Shown here: positions 1 to 40,877 of the stretch, in pieces
Layout: the number at the start of each line of letters is the position of its first letter
How positions within the stretch are numbered: the stretch's first letter is position 1
Assembly: GCA_003155175.1 (NCBI GenBank)
Contig: PMFP01000085.1
Span: forward strand, 21,403-62,279
From: Vulcanimicrobiota bacterium
GTDB taxonomy: Bacteria; Vulcanimicrobiota; Vulcanimicrobiia; Vulcanimicrobiales; Vulcanimicrobiaceae
Direction: 5' to 3'
DNA: 40,877 nucleotides
Translations under genes and position numbers: made by a program
The notes under the pieces: generated by a model
Seen by the model: only the letters and a program-made list of their open reading frames with translations
Told to the model about the DNA's origin: nothing
The model's database searches: none

Positions 1-452
1 AGGTAGAGCGGACGGCCGACGACGCCTTCGTCCAGGAGATCCTTGAGTTTACGCACCGCGCCGGAATAGATGAAGGTGTGGCCCACGGCGAGCTTGCGGC
101 CTTTCGCTCGGGCGAGCTCGATGATCTCGCGGCACTCCCGTTCGGTTCGCGCCAGCGGCTTTTCAACGAAGACGTGCTTGCCGGCTTCGAGCGCGGCTAC
201 CGCCACCGCGTGATGCGCTCGGACCGGCGTACAAACGACGATTGCATCCACGTCCGGATCCGATAGGACGCTCTGCAAATCGGACGTGGCCTTCACGGTC
301 GGGAAGGCCTTCTCGACCGCAGCGTGGCGGCCGCTATCGAGATCGCAGACCCACTTTACGGTCGCATCGGGAATGGCGTGTAGGTTTCGAACGATGTTCG
401 GGCCCCAGTATCCGTACCCGACGACGGCGAAGGTGTTCGCGGGCTTCGTCAC
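1..452 (-). CDS. Gfo/Idh/MocA-family NAD(P)-dependent sugar oxidoreductase (partial; C-terminus lies beyond the left window edge)
   Basis: Absent from the ORF track because it runs off the window. My minus-strand translation from the GTG at 452 reads VTKPANTFAVVGYGYWGPNIVRNLHAIPDATVKWVCDLD...DAIVVCTPVRAHHAVAVAALEAGKHVFVEKPLA... This shows a Rossmann GxGxxG and the EKP motif of the family. The GTG overlaps the stop of the upstream aminotransferase (GTGA at 449-452). Confidence 0.8.
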   Translation of the reverse strand, partial: MTKPANTFAVVGYGYWGPNIVRNLHAIPDATVKWVCDLDSGRHAAVEKAFPTVKATSDLQSVLSDPDVDAIVVCTPVRAHHAVAVAALEAGKHVFVEKPLARTERECREIIELARAKGRKLAVGHTFIYSGAVRKLKDLLDEGVVGRPLY

Positions 453-1564
453 GCCACAACCGCCCCCGCCACGCTCTGCAGCACGGCGTCCGCGACGAAG
501 CGAACTTCGTCTTCGGTAATTTCACCGAACATCGGGAGCGAGACGATCGCGCCGGCGGCTTCTTCCGTGACCGGCAGCGTCCCCGAAAGGTGGGCCAGTT
601 CGGCGTACGCGGGCTGCTTGTGGATTGGAATGGGATAGTGAATTCCAAACCCGATGTCGCTCTTGCGCATCGCATCCATCGTCGCTTCCCGATTGGGAAC
701 CTGGACGACGTAGAGATGATAGACGGGCGTCTGATGCGCGGGATACGACAGCGTTTTTACCGGCGTCCCGGCGAAGATCCGGTCGTAGAGCGCCGCGGCC
801 TCGCGACGCCCCGAGTTCCAGTCGTCCAGATGACCGAGTTTGACGCGCAAAACGGCTGCTTGAATCGTGTCGAGGCGGCTGTTCGTGCCCTTGAAGAGGT
901 GCTCGTACTTCTTGACCTGGCCGAAGTCGCGCATCTGGACCAGGCGTTCGTAGACGGACCTGTCGTTCGTGGTGATCGCGCCGCCGTCGCCGTAAGCGCC
1001 CAGGTTCTTTCCGGGGTAGAAACTAAACGCCGCGACGCGGCCCAAGCTCCCGGCGCGCCGTCCCTTGTACTCCGCGCCGTGCGCCTGGCAGGCGTCCTCG
1101 ATTACGAGCAACCCGTGTCTGTCGGCGATTTCGGAAATCTCGTCCATCTCGGCCATGCATCCGTAGAGATGCACGGGCATGATGGCTTTGGTGGAAGGAG
1201 TGATCGCGGCCTCGATCTTCGAGACGTCGATGTTCGCGGTCTTCGGATCGACGTCAACGAGCGCCGGTCGCGCCCCGGCCTGCGAGATTCCCAGCGCGCT
1301 TGCGATGAACGTGTTGGCCGGAATGATGACTTCGTCGCCGGCGCCGATACCGAGCGCCCGAAGGCCCATCTCGATGGCCGCCGTGCCGGATCCGACCCCG
1401 ACGCAGAACTGCGATCCGGAGTACGCTGCAAACTCGGATTCGAACGCTTTGACGTCCTGACCGAGAATATAGTCCCCGCGCGAAAGAACCCGGTCGATCG
1501 CTTCGCGTACGTCCGGTTCTATGGTGGCAAGCTGCCTGTGCAGGTCGACGAAGTTAACTTTCAT
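449..1564 (-). CDS. DegT/DnrJ/EryC1/StrS-family PLP-dependent sugar aminotransferase
   Basis: 371 aa ORF. The N-terminus MKVNFVDLHRQ...ILGQDVKAFESEFAAY, the segment DACQAHGA and the PLP-lysine context SFYPGKNLGAYGDGG are all typical of the family. Confidence 0.9.
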   Translation of the reverse strand: MKVNFVDLHRQLATIEPDVREAIDRVLSRGDYILGQDVKAFESEFAAYSGSQFCVGVGSGTAAIEMGLRALGIGAGDEVIIPANTFIASALGISQAGARPALVDVDPKTANIDVSKIEAAITPSTKAIMPVHLYGCMAEMDEISEIADRHGLLVIEDACQAHGAEYKGRRAGSLGRVAAFSFYPGKNLGAYGDGGAITTNDRSVYERLVQMRDFGQVKKYEHLFKGTNSRLDTIQAAVLRVKLGHLDDWNSGRREAAALYDRIFAGTPVKTLSYPAHQTPVYHLYVVQVPNREATMDAMRKSDIGFGIHYPIPIHKQPAYAELAHLSGTLPVTEEAAGAIVSLPMFGEITEDEVRFVADAVLQSVAGAVVA

Positions 1565-1587
1565 GAAACCTCAGCGTAAGCGTACGT

Positions 1588-2565
1588 CTATGGTGTGGTG
1601 ACGGTAAGGCGCGCGGAAAAATCCAATAACGTTGCTCGAAGTCCCGTGCGAATGTCCACTTTGGGCGACCACCCGAGCAATGCTTTCGCGCGCGAGATGT
1701 CGGGACAGCGGCGGCCCGGATCGTCCACCGGCATGGGCGTAGCATCGTCGACGTCGAGCGGCACCCCGGCGATTTCGCACACGATCTCGGCAAACTGACG
1801 GATCGTGCGTTCCTCGGGGTTCCCGAGATTGACGATACGGCCTCGGGTTTCGTCCGAAGCGGCGCAGGCGCGAATGCCGTCGACTAAGTCGCTAACGTAG
1901 CAAAAAGAGCGGGTTTGCATTCCGCCGCCGTAGACGGTCAAAGGTTCGCCCCGCAGTGCTTGTCCGACGAAGTTCGGCACGACGCGTCCGTCGTCGACCC
2001 TCATCCGAGGGCCGTAGGTGTTAAAGATGCGAATGATGCGCGAGTCTATCCCGTGAACGTTGGTGAACGTCGTCACGAAGGCTTCGGCATATCGTTTGGA
2101 CTCGTCGTAACACGAGCGTGGACCCACGGGGTTCACGTTTCCCCAATACGACTCGGGCTGCGGATGCACGAGTGGGTCGCCGTAGCACTCGGAGGTCGAG
2201 GCGAGGAGAAGTCGCGCCCCCCACGCCAACGCCGCCTGACAGCAGTTCTCCGTCCCCAGGCTATTGACTCGCATCGTCTCGAGTGGGCGCTGAGCGTAGT
2301 CAATTGGGCTCGCCGGCGAGGCGAAATGCAGGATGAGATCGGGCGTCCCGAACGACTCCGCGATATCCGCCAGCGAGCGCTCGTCCATTTTCGTGACGTC
2401 GAGCTCGCGGAACGCGAAGCGCGGGTTCTCTCTCGCATCCCGGAGGTTCGAGATGTCTCCGGTAATAAAATTGTCGATCCCGAGAACGTCGCAGCCGTCG
2501 GACAAATACGCGTCTACCAGATGGGAGCCGACGAAGCCGGCGGCTCCCGTGATGAGAACCTTCAT
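1588..2565 (-). CDS. UDP-glucuronate decarboxylase-like short-chain dehydratase/epimerase (UXS family)
   Basis: 325 aa. MKVLITGAAGFVGSHLVD gives the GxxGxxG motif, IDNFITGD follows it, and the catalytic YxxxK appears as YDESKRYAE. It lies directly downstream of ugd. Confidence 0.75.
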   Translation of the reverse strand: MKVLITGAAGFVGSHLVDAYLSDGCDVLGIDNFITGDISNLRDARENPRFAFRELDVTKMDERSLADIAESFGTPDLILHFASPASPIDYAQRPLETMRVNSLGTENCCQAALAWGARLLLASTSECYGDPLVHPQPESYWGNVNPVGPRSCYDESKRYAEAFVTTFTNVHGIDSRIIRIFNTYGPRMRVDDGRVVPNFVGQALRGEPLTVYGGGMQTRSFCYVSDLVDGIRACAASDETRGRIVNLGNPEERTIRQFAEIVCEIAGVPLDVDDATPMPVDDPGRRCPDISRAKALLGWSPKVDIRTGLRATLLDFSARLTVTTP

Positions 2566-2568
2566 CTA

Positions 2569-3900
2569 TTATTCGTTTGCGACTTTAGAAAACGTGCCGG
2601 CCGCCAGACGCCCGACGCCGATGTATGCAAAGCCCGCCGCCAGCGCCTTATGCGGATCGTAGACGTTCCGGCCGTCGAAGAGTACGCGGCCCTTCATGAG
2701 TAGGCGAAGGTGTCCCAGATCGAGCTGCTTGTATTCGTTCCAATCGGTTGCCAGGACTAGGGCATCCGCACCTCGCGCGACGTCCTCGGTCGTGGCGCCG
2801 TAGGTGATGCGTTCGCCCAGGATCTTTTGTGCCGACTGCGCGGCGACGGGATCGTGCGCGGAGACCGTCGCGCCTTCGTCCAGAAGCCTTTCGATTAAGG
2901 CGATCGCGGGCGATTCCCGAACGTCGTCCGTATCCGGCTTGAATGCGAGTCCCAAGACGCCCACGCGAGCGCCCTTCAGGTTCCCCAGCCCTTCCTTAAT
3001 CCTGTCGAGCGACCACTCGATCTGCGTTTCGTTGACGTCGAGGATCGCGCCGAGCAGAGCGGGTTCCAGCCCATGTTTTTCGGAAACGCGGCGAAGCGCC
3101 ATGACGTCTTTTGGGAAACACGAACCGCCAAATCCGAGGCCGGCATTTAAGAACTCCGGCCCGATTCTCGTATCGGAGCCGACGCCGACGATCACGTCCT
3201 TGAACTCCGCGCCGACTTCGTGGCAGATCCTGGCGATCTCGTTGGCAAAGGAAATCTTCATGGCGAGAAACGCGTTGGCGGCATACTTGATCATTTCGGC
3301 CGTCTTGACGTCGGTTACCAGAAGCGGAGCGCTGATCGGCGAGTACAGGTCTCGCATGACCTCCGCGGAGTCTTTGTCCGAAACGCCGATGATGATGCGC
3401 TCGGGATGCATGAAGTCTGCAATGGCAGAACCTTCGCGGAAGAATTCCGGATTCGAAACGACCGAGACCTCGTAAGGCTCGGCGCGATGTTCGCGAATGA
3501 TCGAGGCGATCAGATCCCCCGTCTCAACGGGAGACGTGGATTTATTGACGACGACCTTGGGACCGTTGAGGGCGCGGGCGATATTCATCGCGGCCGCGCG
3601 CACTTGGGTTAAGTCCGCATGCCCGTCCTCGCCTTGAGGCGTTCCAACGGCGATGAAGACGACGGTGCTCTTCCGTACGGCGTCTTCGGTCCGCGACGTA
3701 AAATGTAAGCGACCACCGGTCACGTTGCGCGAAATCATCTCGCTGAGGCCTGGCTCGTAGAAGGGCACGGCTCCCGCCTTGAGCTGCAAGAGCTTCGTCT
3801 CGTCGATGTCGACGCAGGCAACGTCGTTCCCGAACTCGGCCAGACAAGCTGCAGTAGCGAGACCGACGTAACCGGCGCCTATTATGCAAATTTCGCTCAT
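2569..3900 (-). CDS. ugd: UDP-glucose 6-dehydrogenase
   Basis: 443 aa. ICIIGAGYVGL, VNKSTSPV, SNPEFFREGSAI and the catalytic-Cys motif GFGGSCFPKD are present. It is colinear along its length with Bacillus TuaD/Ugd-type enzymes as I recall them. Confidence 0.9.
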   Translation of the reverse strand: MSEICIIGAGYVGLATAACLAEFGNDVACVDIDETKLLQLKAGAVPFYEPGLSEMISRNVTGGRLHFTSRTEDAVRKSTVVFIAVGTPQGEDGHADLTQVRAAAMNIARALNGPKVVVNKSTSPVETGDLIASIIREHRAEPYEVSVVSNPEFFREGSAIADFMHPERIIIGVSDKDSAEVMRDLYSPISAPLLVTDVKTAEMIKYAANAFLAMKISFANEIARICHEVGAEFKDVIVGVGSDTRIGPEFLNAGLGFGGSCFPKDVMALRRVSEKHGLEPALLGAILDVNETQIEWSLDRIKEGLGNLKGARVGVLGLAFKPDTDDVRESPAIALIERLLDEGATVSAHDPVAAQSAQKILGERITYGATTEDVARGADALVLATDWNEYKQLDLGHLRLLMKGRVLFDGRNVYDPHKALAAGFAYIGVGRLAAGTFSKVANE

Positions 3901-4107
3901 GCTGAGGCAGGCTCCCGAAGAAGGCTATGATTGCAAAATGTGATGATGGGGTATGTGTGGGGGCGAAAAATCTGGTCTCCAAGACTTCCCATCGCCCCCG
4001 GTCGGGTCCTGTTTATCCACGGCGCGATGCGACCTATGTCGCGCCGGTCCGGCGACGCGCTAAGCGATCCCCGCCGATCGAGCGCGGGCAAATGGCTTCG
4101 CGGGGGC

Positions 4108-5649
4108 TTACGCATAGAGATTCCGGCCGGTCATCGCCTCCGGCACGCGCAGGCCCATGATGCGCAGCAACGTCGGTGCGACGTCGCCGAGCTTGCCGCC
4201 GCCGGCGAGCGTGCCCGTCAGTCCGTTCGCGATCAGAATCAACGGCACCGGATTGGTCGTGTGCGCGGTGAGCGCGCTGCCGTCCTTGTCGAGTTTTTCT
4301 TCGGCGTTGCCGTGATCGGCGGTAATCGCCAACAATCCGCCCGCCGCTAGAACGGCATCGGCGAGCCGTTGCAGGCAGGCGTCGAGAACTTCGACGCTCT
4401 CGATCGTCGGCTCCCATTTCCCGGTATGCCCGACCATGTCGGCGTTGGCGTAGTTCATGACGATGACGTCGTAGCGCTCTCCGGCGATGGCCTGCACGGC
4501 GACGTCGGTGATTTCGCGCGCTCGCATTTGCGGCGCGAGATCGTACGTGGCGACGCTGCGATCCGAGGGGATCAACTCGCGGTCCTCGCCGGCGAAGACG
4601 TCTTCGCGTCCGCCGTTGAAGAAATACGTGACGTGCGCGTACTTCTCGGTTTCGGCCAGACGCAGTTGCCGCATTCCGGCGAGCGAAACGACCTCGCCGA
4701 ACGTGTCGGATTGCGGCCGCGGTCCGAAGAGAACTGCGTTGGGATAGGTTTCGTCGTACTTCGTCATCGTGGCAAAGATACCGTCGCGCCACGGCGTGAC
4801 GGAAAACCCAACCGACTCGGCCGTTGCATCGCCGCGCGCGACGTTGAACGCGCTGGTCAGTTGCCGCGCGCGGTCGGGACGGAAGTTAAAGAAGATGCAC
4901 GCATCGCCGTCGCTCACGGGCCGCGCCTCACCGACGATCGTGGGCAGCACGAATTCGTCGTTCTCGCCGCGCTCGTATGCGGAGCGGACGGCCGCTTGGG
5001 CGTCCGCCGCGCGATGTGGCGATTCGCCGAGCGCGAGCATCCGGTAGGCCGACTCGGTCCGTTCCCAACGCTTGTCCCGATCCATCGCGTAGAAGCGGCC
5101 GCTTACCGAGGAGATGGCTCCCGGGCGTCCGGACTCGGCGAGTTTGGCTTCGAGCGCCGCGACGTACGCGTGCGCCGAGCGCGGCGGCGTGTCGCGTCCG
5201 TCGAGGAAACAATCGACGGCGAACGGCACGTGGGCGCGGACCGCGGCGTCCACGAGCGCGAAAAGATGCTCCAGCGAGCTGTGGACTTGCCCGTCGGAGA
5301 GCAAGCCCATGAAGTGCAGCGTGCCTCCCGTCTCGCGGACGTGGTCCACGCACAGCGCGAGTGCCGGATTCTCGGCAAAGGCGCCCGCAGCGATGTCGGC
5401 GTCGATGACGACCACGCCTTGCTGAACGACGCGGCCGCTTCCCAAGTTCGTGTGGCCGACTTCGCTGTTCCCCATGATGCCTTTGGGCAGGCCGACGTCC
5501 TCTCCCGAGGCCGACAGCGTGGTCCACGGGTATGCGGAGAAGAAGCCGTTCCAGTGCGGAAGTTTTGCCGCGGCGATCGCGTTGCCGTAATCGCTGTCGC
5601 TGCATCCCCATCCGTCGAGCACCGCGAGGACGACGGGCCGGTAGGTCAT
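4108..5649 (-). CDS. gpmI: 2,3-bisphosphoglycerate-independent phosphoglycerate mutase
   Basis: 513 aa. Shows VVLAVLDGWG, GNSEVGHTNLGSGR and ITADHGNAE. Its start forms an ATGA overlap with the tpiA stop at 5646-5649. Confidence 0.95.
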   Translation of the reverse strand: MTYRPVVLAVLDGWGCSDSDYGNAIAAAKLPHWNGFFSAYPWTTLSASGEDVGLPKGIMGNSEVGHTNLGSGRVVQQGVVVIDADIAAGAFAENPALALCVDHVRETGGTLHFMGLLSDGQVHSSLEHLFALVDAAVRAHVPFAVDCFLDGRDTPPRSAHAYVAALEAKLAESGRPGAISSVSGRFYAMDRDKRWERTESAYRMLALGESPHRAADAQAAVRSAYERGENDEFVLPTIVGEARPVSDGDACIFFNFRPDRARQLTSAFNVARGDATAESVGFSVTPWRDGIFATMTKYDETYPNAVLFGPRPQSDTFGEVVSLAGMRQLRLAETEKYAHVTYFFNGGREDVFAGEDRELIPSDRSVATYDLAPQMRAREITDVAVQAIAGERYDVIVMNYANADMVGHTGKWEPTIESVEVLDACLQRLADAVLAAGGLLAITADHGNAEEKLDKDGSALTAHTTNPVPLILIANGLTGTLAGGGKLGDVAPTLLRIMGLRVPEAMTGRNLYA

Positions 5650-6413
5650 CCGGATGCGGCGGCTGCGGCCAGACGAACGAGCTCGACGAAGGCGTTCGCG
5701 TCGAGCGACGCGCCGCCGATGAGTCCGCCGTCGACGTTCGGCTGCGCGAGATATGCCGCGAAATTATCCGGCTTCACGCTGCCGCCGTAGAGAATCGGCA
5801 CGTCGCGCAAAGCGCCGTGACAAGCGCGAATCCCGGCCATGACGCCGTCCGCCTCGGCAGCGTCGCAGTTCTTGCCCGTGCCGATCGCCCAAATGGGTTC
5901 GTAGGCGAGAATCAAACGCGCGATCTCGTCCTCGTTCAATCCGTCGAGCGCGGCGCGCGTCTGCGTGACGACGCGGTCGCGCGTGCGCCCGTCCTCGCGC
6001 TCGCCGAGCGTCTCTCCGACGGCCACGATCGGATGCAATCCTTGCGCGAGCGCGGTCTTGACTTTGCGATTGACCGCCTCGTCCGTCTCGCCGAAGTACT
6101 GGCGACGCTCGGAGTGTCCGAGGATCACGTACGTGACGCCGAGATCGAGCAGCATCGGCGCGGAGATCTCTCCGGTGAACGCCCCGGACAGGTCCCAATG
6201 CATGTTCTGCGCGCCGAGCGCCACGCGGCCGGTCCGCGCGAGCGCGGGCGCGACCGCGGCCAGGGCCGTAAACGGCGGCGCGACGACGACGTCGATGCCG
6301 CCGTTGGCGCCGGCTAAGACCTCGCCCACTCGCGGGGCGAACGCCGCGACCAGTTCGGACGCCTGTCCGGCCGTTTCGTTCATCTTCCAGTTGCCCGCGA
6401 CGACGGTTCGCAT
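5646..6413 (-). CDS. tpiA: triose-phosphate isomerase
   Basis: The track ORF (5646..6956) carries a 181-aa Arg-rich extension that overlaps pgk. The real start is the ATG at 6413 ([12 protein letters not shown]...). Further motifs are ILGHSERR and [11 protein letters not shown]. The start forms an ATGA overlap with the pgk stop. Confidence 0.95.
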
Positions 6414-7600
6414 CACGGGTCGCGGCTGAGCGCGGCGACTCCGGGCAGCACTTTCCCCTCCAGGAACTCCAGCGTCGCGCCGCCTCCGGTCGAAACGTGC
6501 GTCATGCGGTCGGCAAATCCGAGCGCGTGCGCGGCCGCCGCTGCGTCTCCACCGCCGACGACGCTGACGGCGCCGCGTGAGGTCGCCTCGGCGATGGCCT
6601 CCCCGACGACGCGCGTGCCTCGCTGGTAGGCCGGCTTTTCGTACACGCCCATGGGTCCGTTGAAGACGATCGTCTTCGCGCCCTCGATCGCGCCGGCGTA
6701 CGCCGCCGCGGTCTTGGGGCCGATGTCCAGAATCATTTCCGACCCGACGGCGTCGATCGGGACCGTGTGCGCCTCGCCGTCGGCGTTGAACGAAATCGAG
6801 ACGACCGCGTCTACCGGCAAGTGGAGCGCGACCCCGCGCGCCCGAGCCAGTCCGACGATCGCCTTGGCCGGATCGAGATCGTCGTCGCGCAACGAGTTTC
6901 CCACGTTGACGCCTTTGGCGGCTAAGAACGTGTTGGCCATGCCGCCGCCGATGCAAAACGCGTCGACGCGATCGAGGAGATGCGTGAAGACTCCGACCTT
7001 GTCTTTGACTTTGGCGCCGCCGATCGCGCAGACGAACGGCTTAGCCGGGTTGTCGGTCAGGCTCGCGAGCGAAGCCAGCTCGTCTTCCATCAGATATCCC
7101 GCGGCGTTCGGCAGCAGGTGCGCGACGCCGACGGTGGAGGCGTGCGCGCGGTGCGCCGTTCCGAACGCGTCGTTGACGTAGAGATCGGCAAGCGACGCGA
7201 GCTGCGCGGCAAAGGCCGGATCGTTGGTCTCTTCGCCGGGATGGAAGCGAACGTTCTCGAGCAGCAGCACGTCGCCGTCGCGCAGCGATGCGACCGCGGC
7301 TTCGGCGGCGGGGCCGACCGTCTCGTCCGAAAACGCCACGCCGATGCCGAGACGCTCGGCGAGCGCGGCGGCGACCGGGCGCAACGAGTACTTCGCGTTG
7401 CGAACGCCGTCGGGGCGCCCCAGATGGGATACCACGATAGTCCGCGCGCCGCGCTCGTGCAAGTCGGCGATCGTCTTGATCGCGGCATCCACGCGGGTAA
7501 AGTCCGCGACGGCGCCGTCTTTCATCGGGACGTTGAGGTCCTCGCGAACCAGGACGCGCTTGCCGCGCACGTCGAGGTCGCCGATCTTACGAAAACTCAC
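6413..7600 (-). CDS. pgk: phosphoglycerate kinase
   Basis: 395 aa. Shows [27 protein letters not shown] and [14 protein letters not shown]. Confidence 0.95.
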
Positions 7601-7612
7601 GCCGCGCGCGAC

Positions 7613-8623
7613 TTAGGAAGCGGGAAGGGTCTTGAGAACCATCGCCGTCAGGTCGGCGAGGCGGCACGAGTAGCCCCACTCGTTGTCGTACCACACGCCG
7701 ATTTGAATCAGATCGCCGTTAGCGTTGGTGAGCTTGCCGTCGACGATCGAACTGTGCGGATCCCGCTTGAAGTCGCTCGACACGAGTTCTTCGTCGGTGA
7801 AGCGCACGTACTCGCGCATCGGTCCGTCGGCGGCCGCGCGCAAGATGGCGTTGAGTTCCTCTTTGGTCGTCGCCTTCTTGACTTGGGCGACGAGGTAGAC
7901 CATCGATACCGTCGGCGTCGGAACGCGCAGCGCGAAGCCGTCGAACGTGCCTTCGATCTCGGGGATCGTCAGGTAGAGCGCTTTGGCCGCGCCCGTGGAC
8001 GTCGGAATGATGTTCGTCGCGGCGTTGCGTCCGCGACGGAGATCCTTGTGCGGGGCGTCGAGCACGACTTGGTCGTTGGTGTAGGAGTGAATCGTGCACA
8101 TGAAGCCCTTGACCCAGCCGAGCTTCTCGACGATCGGGCTGACGGCCGTCGCCAAGCAGTTCGTCGTGCACGACGCGTTCGAAATCACGTGATGCTTGGC
8201 GGGATCGTAGCTGCCTTCGTTCACGCCGAGCACGAGCGTCACGTCCTCGCCCTTAGCCGGCGCCGAGATCAGGACTTTCTTCGCTCCCCCGCCGTCGATG
8301 TGCGCGCGCGCTTTCTCGGCGTCGGTGAAGAGTCCGGTGGACTCGATGACCACGTCCACGCCGAGCGCCTTCCACGGCAGCTTGGCGGGGTCGCGTTCGG
8401 CCAGAACCTTGATCTCGCGACCGTCCACGGTCAGCGTGTCGCCGCTGGCCGAAACGTGGCCCTCGTAGGGACCGTAGTTGCTGTCGTACTTGAACATGTG
8501 CGCGCACTGCGACGCGCTCGTCAGATCGTTGACCGCGGCGATGCGGATGTCCGGATGGCGCTCGGCGAGCGCCTTTGCGAAGTTTCGTCCTATGCGGCCG
8601 AAGCCGTTAATCCCGATGAGCAT
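7613..8623 (-). CDS. gap: type I glyceraldehyde-3-phosphate dehydrogenase
   Basis: 336 aa. Shows INGFGRIGR, the active site SNASCTTNCLA, and WYDNEWGYS. Confidence 0.95.
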   Translation of the reverse strand: MLIGINGFGRIGRNFAKALAERHPDIRIAAVNDLTSASQCAHMFKYDSNYGPYEGHVSASGDTLTVDGREIKVLAERDPAKLPWKALGVDVVIESTGLFTDAEKARAHIDGGGAKKVLISAPAKGEDVTLVLGVNEGSYDPAKHHVISNASCTTNCLATAVSPIVEKLGWVKGFMCTIHSYTNDQVVLDAPHKDLRRGRNAATNIIPTSTGAAKALYLTIPEIEGTFDGFALRVPTPTVSMVYLVAQVKKATTKEELNAILRAAADGPMREYVRFTDEELVSSDFKRDPHSSIVDGKLTNANGDLIQIGVWYDNEWGYSCRLADLTAMVLKTLPAS

Positions 8624-8632
8624 GCCGAGGTG

Positions 8633-9511
8633 TTACCGGGTGCGCTTGCCTTGCCCCTGCCGTAGTTTGCTCGCCAGACGCCCGAGGGCCGCAAGGCGGC
8701 TCCCGACCGTCGGCTTGGCGATCGCGGGATTGCAGCGCCGTCCCAGTTCCGCGAGCGATTCGTCGGGATGCGCGAGGCGCAGCTCCGCGATCTCGCGCAG
8801 CGCCGGCGAGAGCTGCGCGAGTCCGTACGCGCTCGAGACGTACTCGATGAGCCGGCACTGGACGGCGGCAGCTTGCGCGGCGCGTTCGAGGTTTGCCGCC
8901 TCGGTGTTGACGAGCCGGTGAATGCGGTTCTTGGTTTCGCGCAGGGCGCGCACGTCTTCGAGGTGCAGCACGGCGCCGAACGCCCCGATCATGGTGAGCA
9001 CGTCCACGATGGCGTCGAAATCTTTGTAGTACAAGAGCCGGCGCATCTTTCGCGTCGTCGTCTTTGCCGTGCGGCCGGTGCTGCGCAGCATCCACGCCAG
9101 ACGCTCGGCCGTCTCGCCGCCGGGAAGCACGAATTCGAGGTGGTATCCGTGCGTACCGGCCGCGACGGAACCGCACGCGAGAAACGCGGCGCGGATCTCG
9201 ATCAAGCGGTCGCACTTCCGAACGGGTTTTCTCGGCGCCGTTCGCAGCGGCTCGGGCAGTTCGATCGCAAACGTCGGAAGACGCCGGAGGCGAGTCGCCG
9301 CTCGCTGCTCGATCGGATGGGTCTTGCGGTCGTCGAGCAGGCTCCAGAAGAGCCGGGCGACGGTGTTGCGATGCGTGATGAAATGCGTGCTTCGGGGGTT
9401 TGCGCCGTAGAGCGCGAGGCCCGCGCGCAGCGCGTTCCGACAGTGCTCGCCTTCCGGAACGTCGCGGGCGAGCGCGTCTTTCGTGTCGGCCGAGATGGAA
9501 GCGGCGCTCAC
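8633..9511 (-). CDS. whiA: DNA-binding cell-division/sporulation regulator WhiA
   Basis: 292 aa with a GTG start. It has an N-terminal ...TKDALARDVPEGEHCRNALRAGL segment, a LAGLIDADG-like middle and a C-terminal HTH region (LSPALREIAELRLAHPDESLAELG). It sits immediately upstream of gap. Confidence 0.8.
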   Translation of the reverse strand: MSAASISADTKDALARDVPEGEHCRNALRAGLALYGANPRSTHFITHRNTVARLFWSLLDDRKTHPIEQRAATRLRRLPTFAIELPEPLRTAPRKPVRKCDRLIEIRAAFLACGSVAAGTHGYHLEFVLPGGETAERLAWMLRSTGRTAKTTTRKMRRLLYYKDFDAIVDVLTMIGAFGAVLHLEDVRALRETKNRIHRLVNTEAANLERAAQAAAVQCRLIEYVSSAYGLAQLSPALREIAELRLAHPDESLAELGRRCNPAIAKPTVGSRLAALGRLASKLRQGQGKRTR

Positions 9512-9512
9512 G

Positions 9513-9788
9513 TTAGATCCAATCGGACGGCTCGTCGCGGCGCCGGTTGAGAATTTCGTAGAGGCCGGCGGGTTTCACCGACGGAGTCACGCGGAGCGGC
9601 ACGTCGAGCACGCGGAGCACGACGAACGTCGTCGCGTAGTGAATCTCGAGCACGTCACCCTGCTTGACCTGGTAGCCCGGCTTGAGGGGCTTACCGTCCT
9701 TGGTCACGCGTCCGTGCTCGAGAGCTTCGTGAGCTTCGGAACGGCGCTTCGAAAGCCGCGCTACCTTCATGAATTTATCGAGGCGCAC
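9513..9788 (-). CDS. small S4-domain RNA-binding protein (YabO/Hsp15/RqcP-like)
   Basis: VRLDKFMKVARLSKRRSEAHEALEHGRVTKDGKPLKPGYQVKQGDVLEI is a canonical S4 alpha-L motif. The start is uncertain. I prefer the GTG at 9788, which is preceded by GGAGGA. The track ORF extends to the GTG at 9818. The stop lies 1 nt upstream of the whiA start. Confidence 0.65.
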   Translation of the reverse strand: MRLDKFMKVARLSKRRSEAHEALEHGRVTKDGKPLKPGYQVKQGDVLEIHYATTFVVLRVLDVPLRVTPSVKPAGLYEILNRRRDEPSDWI

Positions 9789-9863
9789 GCATCCTCCAGT
9801 ACCACGCCGGTGCCTCACACTCCCCGCGGGAGATGGCCGTTTGGGCGGCGCACGATACGACGC

Positions 9864-11267
9864 ATGGCCGAGGAGTCACCGTCTCCCGCCGCCGCTCCGC
9901 GGGGCTTCGACATCTTCACGACGTCACGTCCGCTCTGGCAGACGATGCTGGTGTTTCTCGTCCCGCTCATGCTCAGCAACCTGCTGCAGTCGGCGTCGGG
10001 TACGTTCAACAGCATCTTCCTTGGGCGCTTCATCGGCGTCCACGCCTTGGCGGCGGTATCGTCGATCTTTCCGGTCGTCTTCTTTCTGGTTTCGTTTATG
10101 ATCGGCATCTCGAGCGGGAGCACCGTGCTGATCGGGCAGGCCTACGGTGCGAGAGACGAACACAAACTCAAGCGTATCGCGGGAACGACGATCGGCGTGG
10201 GTTTCTACTTCAGCATCCTCACGTGCGTTCTCGGCGTCGTGTTCGCTCGCGACCTCCTCGAGATCATCCGAACGCCGTCCGACATCCTGACCGACGCGAC
10301 CGCCTACTCGCGAATCGTCTGGCTCTCGCTGCCCATTCTGTTTCCGTATCTGATCTACACGACGGTCATCCGCGGTACGGGCGACTCGCGGACGCCGTTT
10401 TACTTTCTGATCGTCAGCACGGCGCTTTCGGCAGTCCTGACGCCCGCGCTCATCTTCGGCTGGCTGTGGCTGCCGAAAATCGGCGTTCTCTCGGCCGCAG
10501 TCGCCAATTTTGCCGCGAGCTTCATCGCGTTCGCCGGGCTGCTCGTCTACCTTCAGGTGCTGCGCAGCCCGCTCCGCGTGGACCGCGAGCTTATCGCGGA
10601 CATGGTGAACGTGGATTGGGGCATCTTTCTCAAGGTCGTGCGCATCGGCATTCCGACCGGCATTCAGGTCGTGATGGTCTCGCTTTCCGAGATCGCGGTC
10701 ATCACGTTCGTCAATCGCTTCGGCTCGCACGCGACGGCCGCGTACGGCGCCGTGAACCAGATCGTCTCGTACGTCCAGTTCCCGGCCATTTCCATCGGCA
10801 TTACGGCCTCCATTTTCGGAGCGCAGTCCATCGGCGCCCGGCGCGAGGACATGCTGGGCGCCGTCGTTCGGTCGGCCGTCACTTTGAACTACGTCATCGG
10901 CTCGGTGCTTATCGGTCTCGTGTACGTGTTCTCCAACGACGTGCTCGGGTGGTTCATCACCGACGCTCCGACGCTTGCAGTGGCACACGAACTCGTGATG
11001 ATTACGATGTGGTCGTACCTGCTGTTCGGAAACAGCGCCGTGCTTAGCGGCATCATGCGTGCCAGCGGCGACGTGATCGTTCCAACGCTCAACGGCATCG
11101 GCGCGATCTGGCTCGTCGAAGTCCCGGCCGCGTACATCCTCATGCAACACTTCGGCCTCGCGGGCGTCTGGATGGGCTATCCGATCGCGTTCGCCGCCGC
11201 CCTGACCGCGCAGTTCACGTACTACACGCTGGTGTGGAAAAAGAAAACCCACGAGCGTTTGGTGTAG
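9864..11267 (+). CDS. MATE-family efflux transporter
   Basis: The track ORF (9483..) begins inside whiA. The plausible start is the ATG at 9864 (MAEESPS...). Then follow LWQTMLVFLVPLMLSNLLQSASGTFNSIFLGRFIG and about 12 hydrophobic segments, the typical MATE layout. Confidence 0.85.
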   Translation: MAEESPSPAAAPRGFDIFTTSRPLWQTMLVFLVPLMLSNLLQSASGTFNSIFLGRFIGVHALAAVSSIFPVVFFLVSFMIGISSGSTVLIGQAYGARDEHKLKRIAGTTIGVGFYFSILTCVLGVVFARDLLEIIRTPSDILTDATAYSRIVWLSLPILFPYLIYTTVIRGTGDSRTPFYFLIVSTALSAVLTPALIFGWLWLPKIGVLSAAVANFAASFIAFAGLLVYLQVLRSPLRVDRELIADMVNVDWGIFLKVVRIGIPTGIQVVMVSLSEIAVITFVNRFGSHATAAYGAVNQIVSYVQFPAISIGITASIFGAQSIGARREDMLGAVVRSAVTLNYVIGSVLIGLVYVFSNDVLGWFITDAPTLAVAHELVMITMWSYLLFGNSAVLSGIMRASGDVIVPTLNGIGAIWLVEVPAAYILMQHFGLAGVWMGYPIAFAAALTAQFTYYTLVWKKKTHERLV

Positions 11268-11285
11268 CGCGGTCGCGGGCCGAGG

Positions 11286-11642
11286 TTAGAGCCGCTTTTT
11301 CTCTTTTGGCGTCACGCACGTGCCGCTCGCCCGGCAAACGACGAGCGGAGACGCGAGTACGTCGGCGGCGCTGTCGCTGACGTCGGTCCGCACGGCGATC
11401 ACTTTTCGCGCTTCGAACGTCATGCGGCGCGACGTGTTTCCGACGCTTTCGATCCGGCCTTCGGCTTCGATGTAGTCGCCGGCGTAGACCGGGGCGAGAA
11501 ACTCGACCGAGTCGTAGGCGACGAACAGGCCTTCGTCTCCGTCCATGCGGATCAAGAGCTCCGTCGCCACGTCGCCGAAGAGCGCGAGCAGGCGGGCGCC
11601 GTCGACGAGGTTTCCTCCGTAGTGCGCGTCGTGCGCGCTCAT
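11286..11642 (-). CDS. hotdog-fold protein (resembles the small acyl-CoA lyase/thioesterase class, e.g. 3-aminobutyryl-CoA ammonia-lyase-like)
   Basis: 118 aa from the ATG at 11642: [65 protein letters not shown]. The upstream part of the track ORF (to 11963) overlaps the MazG gene and is rejected. The subfamily assignment is from memory only. Confidence 0.55.
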
Positions 11643-11653
11643 GCGTAGCCGGA

Positions 11654-12844
11654 TCAGGCTGCTTGCGTCTTCGCGAGTTGCCACAATACCTCGAGTTCCT
11701 CCAGCGAAAGATCGGCGAGCGCTTTGCCGTCCGCGGCGGCACGCTCCTCCATGAAATGAAAGCGGCGGTAGAATTTCTCGTTCGCCTCGCGCACGGCGGT
11801 TTCTGCGTCGATGCCGAGCGCGCGCGAGAGGTTTACCAGCGTGAAGAAAACGTCGCCGAGCTCTTCGCGTACGTGCGGGTCGTCTTGCTTCTGGCGGCGC
11901 GCCTGTGCGAGCTCGTCGAGTTCCTCGACGAGTTTCTCGAGAATGCCCTCGACGCCGGGCCAATCGAAACCCACGCGCGAGGCTTTCTCTTGCATGCGCT
12001 GCCCGCGTTGCAGCGCGCCGAGGTGCTTCGGGATTCCGTCCAGCCGGCTCTTACGTGCGATGCCGGTCTTTTCTTGGGCCTTTAGCGTCTCCCAGCTCTT
12101 CCACTGCGAATCCACGTCTTCGATGACGGCGTCGCTGAAGACGTGCGGATGGCGGCGAACCATCTTGTTGGCGAGTGCGTCCACCACGTCGGCGACCGTG
12201 AACCTCCCGACTTCGGTTGCGAGCTGCGCGTGGAACACGATCTGCAGCAACAGATCGCCGAGCTCCTCGCAGAGCGCATCGAGGTCGCGCGCTTCGATGG
12301 CCTCGACGACTTCGAACGTCTCTTCGATGAGGTACGGGACGAGCGTGCGATGGGTTTGTTCGCGATCCCAGGGACAGCCCAGCCGCAAGCGCGCCATGAT
12401 TTCGATGAGGTCGGCCCACGAGTAATGGGACGATTGCGGCGGCAGCGGAACGAGCGGAACGGAAATCGGCGCCGAGAGTGCGGATCGCGGCATGCCGGGA
12501 ACGATGCTCGTCTCGACGCCGCGCGCTTCCAGCGCTCGCAGCAGCATCGGCAGTCCGGGAAAATCGCCGAGCGGCGTCCCGAGGACGCCGAGCGCGAGTT
12601 CCGCGTCGTTCTCGCCCATGCGGTCCATAAAATAGTCGAGCTCGTCGGACCCGCCGCGAACGAACAAGCCGGCGTCCCGGACGAGATCGCGCCTGATCGT
12701 GACGCCTTGCTCCTCTAAATAGGTCGTGAGCTCGGGCGGCGCGAGCAGAGCGACCGCGCGCCCCGCCGAGCGGAGCGCGTCGAGGCTTCCCAGCGTCAGC
12801 AGCGACGGGTCACCGGGGCCCAGGCCAATGATCTTCACGAGCAT
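11654..12844 (-). CDS. YabN-like fusion: N-terminal tetrapyrrole-methylase-like domain plus C-terminal MazG nucleoside-triphosphate pyrophosphohydrolase
   Basis: 396 aa. The N-terminus is [24 protein letters not shown] (TP-methylase fold). The C-terminal half carries tandem MazG EExxE/D motifs ([41 protein letters not shown]). Confidence 0.85.
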
Positions 12845-12889
12845 CTTGCGCGCTGATTCTCTGGCAGCCGGGCAGACCCCGCGGGCGAA

Positions 12890-12920
12890 TGGAAAGGGCC
12901 CCGGACGTCGTCCGAGGCCC
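12890..12920 (-). terminator. candidate intrinsic terminator downstream of the parvulin lipoprotein gene
   Basis: On the minus-strand RNA the sequence is GGGCCUCGGACG-A-CGUCCGGGGCCC followed by UUUCCAUU. The single non-Watson-Crick position is a G-U wobble on the minus transcript but a C-A mismatch on the plus transcript, which favours minus-strand function. The U-tract is weak. Confidence 0.4.
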
Positions 12921-12947
12921 TCGCGGTGCCCTGATGTGAGGCGGCCG

Positions 12948-13874
12948 TTACTGTTGCGGTGCGGCGCCCGGCTGGCCCGCCGCGAAGAGTCCCGCGAACT
13001 GCGGGTCGTTCGTTTGGATCTTGGCGCTTTGCATCAAGCTCTGCAAGAACGGCTGCACGAGCGGGCCTTCTTGTTGCTGGCGCAATTCGTCGGCGATCTT
13101 CGCGTGCGCGCTGGCAAGCGTGGCCTTCTGCGCCGGCGTGCGGCTCTCGACCTGGATCACGTGATAGCCGTACGGCGATCTCACCGGCGGGCTGATCTCG
13201 CCGGGCGTGAGCGCGAACGCCGCCTGATCGAACGCCGGCACCATCTGTCCGCGTCCGAAGCAACCGAGGTCGCCGCCTTTGGCTTTGGTTCCCGGATCGG
13301 TGGAGTACTGCGCGGCAACCGCTTCGAACTTCTGTCCGGATTTGAGCGCCGCCTCGACCTTTTGCGCGGTGGCGAGATCCGGAACCAGAATGTGGCGGGC
13401 GCAGACCTTCGCCGGCGTGTCGAATCCGGCGTGGTTCTTGTTGAAGAATTCGTCGATCTGCGCTTCGGTGACGTTCACGTTCTTTCCGACGGCGCGGTCG
13501 ATGATGATCTGGGTGCGCAACGCCGACTGAACGTCGTTCTCGGTCAGGCCGCGCGCCTTGAGCATCTGGTCCCACGATCCGGCGGGGAAGTTCGCCTTGA
13601 TCGTGTCTTCCTTCGCCGCGACGTCGGCACTGGTTACGACGATGTTGTTCTTGGCCGCGTACTGCTCGATGAGCTTCTCTTGCACCATCTGCTGCAGAAC
13701 CTGGCGCGCCATCGGGCTGCTCTGGAGCTTGGCGTCGAAATCGGCTTGGCTGATCGGGTCGCCGTTGACGGTGGCTACGGCGCCGCCGCTGCCGGCGCCG
13801 CCGGAGCATGCGGCGAGCGACGCGCCGAGTACCAGGGTAAAGATGCCCGCGACGAGGCGGTGGGATTTGGACAT
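12948..13874 (-). CDS. parvulin-type peptidyl-prolyl isomerase lipoprotein (PrsA/SurA-like)
   Basis: 308 aa. The signal peptide ends in the lipobox LAAC (MSKSHRLVAGIFTLVLGASLAACSG). The PPIC domain reads ARHILV...GGDLGCFGRGQMVPAFDQAAF...YGYHVIQV. Confidence 0.8.
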   Translation of the reverse strand: MSKSHRLVAGIFTLVLGASLAACSGGAGSGGAVATVNGDPISQADFDAKLQSSPMARQVLQQMVQEKLIEQYAAKNNIVVTSADVAAKEDTIKANFPAGSWDQMLKARGLTENDVQSALRTQIIIDRAVGKNVNVTEAQIDEFFNKNHAGFDTPAKVCARHILVPDLATAQKVEAALKSGQKFEAVAAQYSTDPGTKAKGGDLGCFGRGQMVPAFDQAAFALTPGEISPPVRSPYGYHVIQVESRTPAQKATLASAHAKIADELRQQQEGPLVQPFLQSLMQSAKIQTNDPQFAGLFAAGQPGAAPQQ

Positions 13875-13900
13875 GTGGGCTCCACTCGAGGATGGGGGTA

Positions 13901-13935
13901 AAAAAACGTGATAAAGCGGAGCCCAGGGCTCCGCA
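13901..13935 (-). terminator. hairpin plus U-run between mfd and the PPIase gene (terminator or attenuator-like element)
   Basis: The minus-strand RNA reads GCGGAGCC-CUG-GGCUCCGC, a perfect 8-bp stem at 13917-13935. It is followed by UUUAUCACGUUUUUUU, seen as the A7 run at 13901-13907 on the plus strand. The element ends about 26 nt before the PPIase ATG. Confidence 0.5.
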
Positions 13936-14032
13936 TCGCCTGGCAGATTCGCGCCGGGACCGGCCCGCGCCCTTTAAAAACAGGCTCCTTCGAGGACGAC
14001 CGGGGCGGGCAAGCCCGCGGCACCCCCCGGCC

Positions 14033-17000
14033 TTACATCGCTTCGAGCAGGTTGCGCAGGAGGGGCATCCAGGTGGTTTCGGCGGGTTCTTTTCCGCGTG
14101 CGGGCGGCAAATCCACGAGAATCTTGCCGTCGGAGAAGCGGAACCGGTTCTTGGTGAGCGCCTGGAACTTCGGCAGCATCGCCGGGTCCAGGGAAAATCC
14201 GCTGCCGACGCCGAGCGTAAGGCGGCTTTCGTCGACGACGACGCGCGTGATGCGCTTGCGTAAGGCGATGGCGCGCAGTTTGGTGAGCGCGACCAGATTC
14301 TCCAGCGGCGCCGGAAACGGCCCGAAGCGGTCGCGAACGCCGGCCGCTACGTCCTCGACGTCCTCCTCGGTGCGCGCTCGAGCCAGCTGCTGATAGACGG
14401 CGATCTTCTGCGAGACTTGCGGGATATAGTCGCTCGGGACGAAGGCGCTGATCTTCACGTCGATTACCGCTTCGGCGCGTTCCTCGAGCGTCGCACTGAT
14501 GCCGCGGCGCTCCGCGATGGCTTCGGCCAGCAATTGACAATACGTATCGAAGCCGACCGACGCGATGAACCCGGACTGCGCGGCGCCGAGCAGGTTACCC
14601 GCGCCGCGAATCTCGAGATCGCGCATGGCGATCTGCAGACCCGAGCCCAGATGGGTGAACTCGCGTATCGCTTCCAGGCGCGCTTTCGCGTCCTCGCTGA
14701 GCGCCTTGTGGCCCTGGTAGAGCAGATAGCAGTAGGCTTGATGGTTCGAACGTCCGACGCGGCCCCGCAACTGGTAGAGTTGCGCCAAGCCGAATTTGTC
14801 GGCGTCGTTGACGATCATGGTATTGACGTTCGGGATGTCGATTCCGTTCTCGATGATCGTCGTGGCGACGAGAATGTCGGATTCGCCTTCGATGAAGCGC
14901 TGCATGATCGGTTCGATCTCCGATTCGCTCATCTGGCCGTGCCCGACTTCGATGCGCGCGTTCGGAACGAGCTTGGCGAGCGCGTTGCGAACGGCGAAGA
15001 TCGATTCGATCCGGTTGTGGAGATAGTAGATCTGGCCGCCGCGGTCGAGTTCGGCGGCGATCGCGTGCTGCACGATGGCGTCGCTCATCGGAACGACCAC
15101 GGTCTTGATCGACATCCGGTTCTTGGGCGCCGTCTGGATGAGCGAGAGATCGCGCACGCCCAGCAGCGACATGTGGAGGGTTCGCGGAATCGGCGTTGCC
15201 GATAGCGTCAGGACGTCGACGCTGGCACGGTATTCCTTGAGCCGTTCTTTGTGCATGACGCCGAAGCGCTGCTCCTCGTCCACGACGATGAGTCCGAGGT
15301 CGGCGAAGGCGACGTCTTTTTGCAAGAGGCGGTGCGTGCCGATGACGACGTCCACGCGCCCCTCGGCAAGATCTTTGAGGATCTTCCGCTGCTCCGCTTT
15401 CGTTTTGTAGCGCGAGAGCTGCTCGATGCGGACCGGAAAGCCGGCAAAACGTGCCTCGAAGGTGCGGCCGTGCTGAGCGGCGAGCAGCGTGGTCGGCACG
15501 AGAACCGCGACTTGTTTCTTGTCGGCGATGGCCTTGAACGCCGCGCGCATCGCGACCTCGGTCTTTCCGTAGCCGACGTCGCCGCAGACGAGGCGGTCCA
15601 TCGGACGCGGACGTTCCATGTCGGCTTTCGTGGCGACGATGGCCGACTGCTGATCCACGGTGGGGTCGTACGGGAAGGCCTCTTCCATCTCGGCTTGCCA
15701 CGTCGAGTCGGCCGAAAACGCAAAGCCCTTGGCCAGCTCGCGTTCGGCGTAGAGTTTGACGAGGCCGTCGGCGATTTTTGCCAGCGATTCGGAGACGCGC
15801 GATTTGGTGCGCGCCCAGTCGGCGCCGCCCATCTTGGAGAGCCGCGCCGATTGACCTTCGGCGGCGGAGTACTTGGTGACTTGATGCATCTGGGTCACGG
15901 GCACGAGCATGCGATCGTTCCCCGCGTACTGCAGATCCAAGTAGTCTTGCGTCGAGCCCAAGACGGTCTCGGTCCGCAATCCCAGGTATTGACCGATGCC
16001 GTGCACGGCGTGCACGATGAAGTCGCCGACTTTCAAATCCCCGAGCGTGACGGGGACGCCTTCTTTGATCGCGCGTAGTTTGACGCGCCTCGGCGGCTGA
16101 CCGAAAATCTCGCCGTCGCCGAGCACGCGTAGCCGCAGCGAAGGCAGCGTAAAGCCGTATTCGACGTTGCCGTGATCGACCATCACGCGGCCGCGCTCGA
16201 GGTCCACCCCCGCCGCGCGCAGCAAGTCCGTCGTTCTGCCGACGGCGGAACTCACGATGCCGACGGTCTCGCCGGCGGCGACCCACTCGCGCACGCTCTG
16301 CGAGAAGAGCTCGACCTGGCGGTTGAAGCGCTCGGCCGGGCGGCAATCGAACGCGAACGACTCCCTCACGTTCGCGAGCCACGGGAGCCCGTCGCTATGC
16401 TCGATAGCGCCGGGCAGCACGATGCTGCGCCGTTCGCGCAGCGCGCGCCCGAGTTCGTCCAGCCTCGGACGCCGGGCGGCCACTTCGGCGAGCAGCGCCT
16501 CTTCGACGCCGTCGTCGCGCACCGCGAGCTCACCCGACGACGCGTCGGCCAGCAGCAACTCCGTTTCGCGAGCGCGCTCTTGGAAGAGGGCGTTCTCGAC
16601 CGTCGCGATCATCGCCGGCTCGTCGAGCACGACGACCGCGCGGGCATCCAGATAGTCGAGCAGGGTGCTGCGTGCGTCGAACGCCAGGCCGATCCAGGAA
16701 TCCGGAACGTCCCGGCCCGCGTCGAGATGCGCGGTCAGCGCCGCGCGCGCACCCGCTTCGCCGGTGAATTCCCGCGCAACGCGCTCGCGGATCTCCGCGT
16801 CGCGTGGAATTTCGGACCACGGAACGACGTCGAGCTCGGTCAGCGTTTCCACGCTGCGCTGCGACTCCAGCGCGAACGCGCGAACGCTCTCGATCGTATC
16901 GCCGAAGAACTCGATGCGAGCGGGCCGGTCCGCGCTTGCGGCAAAGAGATCGAGGATGCCGCCGCGCACCGCATATTCCCCCGCCGCGCTGACGACGTCG

Positions 17001-17545
17001 ACCCGCCGGTATCCGAGACGGTGAAGCCGCGCGAGCGTGTCCTCCCAGCCGGCTTCCGCGCCGGGCCGTAGCATGAAGCGCAGCTCGCGCAGAACGGCGG
17101 GCGGCATCGCGTATTGCGCGACGGCGGACACGGAAGCCAGAACGATGCGCGCCCTGCCGTCGGCGATCTCGCTCAGCAGCGTCATGCGCGCGCTGCGCTC
17201 GGACGGGCTCTCCAACGCACCGATCGCTTCGTCGCGCGGACGCAAGAGTGCGACCGTGCGAGGTTCGGGCTCTCCCAGGTAGTAGAGCAGATCGCCGAAG
17301 ATTCGCTCGGCGACGTCGGGCGTCGGCACGACCACCAGAATCTGGCCGCCCAAGGCGCGGTGCATCGCCGCGACGAGCGCCGGCCGCGCGGCCGCGACCG
17401 TTTCGTGAAGCGCGTACGCCGCGCCGGGGCCCGCCGCTCGAACGCGGTCGAGCAGCGTCGCGAACGAGCCGCCGGGCGCTTCCAGGCGTTCGAAGAGAAG
17501 GTCGCGCAGGCCGGACGTCGCGGTGCGCGTTGCGGTAACGGTCAT
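14033..17545 (-). CDS. mfd: transcription-repair coupling factor
   Basis: The real start is the ATG at 17545 (MTVTATRTATSGLRDLL...), giving 1170 aa. It shows a UvrB-homology N-terminus, an RNAP-interaction region (KVGDFIVHAVHGIGQY), Walker A (CGDVGYGKTEVAMRAAF), DEEQRFG and a TRG/helicase C-terminus. The 1577-aa track ORF is an out-of-gene extension. Confidence 0.95.
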   Translation of the reverse strand: MTVTATRTATSGLRDLLFERLEAPGGSFATLLDRVRAAGPGAAYALHETVAAARPALVAAMHRALGGQILVVVPTPDVAERIFGDLLYYLGEPEPRTVALLRPRDEAIGALESPSERSARMTLLSEIADGRARIVLASVSAVAQYAMPPAVLRELRFMLRPGAEAGWEDTLARLHRLGYRRVDVVSAAGEYAVRGGILDLFAASADRPARIEFFGDTIESVRAFALESQRSVETLTELDVVPWSEIPRDAEIRERVAREFTGEAGARAALTAHLDAGRDVPDSWIGLAFDARSTLLDYLDARAVVVLDEPAMIATVENALFQERARETELLLADASSGELAVRDDGVEEALLAEVAARRPRLDELGRALRERRSIVLPGAIEHSDGLPWLANVRESFAFDCRPAERFNRQVELFSQSVREWVAAGETVGIVSSAVGRTTDLLRAAGVDLERGRVMVDHGNVEYGFTLPSLRLRVLGDGEIFGQPPRRVKLRAIKEGVPVTLGDLKVGDFIVHAVHGIGQYLGLRTETVLGSTQDYLDLQYAGNDRMLVPVTQMHQVTKYSAAEGQSARLSKMGGADWARTKSRVSESLAKIADGLVKLYAERELAKGFAFSADSTWQAEMEEAFPYDPTVDQQSAIVATKADMERPRPMDRLVCGDVGYGKTEVAMRAAFKAIADKKQVAVLVPTTLLAAQHGRTFEARFAGFPVRIEQLSRYKTKAEQRKILKDLAEGRVDVVIGTHRLLQKDVAFADLGLIVVDEEQRFGVMHKERLKEYRASVDVLTLSATPIPRTLHMSLLGVRDLSLIQTAPKNRMSIKTVVVPMSDAIVQHAIAAELDRGGQIYYLHNRIESIFAVRNALAKLVPNARIEVGHGQMSESEIEPIMQRFIEGESDILVATTIIENGIDIPNVNTMIVNDADKFGLAQLYQLRGRVGRSNHQAYCYLLYQGHKALSEDAKARLEAIREFTHLGSGLQIAMRDLEIRGAGNLLGAAQSGFIASVGFDTYCQLLAEAIAERRGISATLEERAEAVIDVKISAFVPSDYIPQVSQKIAVYQQLARARTEEDVEDVAAGVRDRFGPFPAPLENLVALTKLRAIALRKRITRVVVDESRLTLGVGSGFSLDPAMLPKFQALTKNRFRFSDGKILVDLPPARGKEPAETTWMPLLRNLLEAM

Positions 17546-18894
17546 GGGGCGCTGATTATAGCAGAGTCCGCGCTCGTCGCGCGCGGCCGGAACAGGCGGA
17601 GGAGCGGAAGGCTTGCCAGAACGGCCAGCGCCGCCGACGATACGGGCCCGAGCGTTGCCGCGACGTCGGGCAGATAGCGCAGCGGCGTGAGCAGGGCCAG
17701 GAGCATCAGCGTTTGCGAAAAGCGTCCGCGTGGGGCGAGTAGCGCCGCCGCGACGACCCACAGGCCGTACCAGGGGTACGGATTTGGAATCAAGAGCCAC
17801 GCGCCCAGCGCCAGCGCGCACCAGCCGTCGGGCTCGCCCTTCCGGAGCATGAGCGCGCCGTAAGCGGCGCACGCTGCTGCGGCGAGCGCCGCCAGCGAGA
17901 TTGCCAACTCGGGGCGGAAAGCAAAGATGCCCTGGAACGAGGCTTGCGGGTCGTAGTGGCCGCGGCCGGCGATCTGGTGCACGATGCCGTCGGCCCACGG
18001 ACGCAGCATCACGGAAGCGAAGAACAGACCCGCGAGCGCGCCCAGCCACGCCGCGATCGCGCGCTTCCGCCCGCCGCCGCTCGCCGCGATCGCGATCCCG
18101 ACCGCCGCGATCGCGCCCGGAATTTTGACGAGCGCGGCCAGGGCGGCGACGAACGCGGCGACGCCCGGACCGTAGCGGCGCAGCGCGACGAAGGATGCGA
18201 GGACGATCGCCATCATCACGGCGTCGTTGTGCCCTTCGGCGGCCGTCCAGATCAAGACGGGGTTCAAACCGATCGCGACGGCCGCGGCCACGCCGCGCGG
18301 GCGATCGCCGCCGGCCGCGAGATACGCCAACCCGGTGCATGCCAGCAGCGAGACGGAAGCCAGCAAACGGAACGCGTCGAGTTGCGCGCGCACGCCCAGC
18401 GGAGCGGCAATCTGCACCAGCACGCGCGCGATCTCCACGAACAGCGGACCGTACACGCAGACCGGCGGCGGATTTCCCCACTGCGGGAACGCGGCCTCGA
18501 AGACGGCGTTCCCGTGCGGCAGCACCTGGTGGGCGTACGGATTCGCGCCGAGGCGTGCGAGTTCGCCGTACGTTGCGTAGGCGTAGACGTCGCTCGAGAA
18601 CCAGACCGGAAACAGCCATGCGGCGCATAGCGCCGCGGCGCCGGATGCGAGCACCGCGGCGATCGATAATCCCGGTGCGCCGCGCAGCGCGGCGACGTAG
18701 GTGCCGGCAGCGATCGCCAGCGTAACGGCAGCGACGCACCACAGCACGGCGCCGAACGCTCCCCAATCGGTCGCGACGGGGAGCGGCTGCGAGAGGATGC
18801 TCGCGTGAATCGCCGCCGGCGCCCAGCGCAGCGCGATGCGCGAGGCGATCGCGCCGGCCACGAACGCGAGCGGGATTACGGCGAGGGCGCGCAA
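17542..18894 (-). CDS. polytopic membrane protein, probable GT-C-fold glycosyltransferase (GT87/DUF2029-like)
   Basis: Highly hydrophobic with many TM segments. The loop motif after the early TMs, FSSDVYAYATYGELARLGANPY, and the later HNDAVMMA resemble polyprenyl-phosphate-sugar-dependent GT87-type enzymes. The start is uncertain (TTG at 18894 or GTG at 18861). The stop overlaps the mfd ATG (ATGA, 17542-17545). Confidence 0.5.
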   Translation of the reverse strand: MRALAVIPLAFVAGAIASRIALRWAPAAIHASILSQPLPVATDWGAFGAVLWCVAAVTLAIAAGTYVAALRGAPGLSIAAVLASGAAALCAAWLFPVWFSSDVYAYATYGELARLGANPYAHQVLPHGNAVFEAAFPQWGNPPPVCVYGPLFVEIARVLVQIAAPLGVRAQLDAFRLLASVSLLACTGLAYLAAGGDRPRGVAAAVAIGLNPVLIWTAAEGHNDAVMMAIVLASFVALRRYGPGVAAFVAALAALVKIPGAIAAVGIAIAASGGGRKRAIAAWLGALAGLFFASVMLRPWADGIVHQIAGRGHYDPQASFQGIFAFRPELAISLAALAAAACAAYGALMLRKGEPDGWCALALGAWLLIPNPYPWYGLWVVAAALLAPRGRFSQTLMLLALLTPLRYLPDVAATLGPVSSAALAVLASLPLLRLFRPRATSADSAIISAP

Positions 18895-20231
18895 GCGGTC
18901 GCGGTTTCTGCGCGCGGGGATAGCGTCGCGAGCGCGATTCCGACTAAGAGAAACCACGGGCCGGCGACTTTCGGATAGAAAAAGACGTAATCCACGATTT
19001 GATGCAGAGCGAGCGCCAGCGAAGCGGCCAGTGCGGCCAAGACCCACGGCGATCCGGCTCGCGCCGATTTCCAGAACGTAATGCAAACGGAAGCGACGAA
19101 GCCGATCGTTGCCGCCGCAAGCAGCGGGCCGCCTTCGACGAGAGCCTGCAAGTACCAATTGTTGGCGTGCGTGCGCACGCCTGGGAGCCCGGCGTCGCCC
19201 AGCTCGAGTTCGAAGTTGCCGGCACCCACGCCGAAGAGCGGGTGCCGTCGCCAGAGCGTCCAGGCGGCGCGCCAGAGCTCGTCTCGCGTTCCCACGCCGC
19301 CCGCGTAGTCGGTCCCGTCGAGCGTGAAGCGGAAGATTGCCAGCGAGTGCGCCATTCCGACGGCGGCCGCGGCTCCCGCAACGCCTCCCGCGATCATCGG
19401 CCCGATCGCGGCCAGCGCCGCGCGGCCGCGGAAAGCAAGCAACACGGCCGCGACGATCGCGAGCGCGGCGATTCCCGCGCGCGAGATCGTCAGCACCGTC
19501 GCGAACGTGCAGACCGCCAGGGCGAGCGCATTCCAACGGGACGGACGCGCGACGATCCACGAGCCGAGGATTGCGACGGCGCTTTCAAAATAGGCGGCCA
19601 GTTGGTTGGGACCCTCGAGCGCTCCCGCGATGCGCGGGACGACCGTTGCCCCCACGTGAAGTCCGGACGGCGAGCCCACGAAGATCTGTACGATAGCGCC
19701 GGCGGCGACGGCGCTCGCGGACAGCCCGGCCGCGCCGAGCAGCACGACGTCGTCCGGATCGAGGCGGAACGCGACGAACGCCGCCGCGAGCAGCACGGCG
19801 TACTCCGCGTACTTCAGCGTTTCGGTGAGGGTCGCGATGCGATGCTGCGCGGGCAGCGCGGATACGGCCGTCAACGCGACGAGTGCCACCGCAGCCGCCA
19901 AGACGACGCGCCAAGGTCCGGTTCGCGGGAAAAAGCTGCTGCCGCGGAACGCCGTCAGCCCGACGATGACCCCCAGAAGCGCGACTTTCGGCAAGGTGAT
20001 CGCCGTCGAGAAAATCTCGCGACTGAGTGCGAACGGCTGGACGGCAAAGAGGAGCGCGAGGCCGATCGCCGGACGGCGCGCAGTCAACAGCGCGCACGCC
20101 GCGAAGAACGCGGTGAAGATCATCGCCGCAAGCGGATCGATCGGGATCGGCACGGGAAAGGCGTCTACGACCGGAAATCGCACTCCGTCGGGCTTCGCTT
20201 CCGGCAACTCGAAATCCAGGCGAGGATGCAA
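18876..20231 (-). CDS. O-antigen ligase / Wzy_C-domain membrane protein
   Basis: About 450 aa and polytopic. The periplasmic-loop signature GVRTHANNWYLQALVEGGPLL is typical of the Wzy_C/O-antigen-ligase family. The start is uncertain (TTG at 20231, or the ATG at 20123 giving MIFTAFF...). Confidence 0.6.
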   Translation of the reverse strand: MHPRLDFELPEAKPDGVRFPVVDAFPVPIPIDPLAAMIFTAFFAACALLTARRPAIGLALLFAVQPFALSREIFSTAITLPKVALLGVIVGLTAFRGSSFFPRTGPWRVVLAAAVALVALTAVSALPAQHRIATLTETLKYAEYAVLLAAAFVAFRLDPDDVVLLGAAGLSASAVAAGAIVQIFVGSPSGLHVGATVVPRIAGALEGPNQLAAYFESAVAILGSWIVARPSRWNALALAVCTFATVLTISRAGIAALAIVAAVLLAFRGRAALAAIGPMIAGGVAGAAAAVGMAHSLAIFRFTLDGTDYAGGVGTRDELWRAAWTLWRRHPLFGVGAGNFELELGDAGLPGVRTHANNWYLQALVEGGPLLAAATIGFVASVCITFWKSARAGSPWVLAALAASLALALHQIVDYVFFYPKVAGPWFLLVGIALATLSPRAETATACAPSP

Positions 20232-20314
20232 AAGATCGAGATGCGCCGCACGATGCGACGTCGTCGTCCGATGCGCCGGCCGCGCGCGGAGGACGCCCGG
20301 CTAAGCGGCTCTTG

Positions 20315-21328
20315 TCATCTCGAAGACGCTCCGGTCGAGAAGCGTCCGCCGGTTCTTGCGACGGTCTGAACGCCGGGCGAACGTTCGATCTCGCTCACGA
20401 GATAGAGCGGGCGCCCTTTGACTTCGTCGTAAATGCGACCGATGTACTCGCCTAAGATCCCTAGGCCGATGAGCTGAACTCCGCCGAGGAAGAGCACGGC
20501 GACGATCGTCGAGGCCCAGCCGCGCGTGTAGCCCGGCGGGTTGAGACTAAAAAGCTTGTAGCCGATTACGATCGCCGCGTAGACGAACGCGACCAAACTC
20601 GACGCGAAGCCGAGGTAGGAGACGAAGCGCAACGGCACGTCGGAAAACGACGTGATTCCGTCGATCGCAAACCGCATCATCTTGGTTAAAGGGTACTTCG
20701 TCTGTCCGCTCAGGCGCTCGTCGCGATCGTACTGGACGCCGGTCTGGTTGTAGCCGACCCAAGAAACCATGCCCCGCAAGAACCGATGGTGCTCGCGCGA
20801 ACGCTTGAGCGCTTCGACGACGCGGCGGCTCATCAGGCGGAAGTCGCCGGTGTCCACCGGTATCGCAACTCGGGTCAAACGTTTGATCGCGCGATAGAAG
20901 AAACGCGCGGTAAGGACTTTGAACGCGCTCTCGCCCTTTCGCGAACGGCGGACGGCGTACACCACGTCGTAGCCTTCGCGCCACTTGGCAACGAACTGCA
21001 CGATGAGCTCGGGAGGGTCTTGAAGGTCGCCGTCCATCAGGACGATCGCGTCGCCCTGCGCGATGTCCATGCCGGCCGTCGCGGCGAGTTGGTGTCCGAA
21101 GTTACGCGAGAGATTCACGAGGACGACGTTCGGCACCCGGTGCATCAACTCGCGGATCGCCGCCAAGGTCCCGTCGGTGCTGCCGTCGTTGACGAGGACG
21201 ATCTCGTGCGTCATCGGTGCGAGCGAGCGGGCGACGGCTTCGATACGCTCGACGAGCGGCGCGACGCTGCCCTCCTCGTTGTAGAGGGGAACGACGATGC
21301 TCAGAACCGGCGCGGCTGTTTCGCTCAC
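20315..21328 (-). CDS. GT2 polyprenyl-phosphate glycosyltransferase (GtrB/ArnC/DPM1-like)
   Basis: 337 aa from the GTG at 21328 (VSETAAPVLSIVVPLYNEE...). It shows VNDGSTDGT, the DxD motif MDGDLQDPPE and two C-terminal TM helices. The upstream part of the track ORF is the reverse-strand image of a tandem repeat and is rejected. Confidence 0.85.
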   Translation of the reverse strand: MSETAAPVLSIVVPLYNEEGSVAPLVERIEAVARSLAPMTHEIVLVNDGSTDGTLAAIRELMHRVPNVVLVNLSRNFGHQLAATAGMDIAQGDAIVLMDGDLQDPPELIVQFVAKWREGYDVVYAVRRSRKGESAFKVLTARFFYRAIKRLTRVAIPVDTGDFRLMSRRVVEALKRSREHHRFLRGMVSWVGYNQTGVQYDRDERLSGQTKYPLTKMMRFAIDGITSFSDVPLRFVSYLGFASSLVAFVYAAIVIGYKLFSLNPPGYTRGWASTIVAVLFLGGVQLIGLGILGEYIGRIYDEVKGRPLYLVSEIERSPGVQTVARTGGRFSTGASSR

Positions 21329-21412
21329 CGCACGCGGTTTCGACGCCGTGGGGTGTCGCGCTTCTTGCCGAGGGCAGAGAATTGCGCCGTCCGCAGCGAA
21401 ATCTCCACGCCG
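21329..21412. promoter_or_regulatory. divergent intergenic region (GT2 operon leftward, lipoprotein gene rightward)
   Basis: Inferred from geometry only: this is an 84-bp gap between two divergently oriented start codons. I could not identify convincing -35/-10 boxes. Confidence 0.3.
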
Positions 21413-22021
21413 ATGACGTTCCGATCCCCATCCATCGTCCCCGCCCTTTTCACCGTCGCGTTGCTCGTCTCGAGCAGCGCCTGCTCGGCACCCTCGTCGT
21501 CCAGCACCGCCGCAAGCGCGTCGCCGTCGCCGTTCGGTTCGGCGGCGCAGGCGCCGGTCGCGTCCGCATCGCCCGCGGCAACGGCGTCCTCCGCATCGCC
21601 CGCGGCCACGGCGTCCTCCGCATCGCCCGCTGCCACGGCGTCCTCCGCATCGCAAATGGGCGCTCCGTCATCGGGAACGCCGAAGCCGCCACCCGCGAAG
21701 ACCGCGCTTCCGACGTCGCCGCGCGTCGCTGCCGATGCGCCGCCCGCGATTATCTCGATGGACATCGCGCCCGGGACGGCGCTGAGCGGAGGCGAGTTGG
21801 CATCCGGTACGGTGCTGACGAGTTCGAACGTGGCGGCCGTGCAAGTTCGCGTCGCGAACTTCGGCCTTTCGATGCAGAAGACCGGCGTCGGCCGGTTCGA
21901 GACGTCGTATCGAGTTCCGTCGCTCCCCTTCATGTTCCGCGGATCCTACACGCTTCACGTCATCGCGATCAACTCGCGCGGCGATGCAACCGAGCGCGAC
22001 ATCGGCATCACGATTCGATAA
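21413..22021 (+). CDS. putative lipoprotein with an Ala/Ser/Pro/Thr repeat linker and a C-terminal beta-rich (Ig-like?) domain
   Basis: ATG at 21413 gives MTFRSPSIVPALFTVALLVSSSACSAP, a signal peptide with a Cys. A low-complexity linker containing 3 x ASPAATASS follows, then a roughly 95-aa globular tail. The ORF is in frame with track ORF 20786..22021. I recognise no family. Confidence 0.55.
   Translation: MTFRSPSIVPALFTVALLVSSSACSAPSSSSTAASASPSPFGSAAQAPVASASPAATASSASPAATASSASPAATASSASQMGAPSSGTPKPPPAKTALPTSPRVAADAPPAIISMDIAPGTALSGGELASGTVLTSSNVAAVQVRVANFGLSMQKTGVGRFETSYRVPSLPFMFRGSYTLHVIAINSRGDATERDIGITIR
21566..21653 (+). repeat. 27-bp direct tandem repeat, 3 full copies plus a 7-bp partial
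   Basis: The units are gcatcgcccgcggcaacggcgtcctcc (21566-21592), gcatcgcccgcggccacggcgtcctcc (21593-21619) and gcatcgcccgctgccacggcgtcctcc (21620-21646), followed by gcatcgc. All differences between units are synonymous. Confidence 0.9.
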
Positions 22022-22033
22022 AAATCTATCCCG

Positions 22034-22852
22034 CTACGGATGCGGCGTCGGGAAGCCGGGCGGAAGGTTCGGGAACGGAGCCGGATTGTAGGGCGTCGGC
22101 AGCGTGAAGGGTTGCGAGATGTTTCCGCCCGAGGCTTGATCCGTCCACAAGTAGACCGTGTCGCTGACCGAACGCGCATCCGCATCGGTGATGCTGATCT
22201 CGCGCGGGGGCCGGCTGAGTCCGTTCTCGCCGCGCTCGAGCGTCTGCGAGGATCCACGCGTATAGAGGTAGAGAAAGTCCGTCCCCGAGTTCAGGCGGCG
22301 CGTCACGCGAAAGTGCAAGGCGTCTATGCGATCCATCGCGATGGCCTGCGGGTTCCATCCGCTGGCGTCCGTCATGATGTAAACGTTCGCATTGGGCGGC
22401 GTTCCCGGCGGAACCTCGACGGTGAACTGCACGAGAACCGGCCGGCCGGTCACGCGGATCGGGATATGGTGCGTCGTCTCCGCCTGCTGGCCGAGTTCGG
22501 GATTGGGAATCGGACTCGAGAGCGCGACGGCGTACTTTCGCGCCAGCGCGTAGTCGTCTTCCGCGGGCAGGATCTTGCGCGAGAGGTCGAGTTCGGTGAC
22601 GTCGCCCTGCGCGTCGAACACGGCGCGCGCCCAGAGCCGGGGCCGCGGCTGTAACGTCGTCGGGCCGCCGCTCGCATCGTGAATCGCCACGTTGGGCGAT
22701 ACGCGGAATCCGTCGCCGGTCGTGAAGAAGACGAAGCCGTCCTGATACGAGAGCAACTGCCCCGTGATGCGAACCTCGCCGGCGGCGCCGACCAGCGCCA
22801 GCGCGAGGGCGATGCCGAGCGCGGCGGCTGCGCGCGAAATCTTCCCCCTCAT
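22034..22852 (-). CDS. secreted protein of unknown function; the C-terminal half looks like a CBM20/CBM48/E-set-type beta-sandwich
   Basis: 272 aa. The signal peptide is MRGKISRAAAALGIALALALVGAAG. The segment VLVQFTVEVPPGTPPNANVYIMTDASGWNPQAIAMDRIDALHFRVTRRLNSGTDFLYLYT has the spacing pattern of carbohydrate-binding beta-sandwich modules. The tail is Pro-rich. The start forms an ATGA overlap with the stop of the upstream LptD-like gene. Confidence 0.55.
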   Translation of the reverse strand: MRGKISRAAAALGIALALALVGAAGEVRITGQLLSYQDGFVFFTTGDGFRVSPNVAIHDASGGPTTLQPRPRLWARAVFDAQGDVTELDLSRKILPAEDDYALARKYAVALSSPIPNPELGQQAETTHHIPIRVTGRPVLVQFTVEVPPGTPPNANVYIMTDASGWNPQAIAMDRIDALHFRVTRRLNSGTDFLYLYTRGSSQTLERGENGLSRPPREISITDADARSVSDTVYLWTDQASGGNISQPFTLPTPYNPAPFPNLPPGFPTPHP

Positions 22853-24612
22853 TGCGTCACTTGGAGAATGAAGTTCGGACTCCAGCGCAAGTTTCCGAAA
22901 TTAAAGTAGTAGGTTCGCTGCAAGTCCACGACGATGTGGGGGGCGACGCGCGCCCGCACTTCTCCGGTGATGTTGTACGGCGGCATACCGAGGAACGGCG
23001 TGTAGGTGTACTGGCCCAGCACGTTGAGCGGTGGAAGCGGGAAGAGGCCCGGAACGGCGATCGGGAAGTCGCGGCGCTGCTGAGCCGTGACGATGAACAA
23101 GAGGTCGGGGTCCGGAATGTAGTTGAGTCCGAGCGTGTACGCGCGGTAGGTCGCGGTACCGCGGAACGAGCTGAAGCTGGAGAACGGCGAATTGGGCGTG
23201 GAGGGAACGTAGGGCGAGTACCCGCCGTGAATATAGAGGTCGGCGACGTTGGTGTTCGTGTAAGCGAAGTACGAGCTGAACTTGCGCGAGAACGTTCGGC
23301 TCAGGCTTCCGCCGACGGCGGTTACGTCCTGATAGTGAGGGACCGTAAACCACTCGCGCTGTTTGTCCAGCGACGCGTTGAAGTAGTACGTCTTGTTCGG
23401 GTCGTAGTGGTCGCCCAACTTGATTCCGGGCGTCGACACGTTGAAGCCGACCAAGTGGTTCCAAATCGTGCTGTAGACCGTTCCTCCGTATTCCTGCAGC
23501 CCGCCGGGGACCTGGCTTCCGACCGAGTCGTGGTTGAATCCATATCCGAGCCTAACCTGAAACGTCAGCGGCAGGTGTTTGATTTTGTGAGGAGAGGACA
23601 CCCAGCTCAGTTCCAGCGACGTCGGATGGTTGAGCGACCCGGTGCCTTGCCCGGGCCCCAGCATGTTGTAGTCGGTGAAATTTCCCGTCGCGACGAGGTA
23701 CGATTGAGGCAGCGCTTGAGTCGCCGTGACGAACGTCGACTGTGCGGAGGCCGTCGGCAGCGTCAGGCCGCTCTGGTAGGTGTAGAGCTGCGAGAACGTT
23801 TGGATTTGAAAGCGGGAGTTCGGCTGTTCGGACGCCACCAGGTTCCACCACTTGGCTTTGGTCGTGAACGGATTGACCGAAAAAACCGCATAGCCTTGAT
23901 TCCACGCGACGTGCTGCTCGAACGAGAGATAGGCTTTGTTGATCGTGTCGTACCGTGCGTGCAGGGCCGAGATCGCGTTGTCGCTGCCGGCAAAGTTCCA
24001 CGTGACGTCGACCGTGGCGCCCGTGAGAGAGTTGATTCCCAGATTCGGATTGGACGAAAAATTTAAGTAAAACGTCGGCAACGGGAGTTTGAAACCGAAC
24101 GTGTCGACGATGGGCCCGGAAAACTTCACGAACGATTTAGTGCTGATCGTGGCGTTGTGGGCGACGATGTTGGGGCGCACGCCGCCCGTATCCGGAAAGA
24201 AAAAGACGTCCCCCGGCATCTCGCGTCCTTTGAGCGGATGCGCGAAGTCGGTTCCCAAATACGTCCATCGGTCCGGAGCGGTCGTGACCGGCACGACGTA
24301 CTCGCGGTCGAAGTCGACGTAGTCGGAGAAGGCGGCGGCGGAGAGGGCGCCGGTCGGTCCCGTCACGTGCACGTGGCCCGCAATGAGAAAGCGATTGAGT
24401 TTGAGGTCCATCGAAAAGGCGTCGCCGTCGATGGTCAGCCCGTCGCTGGTCGTCACGTGCACGCCGCCGTCGGCTTCGAGAAGAAAGCGATCGAAATAGA
24501 ACTCGACGCGGTCCGCGTGCAGGCGTATAAGCGTGCGAGCGTTTGCCGGCGCGGCGAGTAACGTGATGAGCAGAGTGATCGCAATCGTGAGTGCGGCTCT
24601 CGAAGCGCGCAT
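22849..24612 (-). CDS. LptD/OstA-like outer-membrane beta-barrel protein (candidate)
   Basis: 587 aa. The signal peptide ends in ...APANA. The N-terminal segment LHADRVEFYFDRFLLEADGGVHVTTSDGLTIDGDAFSMDLKLNRFLIAGHVHVTG matches the OstA/LptA beta-jellyroll pattern. The remaining roughly 450 aa are rich in Tyr/Phe/Asn/Thr/Ser with alternating hydrophobicity, typical of a large beta-barrel. Confidence 0.5.
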   Translation of the reverse strand: MRASRAALTIAITLLITLLAAPANARTLIRLHADRVEFYFDRFLLEADGGVHVTTSDGLTIDGDAFSMDLKLNRFLIAGHVHVTGPTGALSAAAFSDYVDFDREYVVPVTTAPDRWTYLGTDFAHPLKGREMPGDVFFFPDTGGVRPNIVAHNATISTKSFVKFSGPIVDTFGFKLPLPTFYLNFSSNPNLGINSLTGATVDVTWNFAGSDNAISALHARYDTINKAYLSFEQHVAWNQGYAVFSVNPFTTKAKWWNLVASEQPNSRFQIQTFSQLYTYQSGLTLPTASAQSTFVTATQALPQSYLVATGNFTDYNMLGPGQGTGSLNHPTSLELSWVSSPHKIKHLPLTFQVRLGYGFNHDSVGSQVPGGLQEYGGTVYSTIWNHLVGFNVSTPGIKLGDHYDPNKTYYFNASLDKQREWFTVPHYQDVTAVGGSLSRTFSRKFSSYFAYTNTNVADLYIHGGYSPYVPSTPNSPFSSFSSFRGTATYRAYTLGLNYIPDPDLLFIVTAQQRRDFPIAVPGLFPLPPLNVLGQYTYTPFLGMPPYNITGEVRARVAPHIVVDLQRTYYFNFGNLRWSPNFILQVTQ

Positions 24613-24709
24613 AACGTGAAACGTTTAACGCCGGGTGAACCGCCTTTTCCTGCGTTGCCGTGCTGAAGGCGCGACTACGCGAGAGTGAGAAAAGCTCGGC
24701 GGTATCGAC
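24613..24709. promoter_or_regulatory. divergent intergenic region (LptD-like operon leftward, deoB/glycan cluster rightward)
   Basis: A 97-bp gap between divergent start codons, so promoters for both transcription units must lie here. No motif could be assigned confidently. Confidence 0.3.
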
Positions 24710-25831
24710 ATGGCACGCTCTGTAACGATCGTACTGGACTCCGGAGGCGTTGGGGCGTTGCCCGATTTCGCGGCGTACGGCGATGCGCCCGGCGCGAATA
24801 CGATCGGGAACGTCGCGCGCTCCGTCGGCGGTCTCGCTCTGCCGAATTTTGCCCGTCTCGGACTGGGCGTTTTGTCCGACATCGAGGGCGTTGAGCCGAC
24901 CGCCCGGCCGCTTGCGCGTGTCGCGCGCTTGCGAGAGCGCAGCCGCGGAAAAGACACCATCACGGGGCACTGGGAGATGATGGACGTGATCACCGAGGTT
25001 CCGTTCCCGACCTTTCCGGACGGGTTCCCGCGGGAGGTTGTAGAGGCATTTACCGCGATCGCGGGACGTCCGCCGCTGGGAAATCGCCCGGCCTCGGGGA
25101 CCGAGATCATTGCCGAACTGGGGCCCGAGCACGTGGCAACCGGGCGACCCATCCTCTATACGTCGGCCGATTCGGTTTTCCAAGTTGCCGCCCACGAGGA
25201 GGTAGTTCCTCTGGAGACCTTGTACGAATGGTGCGAGAGGTCCCGAGAGATGCTGGTCTCGCCGAACAACGTCAACCGAGTTATCGCGCGGCCCTTCGCA
25301 GGGCGGCCGGGGAGCTTCGTAAGGACGCCGAACCGTCGCGATTACGCAATACCTCCTCCGCCGTGCATACTTGACGAGTTGGCCGCCGCGAACGTACCGG
25401 TCCACGCGATCGGCAAGATTTGCGACATCTACTGCGGGCATGGGATCGCCTCGTCGGTTCGCGCGGCCGACAACGACGAGGCGATGGAGAGGACGTTCGA
25501 TTTGCTGCAGCGGCTGGATGGCGGGTTCATCTTTACCAATTTGAACGACTTCGATTCGAAGTACGGTCATCGCCGAAACGTTCGCGGATACGCCGGTGCT
25601 CTCGAACGGCTCGACGCCTTGTTGCCTCGTCTTGAAGCCGCGCTTCGACCGGGCGACCAGCTGACGTTCACTGCGGACCACGGCTGCGATCCCACCGCTC
25701 CCGGCACCGATCACACGCGCGAGTACGTCCCCTTCCTCCATCTCCGCCCCGGTCAAAGCGGAGAGGATCTCGGAGTTCTTCAGGGGCTCGATATCGTGGG
25801 GCGTGTCGTTAAGGAGGCGTTCGCAGCCTGA
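24710..25831 (+). CDS. deoB: phosphopentomutase
   Basis: 373 aa. Shows TIVLDSGGVGALPD, ANTIGNV, the motif GKDTITGHWEMM and FTADHGCDP, as in the alkaline-phosphatase-superfamily DeoB. Confidence 0.85.
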   Translation: MARSVTIVLDSGGVGALPDFAAYGDAPGANTIGNVARSVGGLALPNFARLGLGVLSDIEGVEPTARPLARVARLRERSRGKDTITGHWEMMDVITEVPFPTFPDGFPREVVEAFTAIAGRPPLGNRPASGTEIIAELGPEHVATGRPILYTSADSVFQVAAHEEVVPLETLYEWCERSREMLVSPNNVNRVIARPFAGRPGSFVRTPNRRDYAIPPPPCILDELAAANVPVHAIGKICDIYCGHGIASSVRAADNDEAMERTFDLLQRLDGGFIFTNLNDFDSKYGHRRNVRGYAGALERLDALLPRLEAALRPGDQLTFTADHGCDPTAPGTDHTREYVPFLHLRPGQSGEDLGVLQGLDIVGRVVKEAFAA

Positions 25832-26475
25832 TGCAGCTGGCGATTTCTCCCGCCGCGGAGCGTGAAGTGCCGGCAGCGTGGAAGACGGCCAAGCGCGCGA
25901 TCGACGTCGGACTCGGATCCTGCCTCCTGGTTCTAGCCTCGCCCATCGTGGCGATCGCGGCCATCGGGATCGTCTGCGTCACGGGGGGCTCGCCTTGGTT
26001 CGCGCAAGAGCGCGTCGGCATGGACGGCCGTCGCTTTAGAATGTACAAACTGCGCACCATGGTCCGTGGAGCGGAAGAGATGCGCGACGAGCTCTTGCAC
26101 CTCAATGAAATCGCCGGCCCCGTCTTTAAGATTCGCAACGACCCGCGGCTTCATCCACTCGGGGGCTTGCTTCGCAGAACCAGTATCGACGAATTACCGA
26201 ACCTGATTAACGTCGTAGCGGGGCACATGTCGCTGGTCGGGCCGCGGCCGGCCCTGCCCTGCGAAGTCGCGACCTACGATTCGCTGGCCATGCGGCGCCT
26301 GACCGTTCCTCAGGGCGTGACCTGCACCTGGCAGATCAGCGGGCGCAGCCGAGTTTCGTTTGACGAGTGGATGCGCCTGGATAACGAGTACGTCGACACG
26401 TGGAATCCGCTCGGCGATCTCGCCATCATTGCAAAAACCATTCCGGCGGTCATTCGCAGGCGCGGCGCTCATTAG
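25831..26475 (+). CDS. small monotopic phosphoglycosyl transferase (bacterial sugar transferase family, WbaP/PglC-like)
   Basis: 214 aa. It has an N-terminal re-entrant helix (AKRAIDVGLGSCLLVLASPIVAIAAIGI), then RFRMYKLRTM, GPVFKIRNDPR and DELPNLINVVAGHMSLVGPRP. The ATG overlaps the deoB stop (TGATG). Confidence 0.9.
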   Translation: MQLAISPAAEREVPAAWKTAKRAIDVGLGSCLLVLASPIVAIAAIGIVCVTGGSPWFAQERVGMDGRRFRMYKLRTMVRGAEEMRDELLHLNEIAGPVFKIRNDPRLHPLGGLLRRTSIDELPNLINVVAGHMSLVGPRPALPCEVATYDSLAMRRLTVPQGVTCTWQISGRSRVSFDEWMRLDNEYVDTWNPLGDLAIIAKTIPAVIRRRGAH

Positions 26476-26551
26476 GCCGCATCTGCGCGTCGTTCCGCTC
26501 GAGGGGGCGCCGCGACCACGACTCTCACTGGCCTCTTCGACGTTATTCGTC

Positions 26552-28096
26552 ATGGCGGCGACGTTCGCGTCGGCTCTCCTGGGCTTCGCGCGCGAGGTCG
26601 TCAACGCGAAGTTTTACGGCACGCAATGGGAAATGGACACGTTTCTTGCGGCGGCGACGATCCCGACGATCTTGTTCGGGGTCTTTAACGGGGCGCTCGT
26701 GAGCGCGCTCGTTCCTACGTTCACCGACTACATCGCACGAGGGCGCGAAGACGACGCGTGGCTGCTCGGAAACACGATCGTCAACCTGCTTGCGCTCGTA
26801 TTGACGGTCTGCGCGGTCGCGGGGTTCGTCACTGCGGGTTGGTACGTGCCGCTTATCGCCCACGGATTCCCCGCGCCGCAGATGGGCGTCGCGGTCCGGA
26901 TGACGCGATGGCTCATGCCGACGATCGTGGCCGTCAGCCTGAGCGGAGTCTTTTCGGCGATGCTCAACGCGTACCATCGCTTTCGCGTGGCGTCCATGGT
27001 CGGCGTAGTCTTGAACGTCGTTACGATAACGACCGTCGTTCTGCTCAATCACAAGATCGGTATTTTCGCCCTCGTGCTCGGCACGACGTTGGGATTGATC
27101 GCCCAGATGGCGGTTCAGATTCCGTCGTTCTTGTCAATCGGCAAGTACCGCTTCGTCATGGACCTGCAGCATCCGGGCCTGCGAAAGATCTGGGAGCTTC
27201 TCGGCCCGATCATCGTCGCGTCGGCCGCCGGCCAGATCGCGCTGTTCTTCGATCGGTTTTTTGCGTCCACGCTGTCGCCCGGCTATATGGCCGGCATGAA
27301 CTATGCGACGAAGCTCGTCTACTTTCCGCAGCAAGTCTTCGGCGCGGCCATTGCGACCGTGATATTTCCGTTGCTGGCCGCCCACTACGCACGCGACAAT
27401 CGCCGCGGCGTAGCGGGCACCCTCGTCACCGGCTTGAGGTTGGTCAATTTCATTACGATTCCCGCGATGTGCGTGTTGATCGTATTGGCGCACCCGATGG
27501 TGGAGACGCTGTTCCAGCGCGGCAGTTTCCAAGCGAGCGCCACGGACTTGACCGCCGGTCTCATGCCCTATGCGGCGTTCGGGCTCGTCGCGCTCGCCGC
27601 CAATATCGTGTTGACCCGTTGCTGCTTCGCGTGTCACGAAACGGCGGCTCCCGTCGGCATCTCCGTGATCACGGTGCTGCTCAACGTCACGCTTTCGTTG
27701 GTATGGCTGCCGAGTTTGGGTGCGCGCGGCCTGCTGCTTGCGAATTCGGTAAGCCAGTCGTTACAGGCGCTTCTTTTGCTCGGCGTGGTTGCGAGGATCG
27801 TTTCGGGAATCAACTGGCGCGCTCTCTCGATTTCGACTCTGAAGATCGTCGTGGCCTCGACGGCGATGGTGCTTGCGCTCAACTGGATTAAGGCGCTGGG
27901 CGTGCATCCCGAACCGACGCTGGCCTCGCGAGCTTGGTTCCTCTTCGGGCAGATGACCATAGGAGGGCTGGTCTTCGTGGCCGTTGCGCGCGCGATTTCC
28001 GTTGACGAACTGACGCTGGCCTGGCAGACGATTATTGCCAAGTTCGAGCGCAACTTGATCGTGCCGCCCGAAAACCGCGATGCGCCGATCGCGTAA
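26552..28096 (+). CDS. murJ: MurJ/MviN-family (MOP superfamily) lipid-linked glycan flippase
   Basis: MAATFASALLGFAREVVNAKFYGTQWEMDTFLAAATIPTILFGVFNGALVSALVPTF is the canonical MurJ N-terminus, followed by about 14 TM segments. The first canonical start is the ATG at 26552. A slightly longer N-terminus from a non-canonical codon (CTG at 26528) cannot be excluded. Confidence 0.8.
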   Translation: MAATFASALLGFAREVVNAKFYGTQWEMDTFLAAATIPTILFGVFNGALVSALVPTFTDYIARGREDDAWLLGNTIVNLLALVLTVCAVAGFVTAGWYVPLIAHGFPAPQMGVAVRMTRWLMPTIVAVSLSGVFSAMLNAYHRFRVASMVGVVLNVVTITTVVLLNHKIGIFALVLGTTLGLIAQMAVQIPSFLSIGKYRFVMDLQHPGLRKIWELLGPIIVASAAGQIALFFDRFFASTLSPGYMAGMNYATKLVYFPQQVFGAAIATVIFPLLAAHYARDNRRGVAGTLVTGLRLVNFITIPAMCVLIVLAHPMVETLFQRGSFQASATDLTAGLMPYAAFGLVALAANIVLTRCCFACHETAAPVGISVITVLLNVTLSLVWLPSLGARGLLLANSVSQSLQALLLLGVVARIVSGINWRALSISTLKIVVASTAMVLALNWIKALGVHPEPTLASRAWFLFGQMTIGGLVFVAVARAISVDELTLAWQTIIAKFERNLIVPPENRDAPIA

Positions 28097-28101
28097 CGTT
28101 C

Positions 28102-30084
28102 GTGCCTAGCGGGCCACGGTTCTCGATCGTCATCCCGGCTCACAACGAGGAATCGCGCATAGGGCCGACTCTGCGTGCGTATCTCGACGGGTTCGAAGAC
28201 TCCGAGGTCATCGTCGTCCTCAACGGTTGCACCGACGCCACCCCCGCGCTCGTTCGCGCCGGTACGGCCGGTCGAAAGAATGCAAAGGTCGTTCAGCTCG
28301 ATGACGCCGTGGGGAAGGGCGGCGCGGTCCGCGTGGGTTTTTTGGTCGCCGATGCGCCGATCGTTGCCTACGTGGATGCCGACGGCGCAACGTCGCCCGA
28401 AGAGATGCGCCGGTTGTGCGAACTCCTAGGGCCTGGTGACGACGCCATTATCGGCTCGCGTTGGAAGAGCGGTGCGGACGTGCACGTAAGGCAGGGTCTT
28501 CCGCGCCGGGTTGCCAGCCGGTGCTTCAACGTGTTGGTGCGCGCGCTCTTCGGCCTCCCGTACTCCGACACGCAGTGCGGAGCCAAAGTGTTTCGACGGG
28601 ATAGCCTGTACGCCGCGATGATGACCGTCGAGACGGCGAACTTCGCCTTTGACGTGGATCTGCTCTTCGTTCTCGACAGGCGCGGCATGAACGTGCGGGA
28701 GGTGCCCACCGTCTGGAAGGACGTTGCCGGTTCGCACGTCCCGTTGGTGCCCGCCTCGCTCAAGATGCTCGCTTCGATCCTGCGCTTGCGCCTTCAGTAT
28801 TCGTTCTTCCGCACGATAGTCCCGATGTTCGATCGGCTGTTCCCCACAAATCCGATCGCGCTGCACGACGGTTTCCGGATCCTGGTCCTGAACTGGCGCG
28901 ATCCGAAGCACCCGCAAGCGGGGGGCGCGGAAGCGTACCTCTACGAGATCGCGAGACGATGGGTCGCGCAAGGCCACTCGGTCGAATGGTTGACGGCATC
29001 CTTTCCGGGAGCCGCCCGCACCGAGCTACTCGACGGGATCAAGATCACGCGCGTCGGCGACCGGTTCTCGGTGTACTTTCGCGTGCCTTTGGAATACTTG
29101 CGGTCCTGTCGCGATCGGTTCGACGTCATACTCGACGCGGAGAACGGCGTGCCGTTCTTCAGCCCGCTCTACTCGCTGAAACCGAAGCTGTGTTTGATCT
29201 TCCACGTGCACGTCGACGTTTTTCGAAAACATCTGCCGTGGCCCGTATCGGAAGTATTCGTTTGGCTCGAGACCTGGCTGGTTCCCCGCCTCTATCGGGG
29301 GGCTAAGTTCGTCGCGATATCGGAGGATACGAGACGCGCGATGCGCGAGGCGAGACTGACCGATCGGCCCGTTGGAATGGTATATAGCGGCGTCGACTCG
29401 GCTCTCGTTCCCGGTACGAAGGCCGAGATTCCGACGGTGCTCTATCTCGGGCGACTCATGCCGTATAAACGCGTCGACTTGCTGATCGCGGCGTTTGCGG
29501 AAGTGCGCGAGCGCGTCCCGGATGCCGTGCTCTGCATAGCGGGAAGCGGTCCGGCGGAAGCCGGCTTGAGAGAGCTCGTGCGCTCGCTTCGCCTCGACGA
29601 GGCGGTGACGTTTGAGGGTTTCGTCGACGAGCGGCGCAAGCGCGAGCTGCTGCAAAGTGCGTGGGCGTTTTGCAACCCGTCCGAGATGGAGGGTTGGGGA
29701 ATCTCGATCATCGAGGCAAACGCGTGTGCGACGCCGGCCGTCGCCTTCGCGGTCCCGGGCCTGCGGGAAGCGATCCTGGACGGGGAAAGCGGAATGCTCG
29801 TGCCGGAAGGAGGCGAACTCGCGAAGCCAATCGTTCGACTCCTGACCGACGCTCCGTGGCGTCTGCGTTTGGAGGAGGGAGCAAAAAAGCGCGCATCGGC
29901 TTTTTCCTGGGATCGCACCGCCGACGCGATGCTCGAACAGGTCGTGCAGGTCGTGACCGGCGATTGGTTCGGCTTGGAACGCACGACGAAGCGCTGGTCG
30001 TTGATGAAGAAGCGCTCGGTAAACGGGCAGAGCGAACGGGGTTCGCCCGTTACGGAAAGCATTCCGATCGACGTCATTTACTAG
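28102..30084 (+). CDS. bifunctional glycosyltransferase: N-terminal GT2 domain fused to a C-terminal GT4 (GT-B) domain
   Basis: 660 aa. The GT2 half shows FSIVIPAHNEE, NGCTDAT and VDADGAT (DxD). The GT4 half starts near FRILVLNWRDPKHPQAGGAEAY and contains EGWGISIIEANACATPAVAF (the E-x7-E region). Confidence 0.8.
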   Translation: MPSGPRFSIVIPAHNEESRIGPTLRAYLDGFEDSEVIVVLNGCTDATPALVRAGTAGRKNAKVVQLDDAVGKGGAVRVGFLVADAPIVAYVDADGATSPEEMRRLCELLGPGDDAIIGSRWKSGADVHVRQGLPRRVASRCFNVLVRALFGLPYSDTQCGAKVFRRDSLYAAMMTVETANFAFDVDLLFVLDRRGMNVREVPTVWKDVAGSHVPLVPASLKMLASILRLRLQYSFFRTIVPMFDRLFPTNPIALHDGFRILVLNWRDPKHPQAGGAEAYLYEIARRWVAQGHSVEWLTASFPGAARTELLDGIKITRVGDRFSVYFRVPLEYLRSCRDRFDVILDAENGVPFFSPLYSLKPKLCLIFHVHVDVFRKHLPWPVSEVFVWLETWLVPRLYRGAKFVAISEDTRRAMREARLTDRPVGMVYSGVDSALVPGTKAEIPTVLYLGRLMPYKRVDLLIAAFAEVRERVPDAVLCIAGSGPAEAGLRELVRSLRLDEAVTFEGFVDERRKRELLQSAWAFCNPSEMEGWGISIIEANACATPAVAFAVPGLREAILDGESGMLVPEGGELAKPIVRLLTDAPWRLRLEEGAKKRASAFSWDRTADAMLEQVVQVVTGDWFGLERTTKRWSLMKKRSVNGQSERGSPVTESIPIDVIY

Positions 30085-30150
30085 GAGGAACCCAAGCGGC
30101 GACGACGCATTGTTGTAGGCCACCGCCGCATTTGAAGGGTCCTCTTTGCC

Positions 30151-30426
30151 GTGTCCTCCGACGAAATCTATCAGCAGCTGTCCAGCATCATGCGCGACGT
30201 GTTCGACGACGATTCGCTCGTCGCAACGCCCGAGCTCACCGCGGGGCAGGTTGACGGCTGGGACAGCTTCTCGCACCTGCGCTTGATGCTTTCGATCGAG
30301 CGGTCGTTCGGCGTTGACTTCGCGGCTTCGGAGATATCGTCCTTAAAGAACGTCGGCGAGCTGGCTGCGCTCATTGGGTCGAAGCTCCCGGCAGAACGTG
30401 CGGGTTCACCTAGCGAAGAATCGTGA
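30151..30426 (+). CDS. acyl/peptidyl carrier protein (DltC-like stand-alone ACP)
   Basis: 91 aa with a GTG start. The phosphopantetheine attachment context is QVDGWDSFSHLRLMLSIE. The stop overlaps the MBOAT start (GTGA at 30423-30426). Confidence 0.8.
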   Translation: MSSDEIYQQLSSIMRDVFDDDSLVATPELTAGQVDGWDSFSHLRLMLSIERSFGVDFAASEISSLKNVGELAALIGSKLPAERAGSPSEES

Positions 30427-31859
30427 ACGTCCCGTCGCTCGCGTTTCTCGGCCTGGTCGCCGTCGTTGCCCTCCTTCTTGCGATTTCCAGAAGCCACGGT
30501 TGGCGCTCCGCGCTGCTGCTCGTCGCCAACGTCGGCTTCGTCTTAACGTTCTCTCACGATCTGCGTCAGCTCGCTCCGTTTGCCGCGCTCCTGGCCGGTG
30601 GCTTCGTCGCGATGCGATTGATGCACTCGCAAAAGAACCCCGCCGTTTTCGCGACGGCCATCGGCGCCCTGGTTCTTCTCTTTTGCTGGCTCAAGCGATA
30701 CACGTTCTTTCCTCCCGGGGCTCTGCTGCCGTTCGTCTACCTTACGGTCGGGATGTCGTACGTGTTCTTTCGCGTGCTGAGCCTGGTCGTCGACGCCTAC
30801 CAGGACAGCTTGCCCGAGCGCGTCGGCATCGTGCGTTTCCTCAACTATACGCTGAACTTCCCGGCTTTCGTCTCGGGCCCGATCCAGTTCTATCGCGACT
30901 ATAGGCGCGACGAATCCGAAAGCCCCGCGGCGCTCGATCTCTCCATTGCGGGGAAGTCGATCGAGCGCATCGTCATCGGCTTTTTCAAAGTCACGGTCGT
31001 CTCGCCGGTCTTGGCGAGCTTCCAGGACCGCGCCGTAGCGGCGGCGTCCGCGAACCTCTCGCCCGGTCTGCGCACGCTCGACGCGGCGCTCCTTCTGGCT
31101 CTGTTCCCGATTCTGCTCTACGCGAATTTTTCCGGGTATACCGACGTCGTCATCGGCGCCGCGCGATTCATGCGCTTCGAGCTTCCGGAAAACTTCGACC
31201 GTCCGTTCTCCTCGAAGAGCTATCTCGAGTTTTGGAGCCGGTGGCACATGTCGCTCTCGAATTGGTTCAAGACTTACGTCTATTCGCCGCTGCTGCTCAA
31301 CCTCATGAGGCGCTTCCCGTCGCGCAACGTCGAACCGTTTCTCGGCGTGATCGCGTTCTTCGCGACGTTCTTCCTGGTGGGACTTTGGCACGGCCAGACC
31401 GCGATGTTCGTGGTCCTCGGCTTGCTGATGGGTTTGGGCATCAGCGGGAACAAGCTCTATCAGATCGAGATGATTCGCCGCATGGGCCGGGCGCCGTACC
31501 GGGCCTTGTGCGCGAATCCGCTCTATGAGGCCGCATCGCGCGGACTCACGTTTCTGTGGCTTTCCTTTACGTTGGTCTTTTTCTGGGCGACGTGGCCGGA
31601 GCTTGAGGGCCTCGTCGCGCATCTGGGAGCGGTGCCGATCGCTTCCGCCATGCTGCTGACGTTCGCCGTTGGCGCGGTCGTGCTGACGGCGACGACGGCG
31701 CTGGTGGACCGCTATCGGGCCGTCTTCGAGGAGGGCTCGCTGGCGGGGCTCTCCGCGTTCGCGCGGCCGGCTTGGTATACCGCGATCGCCGTCGTCACCG
31801 CGTCCGTCGCGGTCATGCTCGACGCCCCCGCTCCGCACATCATCTACCGAGGTTTCTAA
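30423..31859 (+). CDS. MBOAT-family membrane O-acyltransferase (DltB/AlgI-like)
   Basis: 478 aa and polytopic. Shows FPAFVSGPIQFYRDY, NFSGYTDVVIG, the catalytic-His motif FWSRWHMSLSNWFKTYVY and GLWHG. Confidence 0.9.
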   Translation: MNVPSLAFLGLVAVVALLLAISRSHGWRSALLLVANVGFVLTFSHDLRQLAPFAALLAGGFVAMRLMHSQKNPAVFATAIGALVLLFCWLKRYTFFPPGALLPFVYLTVGMSYVFFRVLSLVVDAYQDSLPERVGIVRFLNYTLNFPAFVSGPIQFYRDYRRDESESPAALDLSIAGKSIERIVIGFFKVTVVSPVLASFQDRAVAAASANLSPGLRTLDAALLLALFPILLYANFSGYTDVVIGAARFMRFELPENFDRPFSSKSYLEFWSRWHMSLSNWFKTYVYSPLLLNLMRRFPSRNVEPFLGVIAFFATFFLVGLWHGQTAMFVVLGLLMGLGISGNKLYQIEMIRRMGRAPYRALCANPLYEAASRGLTFLWLSFTLVFFWATWPELEGLVAHLGAVPIASAMLLTFAVGAVVLTATTALVDRYRAVFEEGSLAGLSAFARPAWYTAIAVVTASVAVMLDAPAPHIIYRGF

Positions 31860-31860
31860 C

Positions 31861-32763
31861 ATGTCCGCCGATCTCAAACCGTTTACCGACGAAGTCGTCC
31901 TGCAGAACCCGTTGCACGAAAAATTTCTCACGTCGTCGCTTGAGGGAATGTCCGACGATCTGAAGCGCGAGCTCGGCGACTACCTCGAGTACTGCGGCGC
32001 CCGCGGCCTGAGCACCGAATATCTGGCCGACTGCTACAACACGATCGTAAACGACACGCGAACCGAGCAGATGTACTTTTGGAAGCACGGCAAGTACCGG
32101 TACGAACGGTTTAAAGACGTGGCCGACAAAGTATATCTCGACCGCAACTACATGAACAAATACATGTACGGACTGGCCTTGACGTCGTTCCTTTGGCCCA
32201 ATCATGCGGAGCTCGGCGAGTTTTTTGAGCGAACTTTCCGGCGCGGCCAAAAGGGCGCGTATCTAGAGATCGGGCCCGGTCACGGTTACTACCTCAAACG
32301 GGCTGCCGAGCTGGGTGCGTTCGAAACGCTAACCGGCATCGACCTGAGTCCCACCAGCGTGGACATGACCCGCGAGATCCTCGCGCACGCCGGTTTCACG
32401 GACGCGAACGGCGTGCACGTGATGGAACGCGATTTTCTCGAATTCAGCGGCGACGACGCGACGTATTCGTGCATCGTGATGGGCGAGGTTCTCGAACACG
32501 TTGAGGACCCGGGACTCTTTCTCCGGAAGATTGCCGAACTGAGCGACCCCGACGCGCACATCTTCATTACGACCTGCTGCAACGCGCCGGCAGTCGATCA
32601 CATTTTCCTCTTCCGCACGCCTGCCGAAGTCGAAGAACTGATACGAAGCAATGGATTGGAGATCGTCGATTCGGTCTACGTGCCGTATGCGGGTAAGACG
32701 CTAGAGCAATGCGAGCGCGACGCACTCTCCGTGAACGTCGCATACGTTCTTAGGAAGCGGTAG
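31861..32763 (+). CDS. class I SAM-dependent methyltransferase with a roughly 120-aa N-terminal extension
   Basis: 300 aa. Motif I is AYLEIGPGHGYY, post-I is LTGIDLSP and motif II is YSCIVMGEVLEHVEDP. The start lies 1 nt after the MBOAT stop. Confidence 0.8.
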   Translation: MSADLKPFTDEVVLQNPLHEKFLTSSLEGMSDDLKRELGDYLEYCGARGLSTEYLADCYNTIVNDTRTEQMYFWKHGKYRYERFKDVADKVYLDRNYMNKYMYGLALTSFLWPNHAELGEFFERTFRRGQKGAYLEIGPGHGYYLKRAAELGAFETLTGIDLSPTSVDMTREILAHAGFTDANGVHVMERDFLEFSGDDATYSCIVMGEVLEHVEDPGLFLRKIAELSDPDAHIFITTCCNAPAVDHIFLFRTPAEVEELIRSNGLEIVDSVYVPYAGKTLEQCERDALSVNVAYVLRKR

Positions 32764-33152
32764 TGCTGGGGCTCGCTTTCCACCACATCGGTATTGCCTG
32801 CGCGGATATCGAAAAGACCGCGCGCTACGTGCGCGAAGCCTACGTCGTCGAGTCGGACTCGGGTACGGTTCACGATCCGCTGCAAGACGTTTACGTACGC
32901 CTCTTCAACGAAGGTACGCCCGGGGCGATCGAACTGGTGTCGGGGCCGGCCGTCGAAAAACTCGTAAAATCGCACGTGACCTACTACCACGTTTGCTACG
33001 CGACGGACGACCTCGAAGCGTCGATCGCCGCGGCGAAGGCCGCGGGGGCGATGCTGGTCTCGTCTCCCAAGCCGGCCGTGCTGTTCGGCGGGCGTCGCGT
33101 CGCGTTCGTGTTCACGGAGCTCGGACTCGTCGAGTTCGTCGAAAAGGCCTAA
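32763..33152 (+). CDS. VOC (glyoxalase/bleomycin-resistance/dioxygenase) superfamily protein, methylmalonyl-CoA-epimerase-like
   Basis: 129 aa with a GTG start overlapping the previous stop. The segments LAFHHIGIACADIEKTARYV and YYHVCYATDDLEASIAAAKAAG form the paired beta-alpha-beta-beta-beta modules with metal-ligand His/Glu positions seen in MCE-type epimerases. Confidence 0.65.
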   Translation: MLGLAFHHIGIACADIEKTARYVREAYVVESDSGTVHDPLQDVYVRLFNEGTPGAIELVSGPAVEKLVKSHVTYYHVCYATDDLEASIAAAKAAGAMLVSSPKPAVLFGGRRVAFVFTELGLVEFVEKA

Positions 33153-33159
33153 CGCGATC

Positions 33160-34131
33160 GTGCCCGCCGACAAGGCCAAGCGCGGCCTCGCCGTATTCGC
33201 CGTTTCGATCGCCGTCGTCGTCGCGCTCGTGGCCCTCGAGAATCTCCTCATCGCGAGCTACTTCCCGCGGCTGGAGCGGCTGCCCGAAGACGTCTCGCCT
33301 GCCTATCTCAAGCGCGAGATCGCGCTCATCGCAGCGTCGCCGCCCGCCGTGATTTTTCTAGGCGATTCGGTGGTTTGGGGGTATCGCGTCGAGCCCGGTC
33401 AGACGGCGGTGTCGATCTTGACGCGCCGGGGTTGCAATTGCCGCAACCTTGCGCTGCGGGCCGGTAGCCCGCCGAACGACTACGCGATCGTGCGGCTTCT
33501 CCTGGCTGCCGGGGTTCGCCCCAAAGCCGTGGTTCTCGAGATCGATCAGAAATCGTTCAACGCATCCGACGCCGACTACGCTCGCCTCCTACCCGGCATC
33601 GCGGCGCTCGCCACGCCGCTCTTCGCCCCCGCCGATCGCAGGCTTCTCGCGCCGCCGGTAGAGTCCGACGGAATCGCGCGACGCTCCGATCGCGCGCTTT
33701 CGTCCCTTTGGCTGCTTTACGCAATGCGCGCCGACATCCGCGGAACGTACTTTCCGCCTCCCGAGGAGATTCCGGTAACGCATCCGACGGCGGACATGTA
33801 CATGGGAACGTACGACCTGACTCCGCTTACGGACGCGAACCTGGGCGTGCACTTTCTAACCCAGACCGTCGACCTGCTGCGCGACGCAGGCGTTCCCGTC
33901 ATCGCGTTCATGACGCCGACGAACCACACGCTGCTCCACGATTACATCGACAGCGACGCCTATCGAGCCAATGGCGAGTTTCTCAAAAATCTGCTCGAGA
34001 GACGGGGCGTGCGCGTCGTCGACCTCGACACGGCCTTTCCGTCCGATCTCTTCTTCGACAACGCGCATCTGCGGCCGGCCGGCCAAGAGCTGCTCGCCGC
34101 CAAACTCGAGCCTGCGTTGCCGGCTAAATGA
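33160..34131 (+). CDS. membrane-anchored SGNH/GDSL-fold hydrolase or acyltransferase (DltD/AlgJ-like topology)
   Basis: 323 aa. It has a single N-terminal TM (LAVFAVSIAVVVALVAL). Block I is VIFLGDSVVWG, a block III-like element is SPPND, and block V is FFDNAHLRPAG (DxxH). Confidence 0.65.
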   Translation: MPADKAKRGLAVFAVSIAVVVALVALENLLIASYFPRLERLPEDVSPAYLKREIALIAASPPAVIFLGDSVVWGYRVEPGQTAVSILTRRGCNCRNLALRAGSPPNDYAIVRLLLAAGVRPKAVVLEIDQKSFNASDADYARLLPGIAALATPLFAPADRRLLAPPVESDGIARRSDRALSSLWLLYAMRADIRGTYFPPPEEIPVTHPTADMYMGTYDLTPLTDANLGVHFLTQTVDLLRDAGVPVIAFMTPTNHTLLHDYIDSDAYRANGEFLKNLLERRGVRVVDLDTAFPSDLFFDNAHLRPAGQELLAAKLEPALPAK

Positions 34132-36046
34132 GGATTGCTTCGTCGAATCCCGAGCGGACTACGCTCATCGGTGCCGCGGGAACGTCCGCGCCGGTGGATA
34201 TCTCGTAGCGGCGCTCGCCGCTTTCGCTCTCGTCAACGAGACGAAATCCCAGTTTGTCGTAGTGTTCCCGCACCATGCCGTTCCGGTCGGTCGGACGATA
34301 TACGCCTATCACGCGCTCCACGCCGCGCCCGCGGGCGTGCTGCAGAATCTCGCGCAGCACCATCTGCTCGACGCGGCGGCCAAGAACGCGGCAACTCATC
34401 AGCCACGTATCGATTTCCCACTCCGCAGCGGAGATCTCGCGGCAGACGTTGACGCCGATCATGCCGTTGTCGCCGAACGTGTCGACGAGGCGAACTTGCA
34501 GCGTGAAGCAGGCGGGATCGGACGCGATGGCGGCGATCTCGGCTTCGTTGTACCGTCTCGTGGTGAGATTAAACTGATTCGACTTGTTGACGAGCTGCGC
34601 GATCCGCGCGCGTCCCGGTGCGTCGAAGGGCCGGAAATCGATCTGCATCTCGAGCGAGGCGAGGTAGCCTTCGAGATCCCCGACCCGCTCGCGGAGCTCG
34701 ACGCGGCGGGCGTTGGCTTGATAGGCGTCGCCACGGGCGGCGTCCTCGGTCGAGAATGCGATACCCTCGAAGTACCCGGCCGCCGAGAGCGTACGCGCGT
34801 AGTATGCGGGGTCGGGCGGAAGTTCCGGCACAGCGACTTCCGGCAGCGATTTGCGGATCAGCCCGCGCTCGACCGGATTGTCGTCGAGAAAGACCATGGC
34901 GTCCGTGCCGAGCGAGAGGGCGGAGGCAATCGCGGCGATGTTGGTCGCCTTGTCGTCCCAATTTGCTTGGAAAACCGCGATGTGATCTTCTTGAAGCAGC
35001 ATCTCGGTATGGCCGCGGAAGGGCAAGCGCGCCGTTGCGTCGTCGTTTTTGGAGGACACCGCCAGCACGACGCCGCGATCGCGCAACGCCAGCGCCGTCC
35101 GCTGTACCTCGAGATAGGCCTCGCCGGTTGCGTTGCCCTGCCCGAGGACGATGCCCTCGATGCCGTCGTCGCCGATGATGCCGCCCCACACCGTATTGTC
35201 GAGATCGAGGATCAGGCATCGCCGGCTCTTGCCGCGGAGCGCGCCGACGAGCCTCGCGCAGTGCTCGGCGTAGAGCGGAAGATACTTGCTGTCGAACGCG
35301 AGTTTTCCGAGATTCCATTGCTTGGGCGAATGCCAATCGCCCAGTCCCACGGTTTCGGCCAAACCGGCGACGTCGAAGAGGACGTCTTGACTGCCGCGAA
35401 CGCTTTGGACCAACGCGGCGTTGAATGCGTCCACGAGCGCACGCGGCGTTCCGGGTACGCAGCGGTCGTAACCTCCGAACAACGTCTCCGGCGGCGGCGG
35501 CAGCGTTTGTACGATGCTGAGCGCCTTCCCGTGCGCGCCGAAACCGTCCCGAAGGCTTCCAAGGAATCCGAGCGCCGCGTCCACGCTGCGGAGCGAAACG
35601 CCCTCGTCTCGCGGATCGGCGCGGAACGGAAGTCCGCGATAATCGAGCGCGAGGAGCACGGCATCCGGCTGCCAACGATTGATGCTCGAATCGGGGTCGA
35701 ACGCTTCTTGCGCGGTCTGTCCGAAATCCGCCGCCATACACTCGAGCGCGATGCCGTGACGCGCCGCGCTCCCGACGAGCAGCGGTACGAGATAGTCGAG
35801 CGTCCCATTTCCCACGACGGCGAGCTTGAACGGCGACAAGGGCTCGAGCGTCCGCCCCGCCGCGGACGCCTCGCGGATCGCACGCGCCAGTTGCCGCAAT
35901 TGGTTTTCGTCCAGCGCGTAACCGGCGAGTCGCGCGAGCGCGTTACCCGCCGCGTCGTTCGAACGGACCACGTTGCGGCATCGCTCGCGAAAATCGGCGG
36001 GAGGCTTGGGTAGCCAAGTGAGATGAGCGTAGAGATCTGCTGCCAC
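34124..36046 (-). CDS. FkbH-like HAD-IIIC phosphatase/acyl-transferase (three-domain form)
   Basis: About 640 aa from the GTG at 36046; the track ORF start at 36151 would overlap the upstream gene. HAD motif I is CLILDLDNTVWGGIIGDDG and a later HAD motif is MVFLDDNP. The C-terminal FkbH/GNAT-like domain contains NKSNQFNLTTRRY and the conserved-Cys motif WLMSCRVLGRRVE. Confidence 0.85.
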   Translation of the reverse strand: MAADLYAHLTWLPKPPADFRERCRNVVRSNDAAGNALARLAGYALDENQLRQLARAIREASAAGRTLEPLSPFKLAVVGNGTLDYLVPLLVGSAARHGIALECMAADFGQTAQEAFDPDSSINRWQPDAVLLALDYRGLPFRADPRDEGVSLRSVDAALGFLGSLRDGFGAHGKALSIVQTLPPPPETLFGGYDRCVPGTPRALVDAFNAALVQSVRGSQDVLFDVAGLAETVGLGDWHSPKQWNLGKLAFDSKYLPLYAEHCARLVGALRGKSRRCLILDLDNTVWGGIIGDDGIEGIVLGQGNATGEAYLEVQRTALALRDRGVVLAVSSKNDDATARLPFRGHTEMLLQEDHIAVFQANWDDKATNIAAIASALSLGTDAMVFLDDNPVERGLIRKSLPEVAVPELPPDPAYYARTLSAAGYFEGIAFSTEDAARGDAYQANARRVELRERVGDLEGYLASLEMQIDFRPFDAPGRARIAQLVNKSNQFNLTTRRYNEAEIAAIASDPACFTLQVRLVDTFGDNGMIGVNVCREISAAEWEIDTWLMSCRVLGRRVEQMVLREILQHARGRGVERVIGVYRPTDRNGMVREHYDKLGFRLVDESESGERRYEISTGADVPAAPMSVVRSGFDEAILI

Positions 36047-36057
36047 GTGAAATCCGC

Positions 36058-36735
36058 TTAAGGAGAAGGGGTCGCCGCTCGCGCCGCGTTCAAGACGTCG
36101 ACGAAATCCTGCCCGACGATCTGATTTCCGGACGTGCTCGGATGCGCCCAATTGCGCATGAGCGTGCTCGGGAACGGTCCGTCGTTGAATCTACGGTCGG
36201 CGGCAAGGTCCACGAGCAACAATTTGTTCTGTGACGCAAAGCCGCGAAGCCACTGGTTGTACGCATCGAGATCGGCGCGAACGCGCTCTTGTTGCGCGTT
36301 GTTGATGTAGGTGGCGATCACGATCGTGGCGTGCGGACACCGTTGCCGCACCGCCTGATAGACTTGCGCGAACTGCGATTGAACCGTCGAGATCGGCACT
36401 GCCTGCCGAATCAGATCGCCGCCGCCCGTTTCGAGCGTAACCAATTTGCAGGCCGGATTACCGGATGGAATCTTCGGAACTTCTACGTTGAGCGCGTAAG
36501 CCGCGCTCGAACCGCCCAGGGCCAGGTTCTCGAGCGTGAGGCCCGGGAACGCCTTAACGACGACCTGCGCGAACTGCTCGTCGTTGTAGCGGTCGTTCGA
36601 TATCGAGTCGCCGATCGCGTAGTAGGTCCCGTTGGTCAGGTCTACTTTAGAGCCTTGCGCTTGCGCGATCGCGACGCCGCTACTTAGTAGCGGCGCGCAC
36701 AGCGCGATGCCCATGACGTATGCGACGTATTTCAT
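36058..36735 (-). CDS. secreted SGNH/GDSL esterase
   Basis: 225 aa. The signal peptide is MKYVAYVMGIALCAPLLSSGVAIAQA. Block I is YAIGDSISN, block II is LALGGSSA, block III is ETGGGDL and the block V-like element is NWAHPSTSGN. Confidence 0.75.
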   Translation of the reverse strand: MKYVAYVMGIALCAPLLSSGVAIAQAQGSKVDLTNGTYYAIGDSISNDRYNDEQFAQVVVKAFPGLTLENLALGGSSAAYALNVEVPKIPSGNPACKLVTLETGGGDLIRQAVPISTVQSQFAQVYQAVRQRCPHATIVIATYINNAQQERVRADLDAYNQWLRGFASQNKLLLVDLAADRRFNDGPFPSTLMRNWAHPSTSGNQIVGQDFVDVLNAARAATPSP

Positions 36736-36835
36736 CAGCGTCCCGGTTCGATGCGGTGCCTCGGGCGCGCCTCTTTTGGAGCGCTAACGCTGCGAACTAG
36801 AGGAACGAGGTGGCCGTCGCCGGGAATCCGGCCGG
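36736..36835. promoter_or_regulatory. divergent intergenic region (SGNH esterase/FkbH-like operon leftward, NHL protein rightward)
   Basis: A 100-bp gap between divergent starts. The call rests on geometry only, with no motif assigned. Confidence 0.3.
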
Positions 36836-38638
36836 GTGCGCTCCCTCATCCTTCTTTTTTTCTGCGTTCTCGGACTCTCGGCTCCGGCGCTACCCGCGAC
36901 CTTCTCTACCATCGCCGGCAGCGGCGCCGCCGGCGTCTCGGACGGCCCGGCGAACGGCGCCACCTTCCTCATGCCCTACGGGGTCGCGGTCTTCCACGGA
37001 ACGATCTACGTGACGGATTTTCTCGGCCAACGCGTGCGAGCGATCGATCCGAACGGAACCGTGCGCACGGTTGCAGGCGGGGGAGCGCTTGGTCCCGACG
37101 GATTGAGCGTTCGCGGCGGCTACCGTGACGGCGCCGCGCTGGACGCACGATTCGACGGTCCGGCGGGGATAGCGATCGACGCGTCCGGCCGAATTTTCGT
37201 CGCGGATTCACGCAACGACTGCATTCGCGTGATTGAGGGCGGGCGCGTTCGCACGTACGCCGGCGCGCCGTCGCGCTCGTACTCCGACGGTCCGCTCTCG
37301 AGTGCCGGCTTCGACGAGCCGGTCGCGCTCGCGATCGACCAAGACGGCACGATGTACGTCGGCGACTTTAATGCGGGCGTCCGGAAAATCACGAAGGACG
37401 GCGCGGTCGGCACGATCGCGCTCCCGCCTGGATTCGATACGACCGTCACGTCCATCGTTCCCAAGCCTTGGGGGCTGCTGATCGCAAACGGACGCTCGAT
37501 GATCTGGCTTCGTCATCCCGGCGCGACGCCGCCCGACTACGACGCTACGATTCCCGAAGCTCCGTTTCCGTTCGAGCTTTCGAACAATCACAGACTCTTC
37601 GCTCAGGACGACGTGGCGACCGGCTATCCGTTCCAGGTGACGAACCTGACGGGCGAGGTTTATGCGTACACGGACCCGCGGCGCATGGCAGTGCGCCTGT
37701 TCGACAACTATTTCGCGTTTGCCGATTCGCTGAGCGAGAGTCCGGCCGAAAACTACTCTGCCTTCGGCGGCGGCTATCAAGACGGACCGATCGGCAAGGT
37801 TCAAGTTCCGCTGGGGATCGCTTCGCTCGGGGCATCCGCCGTCGTCTTTGCCGATGCCGGCAATCGCCGGATTCGTAAAATCTCGAACATCGAAACGCGT
37901 CAGTACGCGTCGCCGTCAACCCCGTTCGGCGACTATAGCGACGGTCAAAAGAACTATCGCATTCTGATCATTTCCGGTTGCTACGGTGCGTGGGGAGTCC
38001 CGTTTTCGGCGAGTCTTGCCGGGCGGCTCGAGGAGCGGCTCGAGGCGGATCGTTCGCGGCTCGGCATCCCCCGCCGGGTCCGGGTGGCGACGATATGGAT
38101 CGGAACCGTCGGCGAAGTGCGGGATTATGCGCGGGACGTCCTCTCGAGCGGCGTGGCCGACCTGGTGGTTTGGGAGTTCAACGACGGCATGCCCAACGAA
38201 GAGTGGGTACCCGAGCGCGACAACCTCACGACGCCGCTCAAGGATATCGATTTCTGGCGGAACTCAATGCAACCCAAACTCGTTTCCATTGGGAAGTCGT
38301 TACGGGAAGCGGGCGTTCCGTTTTACGTCCTCGCCGTGCCCACGCCGCTGTATTTTCCCGCCTCCGAGTTGACATATCGGGATCTCACCCATCCGCCGTT
38401 GGAGCAGACTAGGGACTGGCCGCAGATGTCGTCAATCTATCAGACGATCTTTACTGGGAACGCCGATGGTTTCGTCGACGCGGGGACGGCCATGTTCGCC
38501 CAGGAGAAGCTGCCGGATCACCGGTTGATGTTCCTAACGACGGGCGCATACCAATTGTCCGCTGCGGGTCAAGCCGTCGTGACGGACGCTCTTTTCGACA
38601 CTCTCGCTCACGATCGGCCGTGGGCGCCGAAGCACTAG
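36836..38638 (+). CDS. secreted NHL-repeat beta-propeller protein with a C-terminal alpha/beta (degenerate SGNH-like?) domain
   Basis: 600 aa with a GTG start. The signal peptide is MRSLILLFFCVLGLSAPALPA. Repeated NHL blades include PYGVAVFHGTIYVTDFLGQRVRAIDPNG, PAGIAIDASGRIFVADSRNDCIRVI, PVALAIDQDGTMYVGDFNAGVRKI and VVFADAGNRRIRKI. The C-terminal roughly 230 aa start at YRILIISGCYGAWG. Confidence 0.75.
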   Translation: MRSLILLFFCVLGLSAPALPATFSTIAGSGAAGVSDGPANGATFLMPYGVAVFHGTIYVTDFLGQRVRAIDPNGTVRTVAGGGALGPDGLSVRGGYRDGAALDARFDGPAGIAIDASGRIFVADSRNDCIRVIEGGRVRTYAGAPSRSYSDGPLSSAGFDEPVALAIDQDGTMYVGDFNAGVRKITKDGAVGTIALPPGFDTTVTSIVPKPWGLLIANGRSMIWLRHPGATPPDYDATIPEAPFPFELSNNHRLFAQDDVATGYPFQVTNLTGEVYAYTDPRRMAVRLFDNYFAFADSLSESPAENYSAFGGGYQDGPIGKVQVPLGIASLGASAVVFADAGNRRIRKISNIETRQYASPSTPFGDYSDGQKNYRILIISGCYGAWGVPFSASLAGRLEERLEADRSRLGIPRRVRVATIWIGTVGEVRDYARDVLSSGVADLVVWEFNDGMPNEEWVPERDNLTTPLKDIDFWRNSMQPKLVSIGKSLREAGVPFYVLAVPTPLYFPASELTYRDLTHPPLEQTRDWPQMSSIYQTIFTGNADGFVDAGTAMFAQEKLPDHRLMFLTTGAYQLSAAGQAVVTDALFDTLAHDRPWAPKH

Positions 38639-38658
38639 CGGTCTTGGAGAATACGTTC

Positions 38659-39126
38659 TTGAGGTATTTTATTCGCGCGCTCACGTCCGCAACGTTCGCG
38701 TTCGCGCTGACCGGCGGCGCAGCGCTCGCTTCGGTTTCGGGCACGGTCGTTACCGCCAAGTCCGGCGAGCACGCGTTGATCTTGTGGGACGCGACGCCGG
38801 CAGTCGTCACCATCGTCGACAACAAGCAGCCCCGCGACGCGGCGATGGAATCGCTCGAATCGCAAGCCATGCAGATCGCCGGCGAGCGCGCCCCCGCGCT
38901 AACGGACGCAAAGACGATCACCGTTCGCGTCGTCTACCAGAAGATCGGCGCCGTGAATCCCGCCTACGGTACTCCGACGTTTGCCGGGGTCGAGCGCGTC
39001 TTCGACCTTACGGTCGACGCGCCGACCGCCAAAACGCAAAGCGGGGCGCTTGCAAAATCGCTCGCATCCGGAACCACGCCGAAGGGCGTTACCGTCCAGG
39101 TGACGGGCGTGCTACCGCCCCTGTAA
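38659..39126 (+). CDS. small secreted protein of unknown function
   Basis: Preferred start is the TTG at 38659, 8 nt after GGAGA. The signal-like N-terminus is LRYFIRALTSATFAFALTGGAALA. I recognise no family. The call rests on signal-peptide logic, ORF length and the lack of a better ORF on the other strand here. Confidence 0.4.
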   Translation: MRYFIRALTSATFAFALTGGAALASVSGTVVTAKSGEHALILWDATPAVVTIVDNKQPRDAAMESLESQAMQIAGERAPALTDAKTITVRVVYQKIGAVNPAYGTPTFAGVERVFDLTVDAPTAKTQSGALAKSLASGTTPKGVTVQVTGVLPPL

Positions 39127-39687
39127 TCCTTTGTTCGGCGAAAGCAACTCGTAGGAGCGGCCGCAGCCGCACGCAAGCGATTCGGGAAGACGCTCGCCGC
39201 ACGCGCAGATCCAGCCGATTTGCCGGGCGGGATTCCCAACGACGAGGGCGTGCGCCGGCACGTCGCGGATCACGACGGAACCGGCGCCCACGAAGCAGCG
39301 TTCGCCCAGGGTAACTCCGCAGACGATGGTCGCTTGAGCTCCGATGGACGCTCCGCGCTTCACCAGCGTCTTGCGGAACTGCAGCGGATCCGAGAAGCCG
39401 ACGCGCGGCGTGAAGTCGTTGGTGAAAACCATTGCCGGCCCCAGGAACACCTCGTCCTCGACCGTCACTTTGTCCCAAATCAGAACTTGATTTTTCACCG
39501 TAACGCGGTTTCCCAGTACCGCTCCGGATTCCACAAAGGCGTGGTCGCAGATGTTGCAATTTTCGCCGATGCGCGCGCCGGACATGACGTGTGCGAAGGC
39601 CCAGACGCGTGTCCCGGCTCCGACGGAATCGCTCTCGCAGAGCCCCTTCTCGTGCACGAAGACCGGTTGCTTGCTTTCGGAAATCAT
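39112..39687 (-). CDS. left-handed beta-helix (hexapeptide-repeat) sugar N-acetyltransferase, WbpD/WlbB-like
   Basis: 191 aa. The sequence FVHEKGLCESDSVGAGTRVWAFAHVMSGARIGENCNICDHAFVESGAVLGNRVTVKNQVLIWDKVTVEDEVFLGPAMVFTND shows hexapeptide periodicity and the layout of nucleotide-amino-sugar N-acetyltransferases. The C-terminal tail carries CxC...CxC. Confidence 0.8.
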   Translation of the reverse strand: MISESKQPVFVHEKGLCESDSVGAGTRVWAFAHVMSGARIGENCNICDHAFVESGAVLGNRVTVKNQVLIWDKVTVEDEVFLGPAMVFTNDFTPRVGFSDPLQFRKTLVKRGASIGAQATIVCGVTLGERCFVGAGSVVIRDVPAHALVVGNPARQIGWICACGERLPESLACGCGRSYELLSPNKGLQGR

Positions 39688-39853
39688 TCGCGCATATTTG
39701 GCTGCGACGGGAGCTGAAGCCTCGCCTAACAGGGGCCTGCGCTACCTTAACGAAGGTCGGGTGAGAAAATCCATTGTTGTTGCGTTCGTCTATCGAAGAG
39801 CCGGCCATCGAAAACCTTTGCAGCGTGTCCCTTAGTCGGTCCACGGCGCCGCG

Positions 39854-40877
39854 ATGCGCGTGCCGGCCGGTCTCGTCTTTGCGCCGGCTGCTTCCCCGCC
39901 GGGCGTTCTTGGGCTGCCTGGGCCCGGTTGTAGAGATTTGAACCCGGCGCCAGGGGGCGCGTTTTGGGTCTCCACCCTGCGTGGGCTGCGTCGCCACGCT
40001 CCGTTGCTTATCGCTTACGTTCCGTTATTCGTGCTCCTCGGCGCGTGGTTTCATCCGGGTCTGATCGCCGGCGAAGACTTCGGGAACACCGGTTGGAACG
40101 ACGACGCCCTTCTCAGTCACTATTTCCCTCTTCCGGATCTTTGGGACCCGAGCTTCAATCTTGGGGTCCCCGTTGACTTCAATCTTGCCAACGTGCCGCT
40201 CTTCTGGATCGCGGGACTCCTCGCGAAAATCGGATTAGGCTGGACGGTCTCCGAGCGATTGCTGTGGCTCTTTCCGTTATTCGTGTTGCTGCCGCTTTCG
40301 CCGTACGTGCTTGCGATGCGTCTTACGAAGTCGCCGTGGGCCTCGAGCGCGGCCGGGCTCGTGTTTTCGCTGAACACTTGGACGGTCGGTCTGATCGAGC
40401 GCGGCCATATCCCTTCGCTCGTTGCGTACGCGTTGATTCCGCTCGTTCTCGTGGCCGGCGTAACGGCGCTCCGCACGGCTTCGTATCGTGCCGCGTTGAC
40501 GGTCGGGTTTCTCTTGCTCGTGCAGATCCTTTACGACGTCCGTTACGCGTACTTATCCGTGGTGACGCTGTCCGCGCTGTTCCTGGTCGAAGGGCTCGCA
40601 AGTCCGAAAAGGACGTTCACGAAGGCGACGCCTCGTACTGCGGCGCTCGTCTTCGCGGTGGTCGTCGTCGGCAGTATGTATTGGATCGTGCCGACGGCGC
40701 TGACGTCCGTATCGCTCCCGGCGGGATACGGATCCGCGGCGGAGTTTGCGACCGATAACGTCAAGCTCGATATCTTACATAGCTTTGCGTTGTTCTTTCC
40801 TTACTACCACCACACGGTGCTCAACGATCCGTTTCAGGTATATCCGGTTGAATGGCCCTTCGTGCTCCTGGGATTGC
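39854..40877 (+). CDS. polytopic membrane protein, possibly a GT-C-type glycosyltransferase (partial; continues past the right window edge)
   Basis: Not in the ORF track because it has no stop inside the window. My translation reads ...RRHAPLLIAYVPLFVLLGAWFHPGLIAGEDFGNTGWNDDALLSHYFPLPDLWDPSFNLGVP...LWLFPLFVLLPLSPYVLAM...IERGHIPSLVAYALIPLVLVAG..., with multiple TM helices. The frame is open from 39836. Candidate starts are the ATG at 39854, the GTG at 39860 and the TTG at 39938. The function is a guess. Confidence 0.45.
   Translation, partial: MRVPAGLVFAPAASPPGVLGLPGPGCRDLNPAPGGAFWVSTLRGLRRHAPLLIAYVPLFVLLGAWFHPGLIAGEDFGNTGWNDDALLSHYFPLPDLWDPSFNLGVPVDFNLANVPLFWIAGLLAKIGLGWTVSERLLWLFPLFVLLPLSPYVLAMRLTKSPWASSAAGLVFSLNTWTVGLIERGHIPSLVAYALIPLVLVAGVTALRTASYRAALTVGFLLLVQILYDVRYAYLSVVTLSALFLVEGLASPKRTFTKATPRTAALVFAVVVVGSMYWIVPTALTSVSLPAGYGSAAEFATDNVKLDILHSFALFFPYYHHTVLNDPFQVYPVEWPFVLLGL

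Follow-up and report, generated by a model that had tools for sequence, protein, structure and literature searches.

A candidate carrier-protein-dependent MBOAT–SGNH acylation module with an FkbH-like loader in a Vulcanimicrobiota bacterium

How is the carrier protein of a Dlt-like acylation module charged if no adenylating enzyme is encoded with it? The question is raised by a locus of a Vulcanimicrobiota bacterium on contig PMFP01000085.1. The analysed stretch of 40,877 nucleotides is called the window, and all positions refer to it. A preliminary description had proposed a rewired Dlt pathway in which an FkbH-type enzyme loads a glyceryl-derived group for transfer by MBOAT and SGNH proteins to an extracytoplasmic glycan. 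Our analysis favours, as the probable reading, a carrier-protein-dependent MBOAT–SGNH acylation of an extracytoplasmic polymer. The acyl group would be of glycolytic origin and not an adenylated acid or an acyl-CoA.

The plus strand encodes a stand-alone ACP of 91 amino acids (30151–30426), a DltB-like MBOAT of 478 amino acids (30423–31859), a class I SAM-dependent methyltransferase of 300 amino acids (31861–32763), a VOC or glyoxalase-fold protein of 129 amino acids (32763–33152) and a membrane-anchored, DltD-like SGNH-fold protein of 323 amino acids (33160–34131). The ACP and MBOAT genes overlap by 4 nt and have the GTGA in common, which indicates the translational coupling described earlier. 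A gap of 1 nt separates the MBOAT and methyltransferase genes, the methyltransferase and VOC genes overlap by 1 nt, and a gap of 7 nt precedes the SGNH gene. Gaps of at most 8 nt had been reported and were found; of the two reported single-base overlaps, only one exists within the ACP-to-SGNH string. The long-form FkbH-like gene (34124–36046, minus strand) is convergent with the SGNH gene and overlaps it by 8 nt. Its most likely start is the GTG at 36046, giving 640 amino acids, because homologues have 630–645 amino acids. A start at 36151, overlapping the GDSL gene, was replaced for this reason, so that an 11-nt gap and no overlap separates the two genes. The upstream gene in the same orientation encodes a secreted GDSL/SGNH esterase of 225 amino acids with a signal peptide (36058–36735, minus strand; Lipase_GDSL_2, 64 bits), as the preliminary description had stated. 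An exported NHL-repeat protein of 600 amino acids with a C-terminal SGNH-like domain follows at 36836–38638 (plus strand; NHL and TEN_NHL matches). Pfam and NCBIfam profile searches and the motif positions recovered all seven genes of the preliminary description together with their motifs.

The ACP scored 21.3 bits with the PP-binding model (cutoff 20.8) and matched generic ACP models of NCBIfam. The serine for phosphopantetheine attachment is located in GWDSFSHL (residues 36–43, nt 30256–30279). A small carrier protein with this serine is thus encoded beside an MBOAT, as in Dlt systems. The sequence itself is not DltC-like: the top PDB match was the putative ACP 2lml (1.5e-18), whereas DltC entries reached E-values of 0.2–0.5 only, and the protein is not a DltC orthologue. 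Of 85 loci, 77 have an ACP homologue next to the FkbH-like gene. The absence of an AMP-ligase or adenylation protein, noticed before among the translated genes, withstood further searches. Pfam scans of the window ORFs revealed no AMP-binding protein, and tblastn of the window with four AMP-binding proteins as queries gave no match. A PROSITE-type AMP-binding signature occurred once in the window, by chance, inside the Mfd gene; among the 85 related loci, the signature was present in only four. The DltA-type adenylating D-alanine–carrier ligase of the Dlt system was not found in the window.

The FkbH-like protein is the candidate for the loading function. It scored 292.2 bits with TIGR01686, twice the cutoff of 146.65, and 57 bits with the HAD-IIIC model TIGR01681 (cutoff 35.75). 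It consists of an N-terminal FkbH_N domain, a HAD-IIIC phosphatase domain and a GNAT-fold acyl-transfer domain. The motifs DLDNT (nt 35192–35206), DDNP (nt 34874–34885) and SCRVLGR (nt 34376–34396) are present, and DLDNT, SSKN, K, DDNP and LMSCRV do not vary among 12 to 40 homologues. The features characteristic of the FkbH family, four HAD motifs and the conserved cysteine of the acyl-transfer domain, are all intact, and the earlier naming as an FkbH-like HAD-IIIC protein was upheld. In an alignment, DxDxT, SKN, DD and LMSCRV were common to a short-form FkbH of 359 amino acids from an NRPS/PKS cluster of B. thuringiensis, at 26% identity. The structure of BF1531 from B. fragilis (PDB 3slr) matches the N-terminal and HAD domains (5e-58). 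For the C-terminal domain, the AF2 model (pLDDT 87) predicts a GNAT fold, which would suit pantetheine-linked acyl transfer. The cysteine of LMSCRV is presumably the acyl-enzyme nucleophile. The route of FkbH and OzmB, an enzyme of 366 amino acids, leads from 1,3-bisphosphoglycerate (1,3-BPG) via an acyl-S-enzyme to glyceryl-ACP (PMC9057759). Characterised FkbH enzymes lack the N-terminal domain of about 270 amino acids that is present in the long form, and the substrate specificity of the long form could therefore differ.

The MBOAT was identified by Pfam (MBOAT, 9e-18) and scored 175.4 bits with the DltB model TIGR04091, below the equivalog cutoff of 375; it does not qualify as a DltB equivalog. 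The histidine motifs are WHMSLSNW (residues 274–281, nt 31242–31265) and LWHG (residues 321–324, nt 31383–31394). Both align with the closest solved structures, the DltB entries 6bug and 8jem (1e-30). To our knowledge, DltB is the only MBOAT that accepts a carrier protein. The C-terminus ends in IIYRGF (31839–31856, plus strand), a hexapeptide of the FxYxxF class with a putative acyl-shuttle tyrosine. Among 63 complete FkbH-linked MBOATs, 58 end in [FILV]xYxxF and 26 in the exact FxYxxF. A six-frame scan of the whole window found such an ending in a single stop-delimited segment, the MBOAT, and no separate DltX microprotein ending in FxYxxF. The acyl-shuttle role of the FxYxxF tyrosine has been described for DltX and PatA (PMC12148441). 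The function of DltX may thus be fused to the MBOAT as its C-terminal tail, and the system would be a mechanistic hybrid of Dlt and PatAB/AlgI-type pathways. The Dlt-like parts of the proposed rewired architecture stand; a simple rewiring of Dlt does not, in view of this fusion.

The SGNH protein has one N-terminal TM helix, a GDS motif at residues 68–70 (nt 33361–33369) and a DNAH motif at residues 300–303 (nt 34057–34068). Pfam matches are sub-threshold only (Lipase_GDSL_2, 26 bits; DUF1574, 24 bits). G68, D69, S70, N96, D300 and H303 show no variation among 40 homologues. Homologues carry the Pfam family PF27429 (LB_356), some also PF13472 or PF07611. The block I GDS, block III asparagine, block V DxxH and flavodoxin-like fold of the SGNH superfamily are all represented. 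An hhalign comparison with the AlgX/GDSL-type partner of 380 amino acids from other phyla gave 97%. The AF2 model (pLDDT 93.3) has the DltD structures 3bma, 6pfx, 6o93 and 7dxm as top PDB matches (E about 1e-5), at a modest TM-score of about 0.45–0.5. The SGNH identity, as read from the hhalign comparison with AlgX/GDSL-positive partners and from the predicted model, is confirmed. The single-TM-anchored SGNH protein of the preliminary description is thus of the DltD type known from Dlt systems. The secreted GDSL esterase is possibly a de-acylase. A search of the 85 related loci at 1e-5 gave no homologue; the esterase does not belong to the conserved module.

The genes between MBOAT and SGNH are, as we infer, accessory tailoring genes. 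The methyltransferase belongs to Methyltransf_23 (5e-17) and not to the FkbG type. Its homologues occur beside FkbH/ACP in 17 loci, with orthologues in L086 and L087. The VOC protein (Glyoxalase_4, 8e-15) scored 34.5 bits with the methylmalonyl-CoA epimerase model TIGR03081, far below the cutoff; 15 loci have a homologue beside FkbH/ACP, as does S. meliloti. The accessory genes differ from locus to locus and include methyltransferase, VOC, SDR and MaoC-SDR genes. Methyltransferase, VOC and SDR genes as recurring optional neighbours fit the tailoring of a small hydroxy-acid thioester. Pfam and NCBIfam scans found no FkbK/FkbI-type dehydrogenase, FkbG O-methyltransferase, ketosynthase, PKS or NRPS in the window, and no GNAT, FabH or LbH acyltransferase inside the operon.

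Conservation of the gene set was examined in 54 loci of other species, selected on FkbH similarity alone, each with flanks of 5 kb or more on both sides. In 52 of them an ACP gene adjoins FkbH, in 46 an MBOAT gene, and in 45 both. This association of FkbH with ACP and MBOAT is far above chance. The loci belong to Acidobacteriota, Alpha-, Beta- and Gammaproteobacteria, Gemmatimonadota, Cyanobacteria, Myxococcota and Nitrospinota; carriers of the module include Bradyrhizobium, Sphingomonas, Novosphingobium and Sinorhizobium meliloti. On the pSymB replicon of S. meliloti, the module adjoins rkp capsule-export genes. In 40 of 85 loci, FkbH and MBOAT flank an SGNH/AlgX-type gene that is homologous to the SGNH gene of the window. 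The strand of FkbH is shared by 75 of 76 MBOAT ORFs and 72 of 79 ACP ORFs. ACP, FkbH-like, MBOAT and SGNH genes co-occur across at least six phyla, the outcome of the gene-neighbourhood check that the preliminary description had suggested. Eight of the 54 full-flank loci have no MBOAT nearby, which indicates that long-form FkbH/ACP pairs supply other acceptor enzymes as well.

The genomic setting varies. Housekeeping genes surround the module in the closest relatives (L001, L086 and L087), and the linkage to the PGT/MurJ/GT genes adjacent in the window is not kept. More distant loci are often located within polysaccharide clusters with Wzy, Wza-like, PGT or rkp capsule-export genes. The closest relatives therefore weaken the proposal that the acceptor is a glycan produced by the neighbouring PGT/MurJ/GT genes; the polysaccharide clusters of distant loci agree with a glycan in general. 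The NHL-repeat protein accompanies the module in Eremiobacterota-type loci as a conserved neighbour (adjacent in L001–L005, L078, L086 and L087) and is clade-restricted (about 7 of 87 loci). No Ser/Asp/His triad is left in the C-terminal SGNH-like domain of the window copy: homologues have G-x-S and D-x-H where the window copy has SGCYG and GAYQ.

A pathway can be proposed from these parts. The long-form FkbH-like enzyme would bind 1,3-BPG and form an acyl-S-Cys intermediate in its GNAT-fold domain. The HAD domain would remove the 3-phosphate, and the neighbouring ACP would receive the glyceryl group on its phosphopantetheine arm. The unit carried by the ACP would in this lineage probably be O-methylated by the methyltransferase and, in analogy to methylmalonyl-CoA epimerase, the VOC protein would probably epimerise the thioester at C2. 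On the cytoplasmic side, the ACP may then dock onto the DltB-like MBOAT, which would shift the acyl group to the tyrosine of its own IIYRGF tail at the outer face. The DltD-like SGNH protein would take over the acyl group on Ser70 and esterify a hydroxyl group of an envelope glycan. The substrate 1,3-BPG, the acyl group, the order of transfers, the roles of methyltransferase and VOC protein and the acceptor are inferred; the glyceryl-derived nature of the acyl group is suggested by homology only. Overall, the observations of the preliminary description were confirmed and its interpretation is supported, with no refutation by the computational results.

The identity of the acyl group invites an alternative with unchanged architecture. 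The enzyme may use another phosphorylated or acyl-phosphate substrate, or retain the phosphate, and the methyltransferase, VOC and SDR proteins may tailor a different small acid. The N-terminal domain without counterpart in the characterised enzymes, such as OzmB with its 366 amino acids, the mere 26% identity to short-form FkbH from an NRPS/PKS context and the locus-to-locus variation of the accessory genes speak for it. The short form has nevertheless the four HAD phosphatase motifs and the LMSCRV cysteine in common with the long form, the TIGR01686 score is twice the cutoff, and every characterised family member known to us uses 1,3-BPG. A non-glycerate group is thus rather unlikely. It is more doubtful still that two functions are linked by chance, with FkbH, ACP, methyltransferase and VOC protein building an acyl unit that is attached to a nucleotide sugar in the cytoplasm by N- or O-acylation, as is suspected for the flagellin glycan of C. 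jejuni, and MBOAT and SGNH forming an acetyl-CoA-dependent O-acetyltransferase for the same polymer. The fused C-terminal tyrosine motif is typical of acyl-CoA-using enzymes of the PatA/AlgI type, FkbH/ACP pairs occur without MBOAT in the eight loci, and no MBOAT is reported for a C. jejuni locus with an FkbH-domain gene. This separation is contradicted by the GTGA coupling of ACP and MBOAT, by the co-orientation of both with FkbH and by carrier-protein-dependent DltB as the nearest solved relative of the MBOAT. The operon also has no GNAT, FabH or LbH acyltransferase, and the modules of L001, L086 and L087 stand alone among housekeeping genes without a candidate for a cytoplasmic acyltransferase.

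The acceptor may also be something other than a polysaccharide. Candidates are a lipid, a lipoglycan anchor and a secreted protein such as the NHL-repeat protein conserved alongside the module. Housekeeping genes form the flanks in the closest relatives, where this NHL-repeat/SGNH-like protein is the only constant neighbour. It is confined to one clade, however, distant loci lie within Wzy, Wza, PGT and capsule-export clusters, and the characterised bacterial MBOAT–SGNH pairs all target glycopolymers (PMC12148441). Such an acceptor is improbable. The polysaccharide esterification by a glycolytic acyl group, relayed from ACP to MBOAT and SGNH, is preferred.

Within the literature searched, no paper ties FkbH to an MBOAT/SGNH glycan pathway, in agreement with the earlier remark that no characterised system of this composition was known to its author. 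According to a mechanistic study of 2025, MBOAT/SGNH pathways other than Dlt operate without a carrier protein (PMC12148441). It is quite possible, and proposed tentatively, that the module represents a third general route of envelope-polymer acylation, beside acyl-CoA-fed MBOAT/AT3 systems and Dlt, which taps 1,3-BPG without ATP-dependent activation. If true, glyceroyl, O-methylglyceroyl or epimerised glyceroyl esters would be present on capsules, exopolysaccharides or O-antigens of hundreds of species, and the route could explain glycerate esters that are so far unassigned, such as the one of gellan.

The Dlt system (DltA, DltC, DltB, DltX and DltD) for the D-alanylation of teichoic acids is similar in the relay from a carrier thioester via a DltB-like MBOAT to a membrane-anchored DltD-like SGNH protein outside the cell. 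Four genes in one operon are a further likeness. In contrast to Dlt, the loader is an FkbH-type HAD/GNAT protein instead of the ATP-dependent adenylating DltA, and a hydroxy acid probably takes the place of D-alanine as the acyl group. DltX is absent and the MBOAT carries the tyrosine motif of that protein at its own C-terminus, the ACP sequence does not resemble DltC, the MBOAT scores below the DltB equivalog cutoff, and the hosts are mostly diderm bacteria without teichoic acids. PatA/PatB, AlgI/AlgJ/AlgF/AlgX and WssH-type systems share the C-terminal FxYxxF of the MBOAT, the SGNH/AlgX-like periplasmic transferase as partner and envelope or secreted glycans as targets. They use acetyl-CoA without a carrier protein (PMC12148441), whereas the operon described here includes, as conserved genes, an ACP and its dedicated loader. 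Judged from these two genes, the module departs from the carrier-free, acyl-CoA-dependent type.

The glyceryl-ACP synthases FkbH, OzmB, ZmaN and Tmn16 of polyketide and tetronate pathways combine HAD-IIIC with an acyl-transfer domain with the conserved cysteine, have a dedicated ACP adjacent and provide a precedent for O-methylation of a glycerate-derived unit. They differ from the long form, which has the extra FkbH_N domain of about 270 amino acids as in B. fragilis BF1531 (PDB 3slr). Their pathways include FkbK/FkbI-type dehydrogenases, ketosynthase, PKS or NRPS, all missing here, and deliver the unit to an assembly line, whereas the acyl-ACP of the module would serve a membrane O-acyltransferase.

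By annotation, the flagellin locus cj1299–cj1303 of C. jejuni (acpP2, a methyltransferase, an 'epimerase', an FkbH-domain gene and fabH2) is a similar cassette of ACP, FkbH-domain, methyltransferase and epimerase-like genes. The FkbH-domain gene cj1302 adjoins cj1301, annotated as an epimerase, and the pseudaminic acid of the flagellin carries di-O-methylglyceric acid (PMC3958885, PMC7099621). The cj1299–cj1303 genes may be responsible for this modification. The MBOAT/SGNH pair is not reported there, and the acyl group, unlike here, is on a nucleotide-sugar-derived nonulosonic acid and presumably added in the cytoplasm. Gellan from Sphingomonas elodea is a bacterial exopolysaccharide with an ester-linked L-glycerate at O-2 (PMC9104527), a parallel in chemistry only. 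FkbH–ACP–MBOAT modules are present in several Sphingomonas and Novosphingobium genomes; as a point of difference, the Sphingomonas loci examined also hold a methyltransferase. Glyceric-acid acyl groups do occur on bacterial glycans, and this supports a glyceryl group as the cargo of the module.

The 40.9 kb window has a G+C content of ~63%. The best matches of its proteins are in metagenome-assembled genomes of Candidatus Eremiobacterota (Baltobacteraceae, Rubrimentiphilum). A clean gene map was obtained from third-position G+C together with Pfam scans, and all motifs quoted in a preliminary description of the DNA were found. A co-directional string of genes occupies the plus strand from 24710 to 34131. 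It starts with a phosphopentomutase-like Metalloenzyme gene (from 24710), followed by a small PGT (Bac_transf), a MurJ/MOP flippase and a GT2-GT4 fusion. After a gap of 66 nt, it continues with an ACP (30151–30426), an MBOAT (30423–31859), a methyltransferase (31861–32763), a VOC protein (32763–33152) and a TM-anchored SGNH protein (33160–34131). An FkbH-like gene on the minus strand converges on the ACP-to-SGNH part, with a secreted GDSL esterase (36058–36735, minus strand) located upstream of it. Homologues have 630–645 aa; hence, a GTG at 36046 is the most likely start of the FkbH-like gene, yielding a product of 640 aa and no overlap with the GDSL gene. An exported NHL-repeat protein is encoded at 36836–38638 on the plus strand.

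Other envelope-related genes were seen in the window. Beyond the NHL gene, an LbH hexapeptide-repeat acyltransferase (39112–39687, minus strand) and a large multi-pass membrane protein without Pfam match (39836–40876, plus strand), possibly a glycan polymerase or an ArnT-like enzyme, likewise hint at glycan modification in the vicinity of the module. Two exported proteins without Pfam match are encoded on the minus strand at 22849–24612 (587 aa) and 22034–22852. The N-terminal segment of the 587-aa protein reads like an LptA/OstA-type domain. The protein may be an outer-membrane beta-barrel, which would be relevant to the type of envelope that Eremiobacterota have. A Wzy_C protein (18876–20231) and a GT2 (20315–21655) are located close upstream of the exported pair.

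The assignment of the HAD-IIIC protein to the FkbH family was corroborated. The FkbH-domain model TIGR01686 gave 292 bits (cutoff 147) and the HAD-IIIC model 57 bits. BF1531 of Bacteroides fragilis (PDB 3slr) matches the first ~430 residues (5e-58), and this BF1531-like region supplies the Pfam FkbH_N domain. Two alignments, one of 12 and one of 40 homologues, show the HAD motifs (DLDNT, SSKN, a Lys and DDNP; four in all) to be invariant, as well as NKSNQFNLTT and LMSCRVxGR with its cysteine. The C-terminal 205 residues have a GNAT fold in the AF2 model (pLDDT 87), which would be a sensible scaffold for binding the pantetheine arm. As a family test, the protein was aligned with a 359-aa short-form homologue from a Bacillus thuringiensis plasmid. 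The DxDxT, SKN, DD and LMSCRV positions are all kept. The short form sits within a hybrid NRPS/PKS cluster, a context that we ourselves judge to be zwittermicin-like. OzmB (366 aa) converts 1,3-bisphosphoglycerate (1,3-BPG) via phosphoglyceryl-S-enzyme and dephosphorylation to glyceryl-ACP (PMC9057759). Given the model scores and the motifs kept with the short form, the window protein is, judged by its sequence, a genuine member of the FkbH-domain enzymes, in a long form that carries an extra N-terminal region of ~270 aa. This region alone is matched by 1,027 representatives of 50%-identity clusters, 121 of them at E ≤ 1e-30. Full-length members carrying it mostly have 620–645 aa.

To our knowledge, the FkbH enzymes described so far all belong to polyketide, tetronate or NRPS chemistry. 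The absence of KS, PKS and dehydrogenase genes excludes a polyketide or tetronate pathway. A methoxymalonyl-ACP, tetronate, PKS or NRPS cluster was ruled out since KS, PKS, NRPS and FkbK/FkbI-type genes are lacking from the window and from most related loci. The preliminary description had recognised no adenylating loader, and a hidden one was rejected: Pfam, signature and tblastn searches of the window for an AMP-binding enzyme were negative, and an AMP-binding signature is present in just 4 of 85 related loci.

A whiA-gap-pgk housekeeping block with an iPGM gene is located on the minus strand at 4108–9511. The gap, pgk and iPGM enzymes make 1,3-BPG and 3-PG. As dedicated suppliers of 1,3-BPG, these housekeeping genes (4108–8623) were rejected: they lie 22 kb off and are not conserved with the module. 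Due to this distance and the lack of linkage to the module in other genomes, the gap-pgk proximity is treated as coincidental. The Metalloenzyme-family gene at 24710 was likewise rejected as a supplier, being phosphopentomutase-like and not conserved with the module.

The best solved relatives of the MBOAT are DltB structures (1e-30). Both His motifs align, and the score is far under the DltB equivalog cutoff. The protein ends in PAPHIIYRGF. Work of the Walker and Clarke groups established an FxYxxF acyl-shuttle motif in DltX and at the C-terminus of PatA-type MBOATs, with a tyrosine that accepts the acyl group ahead of the SGNH partner; according to their paper, MBOAT/SGNH pathways besides Dlt operate without a carrier protein (PMC12148441). 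The ending [FILV]xYxxF was seen in 58 of the 63 full-length MBOATs that are linked to an FkbH-like gene. Among the stop-delimited segments of the window, only the MBOAT ends in the motif; thus, the window has no separate DltX-like microprotein.

The SGNH protein on its own had only sub-threshold Pfam matches. Its homologues bear PF27429 (LB_356), in some cases together with GDSL_2 or DUF1574, and G68, D69, S70, N96, D300 and H303 are invariant. The top PDB matches of its AF2 model (pLDDT 93.3) are DltD structures. It is homologous to an AlgX/GDSL-positive protein of ~380 aa (hhalign 97%, E 3e-11) that other phyla encode between the FkbH and MBOAT genes. Together, the Pfam domains of the homologues, the invariant residues, the DltD match and the hhalign result establish the SGNH identity. 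The ACP is a generic, stand-alone carrier protein with a sequence that is not DltC-like. Its best solved relative is PDB 2lml, an uncharacterised structural-genomics 'putative acyl carrier protein' (1.5e-18), a far better match than any AcpP or DltC. This ACP subfamily may thus already have a solved structure.

The NHL-repeat protein has an SGNH-like domain at its C-terminus. Homologues beside the module in seven related loci (L001, L003–L005, L078, L086 and L087) keep G-x-S … D-x-H. These intact proteins have an AlgX-like layout, in which an SGNH domain is joined by a binding domain. The window copy has Cys/Tyr in the nucleophile position (SGCYG, nt 37973–37987), and Asp/His are absent (TTGAYQ). 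From its residues, it looks like a catalytically degenerate paralogue.

Three look-ups began from MBOAT homologues, in an Eremiobacterota genome, a Dongiaceae MAG and an Acidobacteriaceae MAG. All three revealed one co-directional operon in the order ACP, FkbH-like, MBOAT and SGNH, adjoined by an NHL-repeat protein. Scanning the FkbH alignment against one genome per GTDB species gave at least 600 candidates, and a long-form relative was confirmed in at least 589 species genomes. The best 80 of these loci include Acidobacteriota (among them cultured Tunturiibacter), Acetobacteraceae, Bradyrhizobium, Sphingomonas, Novosphingobium, Caulobacterales, Burkholderiales, Steroidobacteraceae, Vulcanimicrobiota, Gemmatimonadota, Anaerolineales, Cyanobium, Polyangiaceae, Nitrospinaceae and Magnetococcales. 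When the ORFs located up to 6 kb from the FkbH gene in 85 loci were clustered without supervision, the ACP family was placed in 77 loci, the MBOAT family in 67, the 380-aa SGNH type in 40 and an SDR in 11. Searches of these loci with the window proteins (phmmer) detected homologues of the methyltransferase in 17 and of the VOC protein in 15, somewhere in the locus. Among 54 loci chosen only via FkbH, with at least 5 kb on either side, the ACP occurs in 52, an MBOAT in 46 and the pair in 45. The proposed gene set is conserved as a neighbourhood in relatives. The SDR (~230 aa) is located between the ACP and the FkbH-like gene (L043, L049, L014 and eight more loci). Two Dongiaceae loci (L002/L003, 887–2329) have a divergent MaoC-dehydratase/SDR fusion upstream. 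These genes suggest other tailoring of the ACP-bound unit, by oxidation or dehydration, in other lineages.

The window layout ACP-MBOAT-MT-VOC-SGNH with a convergent FkbH recurs in the close relatives L086 and L087, with MBOAT identities of 74% and 61%. In L086, the closest relative found, the FkbH-like gene is a 61-residue C-terminal remnant after the SGNH gene (6839–7021, minus strand). A recent rearrangement, a deletion or an artefact of the assembly would explain this.

A copy of the module is located on pSymB of Sinorhizobium meliloti Rm41, ml47 and 1021 (L088, L089 and L092; gene annotation taken from ml47). It comprises a VOC protein, an MBOAT ending in FLYQGF, a 409-aa TM protein, an ACP and an FkbH-like gene, and directly adjoins the capsule-export genes rkpZ, rkpT, rkpS, rkpR and kpsF. 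The TM protein, labelled 'TonB-dependent receptor' in the database, was undetected by the HMMs of both SGNH partner types. Its GGS … DPGH motifs and its position suggest an SGNH equivalent. The FkbH-like gene of strain 1021 is broken over two reading frames and is probably frameshifted or a pseudogene.

The analysis demonstrates the parts, their catalytic residues and their linkage, and the parts very probably constitute a carrier-protein-dependent MBOAT-SGNH acylation system with an FkbH-type loader. We infer the substrate, the order of transfers, the roles of the methyltransferase and VOC protein, and the acceptor. The FkbH-like enzyme would take 1,3-BPG to form an acyl-S-Cys and, after dephosphorylation, glyceryl-S-ACP. 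Optional tailoring may include O-methylation and C2 epimerisation. The acyl group would pass to the His/Tyr475 tail of the MBOAT, to Ser70 of the SGNH protein and finally to a hydroxyl of an envelope glycan. This full chain, including a glycerate-derived acyl group, is somewhat favoured. The same architecture working with another acyl group is rather unlikely. That FkbH/ACP and MBOAT/SGNH are neighbours with independent functions is improbable.

An acceptor besides a glycan is equally improbable. The product of the PGT/MurJ/GT genes, as originally proposed, is a plausible acceptor in the window (same strand, 66-nt gap), but the arrangement is not conserved. Promoter and terminator counts, taken to see whether these genes and the ACP operon form one transcript, equal the shuffled expectation and point neither way. 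The module is located among housekeeping genes in L001 (the Eremiobacterota look-up), L086 and L087, and often within glycan clusters in distant loci; therefore, only an envelope glycan is kept as the likely acceptor class. Glycerate on glycans has precedents. Gellan bears an L-glycerate ester (PMC9104527); a literature search for the genes behind it found none. N-glyceroyl nonulosonic acids and related sugars exist on bacterial glycans. Pseudaminic acid of the Campylobacter jejuni flagellin occurs as a di-O-methylglyceric-acid derivative, and the FkbH-domain gene cj1302 lies beside cj1301, annotated as an epimerase (PMC3958885, PMC7099621). Both genes are presumably tied to the methylglyceric-acid modification.

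MBOAT-SGNH pairs are the chief route of bacteria for polymer acylation outside the membrane. Such acylation alters recognition by phages, the immune system and antimicrobials, and the material properties of industrial gums. The module is of interest for its wide distribution, for an acyl source that would be glycolytic and, unusually, ATP-independent, and because the proposal is directly testable, as the module occurs in the tractable Sinorhizobium meliloti, Bradyrhizobium (sp. ORS 111), Sphingomonas and Tunturiibacter (T. empetritectus M8UP27). If the proposal is true, hydroxy-acid esters of polysaccharides would become accessible to genetics, carrier-protein/MBOAT interfaces would gain a new family, and the structural-genomics orphan BF1531 would receive a function. 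Database labels of the parts are generic ('HAD-IIIC family phosphatase', 'MBOAT family protein', 'hypothetical'), and the literature search found no paper tying FkbH to an MBOAT/SGNH pathway or to LPS or capsule acylation. In the view of the field, Dlt is the sole carrier-protein-dependent MBOAT system and the others use acyl-CoA (PMC12148441). The module would break this dichotomy: a carrier protein would work together with a fused tyrosine shuttle of the PatA type, and an FkbH enzyme would replace ATP-dependent adenylation. Compared with Dlt and PatAB, its overall logic is the same, and every part comes from a known family.

Follow-up and report, generated by a model that had tools for sequence, protein, structure and literature searches.

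2,3-Di-O-methylglyceroyl-pseudaminic acid is the only chemically defined output of the kind of gene cassette considered here. It is carried by the flagellin of Campylobacter jejuni 11168, and the dimethylglyceroyl glycan is absent from strains in which fkbH (cj1302) is a pseudogene or which lack cj1301, annotated as an 'epimerase' (PMC3068675, PMC7099621); this strain comparison is correlative, the strains differing at other genes too. Within cj1295-cj1302, the fkbH-domain gene cj1302 directly adjoins cj1301 (PMC7099621). NRPS loading modules of the OMT-FkbH-PCP type are proposed to make 2-O-methylglycerate: in those of suomilide, banyaside and varlaxin (OMT-FkbH-PCP(-ST)), glycerate loaded by FkbH is kept at the glycerate level, and its O-methylation is proposed to occur while tethered (PMC13122637, PMC10143770). 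The methoxymalonyl-ACP pathway (FkbG-FkbK, FK520) likewise combines an FkbH-type loader and a dedicated ACP with SAM-dependent O-methylation of a carrier-bound C3 unit, and D-alanylation of teichoic acids (DltA-DltD) unites in one operon a small carrier protein, a DltB-like MBOAT and an SGNH-type partner anchored in the membrane, by which an acyl group passes from its carrier in the cytoplasm to a polymer outside. The locus described here shares parts with each of these systems. It lies in a stretch of 40,877 nucleotides from a Vulcanimicrobiota bacterium (contig PMFP01000085.1, positions 21,403 to 62,279), hereafter the window, and comprises the following genes, in window coordinates:

30151..30426, plus strand: stand-alone ACP, 91 aa (PF00550, E 3e-4; weak matches to NCBIfam ACP models)
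30423..31859, plus strand: DltB-like MBOAT, 478 aa (PF03062, 65 bits; TIGR04091 DltB, E 2e-51, below cut-off)
31861..32763, plus strand: class I SAM methyltransferase (MT), 300 aa (Methyltransf_23/12/11/31/25)
32763..33152, plus strand: VOC metalloenzyme, 129 aa (PF13669 Glyoxalase_4, 55.5 bits)
33160..34131, plus strand: SGNH/DltD-like membrane-anchored protein, 323 aa (sub-threshold Lipase_GDSL_2 and DUF1574 matches)
34124..36151, minus strand: FkbH-like HAD-IIIC loader, up to 675 aa (TIGR01686, 292 bits, and TIGR01681)

A sequence-only reading of this DNA had set the MT and VOC genes inside an ACP/MBOAT/SGNH operon, and both ORFs are as it placed them: the MBOAT stop codon (TAA, 31857-31859) is followed by a single spacer base and the MT ATG at 31861, the MT stop codon (TAG, 32761-32763) shares its G with the GTG start of the VOC gene at 32763 (a 1-nt overlap), and the VOC stop codon (33150-33152) precedes the SGNH gene start at 33160, with gaps of at most 8 nt in the operon. 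The loader counted by that reading is present, FkbH scoring well above the TIGR01686 cut-off (147 bits) and being the sole FkbH of the assembly, but not as an operon member: its gene is convergent with the operon on the minus strand and thus outside its transcription unit, meaning that co-expression is assumed. An FkbH search of 14 control genomes gave no match. ACP, FkbH, MT and VOC all lie within 6 kb in the window, so that the gene set of an FkbH/ACP/methyltransferase/VOC glycan-acyl cassette of the C. jejuni cj1299-cj1302 type is complete and clustered, and the phosphopantetheine serine of the ACP can be read in GWDSFSHL. Upstream glycan genes encode a sugar transferase, a MurJ-type flippase and GT2-GT4 enzymes. 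The window holds no ketosynthase or PKS/NRPS gene, and no nonulosonic-acid genes are found among its annotated ORFs.

The window MT is a class I SAM-dependent methyltransferase, with a Rossmann core and a glycine-rich SAM motif (LEIGPGHG) that is invariant across its family. Canonical SAM motifs preceded by an unrecognised N-terminal domain of about 120 residues had been described from the sequence, and this is what the profiles give: Methyltransf_23 (62.5 bits, cut-off 27) and four related models begin only at residue ~117-135, while nothing in Pfam or NCBIfam matches residues 1-125. In the AlphaFold model (pLDDT 94), these residues are predicted to form seven helices, ahead of a Rossmann-like core of alternating strands and helices. 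YMxKYMYGL and GEVLEHV are invariant motifs of this N-terminal cap. Structure searches with this model (Foldseek, VIA-align) returned generic class I methyltransferases only, with flat scores (TM ~0.5; Z 15-17) and no CCoAOMT-type entry among the matches listed, and found the N-terminal cap in no solved protein; thus, the substrate and regiochemistry of the MT cannot be read from its relatives. The MT does not belong to the FkbG type: PF01596 (Methyltransf_3) gives no match at E<=0.01, and the assembly's only PF01596 gene is on contig C12. Clustering with methyltransferases of sugars or lipids, which would have told against the sequence-only reading, is not seen either: the MT has a family to itself (~530 clusters at 50% identity, full-length matches, E<=1e-30), tied to FkbH by synteny and fusions. 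BioC-like carboxyl methylation was considered and set aside, the matches being weak and glyceryl-ACP having no free carboxyl.

The VOC protein is a member of the VOC superfamily (Glyoxalase_4), PF13669 being covered over its full profile length (cut-off 27 bits). Its description as epimerase-like is only partly borne out. The signature motifs (FHHIGIAC ... YYHVCYAT) do carry the HHIG...YHVCY pattern, but the protein is closer to glyoxalase I: its best solved relatives are C. acetobutylicum glyoxalase I (PDB 2QH0/3HDP, E 2e-14), versus E ~1e-3 for methylmalonyl-CoA epimerases, and a Clostridium cassette VOC matches the Ni-bound C. acetobutylicum enzyme at E 1e-29. The likeness to this enzyme extends to a single-domain VOC fold of ~130 aa and to aligned His/Glu/His/Glu ligands. 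Conservation of the metal ligands, which the sequence-only reading had singled out for inspection, is high: His8, Glu57, His76 and Glu124 are 90-100% conserved among 78 cassette VOCs. Glu57 aligns with the Gln of solved epimerases, whose ligands we take to be His/Gln/His/Glu (1JC5), and this Glu is kept in 90% of the 78. Judged by sequence, the metal site is therefore of the glyoxalase-I type, not of the epimerase type. Both curated models remain well below threshold, TIGR03081 (methylmalonyl-CoA epimerase) giving 34.5 bits for a cut-off of 114.95 and TIGR00068 (glyoxalase I) 16.4 bits for a cut-off of 120. An extradiol dioxygenase was also considered and rejected, as the ligands are His/Glu/His/Glu and not 2-His-1-Glu.

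The association of these genes is not peculiar to the window. We compared 82 MT loci, which come from Eremiobacterota, Acidobacteriota, Actinomycetota, Pseudomonadota, Cyanobacteriota, Planctomycetota, Patescibacteria and others. FkbH occurs with the MT in 74 of them, a VOC in 71 (usually directly downstream) and an ACP of 75-110 aa in 71. An MBOAT is present in 59 of the 82; of the 49 loci with 6 kb or more of sequence on each side, 37 have an MBOAT no further than 9 kb from the MT. In many phyla the VOC gene adjoins the MT gene or is fused to it, so their pairing is not due to chance. RefSeq labels for these proteins are generic (acyl carrier protein, HAD-IIIC phosphatase, class I methyltransferase, VOC protein). 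The window SGNH protein is conserved only in the closest relatives (loci L007 and L008); in other lineages, a protein of ~400 aa that shows no pairwise similarity to it follows the MBOAT and occupies its role. The VOC is missing from some cassettes (loci L088 and L089), and a second MT paralogue takes its slot in a related Eremiobacterota genome, meaning that it is not essential to the core chemistry. In one variant, a MaoC dehydratase takes the VOC slot.

Gene fusions place the MT among enzymes of the acyl donor. A search for longer MT-containing proteins (526-2000 aa) recovered an FkbH::MT fusion of 871 aa flanked by ACP and VOC genes, to whose FkbH part the window FkbH is 31% identical over 529 aa. 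Further fusions are three of VOC::MT, one of them in a VOC::MT-ACP-MBOAT locus (its VOC half 36% identical to the window VOC); an MT::MaoC dehydratase fusion in an FkbH-MT::MaoC-ACP-MBOAT locus; and AAC(3)-like N-acyltransferase::MT and GNAT::MT fusions. Being fused to FkbH, VOC, MaoC and an N-acyltransferase, the MT would act on a carrier-bound acyl donor rather than on sugars. The transfer enzyme, for its part, is exchanged. An AAC(3)-like N-acyltransferase accompanies the MT in an O-antigen-type locus of Chamaesiphon and in a nonulosonic-acid/Maf locus of Motilimonas, where MT-VOC-FkbH-ACP, the N-acyltransferase and a Cj1295-like DUF4910 protein lie within a NeuB/Maf/CMP-transferase locus and the MT is of the same family as the window MT (43% identity). 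Firmicutes loci have an uncharacterised 330-aa protein and a CE4 deacetylase adjoining flagellin or S-layer genes, and in the MT tree the MBOAT-coupled forms interleave with the others. Since the MT is kept when one transfer enzyme gives way to another, it belongs to the donor side. We consider it rather likely that the MT and VOC of the window tailor the acyl unit on its carrier, within a conserved cassette of four parts, FkbH/ACP/MT/VOC.

From gene order, family memberships, conservation of the cassette, gene fusions and the absent dehydrogenases, we infer the following route, including each chemical step, its regiochemistry, the stereochemical role of the VOC enzyme and the acceptor. FkbH would, by analogy with characterised FkbH enzymes, load a D-glyceryl unit from 1,3-bisphosphoglycerate onto the ACP, and the resulting glyceryl-ACP is presumably its product. 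The MT, which we propose to be the O-methyltransferase of glyceryl-ACP, would then methylate the tethered thioester in the cytoplasm, most likely at the 2-hydroxyl, with one or two methylations both possible. SAM is cytoplasmic and the MT has no signal peptide or membrane segment, so methylation must precede export by the MBOAT. For the VOC enzyme, we propose a carrier-bound thioester with a 2-hydroxy- or 2-methoxy-acyl group as the substrate, from which it would abstract the C2 proton: its divalent metal site would hold the C2 oxygen together with the carbonyl of the thioester, most probably leading to inversion at C2, epimerisation being the reaction that we favour. The glyoxalase I product, a 2-hydroxyacyl thioester, is a close analogue of glyceryl-S-pantetheine, and the MaoC dehydratase reaction also begins with removal of a C2 proton from a thioester. 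The finished acyl-ACP would be passed to the DltB-like MBOAT, which, with the SGNH/DltD-like protein as its presumed extracytoplasmic partner, would carry the acyl group through the membrane and attach it to the glycan of the upstream genes; the methylated glycerate group is thus probably exported onto a cell-surface sugar polymer. Taken as a whole, a new Dlt-like pathway in which FkbH loads a C3 unit drawn from glycolysis, this unit undergoes methylation and C2 inversion on its carrier, and the MBOAT exports it to O-acylate an extracytoplasmic glycan is a tentative proposal, to which we give slightly less than even chances.

Other readings account for part of the evidence. FkbH, an ACP and a methyltransferase make up three of the five parts of the methoxymalonyl pathway, and the locus could serve ordinary methoxymalonyl- or hydroxymalonyl-ACP synthesis, with the MT in the role of FkbG and dehydrogenases encoded elsewhere. 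The assembly is 82% complete and has 3-hydroxyacyl-CoA and acyl-CoA dehydrogenases on other contigs (its PF02737 and PF00441 matches all lie there), and in a Terracidiphilus locus a 577-aa protein with a weak Acyl-CoA_dh_N match adjoins the cassette. We nevertheless hold this to be highly improbable. The sequence-only reading had noted a loader, an ACP and an MT accompanied by neither dehydrogenase and had called for a search of the wider contig: this contig encodes no FkbK/FkbI-type dehydrogenase, its sole weak dehydrogenase match being a UDP-glucose dehydrogenase 28 kb away, and no dehydrogenase family is conserved across the 82 MT loci. The MT, moreover, is devoid of a PF01596 match, the window lacks any polyketide or peptide assembly line, and the receiver of the acyl group is an MBOAT or an N-acyltransferase, not a synthase. 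The earlier suggestion that the unit stays at the glycerate oxidation level and is O-methylated agrees instead with the C. jejuni glycan product, 2,3-di-O-methylglyceroyl-pseudaminic acid (PMC3068675, PMC7099621). 'Truncated methoxymalonyl logic', as that reading put it, is a fair analogy but not a derivation: the cassette is independent and widespread, and there are earlier precedents for O-methylglycerate on a carrier.

The MT might alternatively methylate a sugar hydroxyl of the glycan, or an acyl group already transferred, next to a VOC that is an unrelated detoxifying glyoxalase and merely co-located. Methyltransferases are frequent in polysaccharide loci, the sugar O-methyltransferases RebM and AtmM are among the structural matches of the MT, and the closest solved VOC is named glyoxalase I. 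This is unlikely in our view, given that FkbH, ACP and VOC stay beside the MT while glycan type and transfer enzyme change, that the MT is fused to FkbH and to VOC in other genomes, and that the MBOAT form puts the acyl group outside the cytoplasm, where SAM is absent; the structural scores, spread over dozens of unrelated methyltransferases, single out no family. Somewhat less improbable, if still doubtful, is that the cassette is correctly read but the VOC is no epimerase, acting instead in elimination to a 2-methoxyacryloyl group, in a 1,2-hydrogen shift, or as a non-catalytic presenter of the ACP-bound substrate to the MT. Its glyoxalase-type ligands, its replacement by MaoC and its dispensability in some cassettes all fit such a role, and VOC::MT fusions would also fit a structural partnership. 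Conservation of all four metal ligands, on the other hand, argues for catalysis, and the C. jejuni product is saturated and keeps both oxygens, which best suits a reaction that leaves the mass unchanged (PMC3068675). A glyoxalase reaction run backwards would detach the unit from its carrier and is energetically unfavourable.

If the proposed pathway is correct, the envelopes of soil Acidobacteriota, Actinomycetota, Alphaproteobacteria and Eremiobacterota would widely bear a modification that has gone unrecognised, (methyl)glyceroyl esters, and a first function would fall to two uncharacterised proteins of the route to dimethylglyceroyl-pseudaminic acid in Campylobacter, its methyltransferase and its 'epimerase'. 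Solving the cassette would link genes to the dimethylglyceroyl groups on Campylobacter flagellin sugars, bring to light a new ester substituent on the envelope glycans of abundant soil bacteria, and show that MBOAT/Dlt-type exporters carry cargo besides D-alanine or acetate. The literature yielded no biochemical study or enzyme assay of the FkbH/ACP/MT/VOC cassette. Cultured carriers (Terrabacter sp. Root85, Nocardioides jensenii, N. marmoriginsengisoli and Marmoricola sp. URHB0036) make the cassette hypothesis directly testable.

While the window genes resemble each of the known systems in part, there are a number of differences: (i), the cassette lacks both dehydrogenases of the methoxymalonyl-ACP pathway, its MT is UbiG-like (Methyltransf_23/11/12) with its own helical cap and is not a Methyltransf_3 enzyme, and it adds a VOC and delivers its product to an acyltransferase, not to a polyketide synthase; (ii), in D-alanylation the carrier is charged by an adenylating DltA and the cargo is not tailored, whereas in the window loading falls to an FkbH phosphatase/acyltransferase that draws on an intermediate of glycolysis, and two extra enzymes would modify the cargo on its carrier before export; (iii), the suomilide, banyaside and varlaxin modules are megasynthetase domains that feed a peptide, and in 401 cyanobacterial genomes, where suomilide-type producers may be unsampled, we found three stand-alone MT family members and no copy embedded in a larger protein at E<=1e-10; (iv), glyoxalase I and methylmalonyl-CoA epimerases handle a proton next to a thioester, as the window VOC is proposed to do, but the window VOC reaches the curated threshold of neither family, carries Glu in place of the epimerase Gln, and by its context is predicted to use a carrier-bound substrate and not a glutathione or CoA thioester. 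The idea of the cassette is not wholly new, the same gene set being found in nonulosonic-acid and flagellin loci. Its coupling to an MBOAT appears to be unreported: no relevant paper came from literature searches joining FkbH with DltB or exopolysaccharide, and those joining FkbH with MBOAT gave aeruginosin/suomilide papers only. This coupling implies extracytoplasmic O-(methyl)glyceroylation. Cj1300 and Cj1301 are likened to the window MT and VOC by published annotation words and gene order; no Campylobacter protein is among the listed matches of the MT homologue searches, the representative search or the cluster look-ups, the latter made with the most AT-rich MT family members. The glycan acylated in the window would be a different one from that of C. 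jejuni and the number of methyl groups may differ too, and where C. jejuni uses a soluble N-acyltransferase that places the acyl group onto a sugar nitrogen in the cytoplasm, the MBOAT and SGNH protein of the window imply O-acylation outside it.

ORF and profile searches of the window place the ACP, MBOAT, methyltransferase, VOC and SGNH genes in a tightly packed plus-strand run, with the loader on the other strand.

Gene layout around the cassette (window coordinates)
Plus strand, first in the packed run: phosphopentomutase
Plus strand, after the phosphopentomutase: polyprenyl-phosphate sugar transferase
Plus strand, after the sugar transferase: MurJ-type flippase
Plus strand, after the flippase: GT2-GT4 fusion, ending 66 nt before the ACP gene
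30151-30426, plus strand: ACP
30423-31859, plus strand: DltB-like MBOAT
31861-32763, plus strand: methyltransferase
32763-33152, plus strand: VOC protein
33160-34131, plus strand: SGNH-like protein
Minus strand, convergent with the operon: FkbH-like loader

The junctions are as the sequence-only reading described them: one spacer base separates the MBOAT stop from the methyltransferase start, and one base is shared by the methyltransferase stop and the VOC start. The loader it recognised, genuine by profile (TIGR01686, 292 bits), is encoded on the strand opposite to the operon; a profile search of the assembly finds this FkbH gene only. Among the fetched relatives of the methyltransferase, the closest (81% identity) comes from a Vulcanimicrobiota MAG, and the source genome is Eremiobacterota/Vulcanimicrobiota-like. 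Near its left end (449-3900, minus strand) the window encodes a DegT-type aminotransferase, an NAD-dependent sugar epimerase/dehydratase and a UDP-glucose dehydrogenase, which could possibly supply precursors for the cassette-decorated glycan; iPGM and TIM genes lie alongside.

The cassette recurs. All ORFs within about 8 kb of the methyltransferase were clustered across 82 loci (80 fetched loci with relatives, the window and one fusion locus); its neighbours are FkbH (74/82), VOC (71/82, usually directly downstream), ACP (71/82) and MBOAT (59/82). Many missing partners are cases at contig ends; in a later tally, 49 of 85 loci have 6 kb or more on each side, and of these 47 carry FkbH and 37 an MBOAT. 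No conserved dehydrogenase family was found among the ORFs within about 8 kb in the 82 loci. The proposal that loader, ACP and methyltransferase occur here without FkbK or FkbI nearby is borne out on the window's contig, in an assembly that is 82% complete: the single weak dehydrogenase match on the contig is a UDP-glucose dehydrogenase 28 kb off, and all 3-hydroxyacyl-CoA and acyl-CoA dehydrogenase domains of the assembly are on other contigs. In an Acidobacteriaceae/Terracidiphilus locus (L001:11506-14670), the cassette's neighbours include a B12-binding radical SAM enzyme and a protein of 577 aa whose match to Acyl-CoA_dh_N is weak; they may form an extra tailoring branch in Acidobacteria.

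The methyltransferase is not an FkbG-like enzyme by family membership: Pfam profile searches give no match to Methyltransf_3, the family of FkbG. Its Pfam matches (Methyltransf_23/12/11/31/25, class I SAM) begin only at about residue 117, and among NCBIfam models UbiG comes nearest, with BioC a weak match. Residues 1-125 are nevertheless conserved, with full-length matches in 1531 database proteins and a full-length family of about 530 clusters at 50% identity (E<=1e-30), so this N-terminal region is no artefact; the family alignment has many invariant residues, including a YMxKYMYGL block, His115, His213 and Asp246-His247. The AlphaFold model (pLDDT 94) has a Rossmann core capped by seven helices. 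Structure comparison by Foldseek and by exhaustive alignment gives flat scores against dozens of unrelated small-molecule methyltransferases, and the cap is found in none of them. Taken together, these results make the methyltransferase a distinct family without a name.

The label of the VOC protein as epimerase-like likewise has to be given up. The protein matches Glyoxalase_4 in Pfam and scores far below the curated thresholds of both the methylmalonyl-CoA epimerase (34.5 versus 115 bits) and glyoxalase I (16.4 versus 120 bits) models. Among solved structures it comes closest to that of the Ni-bound glyoxalase I from Clostridium acetobutylicum (3HDP/2QH0, E 2e-14), with epimerases at E about 1e-3. 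Across 78 aligned VOC proteins drawn from related cassettes, His8 (97%), Glu57 (90%), His76 (90%) and Glu124 (100%) are retained; because Glu57 stands where epimerases have their Gln ligand, the predicted metal site is of the glyoxalase I type. The VOC protein of a Clostridium paridis FkbH-MT-ACP-VOC cassette (MT, methyltransferase; L090:11164-11556, by flagellin) matches 3HDP over its full length (E 1e-29), and the "glyoxalase I" of that structure may likewise come from such a cassette.

Gene fusions in other genomes tie the methyltransferase to the loader, the VOC protein and enzymes for which acyl thioesters are substrates or donors. An 871-aa FkbH::MT fusion lies between ACP and VOC genes, with overlapping starts, and three proteins are VOC::MT fusions, one of them in a VOC::MT-ACP-MBOAT locus with a VOC half 36% identical to that of the window (E 5e-30). 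The methyltransferase is also fused to an AAC(3)-like N-acyltransferase, to a GNAT and, in place of the VOC protein, to a MaoC dehydratase (P0237; L096:997-7018, FkbH-MT::MaoC-ACP-MBOAT-350 aa), which would predict a dehydrated cargo of 2-methoxyacryloyl or pyruvoyl type. In an Eremiobacterota MAG (CAWAJD010000008.1, L008:9980-11814; ACP-MBOAT-MT1-MT2, FkbH convergent), the VOC slot is taken by another methyltransferase, a divergent paralogue (29-33% identity, cap partly included); here each hydroxyl may have its own enzyme, and inversion may not occur.

The delivery enzyme varies. The MBOAT form is dominant among the closest relatives of the methyltransferase. In Motilimonas pumila, genes for an AAC(3)-like N-acyltransferase and a DUF4910/DUF2172 protein come after MT-VOC-FkbH-ACP, and the surrounding genes encode NeuB, a Maf-type protein, a PseG-GNAT fusion, an aminotransferase and a CMP-transferase; Chamaesiphon has an AAC(3)-like gene upstream and a DegT aminotransferase, Wzx flippase, deacetylase and Wzy-like gene downstream. 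Firmicutes cassettes adjoin flagellin, Maf and NeuB genes or S-layer genes, with an uncharacterised protein of about 330 aa and a CE4 deacetylase. In a methyltransferase tree (quick maximum-likelihood search, midpoint root, long branches for fusion proteins), the window protein groups, well supported, with two other Eremiobacterota sequences, all three MBOAT-coupled, and forms with an N-acyltransferase or without a nearby transferase interleave with MBOAT forms, forcing at least three changes. We use the tree for one point only, that the transfer module is exchangeable between cassettes. Two further arrangements were seen: ACP-FkbH-MT-VOC with genes for a hypothetical protein, MprF and an AcvB/VirJ lysyl-PG hydrolase after it, on a Paroceanicella profunda plasmid (L094; NZ_CP040821.1, record 22091-37020), and an LPG_synthase_TM protein with a hexapeptide acyltransferase upstream of the cassette in Woeseiaceae (L076:8418-9983); such cassettes may target a membrane lipid head group, not glycan. 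In Alphaproteobacteria and Bdellovibrionota-like MAGs (L033, L036, L039, L054, L006), the ACP-FkbH-MT-VOC core stands alone beside an aminopeptidase N gene, with no MBOAT or N-acyltransferase within about 8 kb.

Beyond gene content, we infer every step of the following mechanism. Characterised FkbH enzymes make D-glyceryl-ACP from 1,3-bisphosphoglycerate, and the loader would do the same here. The methyltransferase, which lacks an export signal, would then methylate the carrier-tethered unit in the cytoplasm; in the MBOAT form methylation would have to precede transfer, because the acyl group then leaves the SAM-containing compartment. The 2-hydroxyl is the favoured site, since it is also where FkbG and the NRPS enzymes act, the MT::MaoC variant needs a free 3-hydroxyl for dehydration, and the second methyltransferase in the VOC slot of the related Eremiobacterota locus suggests a separate enzyme for each hydroxyl. 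The VOC protein most likely coordinates its substrate on the metal through the thioester carbonyl and the C2 oxygen, in the way that glyoxalase I coordinates its product, a 2-hydroxyacyl thioester; the C2 proton would then be removed, and reprotonation at the opposite face would give an L-configured unit. MaoC dehydratases also begin with C2 proton abstraction from a thioester, and their ability to replace the VOC protein fits this role. The MBOAT and SGNH proteins would finally pass the acyl group from ACP to an ester on the glycan whose synthesis the upstream genes encode.

The glycerate-level chemistry of the sequence-only reading is reasonable and largely supported, but it is not unprecedented. 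What appears unreported is the MBOAT-coupled form: our literature search found no paper combining FkbH with DltB, FkbH with MBOAT only in aeruginosin/suomilide work, and methylglyceric acid in glycans only in Campylobacter flagellin. RefSeq names for the cassette genes are generic. The MBOAT form is present in cultured Actinomycetota (Terrabacter, Nocardioides, Marmoricola), making it testable. In C. jejuni, cj1299 and cj1300, which we take to encode an ACP and a SAM methyltransferase, would make up the same four genes together with cj1301 and cj1302, with methyltransferase, "epimerase" and FkbH ordered as in Motilimonas; the tie is one of annotation and gene order, with the Motilimonas locus as an intermediate. 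Flagellin of strain NCTC 11168 carries pseudaminic acid with 2,3-di-O-methylglyceroyl on N5, a group that needs the aminopeptidase-like Cj1295 (PMC3068675). Dimethylglyceroyl glycans are absent in strain 12664, where the fkbH-domain gene cj1302 is a pseudogene, and in strain 12661, without the annotated epimerase gene cj1301 (PMC7099621). That the C. jejuni product is saturated and fully oxygenated speaks for a mass-neutral VOC step. Cyanobacterial NRPS loading modules (OMT-FkbH-PCP) are proposed makers of 2-O-methylglycerate (PMC13122637, PMC10143770), and therefore glycerate kept as glycerate and O-methylated on its carrier has a precedent there too.
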